From Heptranchias perlo (lineage: Eukaryota), in the NCBI RefSeq assembly GCF_035084215.1, contig NC_090333.1:17360001-17424000 (forward strand): a stretch of 64,000 nt of DNA, written 5' to 3'. Under the pieces are notes generated by a model. The model worked only from the letters and a program-made list of their open reading frames with translations, was not told the origin of the DNA and ran no database searches. This document shows positions 1-64,000 of the stretch, piece after piece; positions within the stretch are counted from its first letter, which is position 1; each line of letters starts with the position of its first letter. The position numbers and the translations under genes were made by a program.

Positions 1-465
1 CTCCTGCAAAAACTAGACTAGAGGCTAAGGCAAAGGGCGAGAGCATTGTCAGTAAAGCGAAAGGGCGCTCTGACAGTTTGTCTTGTCAGACAGATTCTAC
101 AGTGGACAGCAAAGAGGTCAGTGGGCAGGATGGAAAATCAAACACAGGCGCCCGACCTAAAGTATCTCTCCGTTCTTCCAGTATGCAAGCGAAGATAGGA
201 AAACCGGTGAAGAAAACCGTTCGACCACAAGCCGAAATATCGCAGGCAGAGAAAAATGGGAATAAGTGTAACTCTGACAAGCTGGAGCTTGCAAGCAAGG
301 GCACTACTGCGGTCATAAGCGGACATAGCAGTGGATTACAAGAGGGGAATGCAGTGAGTGAAAGAAACAATCGTGGCAAGAAAATGGCACCTGTCAATAG
401 TCCTGTTGAAAGTGCTGCACAGGAGACTGCAAAGAGCTCAGTTAGCCAGAAGGTTTGCTCTGCAG
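1..465 (+). CDS. BTBD8: BTBD8 internal coding exon (5'-truncated by window)
   Basis: Open frame from position 3 (PAKTRLEAKAKG...SQKVCSA); donor CAG|GTTTGT at 465/466 is the one that keeps the next exon open. Confidence 0.75.
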
Positions 466-3400
466 GTTTGTTGTTTGCAGAGTTAATCATTATTACCTCC
501 ATCCTCCTATTGTCTTTCCACCAGTGTACTGCTATGCTTTAGCAAGATGGTTAGAATGTCCTCAGCTCTGAACTGCACCATAGCTGCCACAATATTGTCT
601 ACATCCAGTGACAAGTACTTGTGCACGACATGCATGATCCACCGCTTTGCTTTACTTTTATTCTTTCCTCTTTCCTGCCCCCCGCAGTCTTTCACTTAAT
701 GTTATGCTTTGTCCAATATCCTGAGGGCTAATTCTCGATCTAAGCCGATTTAAGTGAGAGTTGGGGTTTTAACTTCCGTTCCCCAGGGAATCCAAGGCCG
801 CCACCTTTTTTTATTTTTAAAATCCCCTTTTCAAGAGCTGAATTGAAAGCACTATTCAAGGTGATTGCAGCCTTGCAATTTTAAACCTTTTCAACCCTCA
901 GGATGCGGGTCATCGCCCAACTAGGTTAGCCAGTGAGATTCTCTTCTGCCCCCACCCCCCCGTGCCCATACAGGCTCGCACACACTTTCTCCATCTGCCT
1001 TCATAAGGATGCATGCTCGTTAACCTGGGGATCAGCACTGGTCTCAATTTCAGTGGCCTGCTCTTCTAATATGATGTCTATAAGTTGCAGAGGTGAAAAT
1101 AAGTTTGGTAACGAAATGGGGAAACTGTGAGCAATAATACATTTAAATATCAGCTGTTGTTTTTTCATTTCCTACTTTTCAGTTAGTAGGCCAACAAGTG
1201 TCATCAAAGCAACAAAGACACTTTCTGCATCAATGAAGACCAACAGACCTGTTACCAGTAGGTGAGTAATGTTTTTTCATGAGTGTATGAAAATCACTAT
1301 ATAGAATTTCTTTCCTTCCTCGCTTCATTGAGGGGATCTTTAAATAGGTTCAAAAGTTGCTACTGGGAGGAATGTTGCACTAGTTAATGGTATTACAATG
1401 TTAGGAATCCAAATACTTGGAATCATAGAATGTTACATCAGAAACAGGCCATCAAATCTGCATTGGTCTACCATACTGGAACACCATGGTAAAGTAAGAA
1501 ACTCGTGTATCTCAAATGATTACGATGTGGAGATGCCGATGATGGACTGGGGTTGACAATTGTAAACAATTTTACAACACCAAGTTATAGTCCAGCAATT
1601 TTATTTTAAATTCACAAGCTTTCGGAGGCTTCCTCCTTCCTCAGGTGAATGTTGTGGCAACATTCACCTGAGGAAGGAGGAAGCCTCCGAAAGCTTGTGA
1701 ATTTAAAATAAAATTGCTGGACTATAACTTGGTGTTGTAAAATTGTTTACACTTTTCAAATGATTACAGCACAAAAGAACTTTCGGTGTAAAGGTTAAAA
1801 ATGAAAATGAATCAGTGCATTACCTGATTGCTGTAAATTAAAGACCTTTTTATTAGGCCACATTCAGGTATGTAAAACTTGTTGCAAACTGAATCTGATT
1901 TGTTGTAGTTATGGTGCCCTCTGCTGGATTGATGTAATTCTTTTGCTTAGGATTTAGATAACTTGTGAACACAATCTCTTGAGGGTGTCCAATTTCACTG
2001 AACTGAACATGTGTCTCAGTAATTTAGTTATTTTGCAAGATGATAACTTGCATTAATATAGGGCCTTTAATGTAGAAAAAAAAATCCCAAGATGCTTCAC
2101 AGGTGTAATCAGACAAAAATAGACACCGAGCCAGAGAGGTATTAGGTGGGTTTTAAACTGGGTCTTAAAGGAGGAATGGGAGGTGATCGAGGCAGAAGGG
2201 TTTAGAGAGGGAATTCCAGAGCGTGGGGCCTAGACAACTGGAGGCACGGACGCCAATGGTGGAGTGAAGGGACTAGGGATGCACTAGAGACTGGAGTCAG
2301 GAATAGGGTTATGGGGAGGGTGTAGGGCTGGAGGAGATTAGAGAGATAGGTAGGGGTGAGGCCGTGAAGGGATTTAAACATAAGTTTGAGAATTTTAAGT
2401 TGGAGGTGTTTGGGGTATGTCAGGGAGGACGGGTGGTGGGTGAGTGGGACTTGGTGCGGTATAGGATACAGGCAGCAGAGTTTTAGATGAGCTAAAGTTT
2501 GCAGAGCATGGAGGATGGGAGGCTGACCAGGAGAGCATGGGTATAGTTGAGTCTGGAGGTGACAGACACGCATGAGGGTTTCAGTGGCAGATGGGCTGAG
2601 GTGGACAGTGTTATGGAGGTGGAAGTAGCTGGTGTTTGTGATGGAGAGGATATGGGGTTGAATAGGACGCCAACATTGTGAAAGTCTGCTTCAGTCTGAG
2701 ATGATGGTCGGGATGGGGGTTGAAATCGGTGTCGAGGGCACAAAGTTTGTGGCTGGAGCTGTAAACTATGGGTTTGGTCTCCCAGTTGTTTGCTTGGTGG
2801 AAATTGAGGCTCCTTCAGGACTGGATGAGCAGTCTGACCACACAGAGGCTGGAGGGTTTGAGAGAAATGGTGCAGAGGTAGAGCTGATGAGGGCGTCAGC
2901 ATACATGTGGCAGCTAACCTCCATACCTGCGGATGAATTTGCCAAGGGATACCTTGCAGCCAAGAACACGTCTTTGGGGGGACTGCAGAGGTATTGGTAT
3001 AGGAGCTGGAAGAGAAGCCGTTGCTGGAGATGCTCTGGCTACAGTTGGATAGGTAAGAGTCGAACCAAGTGGGCGCAGTGCCATTGAGCTAGACAATGGA
3101 GGAGAGGGGTTGGAGGAAGATGGCGTGGCTGACCAGTCAAAAGCTGCAAGAGGTCGAGACGGATGAGGAAGGAAAATGCACCACAGTCACAGGATGTCAT
3201 TTGTGACTTTGATTAGGGCTGTTTCAGCCCTGTGTGGGGAGAGAACCTAATTGGAGAGATTCAAACGTGGAACTTCATAAACTATAGTGGTATGAAATTG
3301 CCGTATTGGGAGATTGAATTCAGGACTTACAATGCAATTAGCTAAATTATTTTGTTCACAGTAGCTGCCACCATCCTAGGAGGAAAAGTCTGCAGGGGGC

Positions 3401-6400
3401 AAGGGCACAGACAGTGACTAGCAGCACCCTATAAATAGTAGTGTGGTGCAGCATATTGAAGCTGCACTACACCGTTCTTTAGTAAACATGGACTCCTGAT
3501 TTCCCTCCCCAACATAAGTTTCCAATTTTAAATGTGGTGCCGGCGAAGGTGCCAAGTGGAGGCCAGGCAGAAACCGGGGTGGGGGGAGCAAAACACAAAT
3601 GATTGAGGGGGGAATAAAGGTTTTGGTGTTGCTACATTCATCTCTTTTCATATGTCTATCTGTAAGGGGGCTTGATTCTCTCAGCAGTTTACTAGTCTCT
3701 GGTTCCCTTTCTATCTCTGTCTCTTCCTGGCTGTCTGCTATTTAAAATTCTGCTTTTCTGCCACTCCCTGTAGTTCCATTGATGATGAGCACCAAGTGTA
3801 CTTGACATCACCCTGGATGCCAAAATAGGCACCTCCACATGTGCAGTAAAGGTAGTACTCAAACAAGGGACTTGCTGTGGATGTGGATGAGCTCTGCACA
3901 GTAGTCAAGAGCAGTGTGCAAGGTTTCATGGCTGACTCTGTTGCTGGACGAATCTGTCGTGATTCTCCGAGGTTCTCTGCATTGCCCGAGTAGCTGCCAT
4001 TTAGAATCGTTTCTTTTGCCAGATTCATGGTACCTGATTATGGTTCCGTAAGCAACATTGCATCCACTATCCCAGAGAGAGGAAACTCCTATAAATTACA
4101 GTAGGCCGGCCAGGCACCAATATAAGTAGATGCCCGTAGACTAACACTTCCCCCTGAAAGGAGTTTTGAATTCATGTTCATATAATAAAAATTGGTGCAG
4201 TTCCCCCACTGGCTCGGAGGAATTGCACCACACGAAGTGGCCTTGACTTCCAACAGACCAAACAGTACATGGCCCGTGTTGAGTTAGCCGATTTCAACGG
4301 GTGTTATAGTGGTGCCATGTTTGGCCTTGGTTTCTCTGGGTTAGGGAAGGAAAGAATTAGCCACTGTTTAAATTCTGCTCGCTACCTAATTGCCCCTGTG
4401 GAAATTGGATGAATGTCAGGTGCTAACACGTTATGGCCACCAGGGTAAGGTAGCAGAAGGCTACTGCTGCCATGGAATTGTATTCCAGCAGCTGCCTTTT
4501 GGGGGGGTACAAAAAGGAGAGAGACAGAGAGAAAATAGGCACAGAAGCAATTATTTGTTGATTTTGAGGAGCATGATTATCAACAATGCTTCAGTGGCTC
4601 TAATTTAAAAGAAATCCATAAATTGAAATATAAATGAAATTCTTGTTAAACTGTGTGTAAGTAACTTGCCAAAAGGAAATATGGATAATATATTACCTAC
4701 TTCTGATCAGTTCTAACGTGAATTGTCACATTTGAACACACAAGCAAAGCTTTGAACTCGTGAGCAAACTGTTGAACTCGTCAACAGAATTTATTTTTAC
4801 AGAATTGCAACTAATTTTGTAATTAACACAAATTACTGTCGTTGATTGGATTGCGTATTCCCAATCATATGTTGGTTTGGCCGCAGGAAAAACATGACTC
4901 TTTTATATAACTTTCAACTGTTATATAAATCTGTTTGGGATCCAAAAATAGTCTTAATCATGGAATGATACTGCACAGACGGAAGCCATTTATCCCATCG
5001 TGTCTGTTCCGGCTCTTTGAAAGAGCTATCTAATTAGTCCCACACCTCTGCTCTTTCCCCATAACCCTGCAAATTTTCCCCACTTCAAGTATTTATTCAA
5101 TTCCCTTCTGAAAGTTACTATTGAATCTGCTTCCATCACCCTTTCAGGCAGTGCATTCCAGATCATAACAACTCGCTATGTTTAAAAAAAAATTTCCTCT
5201 TGTTCTTTTGCCAATTACCTTAAATCTGTGTCCTCTGGTTACCGACCCATCTGCCACTGGAAACAGTTTCTCCTTATTTACTCTATCAAAAACCTTAAAG
5301 ATTTTGAACCTCAATTAAATCTCACCTCTGCTCCGAGGAAAACAACTCCAGTCTCTCCACGTAACTGGAGCCTTTCATCCCTGGTAGCATTCTAGTAAAT
5401 CTCCTCTGCATTCTCTCTAAGGCCATGACACGATGAACCAAATTGATTTGCAAAGGCAAAAGTAACAGCTGAAGCTTTGCCAAGGTGGGAGGTAATGTGC
5501 ATTTCATTGTGGGGTTGTGATGGATTGCTGCTTTTATAGCTAATGCTGTTTCACAGACTTAAAACTGAACATGGAGTGACTTTTGTTGTGTGTCTCTGGT
5601 AGTGTGCCAAACAAACAGAAGGCACAAAATAGAGATGAAGGGATGTCACCGGCTCATGTGAAGAAAACCTGGAATAGCAGCAGTAACCCCTCTGCTCAGC
5701 AAAGAGCAAAGAGTGCACCTGGGGCAGCAGTCAAAGCTAAAGGTACTACTTACAACCCATAGTGTTTATTTTTGCAAATGATGGATATTAGAAAGTAAGC
5801 AAGCTGTAAGCAGCAATTTCAAAATCTACTTCTCAAAATGTTGTGTATTCATAATAGCCAAACCGGTAGTGGACCTTGTCATCAGTGTCTGTCTGATAGA
5901 GACAGAGATATACAGATAGACATGGAGATAGTTTAGCTGAATTTTTGCCAAAAAGATTATGTTGACGGGGGTGTTGCCAGGTGCTCATTGATTACACAGA
6001 CCCAGTTTGCTGCTTCACTAACTCAACAGTATCATGTTGACCTGGTTAAACGATGACTCTTTGTAAATTCTAGCAAACCAATTCATTAGTGTTTTCCCTT
6101 CAATTAAAAAAAGCTCCACATTGATTTTTGCAGTGATAAATTTTGCTCGTGTTATGCTTTCAAACCACAAAACTTTCTCTGTTGGAGATCTTCAGCTTTC
6201 AAAAAGCATCATAATGGATTAATGCTGCTGCAAGTTTAAGCACAGCCTTTTCCTTAGATGTTTAATCTCCTTGGGCGGGGGTACACAAGCCAACATTTTT
6301 CTAGGAGTGCTGTGCAGCATAATAAACTGTTATGTTACTGATTTAAACTCTGGTGATGAATTAATTTTTCTGTGTGAACAATTTAGGTTGGAACTGTGGG

Positions 6401-9400
6401 CCTACTGCTAGGTATGAAGCTGTACAGACCAGAAGACGCTGGTTCCATTCTCAGGCTGTACCGAGTTAGCTAATCTCAGCCAGGATAGCAGTTCGGGTGC
6501 TACATTTGGCCTCAGCACTCTGTGCTAGGGAAGGGAAAAGTCAGACGTGGATGCTGATTTTGATTGCCTGTGACCTATAAAACTGGAAAGTGCGTGGGTG
6601 ATATGAACATTGAATGAGAACAGGATGAGGTTCAGTTATGATGCTCCCTGTGATAAAATAGCCTGTCCAGGCTCAAATTAAGATTGGATGAGGTAACTGA
6701 GAGCTGCTCTAACCAATGGATCAGTGACCCAGCAGGACCCAGTGTTGTGAAATGCCTTTTCTTAAAAAAAAAGGCAATAATGCAATTTGAAATAACAAAC
6801 CAAGGAATTGTGGGCTAAAAAGTTCACAATATGTTGGGATTTAAAAGGCTTCTGACCTCTTTGACTTATCCTATTTTATACAATTGATTTTGTTTCAATT
6901 AAATTGCTATTCAAAGAGTAAGTGCCTTTATAAAACCAGAATAACTCCTTTGAATTGGAAGAGTTAGTAGAAATTTTAATTTTCACACATTTATGAAATA
7001 TCTGACTGATTCTCTAAAACTTAAAAATAAAAGTAGCAGCATAAAAATTATATAAAGGCCATCGTGGGGTCAAAGTTAATGTATTAAAATTGGTAGTGAC
7101 ATTTCAAATCTGAAGGGTCGTTGAAGTCTCCAATTGCACTTTAATGCTACTTTTATGGAGCACATTAAAGAGTAATATATTTGTTTAATCTTTGTTGTCC
7201 TTTATAGGTGAAGTAGTTCAAATATATTTAAGTCTTTCAGAATTGTAAGGTATGAAATACGTATTTGCAATTTTAACCCTTTTGTCATTTTAGATCCAAA
7301 AGGAGAGACAGTGGGTTTAGAAAAAACAGGGCCTGCTTCGGAACGGAGTGATTCATCGAAGCAGGCTGTCAAAGCTCCAAACTGTGAAAAAACAATTGCT
7401 ACAAATGAAATGCTTACAAAAGCTAATACATCTAAAACAGTGAAAACAGTTACTCCCACTGTAGCGAAGACAAATATTAAGAGAATGACGCAAACTGGCA
7501 CCACAAGTCCAAAGACACCCATTAATTCGAATAAGGTTGCACTGAAAGAGAAAAGCGCATCACTGACCAATGTAAGAAAACCATCAACTAAATTGCTTAC
7601 AGCGACAAACAAAACAGGTTCTGGCCTGAAAAGATCTACCTCTAGTTGTCATGACAAGGCAGCCCCAAATTCTCTACGCCGTGATGTGAAAAGTGCAGCA
7701 CAGATAAAAAATGAATCTGGTTGTGTCGAAAATTATCAAATGGGAGCAAATAATCAGTCAGAACATACCCAGAATACAGAAGTACAATCAAGTGCTCTGC
7801 CAAGAGATAGTAAGTTGGGTGAAGGAGAGCAAGTCGTGACGAGTGTACTTGCACAACAAATCTTGAACTCAGGCAATCTATCTGACTTTGCTGAAAAGGC
7901 AAATGATCATACATTAGAACAAATTCACACGACTTCAGTGGTGAATATTGTGGCTGATTCTGAAGGCCATACAGCTCAGCAGCCATCTGAAGACATTGGG
8001 CAATCATACGTAAAGTCAAATCTGCGTAAAGCTCAAGATCGGTCTTCAGCAATTGCAAATAAGGAATTCCCAAATGATGGTGTTGATCTTACTTCTGAAA
8101 CAAAGCTACGAATTCTTAATGAATGTGAGAAAACAAAGGACGGCTATCTTCAAAAAGGAAGTACTTACGCTACAGAAATTAAATCTGGTCATCTTTTTAC
8201 AGATGGTGTAAGTGAAGCACGGACTCTTGTAAACAAAGATATATTTGAACTAAATGATACAACAATGCCTGCTCGTTCATTTGACCAAACCAGTGGTGCT
8301 GCGAAATGTAGCTTAAACCAAGGTGAAGAACAAGTTCTGTCAGACTTACCTAAAGAAATAGATACACCAGGGATCCCTGGAAGTCATGAGGATTCGGAAA
8401 CTCCACTAGTGGAAACTTGGAATTTGGGTACCGAGGTCTATCCAGCTTCAGATACGTCTTTCCCAAAACAAAGCCCAGACACTGACACTGGAAGTGCAAC
8501 AACGTCCTCTGATGATATAAAACCTAATTCGGAGGACTATGATGCTGGAGGTTCCCAAGATGATGATGGGTCAAATGAGCGGGGGATTTCCAAGTGCAGT
8601 ACAGTTGTATGTCATGATTTTCTCGGGAGAAGTAGCAGTGACACAAGCACACCAGAAGAACTAAAGGAGTATGACAGTGGATTAAGAGTGGAAGTAAAAG
8701 TGAAAGATAAAGAGCTTCATGGTCAGACAAGAGGTGCTAGTACAAGAGAATCAGTAAATAATCACTGTTTCGAAATCTCTCATCAAGGAAATAAAGCAAT
8801 CGAAAGAGGTGGTGAAGAAGACACTGTGCCTGTTGGTGATAAATTAGATGCTGCCTCAGACCTCTTGTCGTCTTCGTGTGAAGTGACTGAAGAAGATAAG
8901 TCAGAAATTGAGAACACAGAGGAAATCTTCCCTCCCACTGTTCCTGTTCCTCCCCCACCTCCCCCTCCCGAGCAGGGCATTTACCACTTTCAGGGTATTG
9001 ACAACCTGGCTTTTGAAGATGTAACTGAAAACGAGACAGAGGTTACAAACTTTCCTTCGGCTGCAAATTTCAAGCGTTCTGTTCTGCTGTCCGTGGATGA
9101 ATGTGAGGAGCTAGGTTCTGACGAGGGAGAAGCTGAAACTCCTGCCTGCTCCTTGGATTCTCTTACTCCCTCTGATGTATTTGATGGTGTTTCCCATGAG
9201 GGTGGTCACCAACAACATGGTAGAACTTACTATTCTCGATATTCACTGGAAATTGAAGATGGTTTTTTGGACTGTGACCAGCAGGACCAGGAGAAGGACA
9301 AAAAGCAATCTAAAATCTCCAGTCCTCCGCTATCTGCAGCTGGACCTAGTGTGGTAGCTAATGATGCACCACTGCAGCTCGCTCCAACAGAAATAGAACA

Positions 9401-11988
9401 GGCAAAAGAAGTCAGTATTGCACCAGTTGCTCACCATCTTTTTGCTGACTCACTTGGTGAAGGAGAAAATAAGCTTGTAGAAAAACACTGGATGGTAGCA
9501 AGCATGCTGGAGAACCAGTATGAGGATAGCATGTTGCCTGAAAAAAATAACATCCAGCCCACTGGTGGTGGTGACAGTAGACCTCAGGAAAGACCCTGTC
9601 ATTTGCAGCTCTGCCAAAAGGGGCATTCTTCCAATGTACATAGCGACAGCTTTGCAGCAGACGACCTTGATACAAGTGAGCATTTAGCTAACATGGGAAA
9701 AGGTCATGTTCAAGGGTACTACTCAGCATCCAGTGAGCAAACTAATAATACTTTGCCAGCAGGTAATGTATATTGTAATTAACCTTTGATACCAACAGAA
9801 AGCACTTGGTCTACAGTCAGCAGTTAGCTTTTGAGCTGCTGTGCCAAATTGCACAAATGTAGGGGGGAGAAAGGTAAGACCACATCAGTTTAGTTTGTAG
9901 ACCTATGGGAATTTTTAGTTGAAATAACAATGTCAAGGGGGGTTTCAAGGTACAAAAAGTGGGAATATATCTTGTATTGTTAAATGTGAACATTGTACAT
10001 TTTTCCCAGTAAATGTTAGCATGAATACTATGAGAGTTTAGTTATTTCATATCTAATTATACAATGACTTGTTAAAAGTAAAAAAAAATCTGCACTCCAG
10101 AATCTTCTGACCATTTTCTATATATGACTTTAAAGATCATTTAGCCAAAACCATGTATTTGATATATATGTAATATAACTTAATGTGTTAAACCAGATGC
10201 TGGTAAGTGGACCTTCATGGAGGTCTATTGCACGTTGAATCCATGGAGATAGGCATGCAAGATCAAACCAACACACAGCCCTTCAAGCAGTTAGAATGCC
10301 AAAGTATTTAGATTTAGAGGGCTAGTTGCAAAGTGATTTGCAAGCAAGTGTTTTTTCACATTTGTTGATCAGATGAGTGGGGTGTGGTCTCCAGAGATGT
10401 GGGAAAATGTTACTAATCCCATCGATGAGTAAATCTAAACTACATTTGCACTGAAATGTTAATAGTAGCACTTGTATACTGTTCTGTAAATCAAAATAAA
10501 TTAGATTTGAGGTAACTGTCCAGCAGCATAATGTATTGTGGATACTGTACTTGTTTTGTCCAGAATGTAATTTAAAATTATTTGTGCTTGTATTCCTAAT
10601 TTAAATTATGCCAAATGTATTTAAATGATTGTCTAATTGATGGCTCTCTGGTTTAATTAGCAATGACAATTAAGATTCTTACTGTTTTTTGATTGATGAA
10701 TGGTTGATCTTTTAGCTGATTTACTAACCTAATAAACTGCATCGGATTTTCCTGACCTTTTTTATTTTTTTAATTTGTTATATTAGAAAGTGTAACAGTA
10801 TACAGAGCATCAAATCGGACTAAACCGGCACACAGAACATTAACATGTGGTATGCAGCACCTGCAATTAAAATCATGAAAATGAAGGCTTAACTGAATTT
10901 TTTAAAAATGCATTAAATCAGCAAATCACATTTTGATCAATTAGTAGTAGCTGAATCATGAGGGCAATTTTATCCAGGGCTAGCAGTCTGTCCACAGGGA
11001 TTACAGTATTATCCATAAACTATACAATGTCCTCTTACTTTCCCTTTTACTGGAATCAAAGGCTCCAAAATGATCATAGGACAGTGTAATGGGTTTGTCA
11101 AAAATTCCTCTGCTGTTTTAGCAGAGGCATTAATTTTAAACCAGTGAATACCTCTGTTATAGTAAGAGAAGGAATTTCAGAAGAATGTCGAGTATCATAC
11201 GATATTTTCCAACGGTATAATTTCAGTGCCAGTGTTTCTGGGTTAACTAATTGGATTATATTAATACTTTTACTTTGATCATTCCCATTTTTTGCCATGT
11301 ATACTTGTGTTAATTTCATGCTTGTTTGCCTATATTAATTTCTATCCTGCCGCCGCCCTCAAGTCAGTCAGAAACCGGTTTATAATTTAGTGATAGTTAT
11401 CATTGCAATCAGTGTTTTAAAGTTAATCAAATACTCCAAGGTAGTCTGCAGCAGTCCCAATTGAAATACCTACTTATATCAGAATTTTTACAATGTTTAG
11501 TATTATGAATTGTTTCAGGAGACTTAGCTGATAGCGACAGATCGCAAAGCTACACATATGATCGTCGCCCTTCAAAAACCCTTTCTCCCATTTACGAGAT
11601 GGAAATAACGGAAGATATGGACCAGCGCTCAGAGATAGAAGTGAGCCATGCGCATCAGGAAGAAAATGAACACTTTGCAGAAAGAGACTGGATACTTCTT
11701 AAGCAGCTACTGGGAGATCAGGAGCCAAATTATGGGGTTGTTAACTGTCTGCCTGAAGATGTCAACCTAGCACAGTATCTTATCAACCAAACACTTTTCC
11801 TTTCTAGAGATGCTTCTAAGACTTTAGGTAAAATTGCAGTTGAAAAAGAGGCACTGTGTAAATGGACTGAACAACTATCTCCTTTGGAAGACTCTACAGC
11901 TAGCATTACAGTGGCTAGTTTTTCCCCAGAAGAATCTGTGTCCCCGCAGGGGGAATGGACAATTGTAGAACTGGAAACTCATCACTAG
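1..11988 (+). CDS. BTBD8: BTBD8/KIAA1107 (APache, AP2-interacting clathrin-endocytosis protein), 3' portion of a multi-exon gene; 5' end lies outside the window
   Basis: Exons <1-465, 1183-1261, 5603-5742, 7294-9762, 11519-11988 join through GT-AG junctions in one open frame (phases 1,2,1,1). Motifs GSATTSSDDIKP, DYDAGGSQDDDGSNERGISKCST, DFLGRSSSDTSTPEELK and C-terminal SPQGEWTIVELETHH match KIAA1107 as recalled; synteny with C1orf146-GLMN-RPAP2. Confidence 0.9.
1183..1261 (+). CDS. BTBD8: BTBD8 coding exon (79 nt)
   Basis: Pyrimidine tract + CAG acceptor, donor AG|GTGAGT; VSRPTSVIKATKTLSASMKTNRPVTS. Confidence 0.8.
1524..1755. mobile_element. Penelope-like pseudo-LTR-derived insertion forming a perfect 94-bp inverted repeat
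   Basis: Arms 1561-1654 and 1658-1751 are exact reverse complements; flanked by 12-bp direct repeat TCAAATGATTAC (1512-1523, 1756-1767); GATGTGGAGATGCCG/GGACTATAAC..GGTGTTGT motifs resemble shark Penelope termini. Confidence 0.8.
1662..1702 (+). ncRNA. Minimal type I hammerhead ribozyme motif (mirror copy on - strand at 1610-1650)
   Basis: ATTCAC-CTGAGGA-A-GGAGG aag CCTCC-GAAA-GCT-T-GTGAAT: stem I ATTCAC/GTGAAT, CUGANGA core, 5-bp stem II, GAAA, self-complementary AGCU stem III. Confidence 0.65.
2040..3270 (-). mobile_element. Decayed L2-type LINE 3' fragment
   Basis: Minus-strand RT C-terminal remnants (VTSRLNYTHALLVSLPSS, FKSLHGLTPTYLSNLLQPY) with stops/frameshifts; same family as 19400-20160 and 52560-53345. 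Confidence 0.75.
4955..5430 (-). mobile_element. CR1 LINE 3' fragment
   Basis: ALERMQRRFTRMLPG motif and CR1 3' tail. Confidence 0.8.
5603..5742 (+). CDS. BTBD8: BTBD8 coding exon (140 nt)
   Basis: TAG acceptor, AAG|GTACT donor; VPNKQKAQNRDEGMSPAHVKK...QQRAKSAPG; phases fit both neighbours. Confidence 0.75.
6380..6775 (+). mobile_element. LF-SINE-like SINE copy (related copies ~4200-4530, 26460-26850, 34110-34450, 35290-35405, 48360-48710, 48900-49320, 59020-59275)
   Basis: Recurrent core GAGTTAGCTNATCTCAGC...TACAATTGGCCTCAGC...CTAGGGAAGGGAAAA...GCTGGAAAGTG in diverged form on both strands; family assignment from memory of the LF-SINE consensus. Confidence 0.6.
7294..9762 (+). CDS. BTBD8: BTBD8 giant coding exon (2469 nt, KIAA1107 region)
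   Basis: ORF 7311-9782; acceptor TTTTAG at 7293, donor CAG|GTAATG at 9762. Confidence 0.92.
11519..11988 (+). CDS. BTBD8: BTBD8 last coding exon
   Basis: Acceptor TTTCAG; DRRPSKTLSPIYEM...GEWTIVELETHH*; stop TAG ends at 11988. Confidence 0.92.
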
Positions 11989-14750
11989 CATAACCTCTAA
12001 ATTGTGTACATAGGGGTGTAAATATGATCTGGATTCTTTTGTCACAAGGTCCTGACTTTTTCTGTAGCTTAATAACCAGGTCTTATTGAGTCACTATTGG
12101 ATGCAGCAGTATATAATAAACTTACATACTTAACTTTTTTTTGTTATAAAATTGCCATTTGGGGTCCTTTTTTGTAAAGGGTTTTTGTTTAACAGGACGA
12201 CCATTAGGTATGTGTGTCAGCATTTGCTTTATATCTTGAAATGTGGGACTCGGGTTTTCCATATAGAAAAATCTTGTAAATAATTGGTTTATATGCCTAA
12301 AACTAGAAGGCAAACTTTACATTTTCATAATGTAAAATGTTAGTAAACTAAAATCACTTGATTACTACTTTCAAGAACTATACTCATCTTAATAGATCTT
12401 TTTTAAAAACTTCTAAAATTAGGCAGTGATGGAGGTAACTTACAAATCCCCAGGATGTTGGCAATTTCTTACAACTGTTTATTGTACAAACTCTTGTTTT
12501 GGAATCCAAGACAGCTATGGCAATTTGTGCTGATTTTTTTTAACCTTGATTTTTAAATACAGATGTTGGTGTCCATGGGACCAGGATCTAAACTAATTTC
12601 TTTAACTCCCTTTTTGACAAAATAAACTACAGGATACTTGGCAACTTTCTCCTGGCTGTAAAATGTGAATTTGTTAGTGCAATGTGGGAATGTTCTTTTC
12701 ATCATACCTGCTGTGGTAGTAATTTTGGTATATTGAGCTGAATTGACATAAAATAAACTCTTAAAAATACGTGAAGTGCATCCCAGAAAAATTAGCTTCA
12801 CTGGAAAATCTCAATAGTTTTGACTTGTGAAAAACTTTATTTGAGAGACCTTTCTTTAAATGATACTGGCAGCAAATTCAGAGAGCTGGTCAAAATTTTA
12901 TGTCACCTTATCCTTTTTTGACATGTACCAAAATTAATTTCAGAAACTGGATGGAAATTTTAGAAGATGGCCCTTTCAACTGGGGCTTAACTTTAAATCC
13001 AGTTTAGATAGGTGCTATGAAAGTCGTCTTTCCTGTGGCTGTGCAGAATCCACTGAAGTTTGATTTAGAAACCTCCAGCCTCCCCTTAAACGGGATCTAA
13101 CCGGCAGAAATGTAGGCATAGAACCTTATGGAAAGCATTATTGGGGATGTTCTTTGAAATTTCATGGTCTAGCCCCACGATCAGACCAATGTGGGAAAAG
13201 TTGAACTGTAAAATTACCTGACCTGGAAGTGCTTGATGTCCATGTGTGCAGTTAGAAAAACTTTCCCATGTTCCCTGTACTAATTGTTCCTAATTTTGAA
13301 AGGCACATTCTCCCACCTGCATACCAATGCACAAAAGCTAATTTTTCAGCTTTTAAACCCTAATAGGTAGGTTGCTGTTTAGACTTAAATGTGTAAGAGT
13401 AATTGGAGGGAGGCAGCAACATGTAATTAATCAATAAAAAGATCTATTAACAAAGCATTAAAACTGGTTTTGATCATTTTTACTAAATATCGCATTTTTA
13501 CAATAACATGGAAATCTTTTTATGCTGAGTGCCCTTGCTCATACTATGCTGTCATAAAAGAAAATAGTATCCTGCACTAAAAACTAATAGTTATATTGAA
13601 GGTACCTATTTTAAACTTAATCACAATGAAATACATCACCGTCATGGTTTGACTGCAGACATTTTTGTATTTTATCTTATTTCTATATTTTGAAAATAAG
13701 GGAGGAGGTCCATCTGTAAAATTATTCTAATTGTAGATGATTTCAGACATTTCAAATCCGTATAGAAAAGGCTCTTATTTGTATTTAATTTTTTTAAATG
13801 ATCAGCCCCATTCCCTTTTGTGTTGTCATATGGCACATAATTCCCAGGGTGAGCGGTGCAGTCAAGATACTTGTTTCAAGGCTTCTGTCAATCTTTAATC
13901 AATTAAGAAATGTGTGAGTATTGCAGGGTGACTTTCCCCAACTATTTTCCCTCCCAGTGGGGAAATGGTGCTCAGTGTCTCTTCCCAATGGCATTTCTGC
14001 ACCCCTACCAGAGGGGTGGAAAATCCAAGTTGCTGTACCAAATTAGAGAAGCGCCTGCTCCTGGTTACTGTGAAAATACCTGACAATATCATGGTAAACG
14101 TTTGTGCTGCGGGGAACTTTTCAGAAGAAATACAAATTCTGAAATAGAAAGTTAAAAGTGCATTTACTTGAGTTGTGAATTGTAGTGTTACCCAAGGTAT
14201 GGGACTTTTTTTTTCCAGTACAGTAATTGTCTTGTAATAAAGAACTCATATTCTTGAGCACGGGGTTCTACAGAACTGTCAACTTCAGATGATTTCCCTC
14301 AGCAAAAAACTTTTCGGTGAAGGAACTGGAAGTCTCTGCTACGAGGAGGTACTTCAACATACTCCCAGAACAGAAGTTTACTAACAAGCTGATGGGGTTT
14401 GAACCTACTGGAACATCATTTCCTATACAGTTTATAAATACAACCCTGGATCATGTATGTATCATACATGTTAGTTTACAATTATTTCGATTAGTAAATG
14501 AAAGGTGTTCTGGATCCTTGAACAAATTTATCAAATAATTTGGGGGGGAGGTGGAATTCTGTAAAGATTATAACTGAAAATGTAGATGTCGGTCCATTTT
14601 TCATTGCACTAACCGTTAGCATAAACTATAGTCTAAATTAAAAGATGTCAGTGAAAAGTGTATGAGGTGTAATTTATGTTATCTGTTTACTTTTGAGGAT
14701 TGCAGTTCTAACTACTTTTTATTAAATAATAAAACATTGATCCATAAAAG
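11989..14750 (+). other. BTBD8: Probable long BTBD8 3' UTR with several candidate poly(A) signals
   Basis: AT-rich and nearly TE-free; AATAAA at 12752, 13433, 14236, 14728. True 3' end cannot be determined from sequence. Confidence 0.45.
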
Positions 14751-14833
14751 GAATGGTAATATTTCTAATTCCTTGCAACACACATTTGGCGCCAACCCTA
14801 AACTGGAGGAATAAAAAACGCGCGCGCATTCCG

Positions 14834-15175
14834 TGACGTCACAGAAGGAGCATGCTGTCGCGTTGCAGCAGGAGCGTGCCATGACGTCACAGAAGGAGTG
14901 TGCTATAAGCGTTGCAGCTGGAGCGTGCCATGACGTCACAGAAGGAGCGTGCTATAAGCGTTGCAGCTGGAGCGTGCCATGACGTCACAGAAGGAGCGTG
15001 CTATAAGCGTTGCAGCTGGAGCGTGCCATGACGTCACAGAAGGAGCGTGCTATAAGCGTTGCAGCTGGAGCGTGCCATGACGTCACAGAAGGAGCGTGCT
15101 ATAAGCGTTGCAGCTGGAGCGTGCCATGACGTCACAGAAGGAGCGTGCTATAAGCGTTGCAGCTGGAGCGTGCCA
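14834..15175 (+). repeat. 49-bp minisatellite, 7 units, at the SPO16 5' end
   Basis: Unit TGACGTCACAGAAGGAGCGTGCTATAAGCGTTGCAGCTGGAGCGTGCCA starting at 14834, 14882, 14931, 14980, 15029, 15078, 15127; units 3-7 identical, unit 2 has one substitution, unit 1 is 48 bp and diverged. Confidence 0.97.
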
Positions 15176-15219
15176 TGGCGACAGTTGGTGGGGCCGTGAT
15201 CGTCAGCGCCGCCCTTCAG
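15175..15219 (+). CDS. SPO16: SPO16 coding exon 1
   Basis: GCCATGG Kozak; MATVGGAVIVSAALQ resembles human TTIIISSSLK; donor CAG|GTGCGA, phase 0. Confidence 0.8.
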
Positions 15220-18200
15220 GTGCGAGGCGCCGGCACAGTCGTTGGACGGGGCAGGCGGTAGCCATCAGCCGACGGTCCCATTATTAATTAATTGCCCCCG
15301 TTGCTGCTGGCCAATTTCCCGTTGCTACAGGGAGCTTCAATATTTCCATAAAGATCTAACCGGCTCCTGACATGAGTCTGTCTGATGGAACAGTACTGCC
15401 TGTCTGACGGGCGAGGGTTTTAAGCTCTTACTGTGCTCGGGTCCTGGTGTTTCGGAATCTGCCACCTTTCCATTGCCGCGCGAATTGGCAGCAGTTGCTC
15501 GTGTGCAAGAATTTGTTCACAGTTTGCGTTTTGTAGCTGGGACATGGCGAAGGTCCACACAGGCTAAAATGTGGACAACGCGTGCATCAGAGCAGTGAGT
15601 CATAGAGTTATACAGCACGGATAGAGGCCCTTCGGCCCATCGTGTCCGCGCGGGCCATCAAGCCCAGTCTAATCTAATCCCATATTCCAGCATTTGGTCC
15701 GTAGCCTTGTATGCTATGGCATTTCAAGTGCTCATCCAAATGCTTCTTGAATGTTGTGAGGGTTCCTGCCTCCACAACCCTCTCAGGCAGTGAGTTCCAG
15801 ACTCCAACCACCCTCTGGGTGAAAAAGTTCTTTCTCAAATCCCCTCTAAACCTCCCGCCTTTTACCTTGAATCTATGTCCCCTTGTTATAGAACCCTCAA
15901 CAAAGGGAAAAAGCTCCTTAGTATCCATCCTATCTGTGCCCCTCATAATTTTGTACACCTCAATCATGTCCCCCCTCAGCCTCCTCTGCTCCAAAGAAAA
16001 CAGACCCAATCTTCCCAGTCTCTCTTCATAGCTGAAGCGCTCCAGCCCTGGTAACATCCTGGTGAATCTCCTCTGCACCCTCTCCAAAGCGATCACATCC
16101 TTCCTGTAGTGTGGCGACCAGAACTGCACACAGTACTCCAGCTGTGGCCTAACCAGTGTTTTATACAGCTCCATCATAACCTCCTTGCTCTTATGTTCTA
16201 TGCCTCGGCTAATAAAGGCAAGTATCCCATATGCCTTCTTTACCACCTTATCTACCTGTTCCGCCGCCTTCAGGGATCTGTGAACTTGCACACCAAGATC
16301 CCTCTGACCCTCTGTCTTGCCTAGGGTCCTCCCATTCATTGTGTATTCCCTTGCCTTGTTAGTCCCTCCAAAGTGCATCACCTCGCACTTTTCCGGGTTA
16401 AATTCCATTTGCCACTGTTCCGCCCATCTGACCAACCCATCTATATCGTCCTGCAGACTGAGGCTATCCTCCTCGCTATTTACCACCCTACCAATTTTTG
16501 TATCATCAGCGAACTTACTGATCATACTTTTTACATTCATATCCAAGTCATTAATGTAGACCACAAACAGCAAGGGACCCAGCACCGATCCCTGTGGTAC
16601 CCCACTGGCCACAGGCTTCCAGTCACAAAAACAACCTTCGACCATCACCCTCTGCCTTCTGCCACTAAGCCAGTTTTGTATCCAAAGTGCCAAGGCACCC
16701 TGGATTCCATGGGCTCGTACCTTCTTGACCAGTCTCCTGTGGGGGACTTTATCAAAGGCCTTACTGAAATCCATGTATACCACATCCACTGCGTTACCCT
16801 CATCCACACGCCTAGTCACCCCCTCAAAAAATTCAATCAAATTAGTCAGACATGATCTTCCCTTGACAAAGCCATGTTGACTATCCCTGATTAATCCTTG
16901 CTTCTCCAAGTGGAGACTAATTTTGTCCTTCAGAATTTTTTCCAATAATTTTCCTACCTTGGCCTCACATTACAGCATTGTGGGGGCCACTGTCGTCCAC
17001 AGCTCTACAATAAGACTGGGCCAACCCTCCAGGATTGGCCTGGAGCCTCCAGCAATTAGAGGTTCATCCCCAGGACGCTGCTGCGAGCAACCCAGGGGAA
17101 AAAAAATCATAGGGGCATTTTAAAAAAATGTTTTTTTTTTTTGAACGTTAGTTATAAAAATATCAGGGATGGGGAAAAAAGACTGTTTAACTGACAGTCA
17201 AGTTAAGCTTTTACAGGGTGTTCTAGTTCCGTTTTTTCAGCCGTGCTTATGAGAGAATTGGAATTATTCAACAAGGCAAAGCTACCTTTTTCTAGTTTCC
17301 TGTAATGTAACAGATATTTTGAATGAACCATTTTATTCCTTTCCACATGGTCCTCAGTTTTGAAGTGTATCTTTCAGCATAAAATGGAATGATGTACAAA
17401 TTTAATACAGATCTGCACAACAATGTATTTTTGGTATACTCAGTCATGTAGTTTTCTGCACAGTTTTAGTTTATTGCACAATGCTAATCGAATAATTTTG
17501 TACAGATGTCTGAAATTATTTTGCACTATTATAACAGCAAACTTAAAAATATTGTTAAAATTTAAATTTGGAGTGTTCATTCATATTTAGTTATTCCACC
17601 AGAGAATAGGTGAATTATTTTGTTTTTCACTCCTTACAGTATTCAGTATTTTGCTTTTCACTTTTTTTCCAGCGTCATGAAGCCATTTCTTCTTTGTCCA
17701 GTCAGCATCAGCGAATTAGGTTCTCTGACTCTGTGGTAACTGGATCAATCATTTTCCCACTTTCTGGTACAATTAATTAAACTGTAGTAGTTTATTGTAT
17801 AATAGTTCTGGTTCTACAACAAATATGTTGGCAGTTCCTGTTAGAAAATACAACATCCACACACCATTGTGGTGTAGCATTCATTACATGGTGTGATAGT
17901 CTCACAATTAGATCTATTTTTTCCCTATCGCTATGATTTTGCCATTTTCATCCGCTTTACAAGAATAGTATCATATGCACAGCTTCCTGCAATTATCTGA
18001 AATGGCAGGAGTGTCTTTAATTACCCAAGTACAGATTGTGGTACAGTTCATTCTATCGTTCCTGCAGACCATACTATTAGTCGTAAATTTTAATCCCTAA
18101 TGCATATGGATAAAAATGGCATTTGTTAATGTCCTGATTAAAAATATCAATTATTGGCTGCACTCTAATATTCAAAATAATGTACAAGTGCAAAATAAAA

Positions 18201-21200
18201 TATCTGTAAATAAAAGATTAATGGAGCTGAGTAGGTGCCTGTTGACTTTTATCACATGGTAGCTAGTGTGGAGGGTTTTTCAACCGGTATGTATGATGCA
18301 TGAAATAGAAAATCTGCAGTCCACCTTGGAGTGTTGCAACTCAAAAAGGACATCTGCAGTGGAGCCTCCCTTTGAGTTCATGTATGAGCCACTATTGTGT
18401 AGGGCTGCATACATCTAATTGATTAACACCCTGGATTTAGGGAAATCCTGCTCTTTGGAGCAATTTTCTGCTGTTGTCTTTTACCCATAATGAATGTGAT
18501 GTAATTGCTTTCTCTTGCAAACAACATATCAGTCACCTGCTGAGTGCATCTGTGCATTGCAGACTGACCAGTATTACTAATGTTCCCACTGCCAGCCTGG
18601 AAAGAGCCCAAGACAAAAAGATTCAGGGCTGCAATGACCTTCATAGTCACTGGCAGGATCATGCCTGCCCTGGAATGTCTAGAGGTTATCTTGAAGCAGG
18701 TGGGACAAGTCTGTCACCACCTCCCTGCTGAATTTCAGTCTCTGCATGTATTTCTCCTTCAGTCAAATCCAAATAATTGCACTGTGGCTGATGGGTACGA
18801 TCGGCAGGGTGGGAACTCTCCAGCAATATAGCTATGCTTCTCATCCTTTTGTTCTTCCTCTAAATAACACACATACATGGGGGTTTTCAAAGTGATCCCT
18901 ATTCTGTGAAGGAGTGCAATGGAAGAAGCAAAACGTAACCCCAAAGAAGACCCACAAAGTTCACCAGAATTGCAAGAAAAGCAGACTGTCACTCCTAACT
19001 TGCTGAAATGTAATTTAAATATCACTTGCTGGTTGCTGGCTGCCACTTTAACCAACAGATAAACGGGTTACCTAACAACTGAGTGCCAATTTTATGGCAT
19101 CATTAAGAACCAATGTGGTGCTATGGCTAAAAAACCCAGCATAATTACATTGTTGTTACTGCATCATTTTATAATGATGTTCCCTATACCTGCCTGCCAG
19201 AAATGCACAAAATGGGTGGACAGCTGGCGTCATAGGTCTCCACTCCCCATGAACTGGCACACACCAAATGTAATGGACCCAAATCCTGGCCTCAATCTAT
19301 TTTATTCTGAGAAACTGTCCAGTCAGAAGAGCAGGAGGGATATGCTATAACCTCCCGTTAAATACTGGGAAGATGAAAGTCATCTGTACCCTTGCCTCTG
19401 AATCCATCCCTGTCCCTATCCACTGTCTAATGCTGAACCAGACGGTACACAAACATGGTGTCCCACCTGAGAGATCCTGACCTGACCTTCTGACCCCATA
19501 TTCACCACAGACTGCTTTCTTCCACCTCTGTAACATTGTCTGCTTCTGTCCCTACCTCAGCCCACCTTCCACTGAAGCCTTCATTCCTGCCTTTCATATT
19601 TCCAGACCCGATTACTCCAATACTGTCCTGGCTGGCCTCTCATGTGCCACCTTCCATAAACTTCAGCTTATCCTAATCTGCTGCACATTATCTCTCCTGC
19701 AACAAGTCCCGTTCGCGCATCATAACTACCCTCACTGATCTGCATTGGCTTCTGGTCCCCCAAGGCCTCTGATTTAAAATTCTCATCATTGTGTCTAAGT
19801 CCCACCATGGCCTCACCCCTTCCCTATCTCTGTAACCTTCTCCAGTGCTATAAACCTTCCTTCCCCCACCCTCCAAAATCTGTTCCTCTGACTCTGGCCT
19901 CTTGTGCATCTCCTCCCTTTGTTCACCAACCCATTGGCAACCATGACTTCAACCACCTTGGTCCCACCCTCTGGAATTCCCTCCCTAAACCCTTCTGCCT
20001 CTCCATCTCTGTCTCCTCCTTTAAGACTCTCCTTAAAGCCCATCTTTTCGACCAAGTTTTTGGTCTCCGCTTCTTCTTTTGCTTGGCGTTTGTTTTTCCT
20101 CATGCCACTGTGAAATGCCTTAGGATATTTTTCTATGTTACAGGCGTTACATAAATGCAGATTAAGGAATGATCCATTATGTGTAGGAGGATTGATATGA
20201 AGAAATGGTGGGAAAATGCATGTGATATTTTTTCACCTTGATCCCTTTCTCCCAAAAATAATTGATGCGAGTGCCAGAACCAACTACATAGAAGTTACAA
20301 CACTGAAACATGCCAGTCACACAAGCAAATAGTGCTAATTACACTTAACCACCCTGTTCCCAAATCTCTTTTCCTTCATCCACCTATACAATCTAATCTT
20401 GAATGTTGACAGTTTATGCCTCAACCACTAACCCCGGAAGTGAATTCCACCACAAATCTCATGACAAAACATTCCAGTCTTTGTGGAACACAAGATTACA
20501 ACTGATGCTGTGTATAGTTATGAGAAACAACTGAAAAGGGCAGTCTTACTAATCACTTCCTTCTCTAGCCCCTTCTACCCCTGGCAAAGCACTCTTGGAC
20601 ATTCATTCATGTGGTAGGTGCTCTTTAAGTACAACTGTTAGGGAAGATCACATTTATTGTTGATGAAATCACAAATGGACAGCCACTCTTCCAATTTTTG
20701 GGTTGTAATGCTGACTATGGCATATTGTATATAACCAAATACAAAATAAATATTTAGAATCGTACATTTAAATGTCTCAGCTGATGTTACTTCCGTTTAA
20801 CAAGAAAATTAGGAATTCAGGCAAATAATCCATAAGCATTGTTCAATTATTATTCTTCTTCACAATGATCTACCAGGTTCTTGCAAAACATTTTCCATGA
20901 TTCACCATGACAATTTTTTTTCATTTTTGGAAACATTGGGGTTTTGTTATTAAGTAACTGTATTTGTATTTTCTCAGGTGTTGCCTTTATTATAATGGAG
21001 ATTCAAGATTTCTGTGACAATTCTGCAGAAACAAAGCTGATAGAGCGGATTGAGCAGTTTGTCCGTATTCATCGAAACAGTTTCCTGCTTTTGGCTGCAG
21101 CTCTCTATGGTCCCAAAGAATGGGATGTACTATTCAAAATTCAGCAAAGGTACTTGATGTGGAATAGAAAGGTATGGTGATAGGGTTAAAGGAGGCTCGT

Positions 21201-21847
21201 ATGGAGCATAAACGCTGCCATAGACAAGTTGGGCCGAATGGCCTGTTTCTGTGCTGTAGTTTCAATGTAACTCAGTGTAACCTGTTGCTGCAAGTAACTT
21301 ATTATTCTCTCTCTTTTATTTCACTTGGCTAACACCAAGGCAACCATAATTAGCTATAGCATTGCAGATTTTTTTTTCAGATTTCTAGGTAATAATCTGA
21401 AGATCATACCTGTACACAATGCTGGTGATATGGTCAAGAGTATGCTCACCATAGCCAAGGTAAGTGTACCTCTTAACATCTGAGATTTCATAACACTTTG
21501 AGTATTGCATGTTGATCTTACACATGAACTAATATAAGGCAGCTACAGTATAGTATTTTTACTCATGATGAATGTATTGTTAGCACATTGATTTAGTAAT
21601 ATTAAGAATGGCGTTTTAATTTCTATAAATATCTGCTAAATATTTACTGATGAGAATATCTACAGTAATGTTGGTCATTTTATGTTACATAAATAGTCAA
21701 TGATTCAAATACTCATTCCTTATGAAGGTTACATGTAAACCACATGTGGACAGCGTTCGTGATCGCATCGCCATGATCCGAGCTCAGATTATAGAACGTA
21801 GTCCGGTCTGGGAGATGCTTCACAAGCGGCAGCTAAATGATGCATAA
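15175..21847 (+). CDS. SPO16: SPO16 homolog / C1orf146 (SCRE), meiotic synaptonemal complex/crossover factor, 169 aa
   Basis: Exons 15175-15219, 17673-17766, 20978-21149, 21381-21459, 21728-21847 (510 nt). MATVGGAVIVSAALQ-RHEAISSLSSQHQRIRFSDSVVTGSIIFPLSG-VAFII...IHRNSFLLLAAALYGPKEW...IQQRFLGNNLKIIPVHN...TIAK-VTCKPHVD...IIERSPVWEML aligns with recalled human C1orf146; syntenic; AATAAA at 21988. Confidence 0.9.
15597..16957 (-). mobile_element. Young 5'-truncated CR1 LINE with uninterrupted RT C-terminal ORF in SPO16 intron 1
   Basis: ORF 15674-16945 (423 aa): [43 protein letters not shown]; CR1 3' tail near 15600. Confidence 0.93.
17673..17766 (+). CDS. SPO16: SPO16 coding exon 2
   Basis: TTTTCCAG acceptor; RIRFSDSVVTGSIIFPLSG. 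Confidence 0.9.
18300..19360 (-). mobile_element. Decayed PIF/Harbinger transposase relic
   Basis: ORF 18423-18662 LPVTMKVIAALNLFVLGSFQAGSGNISNTGQSAMHRCTQQVTDMLF resembles the Harbinger transposase HTH region and the copy at 43760-43900; boundaries approximate. Confidence 0.65.
19400..20160 (+). mobile_element. L2-type LINE 3' fragment
   Basis: PTLWNSLP...SFKTLLKAHLFDQ motif and ATAAATGCA tail. Confidence 0.75.
20978..21149 (+). CDS. SPO16: SPO16 coding exon 3
   Basis: VAFIIME...FVRIHRNSFLLLAAALYGPKEWDVLFKIQQR. Confidence 0.92.
21381..21459 (+). CDS. SPO16: SPO16 coding exon 4
   Basis: FLGNNLKIIPVHNAGDMVKSMLTIAK; AAG|GTAAGT donor. Confidence 0.92.
21728..21847 (+). CDS. SPO16: SPO16 last coding exon
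   Basis: VTCKPHVDSVRDRIAMIRAQIIERSPVWEMLHKRQLNDA*. Confidence 0.9.
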   Translation, partial: VTCKPHVDSVRDRIAMIRAQIIERSPVWEMLHKRQLNDA

Positions 21848-23989
21848 AGTAAACAACTATGAAGGTGTTAAAGATGCACAATACTTTGTGCTCCATAAAA
21901 CTATTTAGAACTATTTCCAGTGAAATAACTTTGGTTCATTTCATAAATATGTTTGTGACTAACATGCTGATTTGTTAGAAAGCTGGAAATAAAATTCATT
22001 TGTTGTAGCAATTTTTTTAATACTAATTCTCAAACACTGCTTCTTTTAGTGGTTCATAATACCCTCCCACCAGTTGAAACCTATTATCCATTTAAAAACT
22101 TAGTATACAGACGATAGTTTCTACATGTAAATAAATGAGAAAATTAACAACTTGTCAACCAGATTCAAAACATAGTGTAACTTTTTTAATAGATAACTTT
22201 TAATAGATGTTTTAGTAGAACAGTTAGTCATTTATCTGCATCCAGCACTATCCAAGATACAATATGTGGACAAATTTGTCACTGACCTGCATATAAGGTA
22301 CAATATTTAAAAGTTGGAAATATATGAATAATCCTTTCTCTGTCAGATGCTATTCAACCTTCTGTGCATTTCCAGATTTTCTATTGTTTGATCTAATTCT
22401 TCTAGCATTCGCTGCCTTTCTTTTAACTCTACCATGGTAGGAGACATGTTCTTTTTTCCTTCATGATTTCTTGGCCAACAAGTTCCCAATTTTAGCCCAG
22501 AGGAAAGAGCTCACATCCCTCACCTCTTAGTGACCAATGCTGCAGGCAGCTCAATGATGCGTTTATTATCGTGACAAACTACAGAGAAGAACGATAAGAC
22601 CAGTTCATCCCAGCAATTTTTCCCGTAAGTGAACTTTTATTTGAGCTATTAGGGAGGAGGAACTTTCCCATTAGAAAACAAGAAAATAAACCCTGTGGCA
22701 GTTTTCCACATCTTCTCGTCAGATCAAAGGCAACGTTGTTAAATGGCTGGCAGCTAACAATCTCCAAGTGGCACTTGGGCAGAGGTAATGAGATTTTTTT
22801 TGGTTGAAGATAGCACTCTATCTTTTTAAAGTAATTTTTTCTCCTTTTTCCAACTGGGTCTTCCCATGCAAGCTTAAGCGGGGCAGGCGGGCCATAGGCT
22901 TCCAAATCTTTCCTCATTGCTACTTTAGAAGGTGTATGAGAGGCATCCAAAAGTAACTTTTTTTTCTCTCCGATTCCAATTGTTTGGCTTCCACTCAGAA
23001 CTTCACCACAGCATGGCAAAGATCAGGAAATCAGCATTGTAGAATATTACTGGTATAAACCCATAGCCCACCAGTGCACAACCAGCTCACTACAGAACCA
23101 TTAGAAGCTTACCTGGTATATGAAGAACTAGGTAGTTGTGGTTTTTATGAACTGTAAGCCTGATGTCACTCATTGTATTCTGTTCACAATATGATTTACG
23201 AAAAACTTGCATGTATTAGGTGTACAACCTGTTGGTCCGTATTAACTGGCCAATTAAAATGCAATGTCTGAAACATGTAATAACTGAGTGATATTCTCAA
23301 GGAGTTCTGCTAGTTTTAGGATGACTTTCAGGTATTTAAATTTTCATTAAAAAAAATTCAGTTACCTAAATAATTGATATGAGTTTTATTTCAATTATAG
23401 AATATGATGTGTCACTTAATATAGTTTGAAGTAAATTCAACACAATAAGAAGAAAGATATTTTTCTCTCCTGTCTCTATCTTTCACAAACAGAATGAAAG
23501 TGCAGGGTGGGGTGGTGGGGTTAGCAAAAAATCGTTTAGATAGAGGGTGGTTAAAGATCATTGCTGAAGCAGAGTCCATAAATTCTTTCAAAGGGGAATT
23601 CAGTATTTCCTCTAAAAGAGCAGTATCAAACAATATGGGTAAGTGAGCAAGAGATTGGGATTAGATGAGGTGGCTCAGGTAGAAACACCTATGCAGACTT
23701 GATGAACCAAATGGCCTACTTCTGTGTTGGAACATTGTACAATTCTTCCCTGATCTCATTTATCTGATCCCAGGCCTCTACTGTCTTGAACCAGCTCTCC
23801 CTCATGAAGAGGCACATGGTCTCTACTGGATCACTCCTCAAATAATGGGAGTAGTATGAGGTAATTACAAGTACACCATTCACACATGCAAACCAACATC
23901 ACACCATTCTGGCATTATGGAACTACACTGCCTACCAAGAAGGATTGTCAAACAGTGGACTAGTGTTAGGTAATTACAGATACATATCA

Positions 23990-24034
23990 CAATGTGGTGC
24001 TACCCTACCATTTTGGTAGGGTAGCACCACATTG
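23990..24034. repeat. Perfect 21-bp inverted repeat (hairpin, 3-nt loop)
   Basis: CAATGTGGTGCTACCCTACCA-TTT-TGGTAGGGTAGCACCACATTG. Confidence 0.95.
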
Positions 24035-24429
24035 CTTACCTACCAAAAAGGATTTTAAAAAAGCTCAGTGTGGCTCTTTTGTTCACAATCATCATCGTGT
24101 ACCACTGATTCTTAACTACCTGCAAGTGTACTCTATCATTAGAAACTTAAAAAGGTAGCACAGTGAAGCACGAGTTCTTTTTAAACCTTAAATAAATCTG
24201 TATTCAACTAATACAACATCACCTCTTCTGGGTGGTCTCAATACAGAAGTTCAGTACAAGTGGTGCATTATAATGAAAATATTTGGAATTATCCTGCAAA
24301 AAAACCTATTTGAACAAGTAGAATTAAACAACAGTGTACAAAGTGAATCTCTCCAGTAAATACAGTACAGCTTGGATTAAAAGATCAGAAGTTATATTTA
24401 CATAATTCTCACACTGTTCCCTCATAAAA

Positions 24430-24555
24430 CTACGAAGCTCCATTGGCCACATTTTTATACTCTGCTCTGGATTTCATTTTTGGCTCAATCAGCTCTTCTA
24501 TTCGTGCCTGTACACTTTCCATTACGTCAAATGTGTAGATAGCCGACTGCAGAAC
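24430..24555 (-). CDS. GLMN: GLMN last coding exon
   Basis: [24 protein letters not shown]...GAS*. Confidence 0.92.
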   Translation of the reverse strand, partial: VLQSAIYTFDVMESVQARIEELIEPKMKSRAEYKNVANGAS

Positions 24556-27500
24556 CTGAAATGATGGCAGTTAACAGTGATGAAATACGGCGTAACATTA
24601 TGGTTTGATAGGAGTAAAGAACCCCACTTCAAAAGTGATGAGTATAAAAATATTCAACAAGATGCTTACTTCGAACTGCATGCCTGTAGTCATTTTTGGT
24701 AGTGTTTTACCACCAACCGTCAAGGAATACTTTGTTTCAGGGGCATCTGTAATCATTAAAATAAAATGGAATAAATTGCCTTTCACTTCCCTATACAGTA
24801 GTTTGCTTTCACAAAATCCTTCTTTTGCTAGAAAGGTGGAATGAGCCAAACTACACTTTGCTACAATTTCCAGCTTACCCTTTAATCTGTAATTGGTCAA
24901 AAAGGATGGAATTCAGTTCAATACTTAAGACAGAAGCATAGTTTTCTGTCGTACCGACTGAGCTTGCCATGTTGGGAGTGCACTTCACTGTTGCATTTTG
25001 TATTTTAGTATTGGAATGTCAAATGGGATAGCTAAGAGGTGTATGATCTCCAACCATTCAAGCTAATAAGTGGTAGACATGAGGCACATTTGTAATGACA
25101 ATACAGTTAATGTCACTGCTATTTAGGGACTGAAATAGTTGAACAACAAACCTTTGATTTTCCGGTTCTCCCTTTTGCCTCTGATCTCTGCTTCATAATG
25201 AGCCTTAGACATATTCAAACCAGTGCGCAGTGGCTTCAGGAAGTTTTCAATCCAGAAAAGATCAGTCCATATTCCAGTCTGTAAAAGGTTAAAAACTGAA
25301 TAGCTTGTTTGGCAGAATCAAAAATTTCACCCAGTTATGGAGACAGAGTTATAAATTCAATCTTTATAAAATGTTAATTCCTTTCATTTTAAATACCAGA
25401 GCCTAGAAATTCTGGTTAGCAGCTGCACTGCCGCAAGTTCAGCGAGGCAGGACTTCAACCCGTCAGTCTGCCCCGGCGATGACTTTGTCCCAAATCCCAG
25501 GGTTATTTGCATAAAAGGGGTGGGCAGCCATGTCATTTATGGCACCTCCTGGGCAATTTCCATTGGGAAATGGCACTGTGAACCCTGCTTACGGCACTTG
25601 TACAGCATCATACAGGCATACTGTACGTACAATTTTTGTTAGGTAAAGGTATCAAGATATGGAGCAAAGGCAGGTAAATGGAGTTGAGGTACAGATCAGC
25701 CATGATCTAAGTGAATGGTGGAGCAGGCTCGAGGGGCTGAATGGCCTACTCTTGTTCCTACTTTCCAATGGCCATATGCTGGGCAGAACTGACGAGATTT
25801 CTGTTGGAGACTATCATCTCACCAGACACGCCTACAACTATCGGGGGGGGGGGGGGGGGGGGGGTCAGGTGGCAGATGTTCCCACCCTTCCTCTCGGGAT
25901 TTTGGAAGGTGGCCAGAAAGTGTTGGGTATCCAGCAAAATGGGTTCAACCGCAAATTTCCTCCCCGCCTAGTTTGGGTCTCCCGTGACTATACTCACAGC
26001 AAGTCGGATGATACACTATTTTGTGTGCATTACATTATGTACCATGTATTGCACAATGTATTATTTTGCTAAAGTTCAGCTTGTCCCTTTAAAGCCATGA
26101 AGTCCAATTGTTGTTTGGTCAGGGAGCCTTGCAGATTGGAAAGCACATGTCACTTTAAGGTGCAAGTCAGAAGCACTCAGTATTAAAACAAAGTGTGAAG
26201 TCTGAAGTAAAATCATGTACAAAAATTGGATAAATACGTAAGACCTGTTTCTTTTCCAAAATACTTACTTGATTTTCCCATTCTTTATCCCTGATCACAA
26301 GGTACCTTAGAAGATTCAGTGATGCCATGATCCTAATACAAAAAAGGAAAAACAAAAACTGAAATGCTTCGCTTGTCAGTTATACAGTTTTAGAAATCTT
26401 GACCTCGGTTGGCAATCAAGGAGTTGCTTCTTTATCATCTTAAAGAACCAAAGAGATGGGCTCCTCCAATAGCTCAACAAGTTTCCAGTAAGTAGCTAAG
26501 TCATAAAAATCAGGATAGTTCCTGGTCTGATCCCTGGTATGTGACAAGTTACCTGGTCACAGTCAGAGCTATGATAGGGGCACAACAGTTGGCTTCAGCA
26601 TCCTGGATTACAAACAGAAAAAAATCAGGCCGGATCTCTGCTCCTGCTCGTTTTGTGATTCCAGATTTACTATGCATTATGAGAATAGGATTAAGCTGCG
26701 CTCTGATGCCCCCCACCAAGACGATAAAGAAAAACGCATTGACACTTCAAGGCTCAAACTTGAAGAATGGTCACTTGGGTGAGTTACAGGAGTGCCTGTG
26801 GAATACCAGCAAACAGTTAAAAACAGGGGAGAGAAGGTTAATAAAAGGAAATTGAGGAGTAAAAAGGGAATTTCTTCATATTTACCAGCCCTGCACTCAT
26901 CTTACTCTCCCTTTCTGAGGTGTCGCTGCACCATTGCCAGGTGGAGGCAAAGATGGGTAACCAAACTGCTTCCAAGTTGTGCCTGATGCAGCTGTCAACC
27001 AGGTGTTATAATAGCAGTCCTCAGTGACTCTTCCTTCTTGGAGTGAAGCACCTGGTGTACCCTCTAAGCCTGTTTCTCGTGAACAAGTTCAGAATGTCCA
27101 GAATAGGGACTTGGCATAGAAGATCATAGGTTGAGCCTGTGTTTTGGCAAAGCACACTGGTGCACTAACCAACTGCTACTGGGCTATCCGTTTATTTTGC
27201 TAAATCAAATGTATTGAAGCTTACCTGTCTGAGTTTTGAAGCATGTCTGTTTCTGCTCCTTCAGGAAGTGAAAGGACTGAATGAAGAAGAGGGATCAATT
27301 GTGGGCCCGAGAAACATCCATTTTTATTGCCAGGCTAAAAGCAAAAAAAAGTTTAAATTTACAAAGAAGCAGTCTTTTAAAAAGCGGGGGGACAAGGCAA
27401 TGATTTGGAAATCTATAGTAAGCACTGGGTTACACTTTAGTGAAACTATTCGTTGGTTAGAAAAATATGGCATACCATCTGGAGGTTAAATAGTTGGTTA

Positions 27501-30500
27501 TACAGAAGTTGTCAGTAAGCCAAAGAAATGCGAGACTGGCTTCTTTAGGTGGTCATGCAATCAACAGAAAATCGCAGAACTGACTGATTTAATTTGCAGT
27601 TACACTACTATTGTGTCACTATGAAACAAAGTGTGAGTATTGTGTCCAATTCTGGGGACCGCACTTTAGGGAGGATGTGAAGGCCTTAGAGAAGGTGCAG
27701 AAAAGATTTACTAGAATGGTACCAGGGATGAGGGACTTCAGTTTTGTGGATAGACTGGAAAAGCTGGGATTGTTCTCCTTAGAGCAGAGAAGGTTGAGAG
27801 GAGATTTGATAGTGGTGTTCAAAATGATGAAGGGTCTAGACAAAGTAAATAAAGAAAAACTGTTCCCACTGGCAGACGGGTCACGAACCAGAGGGCACAG
27901 GTTTAAGGTGATTGGCAAAAGAACCAAAGGCGACATGAGGAAAAACTTCTTTACGCAGCGAACATACAAAATAAGAGTGGGAGTAGGCCATTCGGCCCCT
28001 TGAGCCTGCTCTGCCATTTGAGAAGATCATGGCTGATCTGATTGTGACCTCAACCCTACTTTCCCGTCTACCTACTATAACCTTTGACTCCCTTGTTAAT
28101 CAGGAATCTATCTAACTCAGCCTTAAAAATATTCAATGACCCTGCTCCACCGCTCTCTGGGGAAGGGAGTTCCACAGACACACGACCCTCTGAGAGAAAA
28201 AATTTCTTCTCATCTCCGTCTTAAATGGGAGACCCCTTATTTTTAATCTGTGGCCCCTAGTTCTAGTCTCTCCCACAGATGGAAACATCCCCTCAGCATC
28301 TACCCCTTCTAGTCCCCAGAGTGGTTAGGATCTGGAATGCACTGCCTGAAAGGGTGGCAGAAGCAGGGTCAATTGTGGCTTTCAAAAAGGAATTAGATAG
28401 GTACCTGAAGGAGAAAAATTTGCAGGGCTATGGGGAAAGAGCGGGGGAGTCGGACTAGCTGGATTGCTCTTGCAGAGAGCCGGTGCAGGCTCAATGGGTC
28501 AAATGGCCTCCTTCTGTGCTGTAACCACTCTATGATTCTTTGTATGAAGGCTAAATGTAAGTGCACACTCCATAATGATAGAAGACTTTGATTATCTCAA
28601 TAAAAACATAATAAAGTTAAGAACTGTACTTAAAATTCATTTCAAATTTGACTAAATGTAATTTTTTTCAAATCAACAATTTAGCAAAAAAGAGTTGTTT
28701 TTTAGATAAATCGCACAATTAGATTCACAATACACTGAGTTCTCTGAAGAATAATTCCTTTGCTTGTACTTCATAAATTAGGAGTGGCAAATGTTTCAGA
28801 ATAACTGACCCAAAAGGTAGCCATGGCTATTGCTAGTGACATCTATAAAAGCATGCCAGCACTGTCCAATCATTTAAAACACATGCAGGTATATGCCTAT
28901 ACATACACAGGAAAACTTAACAATTCTATGCTTAGTAACATGCTTACCTTCAATGCTAGATCAATCTGATTTTTAATATTTTGTATAATGTAACCTTGTA
29001 CCCCAGCATGATGGCTTGTCTTTAAGAGACACCTAAAAAAAAATATAAACAGTATAAAATATAAAAACAGTGAAATTGTTCCAGTCACATGAAGCTAACT
29101 TGCCTCATTTATTTCTTCCCCTACTTGCACATGTTGTGGAATAGCTTTAAAAACGACCCACTGTTGTTGTTCTGTTAAAACACTGAGACTATAGCAAAGT
29201 TAACAAAGTTACCATAAACAGATGTAACATGTTAGTATAACCTCAGAGTTCAAAAGATTCCGTACCATATCAATGAGCCTTAAACAGAATTAGTGTAAAT
29301 CCCTTAGTCTACTATTATAGTTCAATAACTTTGAGATTGTTGAACTGTACAGCGTAAAACGCAGCAGGCAAGACTCGAGTTACACAAAAGGCTGTGTCTG
29401 CTATGAATTACATTCCGCTTGCCCTGAAGCTATTTTTAATGTTAAGACAGAGTGGGGAGCAGAATTCACTTTCTTGTAACAGTAAATATTCTACATTGAG
29501 CTTGTAAAGCATCCAGAAGGATCCAGTATCCTAAACCAAGCCTTACATCACACCGAAGACACCACAGAGAGGCTGTCCTCCAGGAGGGTGTTTTACACTT
29601 CTTGGCTTTAGTGTGTTCCAGTGTCAGATTAGCATTTGACACTGGCATTATGGTCATCTTCACATCAATCCATGCCTGAAATTGTTTTGCATCAATATGA
29701 AAGTTGCAGCCTTAGTATAATTACTGGTCATCTTGATCAAACTCCTGAAATTGTGAATTCCTCTTTTTGTGCAACTTTTAAGTGTGGTCTATTTGTGATG
29801 GAAAAAGACACTTTATTCTCTTGTTTAAATTCTATTTGTTAGCACAATGTTTTAGGATTGTTTAAAAATTGAACTGTTCTAGTACAATTTTGTACAAAAA
29901 TAATTTTGGATTGCAAAAGAAAATCTTAAAGAAACAGTACTTTAAAAAAGGAAAAAGCCCATTGAATGTTACTGAATAACTTAGTGATTTTAAAATACAT
30001 GTAGAATATAATTTGACAAAAATATTTACATTAAAATATTGCTACGAATTAAGATAAAAAAATTTCAAAATATATTTTATTTCATAGAATTTAAAGATAC
30101 ACACAGTTCAATGTAAATATCACAATTCAAACCGAAAACACTACAGATCGCACACAAAGCGATTTCATTATTACAATTCAAACACAGTATTTCTTATGAC
30201 TCATGGTGTACAATACAAGGTGGAGTGGCCTTTCTCCATAGAGCTTTGCGTAGGTCGCACCTCGCCTCATTGCGTCCCGCAGCACGTACTCCTGGACCTT
30301 GCAGTATGCCAGTCAGCAATACTCGGTCACGGACAACTCCTACAGCTGGAAGACCAGCAGGTTTCGAGCGGACCAAAGGGCCTCTTTCACCGAGTTGATG
30401 GTCTTCCAGGCGCAGGTGATATCTGTTTCAGTGTGCGTCCCAGGGAACAGCCCGTAGAGCACAGCCTGTGTTACCAAACTGTTTGGGATGAACCAGGACA

Positions 30501-33500
30501 GATACCAACACATCTCTCTCCACACCCTCTGCGCAAAAGGGCAGCCCATCAGGGGGTGGACGACGGTTTCCTCCCTGCCACAGCCTCATGGGCAGCTCGC
30601 AGTGGTGCTGAGGTCCCGTGCGTGTTGGAAGGACCGCACTGGAAGGGCCTTTCTCATCACCATCCAGGCTACATCCTGTTGGTCAGTTCCGGCGACGAGA
30701 CGTTCTGCCAAATGGCATCGACCGTCAGGTCAGGGAAGAAACCGATAGAGTCCACCCTCTCCGATCGTTGCAGGACTCAGAACGTTTCATGTCGACTAGT
30801 GTCTGACGGCTCGAGGTCGAAGGGGTTCCTCCTCAGGAACTTCTCCACCTGGGACAGGAGGGGTGGGAGGGGTGGGGGGGCAGTCCAGCTGGACAGGACA
30901 TCCTGCGCCTGCTCGGCCAGACCCAGCCTTCTCAGTGTGTTGGACTGGTAGAAATGCAGCATGTAGTGACACTTGGTGTTTGCGTACTGGGGCTGCTCTA
31001 CACACATCCTGATGCAGCCACACACAAAGGTGGCCGTCAGGATCAGAGCGGCATTGGGGACGCTCTTCCCCCCCCCTTTGTCTGGGGGCTTGTACATGGT
31101 GGCCCTGTGGACAAGTTCTACCTTGGACTTCCAGACAAAGTGGAAGATAGCTCAGGTGACTGTGACGGCTGAGTTGTGGGGAATGGGCCAGACACTGGCC
31201 ACGTAGAGCAACACCGCGAGTACCTCACACCTTATCACCAGGTTCCTGCCGGTTACGGAGAGGGATCGCCCCAACCACATCCCAAGCTGCTGTTTGGCCT
31301 TGGCGATCCGCTCCTCCCAGTTCTTTGTGCAGGCCAGGGGCCCCCCAAACCAGATCTCTAGCACCCTCAGGTAGTCGGACCTGATGGTGAAGGGAATAAG
31401 GGACCGGGTCCCCCAACTGCCAAAGAACATGGCCTCGCTTTTACTTCAGTTCACTCTGGCCCGAGGCCAGCTCGAAACGATCGCAGATACCCATCAGTGT
31501 GTGGACCGACTGCTGATTGGAGCAGAAGATGGTGACGTCGTCCACGTACAGGGAGGCCTTAACCTGAGAGCCTCCGCTGCCTGGGATCATCACCCTCGAT
31601 ACCTGCGTCCTTCCTGATGGACACAGCAAATGGCTCGATACAACATACGAACAAGATTGCAGGGAGGACAGCCCTGCCTGACTCCAGATCTGATCGGAAA
31701 GCTGTCTGACTCCCACCCGTTGATTGGGACTGCGCTACGGATATCCGCATAGAGCAGTTGGATCCAATCGCGGATTCCCTCCCCAAAACCCATTTTGGAG
31801 AGTATGTCCATCATGTATGTGTGGGATATTCTGTCAAAGGCCTTCTCCTGGTCCAGGCTGATGAGGAAGGTGTTCACCCCTCTGTCCTGCACATAGGCGA
31901 TCGTATCCCTGAGCAGCATAAGGCTATCAGAGATCTTCCTACCAGGTACAGTACAGGTCTGATCCGGGTGGATCACCTGCTCCAGAGCAGACATGAGCCT
32001 GTTGGCGATGGCCTTAGACAGAATCTTGTAGTTGACATTTAGCAAGGAAATGGGTCGCCAATTTCTGATTTCTTCCCTCTCCCCCTTCCGCTTGTAGATG
32101 AGGGTGATGATGCCTTTCCTCATGGACTCTGACAAGCTGCCTGCCAGAGGCATACCCCCGGTACACTTCCAACAGGTCTGGGCCTATCCAGTCCCACGGG
32201 GCCGAGTACAACTTGACAAAAGGAGAAATACCTCCATTGACAGGACTTCCAATAAGACAATCAATATTCAAGTCAAGTGTCTATGGGATCACTATTAGGT
32301 CAATATGTATGCAGAGCAAGCAACAATCTAAAACCCTCTGACCCATTCCATTAGCATTATCAACTAGATTACATAATTAAATCCAAAGAGAAACTGTAAT
32401 TGTAAAGCAGTAACAGCGCACAGCAACAGTTACACTAAGCTTTATTTAAATAACTCAAAAAAGACCATAATTGTATATATTGCAAAAAAACGGATCCATA
32501 GTTTGTTACAAAATAGAACACAATTTCAGGGCTCAGATGACTGCATAGAAAATGTATGGTTTAGCTCAGTAACTGAACACCAAGACAGTGACTTAAAGTC
32601 CTTCTGCTTTCTGTAACTGGCAGAACTTACAAAGTATTTTAGTACTGCGCTGTAAAGTACCAAAAGCTGCTGGGTTCAAACCACACCAGAATTTCAGCAC
32701 ATAATTCAGGTTAACATTTTTTAAAGGATGTTATATGAATGGAAGTTTGTAATTTCTTTCTTATCAAAATAGCTTTTTACCACTTAAAAAGTATGCTGCA
32801 AAATACAGTAATAGTTATGCAGTGTTATTAATCTAATAAAGCTAAAAAGCCGTTATAGCTCTTGTGTTCTCTGCAATGGATATTGATAATACCTTGAATA
32901 TTTTTATATTTGATAAAGGGTATATTAAGTTGAATTTACTGTTATTTTTATTCCAATTAGACATGTCTGCCTGGCTTATAAGCAGTTTTTTGCATGTCCT
33001 AACTTATTGTACATAAACAGGTTCCACTTAACATTTTAATATCTATTCAGAAAAACTAGCAGAAGTCAAAATCTTTAAAATTAATACCTTATAAAATAAA
33101 TGCCTTCTAGACATTACTCACCTAAATAATTTGTGTTTTGCTTCTGGATCAAACTTGTCAATGTACTGCTGAAATATCTTTAGGCTCCATTTCCGCTAAA
33201 ACAGTGAAAAGACAATTAAATCTAATAAAGCATTCCATGTTCTTTAGATAGAAGTCATTTCATATAATTGCATTAATACATACCAAATGCTCAATAGGAC
33301 AGAGAGTCATCACCTTCACTAAATCCTAGAGTCAGAAATTTGAGAAATAACCCATTAAAATGGTAGCCAGAAGTACACATTATAATCTAAGTTATAATTG
33401 CTAGGTTTTTTTAATGTTGCTGTAAATTAAAGCATGGGCCACATATACATTTGCTTTATGCTTGAGTTGTGGATTACCTGTGGAATGCTGAGAATGTTCT

Positions 33501-36500
33501 TGATTTCCAAATACTTATGGGAAAGACTATTATCTTCAACTGTTAATAAACAATGTTCATACAATTCCTGAAAAAGAAAGTAGATATGCATTAAAGTGTG
33601 GAAGATCAGTCATCAACAAATATTTAAAGTGAATTAAAATAAAATATTATCTGTCACACTAGAAAATATTTATGCTTTTGACTGTTAGACAAATATATTT
33701 GATAGGTGCAATGTAGAAGTTAACTGTAACAAGCTTTGGAGATTCAGCATAAGTTTCAAACAGGCACTTTAGGTTTGCTGGTCAGTAAACAAATATACCT
33801 ACCAGTCCTTTAGACAAAATGGACTCTTCTGTCCTGCCATTAGAATAAACAAAGTTATTTTATGCAGTCGGAAAGAAACAACAAGTTTTATAATTATAAA
33901 CTGGGAGTTTCAATCATCGTAAAATTACATTAAAATGTTCACAATCTTTTAAAACCTGTAAACTATTAATATTTAAGTTACTATTCTTGAAAGTTGAAAT
34001 ATTCATGAAAATAAAAGTTGTTAGCAAAGTAACTCAACTTTAATGTTATTCTGTCATTTCTTTATTACAAATTCAAAGCACAGCAAGTGAAAATATATTT
34101 CCCAGCTTCCCTAATGGCTGTACGGATCAGGAAGGTCACAGTTTCAATCTCTGCTCTGTAACGAGTTTGCTGATTTCAGCCTGCTTGCGGGGTAGGGTAA
34201 TAAAATCAGCTAAGAAATTCCGTTGCCAATCACTATCCAATAACTTCTGATGGAAGTGTGCAGGTGGGGACATCAGGGGCAGACACAGAATTGGGTTCAT
34301 CCGTAATTTCTTCCCCTGTCCCATACTCCAAGATCCTGTTGACACTCACTGTCTAGGCTTACGAGAGTGGCCAACAGTGTGGTCCAGTCCCACAGCAGTT
34401 TCAATGTCTTCAAGACAGGAGAAGGGGAGAAACCTACTAGAAAAAAAGGGGATGTATATCTCCTTTGATTTGGGCTATTACATTAAAACCCGTGTGAAAA
34501 TCAAGCTTTCAAATTACATAATTATCAGTACAATGATTTTCCAGATGTATTAGTGCATTTACTTAACTCACCTTCTTATTAGTGCAGCTATATATTCCAC
34601 ATTGAATTGAAGGAAGTACCCAGGGCTGCAAAGCATAGTTTTCATTTTTTTAAAATTACATTACAAACAAGAAACATATAGGTACATTAAAACTGATTTT
34701 TTAAATGTGATTCTGTGCAGATTATGATACCTAGAAATAACCAAATATAAATTGTTCCTTTTCTGTATCACATTAGATTTGCTTTAAAAAATTGAAGTCA
34801 AAATTGTGAATAAACTATATATGATCTTGTGTTTATAATCTGTATTGGTGCGATTGGAATACTGTTTACCTCTAATCTTGTTGATTGGTGTCATATGACA
34901 CCACAGACCAATTAGATCCTCACACAAAAAAATAGAAGTATGCTTTTTATTTTATTTTGTACATTTATGGTTTTGCTTCCTTCTACACTGCCATGGCTTT
35001 TGCTGTCATGGCCAGCATCCCAGCTATTGGCCCTTAGTTGACAAACACGTCTTCCTATTCAGAGGATTGCCATGGCTTCCAGTGTAGCAACCAACCTCTC
35101 CCCCTATCACTTTCCAGCCCCATGCTCTCTTTCCCATTGTGTGTCCACACTTACAATGAGCAATGCCACAGGACATCAATTAATGATACACAACCTTCTT
35201 CTTGTAAACTGTACCTCTCAGTTGCCCTGTGGTACCTCCCCAAAGTTTAACATTATTCATGTATAAGTCTTGAAAACAAATATTAGCAGACCTAGAGCAC
35301 CACTATTGCCCTGGCTGAGATCAACTAACTCAGCATAGAACAGGGTACAAACCGCCTCGAAAGCTCAGATGCTCAGTGGATAAACTCGCTGAGCCACTGG
35401 GGAGATTACTTTGGCAATAGTAATTGCACAACTGTTTATGGAAAACAGTCAAACTCTGTGATTATTAGCAAGCAAACATTACCTTACTGCCTTATAACAT
35501 CTGTCTTAAACTGCCACTTATTTTTCAATGTTCTATTGTAGTGAATACAGTAGCCACTCTGACATTTATCCGATTCTGTTTTTGGAAGTTATTCTCCCCA
35601 CTTAATCACCTTGCATCAGTGAAGTTTCATTTTGGCACTAGAAAGAACACCTAAAAAAAAACTGGCCATTTAAAAAAAGTATTCAAGATAGAACGGGTGT
35701 GAAATCAAATCTTATAAGACCTTGTATTGTAAAACACCATTAATGTAACAAAATATCCTTTGGTGCCTCATATGGTTAAGAGAAGAATTAAGTTGACCAA
35801 ATAAATGGTTGGGAAAAAATAGGTTTTGAGGAAGTTTTTAAAAGCGAGGAGAGAAGTTCCAAGGTGAAGGTATTTGGAGGGGTGGGGAGTGGGGGGGGCA
35901 GGGGGGGAAGGTTGTATTCCAGAGAGAGTAGCTAAAGGCTGCCACCAAGTAAGGAGGACCTAGCGAACAATAGTTACAAAGACTCTGAAATTACAACATG
36001 TTTCATTAAATCCCCAGAATATAGTGGAAAATAATGGACCGTCATCTTTACGCACCTGTATACAGCTGGAAATTGATCAATACCAATATGCTGAACAAAT
36101 AAAAGATATGCCAGGCTTGCCAGTGAATTTGTTGGGTATTTTATATCTTCTTCCAAAGGGTCAATCTCCCGCAGTTTCTTTCTGGACTGTAGCAACTGAT
36201 GAACCATCAACACAGGAAGCGACTCACCAATTGCTAACAGGAAAACCTACAGAGGAGGATGGCACTTATTTAAGTGTACGTAACCTTTTTCTCTGCCAAA
36301 TTGCTAAAGGCATGTATGGATTAGATGTATTCAAATATTTGGTCTGGGACCCTTGTTTAGAAAACAAATTCCTCTACATAACTGTGCAGTCAAATATGAA
36401 TGTTGTGTTATATATGACAGGTTTTTGTAAAAATGTGCCTCAGCACATAAATACAAAGGTCTACTCCATTTACCCTGGAGGTTTAAAAAATAAATACTTT

Positions 36501-39500
36501 TACTGACGCTTTTTCTGAGTAGAAAAGATACAGATTTTATTTACATGTATAGGTAACCGATGGACTACTGGTAGCTCTAAAAAATTCCAAGTTCCCTGGG
36601 CCATCAAGTTTTCTTTTATTTTACATTTTAGGGTATATAATTATACCCTATTTTAACTTTTTCTAATTTTTTTTCATTTTTCCTGAATATTTAAACATTA
36701 AACCTATGTTTCCCCATGTGCTGCACTCTGGAAATAGAAGTTACATAGTCAATAAATGACCCATAACTAGCTGTAGATCAACTCCAAAAGCTTTTTTTTT
36801 GTCAATTAAGGCTCATGGCATTGTAGACCTGATCATGTCATTGATGAAAGCAGGTCAGTGTTCACACATCTTTTTGATTGTGGCATCAGCGCTTGGTTAT
36901 AGACAGTCCAGGGAAGCAGGAGTCGTCAAAATGTGTTATCCCATCAGTTGAATCTTAGGAGTTAAAAAGGAGTATGTTTCTACCCTCACCCTTTCTAGAA
37001 CAGCTAAGTTTCCACAACATTCTTCCTCTCCTCCAAACCTCCCCAAGACTGGGGAATTGCTGTGTGGGGACTAGTGGGCACCCCAAAACATTATACTTTT
37101 TTTTTAAGATTTTGAAATCTTGCTGCAACCCACACAAGGTGCACATGAATCCAACTGATTGTGAAATGCAAAGATCTTCACACTGCAATTTATTTTCACA
37201 GTTGTAGTTAAATAGAGGAATTAAGTCATTTTTATTTATGCAATTAGATGCAATATTTAACCCATAATAATGATGCAAGATAAAAAAAATGAAGTTGGAC
37301 AAGTACTATTTTAGTTCACATCAGTTTTTAAAAAATAAATGTCATAAGTTGTTTAATTACATAGAATGTACAGCATAGAAATAGGCCATTCGGTCCAACT
37401 GGTCCATGCTGGTGTTTATGCTCCACACAAGCCTCCTCCAAATTAATTTGGAGTTAATTTATTTGGAATGTAGAAACTCAGTGTTCATCAGCACAATCAA
37501 AGCAACAGTCAGAGAGTAAACCACCCTAGTAGATAAGATGGTGTGGACAGATCAAGCTTACCAGAATTTCAGCAGCAAAAGTTCTCAATGAATTTTCCTC
37601 AATCTCTTCAGGTAATGGATGTAACTGTGCTGTCAGCAGTGGGTATTCCAAACTTTTCATACAGCTACAGCAATTTTAAAAATACTAATTAGACTGCGCC
37701 GCACATTAATTTACCTGACAAAAACTCTTAAAGTGTGTAGATCACCTAACTGAAAATTAAGTACCTACAATTTCAGTAGTTCCTCCTTTAGCTCATTATA
37801 GGAAGAGTTTCTCTTGGATTCTGTTGTTTGACTCACTTCATCCACAAATGGTTTGACAAAAGAGGTAACAGCCATACAACATTTGCAAAGCTCATGTACA
37901 TCCTGTTTGCGTTGTTCATTTGTAAAAGGTACAGGTAGCTGGGAGATTTGGCTTAGAATTGTTGCAAGAGACAGTCCCACGGAATATGCCTTTTTATGTT
38001 TCATTTTTAACAGCACTAGGAAAATAAGTTTTATCAAGTCAAACCTCTGGCTACTGGTAATGCTGGTAGTTAAAGATGCAATTTATCACATGAAAACCAA
38101 AATAAGATCCTAACTACTGTAAAATACCATTATTGCAGAATACTAAAACATATTAAAAAAAAGTCACTTTTTTTTAAAAACGGACTTAACAAAAATTAGT
38201 CAGGGCAAATTCTGCCTAAGCAATTTATTTAATAAAACTAAGTTGGTCTTCTAAGAAATAGATTCAGTTGACTTGGTATTTTCCTAATATTGCAAGTACC
38301 ACCAGTTTGGAATCAGGTCTGGTGTAGCTATTATCACATTGTGTATTTCATGAGAATCACAGCAATATTTTTAAAATAAAAATACAGATTTCTAAAGCTT
38401 CTGAAACAAAAGATTAATTATGTTTCTGCAAAGCATTCTAGTAATTTGTTTCTTTAAAAACAGCACAATTAAAGTATGCATCTCTTTTAATATCTGCTAA
38501 TGTGATAGATATTTGAATCTACACAATCTTAACATATATTGAGATAAACCAAGTAATAGCCTTCTATAAAGTAAACTTATATTGATTTGTAACTTCAAAT
38601 TACCTGTCTGAAGTGGCTGCAGGAGCAATAAGATAGTTTTAGATATGTTATTTCCAAAAGCCTCCTCAACCTGTTCAAGTAAACCCACCAGAAGTTCCTT
38701 TGGGTTGCTTATCTACAAGGAAGAAACAAAAAGTAGAACCATTACCACAACATTGTGAAGCAAATTTCTATCATTTTGTGACAAGCTAATGTTTATGCGG
38801 CTTTTATTTATTTGAATATCTATCCGTAATATGTTACATTTGCTATGTTTGGTCACACGCTCTTTGTTCGAGCATCATCATTCAATCATGGCTCTAGGTT
38901 GAATCTCAATAGGATTTTCATATTAGAAAGCTGCCTGTCACAGAGTCAGCTGTACACTTCTACAGCTAGATAGAGCGTCATAAGCTCCAGAGGCTGCAGA
39001 TCCCCATAACCTCACCTACAGCATCACTAATGCACTCCGAGGGAAATTCACTTTATCCTGACTTCCTGTGGGAAAGCCGCGGGAGATCCAGTAGTATATT
39101 TATAAATCTAAGGAAAAGGTAAAGTTTATTTAAGCAGTTTGGCTCAGCTGGTCAGACTAAGGGAGAATACGAGAAGGTCTAAGATAGGCTTACAATGCAC
39201 GTGTGTAAACGCACGAAGCGTGGTAAATAAGGTTGATGAGCTGCAGGCGCAAATAGCCACATGGGAATATGATGTAGTGGCAATAACTGAGACCTGGCTC
39301 AAAAAAGGGCAGGATTGGGTACTAAATATCCCTGGATACAAGGTGTTCAGGAAAGAAAGGAGGGGGTGTGGCAGTATTGATTAAGGAGAATATTACAGTG
39401 CTGGAGAGAGAATGCCCTTGAGGGGGTCAAGGGCAGAATCTATTTGGTTAGAGTTAAGAAACAATAGAGATGCCATTACACTACTGGGTGTATTTTATAG

Positions 39501-42500
39501 TCCTACTTCAACTATGGGAAGGATATAGAGGAGCAAATTTGCAGGGAAATTACAGAGAGGTGCAAGAACATTGAGTAGTGATAATGAGGGACTTCAACTA
39601 CCCTAATATAGACTGGGACAGTAATAGTGTAAACGGCAAAGAAGGGAAAGAATTTCTGAAGTGTGTTCAGGAGAACTTTCTTGATCAGTATGTTTCCAGA
39701 CCAACAAGGAAGGAGGCATTGCTGGATTTGGTTCTGGGGAATGAGGTGGGTCAAGTGGAGCAAGTGTCAGTGAGGGGGAACATTTAGGGAACAGTGATCA
39801 TAGTATCATAAGGTTTAGATTAGCTATGGAAAAGGACACAGGGTAATCTAGAGTAAAAATACTTAATTGGAGGAGGGCCAATTCAGTGGGTTCAGAACAG
39901 ATCTGGCCCGAGTAAATTGGATTCAAAGATTGGCAGGCAAAACTGTAATAGAACAATGTGTGGCCTTTAAAGAAGATATGGTTCGGGTACAGTCTAGATA
40001 CATTCCCACGAGGGGGATAGGTAGGACAACCAAAGTCAGACTTCCCTGGATGACGAAAGAGATAAAGAGCAAGATGAAGCAGAAAAAGGGGGCGTTTGAC
40101 AGATGTCAGGTTATTAATACAAGTGAGAACCAGGCTGAGTATAGAAAGTTCAGAGGAGAAGTAAAAAAGGAAATAAGCGGGCCAAAGAAAAAGTATGAGA
40201 ATAGACTGGCAGCTAACATAAAAGGGAATCCAAACATCTTCCACAGGTGTATAAATAGTAAACGGGTTGTAAGAGAAGGGGTGGGGCCGATTAGAGACCA
40301 AAAAGGAGATCTACTCATGGAGGCAGAGGGCATGGCTGAGGTACTAAATGAGTACTTTGCATCTGTCTTTACCAAGGAAGAAGATACGGCCAAAGCCACA
40401 GTAAAAGAGGAGGTAGTTGAGATACTGTGTGGGATAAAAATTGATAAAGAGGTACTAGAAAGGCTGGCTATACTTAAAATAGATAAGTCAGCAGGTCTGG
40501 ATGGGATGCATCCTAGGTTGCTGAGGGAAGAAAGGGTGGAAATTGCAGAAGTATTGGCCACAATCTTCCAGTCCTCCTTAGACACGGGGTGGTGCCGGAG
40601 GACTGGAGAATTGCAAATGTTACACCCTTGTTCAAAAAAAATGTAAAGATAAACTCAGCAACTACAGGCCAGTCAGTTTAACCTTGGTGGTGGGAAAGCT
40701 TTTAGAAACAATAATCGGGACAAGTGTGCATTAATAAGGGAAAGCCAGCACGGGTTTGTTAAAGGCAAATCGTGCTTGACTAACTTGATTGAGTTTTTTG
40801 ATGAGGTAACAGAGAGGGTTGATGAGGGCAATTGGTTGATGTTGTGTATATGGACTTTCAAAAGGCGTTTGATAAAGTGCCACATAATAGGCTTGTCAAT
40901 AAAATTGAAGCCCACGAAATAAAAGGGGCAGTGGCAAGGTGGATATGAAATTGGCTAAGTAATAGGAAACAGAGGGTAGTGGTGAACGGCTGTTTTTCAG
41001 ACCGGAGGAAGATATGCCACGGTGTTCCCCAGGGGTCGGTACTGGGATCACTGTTTTTTTTGATATATATTAATGACTTGGACTTGGGTGTACAGGGCAC
41101 AAGTTCAAAATTTGAGCTAACACAAAACTTGAAAGTGTAGTGAACAGTGAGGAGGATAGTGATAGACTGCAAGAGGACATAGACAGGCTGGTGGAATGGG
41201 CGGACACGTGCCAGATGAAATTTAACGCTGAGAATATGAAGTCTTACATTTTGGTAGGAAGAACGAGGAGAGGCAATATAAACTAAAGGGTATGCAGGAA
41301 CAAAGAGACCTGGGGGTATACGTACACAGGTCGTTGAAGGTGGCAGGACAGGTTGAGAAAGCGGTTAAGAAAGCATACGGAATCCTGGGCTTTATAAATA
41401 GAGTCATAGGGCCCGATATTAGGAGGGAGGCGGGTTCTCAGCAGGGGGTGGGGGGGGGTCGACTGGGCGCGTGGGTAACGCGCCCGGTGAAATCAGTGTG
41501 CTCCGCAGGCTGATTGGAGCCACTTACCCGTGCTTCCGGGTTTCGCGCTGGAAAGCTGCACGGCGGGCGGACTGCGCACGCGCAGCAAAGTCTGTCAGCT
41601 GGAGGAGCCCTATTTAAAGGGGCAGTCCACCAATGCGCCTCCTGCAGCAAACAACCAATTCTGAACCATGGAGCAGGCCAGAGGGAAGGCTGCCCCAGGA
41701 TTTTCGGACTCCTCACTCCAGGTGCTGCTGGATGGGGTGAGGAGGAGGAGGGAAATCCTTTTCCCATCCGATGGGAGGAAGTGCCCTCCCTCCACCACGA
41801 AGAAGGCCTGGCTGGAGGTGGCCGAGGAGGTCACCAGCAGCGGCAATGTGCCAAGAACCTGGGTCCAGAGCAGGAAGAGATTTAATGACCTAACCAGGTC
41901 AGCCAAAGTGAGTATACTTACGCATTCTCGCACACACTGTCTTCCACATCACCTCCACCACCACACAACCCCTTCTGCACTGCCACCACAATGCTCTCGC
42001 ATCGCTCCTCACATCCACTCAACTATCATCCTCACCTTGCCTACACGTACTCACCACCCCTGTCTCCATTTGAACACTACCACGCAACCCAATCCTCATA
42101 CAATATCATGGCTTTGTTGCACACGCACCCTCCCATGCACCTCCCTCACGCTCAACCCCACCCACACCAATGCATGCAGCGGGTCACCATGCAACCATCA
42201 CTCAATCATGCCTCTGTGTTTTGCCTTGATAGGAGATGAGATGCCAGAACGCCCGGAAGAGGGCACAGACCAGAGGGGGCCCGCCACACCAGGTGGCACT
42301 AACAGACGCAGAGCAGCAGGCATTGGAGATCAGCCGCACGCTGGAATGCCTGTCCGTGGCGGATGCTGAGGCTGGGATTGCACAAGCGGCTGGTGACAGA
42401 AAGCTAACACTCAGCACTCATGATAGCAAATGATCTTAGCATCACTTGGCATCTGCAGCACCTCAACATCTGTCCACATGCCTAATATTGCTTTCTGTTC

Positions 42501-45500
42501 TCTTGCAGACCCATCTGTGAGCGCCGTGACCGTGGAGGGCAATTCCTCAGAGGACCTGCCTGCCTCTGAGGGTCCATCGTCCCATCTCAGCCATGCATCC
42601 ACCAGCGCAGATACACACACCTCGGTGGGTCCCCGTCCTCACTTAGTTGGGCTTGCACATGGTGAGTCACCACGCACATGTGAGCACGAGCAGACACTGG
42701 TGGCAGGGGCAGCCGTGGAGAGTCCGCATCGGTGGGAGCACTCTTCTCCAGGCTCTGCTCAGCTGATGCTGAACCCTGGGGGCCAGCTGTGAAAAGGAGA
42801 GTCGTCGAGGGGCAGCAGCAAATTGCCGAGGTGCTGGAACAGGTGCCACGCGCACTCTCCACAATCTTGCAGAGGATGAAGGAGTCCAACTCCTGCATGA
42901 GGAGAATGGTGGCACAGGTACAGGAGGATATCTCTGAGATAGTGTCGCAGGGACGTGAAGGCATCTCTGAGATAGTGTCGCGGGTAGGTGCAGGAATGTC
43001 TGCGATGGAGGAAAGGCTAGCCTCCCTCGAGCGTCAAGCACGGCTCAACAATGAGTCCATTCAGGCCCTGACAACGGCCGTTCGGATTCAGGGTGAGCAA
43101 CATTCTGCCGCCTTAAACAGGCTGACAGATACTTTACAAGTGGCCTTCCAAGGCCTCACACAAGCCCTGCAAACTGCCGTCCAGCATGGTGGAAGGAGTG
43201 ACGTGGGCCTGGGCCACGAGAGGGATGATGGTGAAAGGGGACATGGAAGCGGGGACGCCACTCAAAGCGTTCCCACGTCTCACCCGTTGCCCCCCTCTCA
43301 AACAGTACCCGCAATGCTGCCCCCTCTCCAGGTGGCCGAGTCTGCCCCTGCACAGGTGCAGGTGGAGCAGTCTTTGGAGGGGCCCTCATGGGCACCGAAA
43401 CCCAGAGGGCATCGGCCCAAAGCATCTAATCGGTCAGGGCATGGACAAGAGCAACCTGCCACTACCTCTGCTGAAGCCACAGGGGTAGCACCACGTAGGG
43501 GTTCCCGGAAACGCAAGGCGAAGGTTTTGTGAGCACAAAGGGAATGCACAAGGGTGTCTGACGATTTGTCATGTTTTTTTATTTATATTTCTTTTCTGCC
43601 ACATGCACAATAAATATTATTATCACCACTACTGCCACGTCTTGCCCATTCTTGACTGGCTTGTGGAATAGGTCCCTTTCATGGGGTTCACCGTGAACAT
43701 GCACACTTGATGCCACCCATTGTGTCACTGCAGAGTGGGTGTAGGTGTATTTGCAGGGCTCTTTTGTACAGACGACTGAGAGACATCGGCGATGTCCCCG
43801 GTGGCACCTGGAAGGATGCGGAGGAGAAGTTGTTGAGGGCAATGGTGACTTTGACAGAAGAGGTGCTCGGGCCAGCTGGGAGCAGCTCGGCATGAACGAG
43901 GCTGCAGATGTCCACGACTACATGTCGAGTGACTCTGAGCCTCCATGCGCACTGCTGCTCAGAGAGGTCCAGGAAGCTGAGCCTCGGTCTGTAGACCCTG
44001 TGGCGAGGGTAGTGCCCTCTGCAACGCATCTCTCTGTTGTTCCCCTCCCTCCTGCTGTGCAGGTGGATGTGTCACATCACTGTGTTGTGGAGCTCCACCT
44101 GTCAGAGGTGGACGGCATGGTCGGTGATGCTGTTCGCCCTCCGAGGAGGTCATGACTGCAGCTATGTCGGCCCCCATCCGGAAGATGTACATCTGAGGGG
44201 GTCCGCAAGGTAGGTAAATGTGTCTGGACACCGGGGTAAGTGTGCAAGTTTGTGAATTTAATTGTTAGGAGGAAGGTGGTGGAGGCCAAACTTTGTCCGA
44301 AGTGACAGAGTGGCCTCCTGCAATGAGTGAGGGTCTCCCCCCACCTCCCCCACCTGTCAAATGGACCTTTGCAGCTGCCACAGGCTGATGGCTGCAACAC
44401 GTCCATTTGAACTGGGAGTGTTTCCCCCAGTACGGGAAACAGTCTCAGTTCATTTCAAAATCCCACCCCTCCTAAAATATCAGGTCAATCAGGTCTGTAA
44501 ACGACCTGAAGTACCTGTTTAAGTACTTTAAGTGGCACCCTGCCAACTTTAATTGCCGGCGGGAGTCCCACATACGGGGGCTGCGCGCGCATGTCAGCGC
44601 GTCACTGGGGAACCCGGAAGTGGGCGGGCTCCAGACCCGCCCCGGGAATCCCCGATTTTCGCAGCCCACCCGCCACAAACGCACCCGACCGGGGGTGCGA
44701 AAATCGAGCCCATAGAGTACAAAAGCGAGGATGTTATGTTGAACCTTTAATATACACTGGCTCGGCCACAATTGGAGTATTGTGTCCAATCCTGGGCACC
44801 GCACCTTAGGAAGGATGTGAAGGCCTTAGAGAGGGTGCAGAAAAGATTTACTATAATGGTTCCAGGGATGAAGGACCTCAGTTACGTGAATAGACTGGAA
44901 AAGCTGGGATTGTTCTCCTTAGAGCAGAGAAGGTTGAAAGGAGATTTGATAGTGGTGTTCAAAATCACGAAGGGTCTAGACAAAGTAAATACAGAAAAAC
45001 TGTTCCCACTGGCGGAAGGGTCGCAAACCAGAGGACACAGGTTTAAGGTGATTGACAAAAGAATCAAAGGCAACATGAGGAAAAAATTTTTTACACAGCG
45101 AGTGGTTAGGATCTGGAATGCACTGCTTGAAAGGTTGGTGGTAGCAAGTTCAAGTGTGGCTTTCAAAAAGCAATTAGATAGGTACCTGAAGGAGAAAAAT
45201 TTGCAGAGCTACGGGGAAAGAGCGGGGAGTGGGACTAGCTGGATTGCTCTTGCAGAGAGCCAGCGCAGGCTCAGTGGACCGAATGGCCTCCTTCTGTGCC
45301 ATAACCATTCTATGATTCCATGGTAGCACTCGAGTCAGAAAGTTGTTTCCTCAAGTCTCATTCCAGGACTTGAACACCTAATCTAAGTTGACGTCTCAGT
45401 GCAGTACCGAGGGACTGCTGCATTGTCAGATGTTCATTTTTTTGGATGAGACGTTAAGTCAGTGTTCCGTCTAACTATTCAGATGGATATAAAAGATCCC

Positions 45501-48222
45501 ATGGCACTATATGGAGAAGAGTAGAGTTCTCCCAGTGTCCTGGCCAACATTTTTCTCTTGATCAACAGCATCAAAAACAGATTAACTGGTTATTCACTCA
45601 TTTACTGTTAACTCTGGGGCCTTGCTATGCTCACAATGGCTATCACTTTTGCCTACATAACAAGTGACTGAACTTCAAAAGTAATTCATTGGTTGTGAAA
45701 GGCTTTCAAAAATCTTGACATGATAAAGGCACTATACAAATGCAAGATTTTTTCTTTCTTCTTAAAATGTGTAACAAATGCAAGAAGCTTTGCACTCTAA
45801 TTTACAGTTACTGCTCTGTGTATACTCACCTGTACTATATGGTCTAGTATTTTCAAGCAGTTTTCCCTGTGTTCTATTTCTCGCTCGTCTCTCAAAGCAC
45901 AACTGACAATAGGACCAACAAGATTCCAGCCCATGCAGACAACAAAGTCCTGTAAGATATTAAATGAGGGTGAGGGAAAGAAACAGAAAATAGAATGGTA
46001 AATTAAATAGGTCCAATGCATATAGATGTTGCATCTATTTTTTCACAAAATTTTACCTTAAAAAGGTACAGGTTGTCCTACCAAGGGGCAGTTGCTATGG
46101 CATTAGCACAATGGGTTATTGGCTCATTTCCAAAGGAATGGTTTAAAGAGTTTAAATGGGAGCTGTATACTTTATTCTAAACTCCAAGTCACAAGGTTGT
46201 GGGTTCAAGCCACATTCGAGGTCTTCAACATATAATCTAGGCTACAACTTCAGTGTAGTTGTGAGGAAGTCTTACATTGTCGGAGGTATTGTTTTGTAGC
46301 TGAAAAGTTAAACCGAGCCCTATCAGCCAACATCACCAAAATACAAATTAACTACACATTCATCTCATTTTCTGTTTATAGGGCTTCACTGTGCATAAAT
46401 TGGCTGTCATATTTGCGTAATTCATTGGTTGTCGCATTTGCGTAATTCATTGGTTGCAAAGTACTTTGGGACATATTTAGCAATTAATAAGATGCTATAT
46501 AAATGCAAGTTATTTTTTCCTTCCTGTCTAAGACTTTTTAAAAATCTTGAGGCATGGTTAGACGGGCTATCCTTAGCCTTCACTCTTTTGAAAACTTTAT
46601 AAGCAGGGTCATTGTTTTAATCTTTTCAATTAATTCAATTTTTATTACATAGGGTTTTCTGTATTTTTAGGGATCGTATTCCATGGTTCCATCCATTTAT
46701 CCTTGAAAAATACAAACTACTGGCCCCGTTTAAAATTGTTTTCTAAAGAAAGAAAGGTTACCATGGTGGTATAATAAATGCATGATGGGAATAACTATCT
46801 GTTTAAGTATTGTTGCCTTAGCAAGGTCAGGTTTTAAAAAAAGACATTAAAGTATTTTAAAGAAAAAACATATTCTTCACATCAGATAATAAAATGTGAC
46901 TTTAATTATGGTACTGGCTTTTTAAAAAATTGCATGATATTCAATTGGAAACTTGTAGTTTAAACTTCTTCACTGTAGAATTATATAAAAGATGAATATA
47001 GAATTATGGAGAAGATCACAGAAATGTAATCAATATATAAGCTATTATTGAATGGAGCAAAATGTACATTGATCCCAGATAAATTGGTGGGTACTGATTC
47101 TAAAATTTATGAGCAGTGTTAATTTACTGAAAGATTTCAGCATACATACCCCAAAGAATTATTGAACCAGGTGGTAAATAATGGGAGATGGATTGAGCTA
47201 TAATGTGTTCCTAGTTAAAAATTTTGCCATTCTGAATGTTAAAGTCAAGTAACAGATCTTTTGACTTAATGTTTTTAAGTTATTTGTACTGCATGAAAAA
47301 TAGTTGATATAGAAGTATAACATTTCAAAGTAAGGCGTTTATCCACATAACTAATCCAGTTACTTTTTGACAGAAAACAGTATATCTATATAAAACACAG
47401 CAGAAATGTTATAATTGTAGTAGCACCTTGTTTTGTTCCTCTTGTAAAATTTCCAAAAGTTTAGCTGCATGCCCTTCTTCCACACACTGGCGGGCTGCTG
47501 ATTGAAAAATGCTGTGATCTTCATCTTTAAACTCTGTTTCAGGTAGACCTCGCTAAAATGAGTAAAACAACCCCTTTAATCTATGTAAAGTGGTAAACAA
47601 TTTCAGACAACTTTATCTGATGTTACCTAAAGTAAAACATCTGTATATCGCATTACATGGTCTACTGTAGTACAACTATAAATTTCATGATTCATTACTG
47701 GTCTATAATTTCATCCCAGAAACTAGGTTAGAAGTAAGCCTTATGCTGCAGCAATAATCTCAAACTAATAGGATTTCCTCTTTACAGTTTTGTTCTGGAG
47801 TCAGTGACTAAAATTAATCAACTTTCACTATATTAAAAAATAAGCAGGCATCCTATTGTTCTTTTCAAATGTTAAATATATTTTATTATTTTTACAAAAC
47901 ATTTAACATTTCTTGACAAGCTGCAATAGTAACATACAAGCAAACGTGTAGTAAATCCTGCTTTATTAGTCATGTCTAATTGGCTAAGTCTCTGATGATC
48001 GAATGTCTGTATTAATTATTCTAAAAATACAGCTCTTAAAGGTTCTGGAGCTTAATCACTGACATTCACTTCTTAAATTTGGAAATATTGAGGATTGTTA
48101 AATAGAAAACAATGTAACTGTACATCTTTGCTGTATATGAATAGAAGCATAATGAAAGGAGAATAAAAGCTTGCAGTACTTACACATCGCTGAATTACCT
48201 CTTGCAATTCTTCTAAAGCCAT
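24430..48222 (-). CDS. GLMN: Glomulin (FKBP-associated, RBX1/CRL regulator), 604 aa, 18 coding exons
   Basis: Exons 48184-48222, 47427-47552, 45830-45949, 38604-38712, 37769-38015, 37562-37664, 36056-36246, 34572-34625, 33803-33833, 33478-33567, 33284-33325, 33122-33195, 28948-29032, 27225-27334, 26269-26332, 25152-25278, 24670-24746, 24430-24555 (1815 nt, GT-AG, phases consistent). [73 protein letters not shown] match glomulin. Confidence 0.95.
24670..24746 (-). CDS. GLMN: GLMN coding exon 17
   Basis: [25 protein letters not shown]. Confidence 0.88.
25152..25278 (-). CDS. GLMN: GLMN coding exon 16
   Basis: TGIWTDL...[20 protein letters not shown]. Confidence 0.92.
26269..26332 (-). CDS. 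GLMN: GLMN coding exon 15
   Basis: [21 protein letters not shown]. Confidence 0.92.
27225..27334 (-). CDS. GLMN: GLMN coding exon 14
   Basis: [29 protein letters not shown]. Confidence 0.92.
27630..28545 (+). mobile_element. CR1 3' fragment interrupted by an oppositely oriented CR1 tail (~27961-28317)
   Basis: [10 protein letters not shown]...KNFFTQR breaks at 27960 and resumes GTGGTTAGGATCTGGAATGC at ~28320. Confidence 0.85.
28948..29032 (-). CDS. GLMN: GLMN coding exon 13
   Basis: [28 protein letters not shown]. Confidence 0.92.
29790..32215 (-). mobile_element. Tx1/L1-clade LINE, 5'-truncated, frameshifted RT and C-terminal region
   Basis: [57 protein letters not shown]; AT-rich 3' UTR 29800-30190; boundaries approximate. 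Confidence 0.85.
33122..33195 (-). CDS. GLMN: GLMN coding exon 12
   Basis: [24 protein letters not shown]. Confidence 0.9.
33284..33325 (-). CDS. GLMN: GLMN coding exon 11
   Basis: [14 protein letters not shown]. Confidence 0.9.
33478..33567 (-). CDS. GLMN: GLMN coding exon 10
   Basis: [30 protein letters not shown]. Confidence 0.9.
33803..33833 (-). CDS. GLMN: GLMN coding exon 9
   Basis: [10 protein letters not shown]. Confidence 0.88.
34572..34625 (-). CDS. GLMN: GLMN coding exon 8
   Basis: [17 protein letters not shown]. Confidence 0.88.
36056..36246 (-). CDS. GLMN: GLMN coding exon 7
   Basis: VFLLAIGE...[23 protein letters not shown]. Confidence 0.9.
37562..37664 (-). CDS. GLMN: GLMN coding exon 6
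   Basis: [14 protein letters not shown]...FAAEIL. Confidence 0.9.
37769..38015 (-). CDS. GLMN: GLMN coding exon 5
   Basis: [12 protein letters not shown]...LCKCC...KPFVDEV...LKEELLK. Confidence 0.92.
38604..38712 (-). CDS. GLMN: GLMN coding exon 4
   Basis: [17 protein letters not shown]...[10 protein letters not shown]. Confidence 0.92.
41668..43532 (+). CDS. Harbinger-encoded Myb/SANT-like DNA-binding protein (spliced; possibly frameshifted)
   Basis: Exons 41668-41907 ([13 protein letters not shown]...[11 protein letters not shown]...[13 protein letters not shown]), 42233-42392, 42509-; frame change near 42760; TATTTAAA at 41611, ACCATGG Kozak, AATAAA at 43609. Confidence 0.7.
43750..44180 (-). 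pseudogene. Harbinger transposase N-terminal remnant; no DDE domain seen
   Basis: [17 protein letters not shown]...[32 protein letters not shown] in shifting frames, ending abruptly. Confidence 0.7.
45322..45750 (+). mobile_element. Deu-domain SINE (SacSINE1/AmnSINE-like); related copy ~46180-46510
   Basis: AAAAGATCCCATGGCACTAT and GTTCTCCCAGTGTCCTGGCCAACAT motifs with L2-like AAATGCAAG tail; family name from memory. Confidence 0.6.
45830..45949 (-). CDS. GLMN: GLMN coding exon 3
   Basis: [19 protein letters not shown]...LDHIVQ. Confidence 0.92.
47427..47552 (-). CDS. GLMN: GLMN coding exon 2
   Basis: [42 protein letters not shown]. Confidence 0.9.
48184..48222 (-). CDS. GLMN: GLMN coding exon 1 (exon extends to 48252 as UTR)
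   Basis: [13 protein letters not shown]; GTAAGT donor. Confidence 0.9.
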
Positions 48223-48774
48223 TTTGATGTTGCTTTCTACCCACATTTAGAACTGGAATATACAAGAAAAACACAGAGCATCAAGTTTGAAGAAGAAAAA
48301 TGAATAGTAGTCTCTCAACAATTATATTATCCCTCATCATTTTTGTAAGTATTTTAAGAGTCATTCCCCCAACGGCTCAGTTGAAATATAAACTGCCCAC
48401 TATGGAACTAAGCCATACTGACCAGGAAGATCCCAGGTTTGAAATATCCTAAATTAGCTCATTTCAACTGGGGCAGTGATATCGGCACTACAATTGGTCA
48501 AGGCCTGGGTGTGGGCCCGGTGGATCAGGTTTCCACTCTGCATTTCCATCAGTTTTTAATTTCAAATCCTAGCCACATGACATCAATTGTAGCACACCCC
48601 GGCATCACCTCAGCTGGTATCAGTCAACTTAGAGACCAGAAATTGAACCTAGGCGGTTCCTCAGTTGTCGTACATATGACATATTTACCCGCTGAGCAAT
48701 CAGGGGAGATAGTTTGACTCAAATAGCAAGTTTAGCTTTCATTTTGGCTAAAGTGCACATTCCCTAAAACTCCC

Positions 48775-48854
48775 TGACGAAGGAGAAAAGCTCCGAAAGC
48801 TTGTGATTTCAAATAAAGCTGTTGGACTATAACCTGGTGTTGTGCGACTCCTTA
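48775..48854 (+). mobile_element. Short Penelope-like insertion with hammerhead core, 12-bp TSD
   Basis: CTGACGA-AGGAG-AAAAG-CTCC-GAAAGCTTGTG...GGACTATAACCTGGTGTTGT; direct repeat CCTAAAACTCCC at 48763-48774 and 48855-48866. Confidence 0.75.
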
Positions 48855-51589
48855 CCTAAAACTCCCGTATGATGATTGAAAATAACAGGAGCTTGGGAGA
48901 GTTTCTAATAGCTGCCGCCTACAGTACAGATCAGAGTTTATCTAGTAAGTAGCTGAGCCATAGAAACTAGGAAAGTCCCAGGTTTGATTCTTAGTTTGTG
49001 GTAAGGTGGCTGAGATCAGCTAACTCAGCACAGACTAGGAATCAAACCTGGGACCTCCCTGGTATTACAATTGGTTGAGACTTTCCTAGGTCTACAACTG
49101 AGCTTAGTACTTAGATGAGGTGAATTTCAGTTCCAGGTTGCTACTCAGTAATCCCTGCTGGAAGTTAATGTATGTGGTTATCAGATGAGCACAGAGCTGG
49201 GGTCAGCTGTGATGCTGTCACAACTGAATAATGGGCACTTGGGTGAGATTCTAGAGGTGTGCAGCACTCCATGGAACCATACCCAACAATGTCTTTAGGA
49301 GAGCAGAGATGAAAATTGGTAGAAGAATCATCAAAATGAAAAAATACAGCACAAATGTGCAATTTTCCTCAGGAACGGCTAGCATGCAATATGTTGTCAT
49401 TCCTGCAAGTGCATGGCTGCTCTACTTAGGCAGTGCCCAACAGGCAGCCCATGGGTCAAATATGGCCCACAATTGCTTTTCCTCCAGTTGGCATTTCTTC
49501 TCATATTAGGCACACATAGTCAACTATGGTTAGTTTAAATGGGAGCGAAAAGTAATCTCAGTTGAAATCAATTTTGTATGTTTAATATGAAGCACAGGCC
49601 AGACAAACAGCTCGGCTAGTCCTCCAGCCCTACTTTAAAAAAAAACTTTCCAGGGCTGCAGGACTAGAAAAGCAAAAAAAATGCCAAGGCAGTTTAAAGA
49701 GCTGAAGCTGAATCTCCCCAGTTTTCAAGCTTTGCAGGAGGGAATAGATGGCAGTGAGGACAGAGGAAGAGAAGGATAAGAACAGTGGAAAGGAGTTTTT
49801 TTTTAATGTTTGATGGCTTAGAAAGGATTCTTGATTTTTTGTTTAGGGCCTGCATTTTTGTATGGGGTCCTACAATTTTTGTGTATGAGAGTTTGAATTT
49901 TGTGTGCATCCGGGCTCATAATACTGCAAAATCACACAGCCCAAACTGGCTGTGACGGGGCATCCGGCCGCCAGCTCCAGAAGTTTGGGCACCCTGCTTT
50001 ACTTGGAGTTGAGACATATTTTTGGGCAGAGCAGGAGCTTTATTCTGTATCTGCCCTAGAAATACCTGTTTTGGGAGTGATCGGTGCTAACAGTGGGCAA
50101 CAAAATTGGAAAAATTTTCCATTCCCCACCATAGTACTCCTTCATCTTAAAAAGCAAGACAAAAGACAACAAACCTTTAGCCAGCACTATTAATCACAGT
50201 GGAAAACTCCAATATGCTCAGCTGTGTTCCATCTCTTACAGAAAGGCATCCCCCCACCAAGAAAAAAAATCACATATTGGGTATGATTTTGCCACACAAG
50301 TAGTTCTACCTACCCACCAATGCCTAGACCAATCTCATGATCACAATAGGAGTGCTGTTTTTCCCATAGTGCAGAATGGCTATTACTATATAAGCCATTT
50401 TGTGTGTCACTCTGTACAGGGGAAAATGTTATTGTGTGTATGTGTTGACACCTACATTTTCTTATTTAGTAGTGAAATGGCATAGCTGATGGCGGTGCAA
50501 GTAACACACGTCTGAAGTTTGATCCTGGCACAGATAGCTTAAGTTGGGCTATACAGTTGCTAAAGTCTGACACCTATGCGTGAGGTAGAAGGCAGCAACC
50601 AGAATGCAGAGATGAGCGAAAGGCTTCATTTAAACAGTGGCATTTTTACTGGAAATGTTTGGTGAATCTGTTCAATTCACCTTTTTTCTTTGTTCATGGT
50701 CCCTTTACACTTAGCAATAAGTAAGGAGGCTCTGGATTAGCTCCCAGGCTGTTTCCAAATCATAGCCCTTTCTGCCTTTGATATAGCTGCTCTAGGACAC
50801 ACAGTGTACCTTCCTGTCAATGTCATGGAGCAGCCTCACAGTCGGGTCTCCACTAGATAGATGGCTTTAAAATAAAAATTCAAATATACAATACTTTGAA
50901 TTAAAAAATGCACCTATCAATGGGTAAGACCAGCCAACTGATGTGCTGACTGATTTTTCTCATAATGCAGAGTGGCACATATTGTAAATACTGAGTTTCC
51001 TGCACCATTAATCATTCAACTGCAATTTCTTGGCACAGCACATGTTCAGGAATGCAACAGAATAAGCAATTAAGCTCTTGAAATGTCAGAATTACACAGA
51101 AAATACGATTGAGGACATGGAAAGGGTCCCAGATTAAATGTGAGGCCACATCCCTAGGCTGACCACCATCCTCTTTTGAACAGGACAGTCCAGTTTTTAA
51201 AGGTTTACCTGGCATTTTGACAAATGAAAGCCAAAAAGAAAAATAAAATCTGCTTTTGGATAGCTAGCTCTCTGGCAACTGAAAAGCCTCACAATGAAGA
51301 CCTACCAACTATTGACACTGACAGCTCTACTTGGTTTAAATTAAGTGGAAAATATTTTCCTCCATTTGTCTCCTCAATCTTAAAGGGGGGGGGAAGGAGG
51401 AGATCACTTTGCTATTGGTCACAGAGTGAGATTTAGGATAAGAGAGTGAGGCAGATTGCAGACACGCGTGCAGATTAAAATAAAATGGAGTTGCATTTAA
51501 TATTTCAAAGCAAGAATAAACATCAAAAGTAAGTTACAATGTTAAACCACTTGACAGATCTACAATTGTAATGAGAAGGCACTGGGAAC

Positions 51590-51990
51590 CAACAGCAACC
51601 CCGCGCCCCCACCACCACCAAATCTGCAGTAACTGAATATTAAATCGGAAATGTCTAAACTCAACACATTAATCCACGGCCCCTACTCCATCGCCCATCT
51701 CCAAACATCGTTCGAACGGCCTCGCGACGAACGCGAACGCACGTGCAGGCCGACTGACGGTTGGATTTTAAACCGGACCATTCCATCCCCTCCCCCAACC
51801 TACCTCCCCCCTCGCCGCTCCCTTACCTTCCCATCACAGCTGCCGAACGCACACGCGTTTTGACGCAACCTTACGCTGCAAGGGCGGGACTTTCCTAGGT
51901 CAGGAGATACTCCAGGGCGGACGCCCACATCTGCCCTCACCCAATCGCCTTGTGTGAGAGAAGGGAATCCCTACCTCGGCTTAATTCCTT
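51590..51990 (-). promoter_or_regulatory. GLMN: CpG island with putative GLMN promoter and non-coding exon 1
   Basis: CpG-rich; minus-strand donor GAAG|GTAAGG at 51827/51826; GGGCGG and CCAAT boxes at 51880-51945. Confidence 0.65.
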
Positions 51991-52559
51991 TTCTAACCCG
52001 AGAGGCAGTTGTAAATTAAGATATGTTGCTGCATTTTTATTTTAAAAAGCTGCAGAAATGGTCGTTTCATTTAATGATAAATCATCCTTGTTTTATTATT
52101 GTTAAACCGGGGTTGTCAGTATTGTTAGGATTGAGATTTGTGAATTAAAATGATAGTTTTAAATCTATTTAAACATATGCAATTGTGTTTGTTTTTCTGT
52201 GTAAAATATCAAAATAAGTTAAGTTTAAAATCAAAACCTAGAACGGTAGACGGGTTTGTTGTCAAAACATCAGGAAGTTGTCAGGAATAAGATTCATGGT
52301 AAAGTCAGAGTATCACATATGGAGAGCTTCCCCAATGGGTCAGATAGTACTGAACCTCTATTCCAGGATATAGAAATGGGGTGTGCCATAGAAAAAACTC
52401 CACTGTTCTGGCGCAGTGTATCCCAATGTTTTATTTCCCGTTTTAGTTACTTCTCCACGTGTCTCAACATTGAAAATGATGAGTCTATTGTAACTGAGGT
52501 CCCTTTCAAAGTCTCCCTGTGCCTTCTATTTCCTTCATTGTTTGCCCTCATAACTATAC

Positions 52560-53345
52560 TTCAAAAATAATTCATTGGGCTGTGAAGCACTTTGGGATAT
52601 CCTGAGTCATGATAACTCCATCCCTCACCCTAGCCACTGTCTAAGGTTGAACCAGGCCTTTCGCAACCTTGGCGTCCTATTTGGCCCTGACATGAGCTTC
52701 CAACTCCATATCCGCTCCATCACCAAGACCGCCTACTTCCACCTCTGTAATACTGCCCGTCTCCACCCCTGCCTCAGCACATCTGCTAAAACCCTCATCT
52801 ATACATTTGTTACCTCTAGACTCGACTATTCCAATGCTCTCCTGGCCAGCCTCCCATTTTGAACCCTCCATAAACTTGAGCTCATCCAAAACTCTGCTGC
52901 CCTTATCCTAACTCGTACCAAGTCCCGTTCACCCATCTTTGTTCTTCTTTGCTCACTGACCTACATTGGCTCCCGGTCCGGCAATGCCTCGATTTTAAAA
53001 TTCTCATCCTTGTTTTCAAATCCCTCCATGGCCTTGCCCCTCCCTGTCTCTGTGACCTCCTCTAGCCCAACAACCCTCCGAGATCTCTGCACTCCTCCAA
53101 TTCTGGCCTCTTGCACAACTCCAATTTTCATTGCTCCACCATCAGTTGCCTAGGCCCCAAACTCTGGAATTCTCTCCTTAAACTTCTCTACCTCTCTCTC
53201 TCCTCCTTTAAGATACTCCTTAAAATCTACCTCTTTGACCAAGCTTTTGGTTAACTGTCCTAATATCTCCATGTCAAATTTTGTTTGATAATGCTCCTGT
53301 GAAGTTTTACTATGTTAAAGGCGCTTTATAAATGCAAGTTGTTGT
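52560..53345 (+). mobile_element. L2-type LINE 3' fragment
   Basis: RNLGVLF...[13 protein letters not shown]...[13 protein letters not shown]; ATAAATGCAAGTTGTTG tail. Confidence 0.85.
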
Positions 53346-55504
53346 ATATATTAAATTCTTTTTAATTTTACCCATGTTCCTCATTTTCTTCCTCTAATAT
53401 GCAATAGTTTACATTGGCCAGAATGAGCTGCAAATATAACAAGCTTTAAATTTCTGCACAGTCTTATGCTGTCAGCCATGATCTAATTGGCAGAACAGGC
53501 TGGAGGGGCTGAATGGCCTACTCTTGTTCTTATGTTCCTATTATATTCCCAGCGATGATAAATGACAGCCTTTTAACATTTATCTCCTTTCATTGTTTGT
53601 AATATAAAAATTGGAAAAATACACAATAGTTTAGCACACAAGAGAAGCATTTACCATTAGGAGCAAAGAAACAATTGCTCTACCAAAATCAGAATGTATT
53701 ACATAATAATGTACCCTAGAAGGTGCCAGATGTTTGCTATTAACTACATCAACATGGACTACTGTTTCTGGTTAATCGAGAAGTTAAATCAATGGAGAAT
53801 ATATATGTGAGTTAATAAATTTATTGAATACCATGGTATGTCCTAGAATACATCCAGAATATGCAAACTCCATGCAATCTTTACTACATCCTAATATTTC
53901 TCCGGCATACATGATCTTGAATTGTCACAGGAAGTTAGCTGTAGGCTAGAAAGCTGTATACTATCCAGCCCCTAGTTATGATTAGCGCCCTTTGAAATAT
54001 CTAGCAGCTGCCAGAGCTCGTTATTATGTAATAAGCATTGAGCTTGGTAGTGTGATTGCCTCTTTGTTCCTAATATTAAATGATTTTCCTATATGCTAAT
54101 CTATTATATACTTTGTCTCAATTTTTACTAATACAAATAAAACTGGTGAGTAAAATATTAAAGAATTATTATCATTACAGCCTTATTCACAATTTGACAG
54201 CACGGAATAATCCTTTTGTCCCTAAGTAGATTATTGCTAATTCAAACAGAAAGCTTTTGCACACAGGCTTTAGATGAGTTTTGTAACACAAACATTATTT
54301 CAAAATGAACATTTATTTTTGCCCTTACAGTATCTGAAACAGAAACATTGTTGACATGAACTTAGGTGGTTGTTAAATTTCTGTGTTACATGTACATGTG
54401 TACTTCATTTCCCTCTTTTGACACAAGCTTCTGTGCTTTTCTTCAATGATTTGAATCCTTTCCTGAAACCAACAAAAGAGATTGTGCCCAGACAAACAGT
54501 CATGTCTAACAGTTATGTGCTGGTAATAAACAAACATTTCAGGATATTTTACTTACCTCATGACATGGATTTGGTGATTGGGCCACTTATCATATCTGAG
54601 TTTGCACTGACTCTGTCTGGCATCCTAGTGACAGCCTCCTGATAGGACAGCCCTTGGAGATTCTTATCGCTCATCTGATCTCTTGATTGGATATCACCTA
54701 TGCAGGTTCTTATTTCTGCTGCAGCTTCTTGATTGGACAGATCATGGAAATTTGTCTTGAGTGAGGGTAAAGGTTCCTTTTTGAAAATATTTTTTTCCTG
54801 TTTTCCCAATTGGGTCTCCCTCTGTCACACAGCATCCCTGGTGACTAGGTAGGTCTTTGGAACGAGGTACTAGGAGATGTCCAAGAAAAGACAACGGTGA
54901 CTCTTCTCTTTGGCTCTCCCATCCTGTGGGGAAGCAATTTTCCTCTATTCAATACTTCTCCACAGTGATTAAACTGAGAAACAGGAGGTCAGTAGTGTGG
55001 GGGATTGTGGCCACAAGACCATATCCTTTCAGGTGACACATGTTGGTTCTCCAATGGCTGTGCCACCATGCTGCAATCTTTCAGATGGGAAGCTCCTGGA
55101 GGTTCTATGTATCCCTCCTTCCTGATGGGGAAGCTCCTGAACATCCCTATCGTTCTTTTTCTCTCCTAATTGTAATTTTTGCTTTTCCTCCTCATCCCTT
55201 ATCAGGGAGTTCAAGCAGAGACAAATCTCTCCTTTGTCATAGGTTGACTTATCTCTTCCTGTTTAGGTCACTGTCACACATTACATAATGGCTAGCACTG
55301 GCAGAGACATGAAAGCCCTGCTGGCTCGGAATGGTGAATGGAACAAGCAGATTATGGACACGACAGCTGAATGCCAGAGAAGAGTTGAGAGACACTTGAC
55401 TTCAGGCAGCTTTCGACCGAGTATGGTACCAAGGAACCCTAGAAAAACTGAGGTCAATGGCAGCCAGAGACAACCTCTAGTAGCTGGAGTGTTACCTGAC
55501 ACAT

Positions 55505-58470
55505 AGGAAGATGGTTATGATTGTCGGAGGCCAATCACAACCCCAGGATGTTGCTGCAGGAGTTACTCAGGGAAACGTCCTTGGCCCAACAATCTTCAAC
55601 TGCTTCATCAATAATTTTCCCCCCATCATAAGGTCAGAAGTTGGATTGCTTGTCGATGAATCCATAGTGCTCAACTTCATTCACAAGTCCTCCCATAATG
55701 AAATAGCCAGTGCCAGCCTACAGCAAGGCTTGGATAACATCCAGGCTTGGACTGACAAAATGCAAATACTATTCACATCAATAAGTGCCAGGAAGTGCAC
55801 TTCCAATGAGCAAAAGCACAACCACTTCTCCCAACCTTCAGTGGCATCACCATCATTGTGTTCCCCACCATAACATCCTGGAGGTCACCACTGAACAGAA
55901 GCTTAACTTCATCAGCCATATCAATGCCATGGCAACAAAGGCAGGACAGAGGCTTGGTTATTTGTGATGAGTAACTCACCTCCTGACCTCTCAAAGCCTC
56001 TCCACCATCTACAAGGCCCCCAAGTCAAGAGTGTGATGGCATACTAACCATTTGCCTGGATGGGTGCAGCCATAACAATACTAAAGCTGAACATCGTCCA
56101 GGATAGAGCAGTTCACTTGATTGACTCCTCTGCCACTGGATGCAACATTCACCACTCCATCACCAACAAACCCATGGTGGCAATACATAATATTTACAAG
56201 ATGCACTACAGCAACTCACTAAGGTTACTTTGACAGCATCTCTATCCCCAATGACCCCTACCACTGAGAAAGACAGGAGCAGCGATCTTATGAGACCATC
56301 ACCTCCAACTACCCCGTGTCATTCATCATCCTGATTTGGACATATATCACTGCTATTCTTTCATCATCACTGTCAATATATTGGAGTTTCCTACCTAACA
56401 CCATTGTAGAATCATAGAAAGGTTACATCACAGAAGGAGGCCATTTGACCCATTGAGTCCACACCGGCTCTATGCAAGAGCAATCCAGCTAGTCCCACTC
56501 CCCCATCCTTTCCCCGTAGCCCTGCAATTTTTTTCCTTTCAAGTACTTATCCACTTCCCCTTTGGAGGCCATGATTGAATCTGCCTCGAGCAGTGCATTC
56601 CAGATCCTAACCACTTGCTGTGTAAAAAAGTTTTTCCTCTAAAAAAGAACCTTTGGTTCTTTTGCCAATCACATTAAATCTATGTTCTCTCTTCCTTGAC
56701 ACTCCGCCAATGGGAACAGTTTCTCTCTATCTACTCTATCTAGACACTTCATGATTTTGAATATCTCTATCAAATCTCCTCGCAACCATCTCAGTTGCAA
56801 GGAGAACAACCCCAGCTTCTCCAGTCTATCCATGTAATTTAAGTCCCCCATCCCTGGTATCATTCTAGTATATCTTTTCTGCATCCTTTCTAAGGCCTTC
56901 ACATCTTCCTGAATTGTGGTGCCCAGAACTGGACACAATACTCCAGTTGTGGCCAAACCAGTGTTTTATAAAGGTTCTTTATGTACTTTTGTACTCTATG
57001 CCTCTAATTATAAAGCCCAGGATCCCGTATGTTTTTTTAACCACTTTCTCAATCTGCCCTCCCACCTTCAACGATTTGTGCACATATACCCCCAGATCTC
57101 TCTGTTCTTGTACCCCTTTTAGAGTTGTGCCCTCTCGTTTATATTGCCTCTCCTCGTTCTTCCTACTGAAATGTATCACTTCGCATTTTTCTGCATTAAA
57201 TTTCATCTGCCACGTGTCCACCCATGCCACCAGCCTGTCTATGTCCTCTTGAAGTCTATCACTATCCTCCTCACTGTTTACTACTCTTCCAAGTTTTGTG
57301 TCATCTGCAAATTTTGAAATTGTGACCTGTACACCCAAGTTCAAGTCATTAATATATATCAAAAAGAGCAGTGGTCCCAGCACCGACCCCTGGGGAACAC
57401 CACTGTACACCTCCCTCCAGTCCAAAAAACAACCATTCACTGCTACTCTCTGTTTCCTGTCCCTTAGCCAATTCTGTATCCACGTTGCTCCTACTCCCTT
57501 TATTTCATGGGCCGCAATCTTGATGATAAGCCTACCGTGCGGCACTTTATCAAACGCCTTTTGAAAATCTATATACGCCACATCAACTGCATTGCCCTCA
57601 TCGACCCTCTCTGTTACCTCATCCAAAAACTCTATCAGGTTAGTTAAACACAATTTACCTATAATAAATCCGTGCTGGCTTTCCCTAATCATTCCACCCT
57701 CGTCCAAGTGACTGTTAATTCTGTCCTGGATTATCATTTCTAAAAGTTTCCCCACCATTGAGGTTAAACTGACTGGCCTATAGTTGCTGGATTTATCCTT
57801 ACACCCTGTTTTGAACAAGGGTGTAACATTTGCAATTCTCCAGTCCTCTGGCACCACCTCCGTATCTACGGATGTTTGGAAGATTATGGCCATTACCTCC
57901 GCAATTTTCACCCTTATTTCCCTAGAACCTAGGATGCATCCCATCCGGACCGAGTGACTTATCTACTTTCAGAACAGCTAGCTTTTCAAGTCCTCTTCTT
58001 TATCAATTTTTAGTCCATCCAGTATCTCAACTATATCTTCCTTTACTGAGACTGTGGCAGCATCTTCTTCCTTGGTAAAGACAGATGCAAAGTACTCATT
58101 TAGTACCTCAGCCATCCCCTCTGCCTCCCTGAGTAGATCTCCTTTATGGTCCCTAATTGGCCCCACCCCTCCTCTTACTACCCGTTTACTATTTATATGC
58201 CTGTAGAAGACTTTTGAATTCCCTTTTATGTTGGCTGTCAGTCTATTCTCATACTCTCTCTTTGTCCCTCTTATTTAATTTTTCCCTTCCCGTCTGAACT
58301 TTCTATATTCTGCCTGGTTTTCACTTGTGTTATCAACTCTCACTTGTGGGAGTTCTATTGTCTCAAGGACTTCAATGATTCAAGAATGCCCATCAACACG
58401 TTCTCAGGGTAACTAGGGATGGGCAATAAATGCTACCTTGCCAACATTGCCCACATCCCAAGAACAGATA
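55505..58470 (+). mobile_element. Old CR1/L2-group LINE fragment interrupted by a younger antisense CR1
   Basis: GVTQGNVLGPTIFNCFINN RT motif at 55511-55873; 3' tail resumes ~58342-58470. Confidence 0.7.
56408..58340 (-). mobile_element. CR1 LINE (RT half), few frameshifts
   Basis: ORF 56979-57944 with [26 protein letters not shown]; same family as the 39140-45322 copy. Confidence 0.92.
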
Positions 58471-58628
58471 TTTAAAAAAAGATCAAAAGGAGGGAAGAAA
58501 AATAAACTATGAGGCAGGGAAAATCAGTTGCTTAAAAAGAGCTTACTTTCCTGCATTACTACGTGGCATATTGTTTCCAATTTAATTTTTGAGCAAAATG
58601 ACAGTCATGATTCGAAATTTAAATTATA

Positions 58629-58810
58629 GGGGTAATTTTCACTTTGGTCGCGAATGGAAGACAGGCCGTTGCGGATTGGCTACCCATTATACACTTCTTC
58701 TGATTTCCCTTTCCATTGTGGAAATCTAGTGGAAATCAGGTGGTATGTATATGGGCGGCCAATCCACAACCGCCGGTTATCCGCCTGCGCTCAAATTGAA
58801 AATTACCGCC
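58629..58810. mobile_element. Harbinger-type MITE (182 bp)
   Basis: TIRs GGGGTAATTTTCA / TGAAAATTACCGCC, ATA on both flanks (58626-58628, 58811-58813), internally palindromic. Confidence 0.7.
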
Positions 58811-60279
58811 ATAGTCTTTTCTCTAATAAGCTACCATTTAAATTGCCAGATTCTCATAAACAATGCTTAGAGAAGCATAGAAACCTTATTTTAATCAAAA
58901 CTATTTGCTGCACAGTGTCTCCTTATGGTATACAAAATAGTGCCAGATGCCCTCCAGTATCTTGCCCAAGTAGCTATTATTCATGTGTGAGCCTTTGACT
59001 ATATCATCAAATTATTTGACCATGGAGACATGAACCTGAGCCATTGTTGTCTCACCCAGTATCTACAAGTACACATTTACAGCAGGGATTGCTGGATAGA
59101 AATTGGGAACAGGAACTCTGGTCAATTTCCCGTCTATAACTTGGGGTGCTAAGGTTATTTGTAGTTTACTGACAATCGCCTCAATAACAACAGCTTGCAG
59201 GTATCAGCACAGAGCAGGGATAAAACCTGGAAGCTTCCTGGTTTGTGTGGCTCAGTTACTCACTAGATAAATTTCCTGAACTGTTGGAGGATTTTTTTTC
59301 CCCTGTTGGATTCTTTGAGTCACATGCTGTTGCTTTTCCTTCAATTTTAGATCCATGTTTGTCTTACTCCTTGCCCCCGAAACACTTTTTTAAATGCTTG
59401 GATTTTCAAATGGGAAGAAGGAGGAGAAGAGCTCCAGGCTAAATTGAGGGCGAGAGGGAGAAGTGCCAGGTTGAATTAGGAGGGTTGGAGTGTCTCTGTG
59501 AAAGGGTGGGCAATTAGATGGGGTACAGTGTCTCTAAAATGGGGCCAGCGGAGGTAAAGTGCCTCTGTGAACTGGGCTGCGGGAGTGATGGTTGAGGTAA
59601 CTTCTGGGGAAGTGATAGTCTGGGGTTAGTCTGTTAAAAATCCAAATGTCACTTTGTTTTTCCTTTTTTCAGATTAAGAAGCTATCAACTGTAAAGTATG
59701 AAAGTTCTTAAAATTAACTTGAATGCATAATTTCAATGTAATAATTCAACATTTTTGGTGGAACCTGCCCCCAGACCCACCCTAGAAATGCACCAATAAA
59801 TTTGCACCATCAAGATTTGGATTTTCCCCTTCAGGCTTTCATCTATTTACACTTGTTTTTCCTCTGCTACAAGTGAAGCAATATTGGGCTATACCTGCAG
59901 CTTAGGTTACAAAACCAATGTAACTATTTCTTTTCACAAGTCATAGGCTTATATTAAGCAGGGCTGCTCTGGGGCTTTCAGCTTTTTAGGGGCTGTGTCA
60001 GCTTTTGTTCTAGATCAGCACATATGTAACAACAGAAAAGGCTGATGAAAAATTCCACGGTAAACATTAACCTATCTTTTCTCTTTCAGACGTTGACTGA
60101 TCTTTCTGTTATTTTTCAGCATTTGTTAAAAAAAAATAAAGTCGCAACTCCAAGCAACATATTACTTGTTTAAAATTTAAAATAAAAAAACACGAATTTT
60201 AGTATTAAATAATTCATTAAATGCAGCAATGGATGACAAGAGACATACTGAAGGGGAATAAATGGTACCATTTCCACCT

Positions 60280-60720
60280 CTGCTGGTTTGCTCGATTTGG
60301 GAGCTGGCAGCTGCCGTACAGAGGTCAGAGGTCGGTAACCTCATCATGGCGGAGGAGCCGCGGCGGAGCTCGAGCTGGAAACTGTCGAAGAGCCGGCGGC
60401 GGCGGCGGGAAAGTGCGGCGAGGGGGAGCTCGAGCGCGGCCGTTCCTCGGTCCGCGTCACCCGCCAGTCTCTGTTATTGGACAGGCGCTTCGAAGAGTGA
60501 AGAGACGCTGAAGAGGTGAGTGTTAATGCCCCCCGCCCCCGTACCGAGTTAAAGGAGCTGAGAGAGCCCGGTCAGAGTGCAGGAGGAGCCGGGGGTGGGG
60601 GTTCGTGCCCGCCCGCTCGCTCGCTCGGATCCCCTGGCCCATCTTGGTGGGGAGGCGGAGGCATTGAGCGGAGCTCGGGTGCTTTCACCGCGGGATGGCC
60701 TTCAGCTGCCTCGGCCCGAA
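60280..60720 (+). promoter_or_regulatory. RPAP2: CpG island at RPAP2 5' end
   Basis: High GC/CpG around the start codon. Confidence 0.7.
60346..60515 (+). CDS. RPAP2: RPAP2 first coding segment (may contain a 72-nt intron 60413-60484)
   Basis: [22 protein letters not shown]...[10 protein letters not shown], phase 2 fits next exon. Confidence 0.7.
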
Positions 60721-63359
60721 GCTCTAGATTTCCCTCCCTGAACCTCTCTTGCCTCTCTCTCTCTCCTTTTAAGACGCTCCATAACATCTGCCTCTTTGAC
60801 CAAACGTTTCATCACCTGTCCTAATATCTCCTAATGTGGCTAGGTGTCAAATTTTGTTTGATAATCGCCCCTGTGAAGCACCTTGGGTCGTTTTACTATG
60901 TTTAAGGTGCTGTATAAATGCAAGTTGTTGTTGAGAGGTGGGTGAATCGTTGGGCTGAGTCTCTTCAAACTGCTCCCAACAGGTGGTTCAAGAGTGGGAT
61001 TGGCAGAGAAGCCCAGGAGCAGGTCCCTTGGATTCTGCCAGTGGATCAACAATCGCTGGCACCTCTGCATTTATGTCCATTGGAGTTAAATATGGGGAAT
61101 TGTGAAGTAAATACACTTTTTTTTCCGAGAAAGATGCATTTCCTAATGGCAAGAGACTAGGAGCTGTGGAGGAGCAAAGGGAATTGTAGCTAGAGCATCT
61201 CCAGCAATGGTCCCTTCCTGCTTCCACACCATTAGATCCAGAATCACCCAACAACCTATCCTTGGCTCCCCTCCTCTTCCTCAACGGCATGCAACGTTGT
61301 CTGTAAACATGGGGTCAGCTTGACATCCAGCTCTCCCTCCATCATCAATCTCTACCCCTTCACTGCCTGTGTTGTCAGACTGCTTATTTGACACCCATTC
61401 TTGGATGAACCACAGTTTCTTCCAGCTAAGCGTTGGGAAGACCAAAACCATTGTCTTCGGCCCCCACCATAAATTCCACTGTCTCAAGCTGAACCAGCCT
61501 TTTACAATCTCGCTGTTGTTTTCAATCCTGAGCTAAACTTACAACCCCATATCCTTTCCATCACAAAGACTGCCTATTTCTATTCTTCCACCTCCATAAC
61601 ATCGTCTGCCTCTGCCCCTACCTCAGCTCACCTGCTGCTAAAATCCTCATGCATGTCCTTGTCACCTCGAGACTTGACTATTCCAATGTCCCTGGCCGGC
61701 GCCTCATCCTCCACCCTCCCGTGAACTTTAGTTCATCCAAAGCTCTGCTGTCGTTGCTGACCTACATTGGCTCCTGATCTGATTTATCCCCCCAACCCCA
61801 CCATGCCTCAAATTAAAAATTCTCATTGTCGTGCTTAAATTCCTTCATGTCCTCGCCTCCTGTATGAATCTCTGTAACCTGTTCCAGCTCTGCACCTGTC
61901 TGGCTGCCTCGAACTTTCCATTCTTGTATCTCTGGTCTCTTGTGCATCCCTCCTCCCTCTGCTCCACCATTGGCAGCTTTAGCACATGCCCCACGCTCTG
62001 GAAATTATTCTCAAGCCCTCAAGCTCTCCCTCCTTCTTCTCCTTTAAGATCTTTTAAAAAATCTACCCCTTTGACCAAGTTTTTGGACACCCCTTCTAAA
62101 ATCTACTTCTTTGGCTCGGTGCCCATTTCATTGATTATGCCTCTGTGAAATGCTTTGAGATGTTTTTCAATATTAATGATGTATAAATGCAAGTTGTTGA
62201 TTTTGTGTTTTGAGCACCTTGATTGGATGGCTGCCTTATAATCCACTCTTAGCCATCCACATAAGTTTTCCTTTTAATAAGAAAATAAAACAAAATTAAG
62301 AAGCAGTACTCTTCAATATAAACTATAGCTAAGGATCTGAGTTATAAAACTGAAGAGGTGATATTGAAATTACATCTGGACATGTGGCCATGTTTAGAGT
62401 ACTGTGTTCAGTATTGGTTTCTATATTACATGAAGATATAGGATTATTTGAGGGAGTCGGAGGAGGGCTATGAGGCTGATTCCGGAATTGAGGTCTGAGC
62501 TAATAGGAACGATACCCTGAGGTAAAGGAAAGTTCTTATGTGGGGCACATGATTGAAGGAGCAGAGGGCACAATTTAAAGTTCAGGGTCTCCAAAGAAAA
62601 TAGGAAGTTTAGGCAATTTTTATTTTTTTCAAAAAAGATGAGAGAATTGTGGGCCAGATTACCAGTGGAGGTGGAATAGGAAGCCAATTCAGGGTTTTAA
62701 AAGGACTGGATGAATTTCTGTTTAGGAAGGGGATACAAGGTTATTAGTTCCAGAATGACACCAAGGAAGTATGGGAGGTTTGGAAGAGTAGGGTAGATGG
62801 ACCAATGATTGTATCTCCAAAGCATTACAGTGTTGCTACTATTTCTCCACTCCACCCCCACCCCCACCCCCACCATAAATACTGTGGGGAAACTTTGGAG
62901 ATACTTAATAATTTAATCAAGGTCTCTGTTGGGATGGGAGTGTTGTCAGTGGGTTGCTGTCCAGGTGGTGGCCAAAGTGAACATTGGCAGATGTCTCGGA
63001 GCTGCTGATCCCCCACCCCACCAGTCACGACTCCTTTCCTAAATGCAGAAATGTTGGCATTGCATTGGTTACAAATCTGGCCATCCTTTGGTGAAGAATA
63101 GAGACCTACAAACACTGGAGAGGAAAAATAAAGGTGTGCACCATTCTCAGGGTAAATATCTCGGCAGAAAAAAACTTTATCCTGAAATAAGTCATTCGAC
63201 TTGTCCTAACATGATTTCCCTTTGTCTAACTGTATCATCTGTAGAAAAGCTGCATTGCAGGCGGCCCTGAGGAAGAAACGTGAATGTGAGGCAAAAGCTC
63301 TTCGTATTGTTGAACGCCTGCTTGAAATAAATGTCACAGAAGAATTTCTGTTGGACTAT
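60346..63359 (+). CDS. RPAP2: RNA polymerase II-associated protein 2 (Rtr1-like CTD phosphatase), 5' portion
   Basis: ATCATGG start at 60346, donor GAG|GTGAG at 60515, exon 63245-63359 [38 protein letters not shown] resembles human [35 protein letters not shown]; head-to-head with GLMN. Confidence 0.88.
60700..62200 (+). mobile_element. Two L2-type fragments (60700-60930, 61150-62200)
   Basis: L2 3' tail and degenerate RT segments (GTCACCTCGAGACTTGACTATTCC). Confidence 0.7.
63245..63359 (+). CDS. RPAP2: RPAP2 coding exon (115 nt)
   Basis: TGTAG acceptor, TAT|GTAAGT donor, conserved peptide. Confidence 0.92.
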
Positions 63360-63659
63360 GTAAGTGAACCATTTTTTTGGATTGTAATATCGATGATGGA
63401 GTTTTGCTTTTAACATTTCTAAAAGTGAAATGGCCCAAGAAAGTCATTCTGAATGAGCAACATCTTCCTTCAGTTCCTGTGTTGTATTTTAATAAGAAAG
63501 AAAAAAAGAAAGAAAGGTGCAACTTGTGATTATATAGTGGCTATAATATCCTCAGGGTGTCCCAAAGTACTTCACAGCCAATTAATTATTTTTGATGTGT
63601 AGTCACTGTTAAGTAGGCAAAAGTAGCCACCAGTTTTCTAAAAGTCACACAATTTAAAT

Positions 63660-64000
63660 AGAATCATAGAATGATACAGCACAGAAGGAGACCATTTGGC
63701 CCTACATGCCTGTGCTGGCTCTTTGAAAGAGCTATCCAATTAGTATTGTGTCCAATTCTGGGCATCGCACTTTATGAAGGATGTGAAGGCCTTGGAGAGG
63801 GTGCAGAAAAGATTTACTAGAATGGTTGCAGGGATGAGGGACTTCAGTTAGATGGATAGTCTGGAGAAGCCCCAGGACATTGCTGCAGGTGTTCTCAGGA
63901 CAGTGTCCTAGGCACAACCATCTTCAGCTGCTTCATCAATGACCTTCCCTCCATCGTAAGGTCAGAAATGGGGATGTTCACTGATGATTGCACAGTGTTC
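63660..64000. mobile_element. Mosaic of CR1/L2 fragments
   Basis: Antisense CR1 tail 63660-63740, sense CR1 RT piece 63742-63870, L2/CR1-group RT piece to window end. Confidence 0.7.

Follow-up and report, generated by a model that had tools for sequence, protein, structure and literature searches.

A seven-unit, CRE-containing tandem repeat that ends on the start codon of SPO16 in the shark Heptranchias perlo

The window analyzed here, a stretch of 64,000 nucleotides from Heptranchias perlo (contig NC_090333.1, forward-strand positions 17,360,001 to 17,424,000; positions below count from its first letter), contains the SPO16 gene on the plus strand. Its five coding exons (15175–15219, 17673–17766, 20978–21149, 21381–21459, and 21728–21847, the last with the stop codon) are separated by GT-AG introns and encode an intact open reading frame (ORF) of 169 aa. 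The assignment of this gene to SPO16 in the initial annotation was borne out: four of the five exons matched PF15162 (SCRE; SPO16/C1orf146) above the cut-off, with E values of 4.6e-10, 7.2e-23, 1.6e-10, and 1.4e-13 for exons 2 through 5, respectively, the 15-codon exon 1 giving no match, and the product is identical to RefSeq XP_067845758.1 of the same species. The initiator at 15175 has the context -3 G / +4 G, the exon 1 donor follows position 15219, and the next in-frame ATG downstream would give a protein of only 117 aa. From exon 2 onward, 115 of 150 residues are identical to the Callorhinchus protein (103–113 for 12 other elasmobranchs); decay of the protein on the Heptranchias branch was rejected on this basis, as the sequence is not fast-evolving, with the reservation that an intact protein is uninformative on a very recent loss of expression. 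Upstream, the plus strand carries a C-terminal BTBD8 match (BTBD8_C); downstream, the minus strand has two glomulin-family matches, both below the cut-off in a Pfam scan of 122 frames that included 117 of the 174 minus-strand ORFs. This order fits that of the human genes, BTBD8-C1orf146-GLMN.

Some details of the gene model were recorded separately. The last SPO16 intron ends in AAG (21725–21727) rather than CAG or TAG, and this junction is backed by the identity to the RefSeq protein. Near the N terminus (15184–15192) there is one extra residue compared with most sharks, located at a TGG-TGG DNA repeat where a 3-nt slip could explain it. Bony-vertebrate SPO16 proteins carry ∼7–8 extra residues before the conserved hydrophobic block, with an offset of 14–15 in 71 of the 83 matching records (109 examined). 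The first residues of the Callorhinchus SPO16 model (P0026) resemble the end of a long BTBD8-like exon (window 9690–9782), which suggests a read-through or chimeric prediction; a short stretch of the same model is, in addition, duplicated internally ahead of exon 2.

A tandem array occupies positions 14834–15177 on the plus strand, and its last bases are the SPO16 ATG. Tandem Repeats Finder, applied to the 64-kb window, gave a period of 49, 7.0 copies, and 97% matches for the array, and the remaining four of its five rows have at most 2.5 copies each. The copies are arranged head to tail and the unit falls within the ∼10–100 bp range of minisatellites. Comparison of the seven 48/49-bp units revealed that divergence across the array is polar, with units 1 and 2 variant and units 3–7 identical. 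Unit 1 (14834–14881, 48 bp) is the most diverged (44 of 49 columns equal to the consensus); it has the CRE, lacks TATAA and CAGCTG, and contains an extra ATG at 14852 that opens a 10-codon ORF. Unit 2 (14882–14930) matches the consensus except for one CpG-to-TpG change, and units 3–7 (14931–15175) each carry the CRE, TATAAG, CAGCTG, four CpGs, and the upstream context of the initiator. TATAA and CAGCTG are thus confined to units 2–7, and the CRE is present in seven of seven. Junctions 1–6 read GCC-ATG-A; at the seventh, the SPO16 initiator itself, the sequence is GCC-ATG-G. In all of these respects, namely ∼49-bp units running into the SPO16 ORF, a CRE in every unit, TATAA and CAGCTG in units 2–7, four CpGs per identical unit, and GCC-ATG junctions of which the last (GCCATGG) is the initiator, the array is as initially annotated. 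The recent expansion claimed at the same time agrees with the identity of units 3–7, on which it rests. A search for dispersed copies of the unit within the 64-kb window gave no match better than E 0.2 outside the array. The array is seen in one haplotype of one assembly, and there is no N anywhere in the window. One CpG of the consensus is altered in both unit 1 (14852), to CpA, and unit 2 (14899), to TpG, changes on opposite strands that methyl-CpG deamination would give, and the CpG of the CRE is intact in seven of seven units. Seven codons upstream of the ATG are open before a stop is reached (15154–15195); given the ∼7–8 extra residues of bony-vertebrate SPO16, the last part of unit 7 may formerly have belonged to the coding sequence.

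The array and exon 1 are surrounded by a CpG island (14780–15700). The CpG observed/expected ratio is 1.01 in the array and 0.35 in the whole window, and the island persists without the array (0.88 in 15178–15500). CpG counts per 200 bp are 0–3 from 11900 to 14699 and then 11, 16, 19, 9, and 11, placing the array in the sole CpG-rich stretch between BTBD8 and SPO16 intron 1. None of the 19 YAG sites in 14600–15175 has more than 9 of 15 pyrimidines, compared to 11–14 at the four real acceptors. Because the CpG-rich stretch occurs only at the array and no good acceptor is present, a promoter at the ATG exon is favored. The array thus very probably amplifies the core promoter/5′ leader, in keeping with the original proposal. 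Mouse Spo16 is described as having six exons with its ATG in exon 2 (PMC6357729), so that an upstream exon is possible in the shark. Among other cartilaginous fishes, the N termini of the electric-ray (Narcine) models P0009 and P0024 are compatible with translation of the SPO16 leader and first codons in a shifted frame, beginning at an ATG ∼80 nt upstream, so that a second elasmobranch may have an upstream ORF that overlaps the gene. No full CRE is encodable in those 80 nt if the stretch is contiguous, and the sawfish N terminus is compatible with seven of the eight CRE bases, at a position that is not fixed. An AATAAA at 14810–14815, 19 nt before unit 1, is the last of seven AATAAA copies that follow the BTBD8 stop codon (11988); the BTBD8 3′ end would reach unit 1 if it were used, although the region is AT-rich and the hexamer may be due to chance.

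The array had been thought to supply the SPO16 start codon, but the comparison with orthologues reverses this relationship. The initiator is shared in that 13 of 25 chondrichthyan records, representing 13 of 21 species and including sharks and three batoids, begin with MAT; these N termini are gene predictions, and the other 12 records begin otherwise. Judged from these proteins, the start codon predates the array, and the array copied the initiator. The manner of copying can be read in the second half of the internal unit (half B), whose first 13 nt are the initiator segment 15165–15177 and whose last 13 nt are the 5′ CRE segment. The two crossover ends of the array are equal at 11 of 16 positions in an ungapped alignment counted by eye. 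The sequence thus strongly indicates an origin in which the CRE at 14834 and the sequence resembling it around the start codon were joined, through slippage or unequal exchange, at a TG present in both. A crossover at that TG would explain why the initiator's upstream 11 bases, TG, and the rest of the CRE follow one another at each internal junction. One copy would then have gained a base and been amplified to yield the five identical units. In our interpretation, the proximal promoter/5′ leader of SPO16 was recently amplified in tandem within a single shark lineage, where "recent" and "lineage-specific" are suggested by unit identity alone.

Within the 64-kb window the CRE (TGACGTCA) occurs at seven sites, all of them inside the array, compared to a mean of 0.25 in 100 shuffles. 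Since seven motif copies represent one event, chance was assessed with the array collapsed to one unit (∼400 nt per version, 5000 dinucleotide shuffles). The single-unit CRE arose in 7 and 16 of the 5000 shuffles, which is beyond chance for a motif that was picked post hoc. The corresponding P values were 0.45 for TATAA, which occurs 180 times across the window, and a weak 0.07 for CAGCTG. The TATA consensus is TATAWAWR; the word in the array, TATAAGCG (TATAA then GCG), departs from it, there are 0 matches to TATAWAWR in 14550–15330, and TATAA itself is absent from unit 1. A canonical TATA box and a meaningful E-box were rejected, as the TATA-like and E-box words are not beyond chance; within the leading reading developed below, both words are incidental. 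E2F-like (14785), NRF1-half, and Inr words and MYB-like words (15182, 15298, and 15319, and also 14571 and 14613) are not claimed, with P values of 0.05–0.37 in the single-unit versions; for the E2F-like and NRF1-half-like words of the 5′ flank these were 0.15 and 0.36, respectively. The first CRE (14833–14842) is a 10-bp palindrome, the only such copy in the window, and forms the center of a 36-bp imperfect palindrome (14820–14855) in which 9 of 14 pairs outside the 8-mer match, a value reached by 1 of the 285 other 8-bp palindromes in the window. No stable DNA hairpin was predicted at this quasi-palindrome or in the units (z of -0.11 to +1.80 for five of five stretches).

Sites of the CRE type are reported to be enriched in proximal promoters and CpG islands (PMC3464117), and their methylation is reported to inhibit binding of CREB1, ATF4, and JUN (PMC3668366), which for CREB1 agrees with the earlier statement that CpG methylation blocks CREB binding. 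The suggestion of CREM as a regulator fared less well. Mouse CREM-tau is reported to begin at pachytene and peak in round spermatids (PMC10454534), later than the SPO16 foci, which extend from leptotene to early pachytene, and the gene is also expressed in fetal ovary (PMC6357729), making CREM-tau an awkward fit. In the main text of a meiotic-promoter paper (PMC13083884), CREB, ATF1, and Spo16 have 0 occurrences.

The six internal junctions place ATGs at 14881, 14930, 14979, 15028, 15077, and 15126 (spanning 14881–15128, plus strand), all in the moderate context -3 G / +4 A. The ORFs from the first four have 33 codons each and end within the array, and those from 15077 and 15126 run into SPO16 in another reading frame; all of the stops are 337–582 nt before the last exon junction. 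An N-terminal extension of SPO16 from a junction ATG was rejected, as both in-frame candidates (14881 and 15028) meet a stop within the array. In human, the high-impact class is described as comprising upstream ATGs whose context is moderate or strong and whose ORFs overlap the coding sequence out of frame (PMC7253449), and two of the six junction ATGs overlap in this manner. A transcript starting before the array would include the six junction ATGs and ATG 14852, and the sole interval in which a transcription start gives SPO16 mRNA free of upstream ATGs is 15127–15174, the presumptive productive start zone. The favored TATA-to-start spacing is given as 29–32 bp, including 31 bp (PMC1779604). 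Starts 31 bp past the TATAA words would lie at 14935, 14984, 15033, 15082, 15131, and 15180; the first five leave 4, 3, 2, 1, and 0 upstream ATGs, respectively, and the last is past the ATG, so one of six (15131) is productive. Each of the six TATAA words has a pyrimidine-purine dinucleotide 31 bp downstream, and such dinucleotides are common. No stable RNA structure was predicted for three of three leaders (z of 0.05 to -0.98). Junction ATGs had been listed in the initial annotation without their consequence, which is that extra units add decoy ATGs and so work against a simple model of more copies, more protein.

Our leading reading, to which we give moderate confidence, is that a CpG-island core promoter was duplicated by accident in the recent past and that the array is tolerated because productive starts lie in the last unit. 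The island would be unmethylated in germ cells, and CREB1/ATF1-type factors could bind up to seven CREs. Transcription starts would be dispersed, with those in unit 7 yielding SPO16 from the old, strong-context ATG, and those farther upstream would carry 1–7 upstream ATGs, be poorly translated, and likely be substrates of nonsense-mediated decay. As extra CREs and extra decoy ATGs would oppose each other, we expect a modest net change that is tolerated, and not a dial shaped by evolution. The distance of the CRE from the ATG, 48 bp, leaves a very short leader and counts against this reading.

Other arrangements of the same elements were weighed. One of them, the view of the initial annotation and similar to TRIB3, has a focused start in unit 7 with the CREs of units 1–6 clustered upstream of it; output would rise with copy number, and CpG methylation would shut the gene off in soma. 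The seven intact CREs, a single one of which is already beyond chance, fit such a tunable activator, as do the TRIB3 reporters and cohorts in which expression is reported to increase with repeat number (PMC7425993), the sensitivity of CREB1 to methylation, and the pyrimidine-purine start at 15131, at the favored 31 bp from the unit-6 TATAA and just past the last decoy ATG. The same spacing, however, occurs at all six TATAA words, where four starts incur 1–4 upstream ATGs and the one at 15180 misses the ATG, TATAAG is non-canonical and not beyond chance, and the timing of CREM-tau is late; we consider this arrangement unlikely. Slightly more doubtful is one in which starts stayed in the 5′ flank (14780–14840), making the array a 340-nt leader with seven upstream ATGs that lowers SPO16 protein according to copy number, as a hypomorphic or buffered allele. 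That flank is CpG-rich (6 CpG in 54 nt) with E2F-like and NRF1-half-like words, two junction ORFs overlap the coding sequence out of frame, and the Narcine models hint that such leaders may be tolerated. Opposing this, the flank words are not beyond chance, the leader structure is ordinary (z 0.05), and loss of Spo16 is reported to sterilize mice of both sexes (PMC6357729), yet the shark protein is without decay.

The array would be largely irrelevant if, as in the mouse, a separate upstream non-coding exon existed, leaving the repeat intronic or spliced past. Several chondrichthyan models do have alternative first segments, and the position of the mouse ATG in exon 2 provides a precedent. The absence of a CpG-rich stretch in 11900–14699 and the weak pyrimidine content of all 19 YAG sites before the ATG make this arrangement improbable. 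It is less probable still that the true locus has one or two units and that the array is an assembly artefact, a concern raised by the five identical units; the array is just 344 bp long, it includes two distinct variant units, the window has no N, and the reference is described as a chromosome-level Vertebrate Genomes Project assembly, hap1 (PMC13109646; bioRxiv 10.1101/2025.02.26.637739).

A fainter and older layer of repetition was found beneath the 49-bp period. The unit consists of two degenerate halves, A and B, of 24/25 nt (lag-24/25 identity of 0.41 and 0.37), whose similarity was reached by 0 of 20000 shuffles, and the TATAA of half A occupies the position of CATGA in half B. Two old degenerate 24-mers at 14823–14870, S1 (14823–14846) and S2 (14847–14870), resemble each other and the initiator segment S3 (15165–15188). 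S1 and S2 match at 15 of 24 positions (7 of 20000 shuffles and 4 of 6674 control stretches), and the S2-S3 and S1-S3 similarities were reached by 29 and 37 of 20000 shuffles, respectively. Aligned to SPO16 -10..+36, the unit phased as A plus B agrees in 34 of 50 columns (0 of 5000 shuffles), or in 23 of 37 columns without the shared head (26 of 5000). The CRE plus flank agrees with codons 7–11 in 11 of 12 columns (for S1, 211 of 5000 shuffles and 9 of 1858 controls); the CRE is one base short of codons 7–11, or two substitutions from TG plus codons 2–3. All of these half-unit registers were chosen by eye after inspection. An unbiased self-repeat score was equaled in 1 and 3 of 1500 shuffles, but also in 4 of 159 real CpG-rich windows, and the tails after the ATG alone gave P values of 0.01–0.09. 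A local match of S2 or half A to the post-ATG part of exon 1 was rejected, as there was no signal (5000 and 4483 of 5000 shuffles), and upstream of 14823 a further degenerate 24-mer was sought in eight registers, with at most 9 of 24 positions matching. Three origins are conceivable for the CRE: a long-standing promoter site, an exon copy that has decayed, or the result of a fold-back event. In its most ambitious form, the half-unit layer leads to a promoter built from copies of the gene's own start, in which a decayed duplicate of -10..+36 gave rise to a de novo CRE that was amplified, and in which the array is now a self-limiting copy-number dial (one CRE and one decoy ATG per unit) that is variable among individuals and adjusts how much of a crossover protein is made; we regard this as quite unlikely.

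Promoter repeats that multiply a transcription factor site are already well known, and what is unusual here is that the unit includes the gene's initiator. The 33-bp promoter VNTR of TRIB3, as described in PMC7425993, consists of tandem copies of one promoter segment with a bZIP site over the start-site region, and the shark array, which probably lies in such a region, would work in a similar way. The TRIB3 site is of the C/EBP-ATF type, whereas that of the shark array is a palindromic CRE, a predicted site that is beyond chance for a motif picked post hoc (7 and 16 of 5000 shuffles). TRIB3 has 1–5 copies with proven polymorphism, a single copy conserved in other mammals, and reporter evidence, whereas the shark array is known from one sequence alone. 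The TRIB3 unit is not described, in the part of that source available, as carrying the initiator, whereas the shark unit ends on an ATG and makes upstream ATGs. The 28-bp 5′ UTR VNTR of TYMS (PMC3320636) resembles the array as a GC-rich repeat right before a start codon with a variant unit, and a title cited there ties a SNP in its unit to USF-1 binding. The TYMS start codon is 13 bp downstream of the repeat and not described as part of it, whereas the shark ATG forms the last bases of the array and was copied into each junction. Copy number at promoter VNTRs such as MAOA and EIF3H may, according to a review (PMC12776774), alter binding-site density and local methylation, as is conceivable for the array; the main text of that review contains the term "start codon" 0 times. 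Repression by upstream and overlapping ORFs (PMC7253449) similarly involves moderate-context upstream ATGs near the coding sequence with out-of-frame overlap; there the ATGs are described as arising from single variants, whereas the shark ladder arose from tandem duplication of a true initiator. Among the matches listed, judged by titles and the starts of abstracts, no report of a repeat at SPO16 or of a repeat copying an initiator was apparent. Natural repeated CREs near a start site exist in the 21-bp HTLV-1 and 19-bp CMV viral enhancer repeats. Unlike the shark unit, these are viral, selected, spaced, and upstream of a canonical TATA, with no coding start in the unit.

With such a unit, any gain in transcription and any loss in translation would both depend on one copy number, in that activator sites and upstream ATGs scale together. 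If the array varies among individuals and alters SPO16 dose, it would represent a natural cis-acting variant of a crossover gene and offer a clean test of start-site choice rescuing a gene from upstream ATGs. The predicted pattern is a 49-nt ladder of 5′ ends of which one rung is productive. Weighing against its importance, the array is a single locus, seen in one assembly of a deep-water species difficult to study, and it may be neutral.

The remainder of the window includes several additional features. A LINE-like reverse transcriptase ORF of 366 aa (PF00078; 15677–16774, minus strand), presumably CR1-like, lies in SPO16 intron 1 ∼450 bp after exon 1, and another reverse transcriptase element is found at 30088–32183 on the minus strand (PF00078 at 31593–32183). 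A second CpG island (60250–60800), which has neither a CRE nor a tandem repeat, probably serves as a promoter common to glomulin and the gene beyond it; by gene order the latter would be RPAP2, Pfam having given no match. A GC-rich block at 41500–44500 contains a Myb/SANT ORF (PF13873) and a 33-bp tandem repeat (42925–43006), and we take it to resemble a PIF/Harbinger transposon in a glomulin intron.
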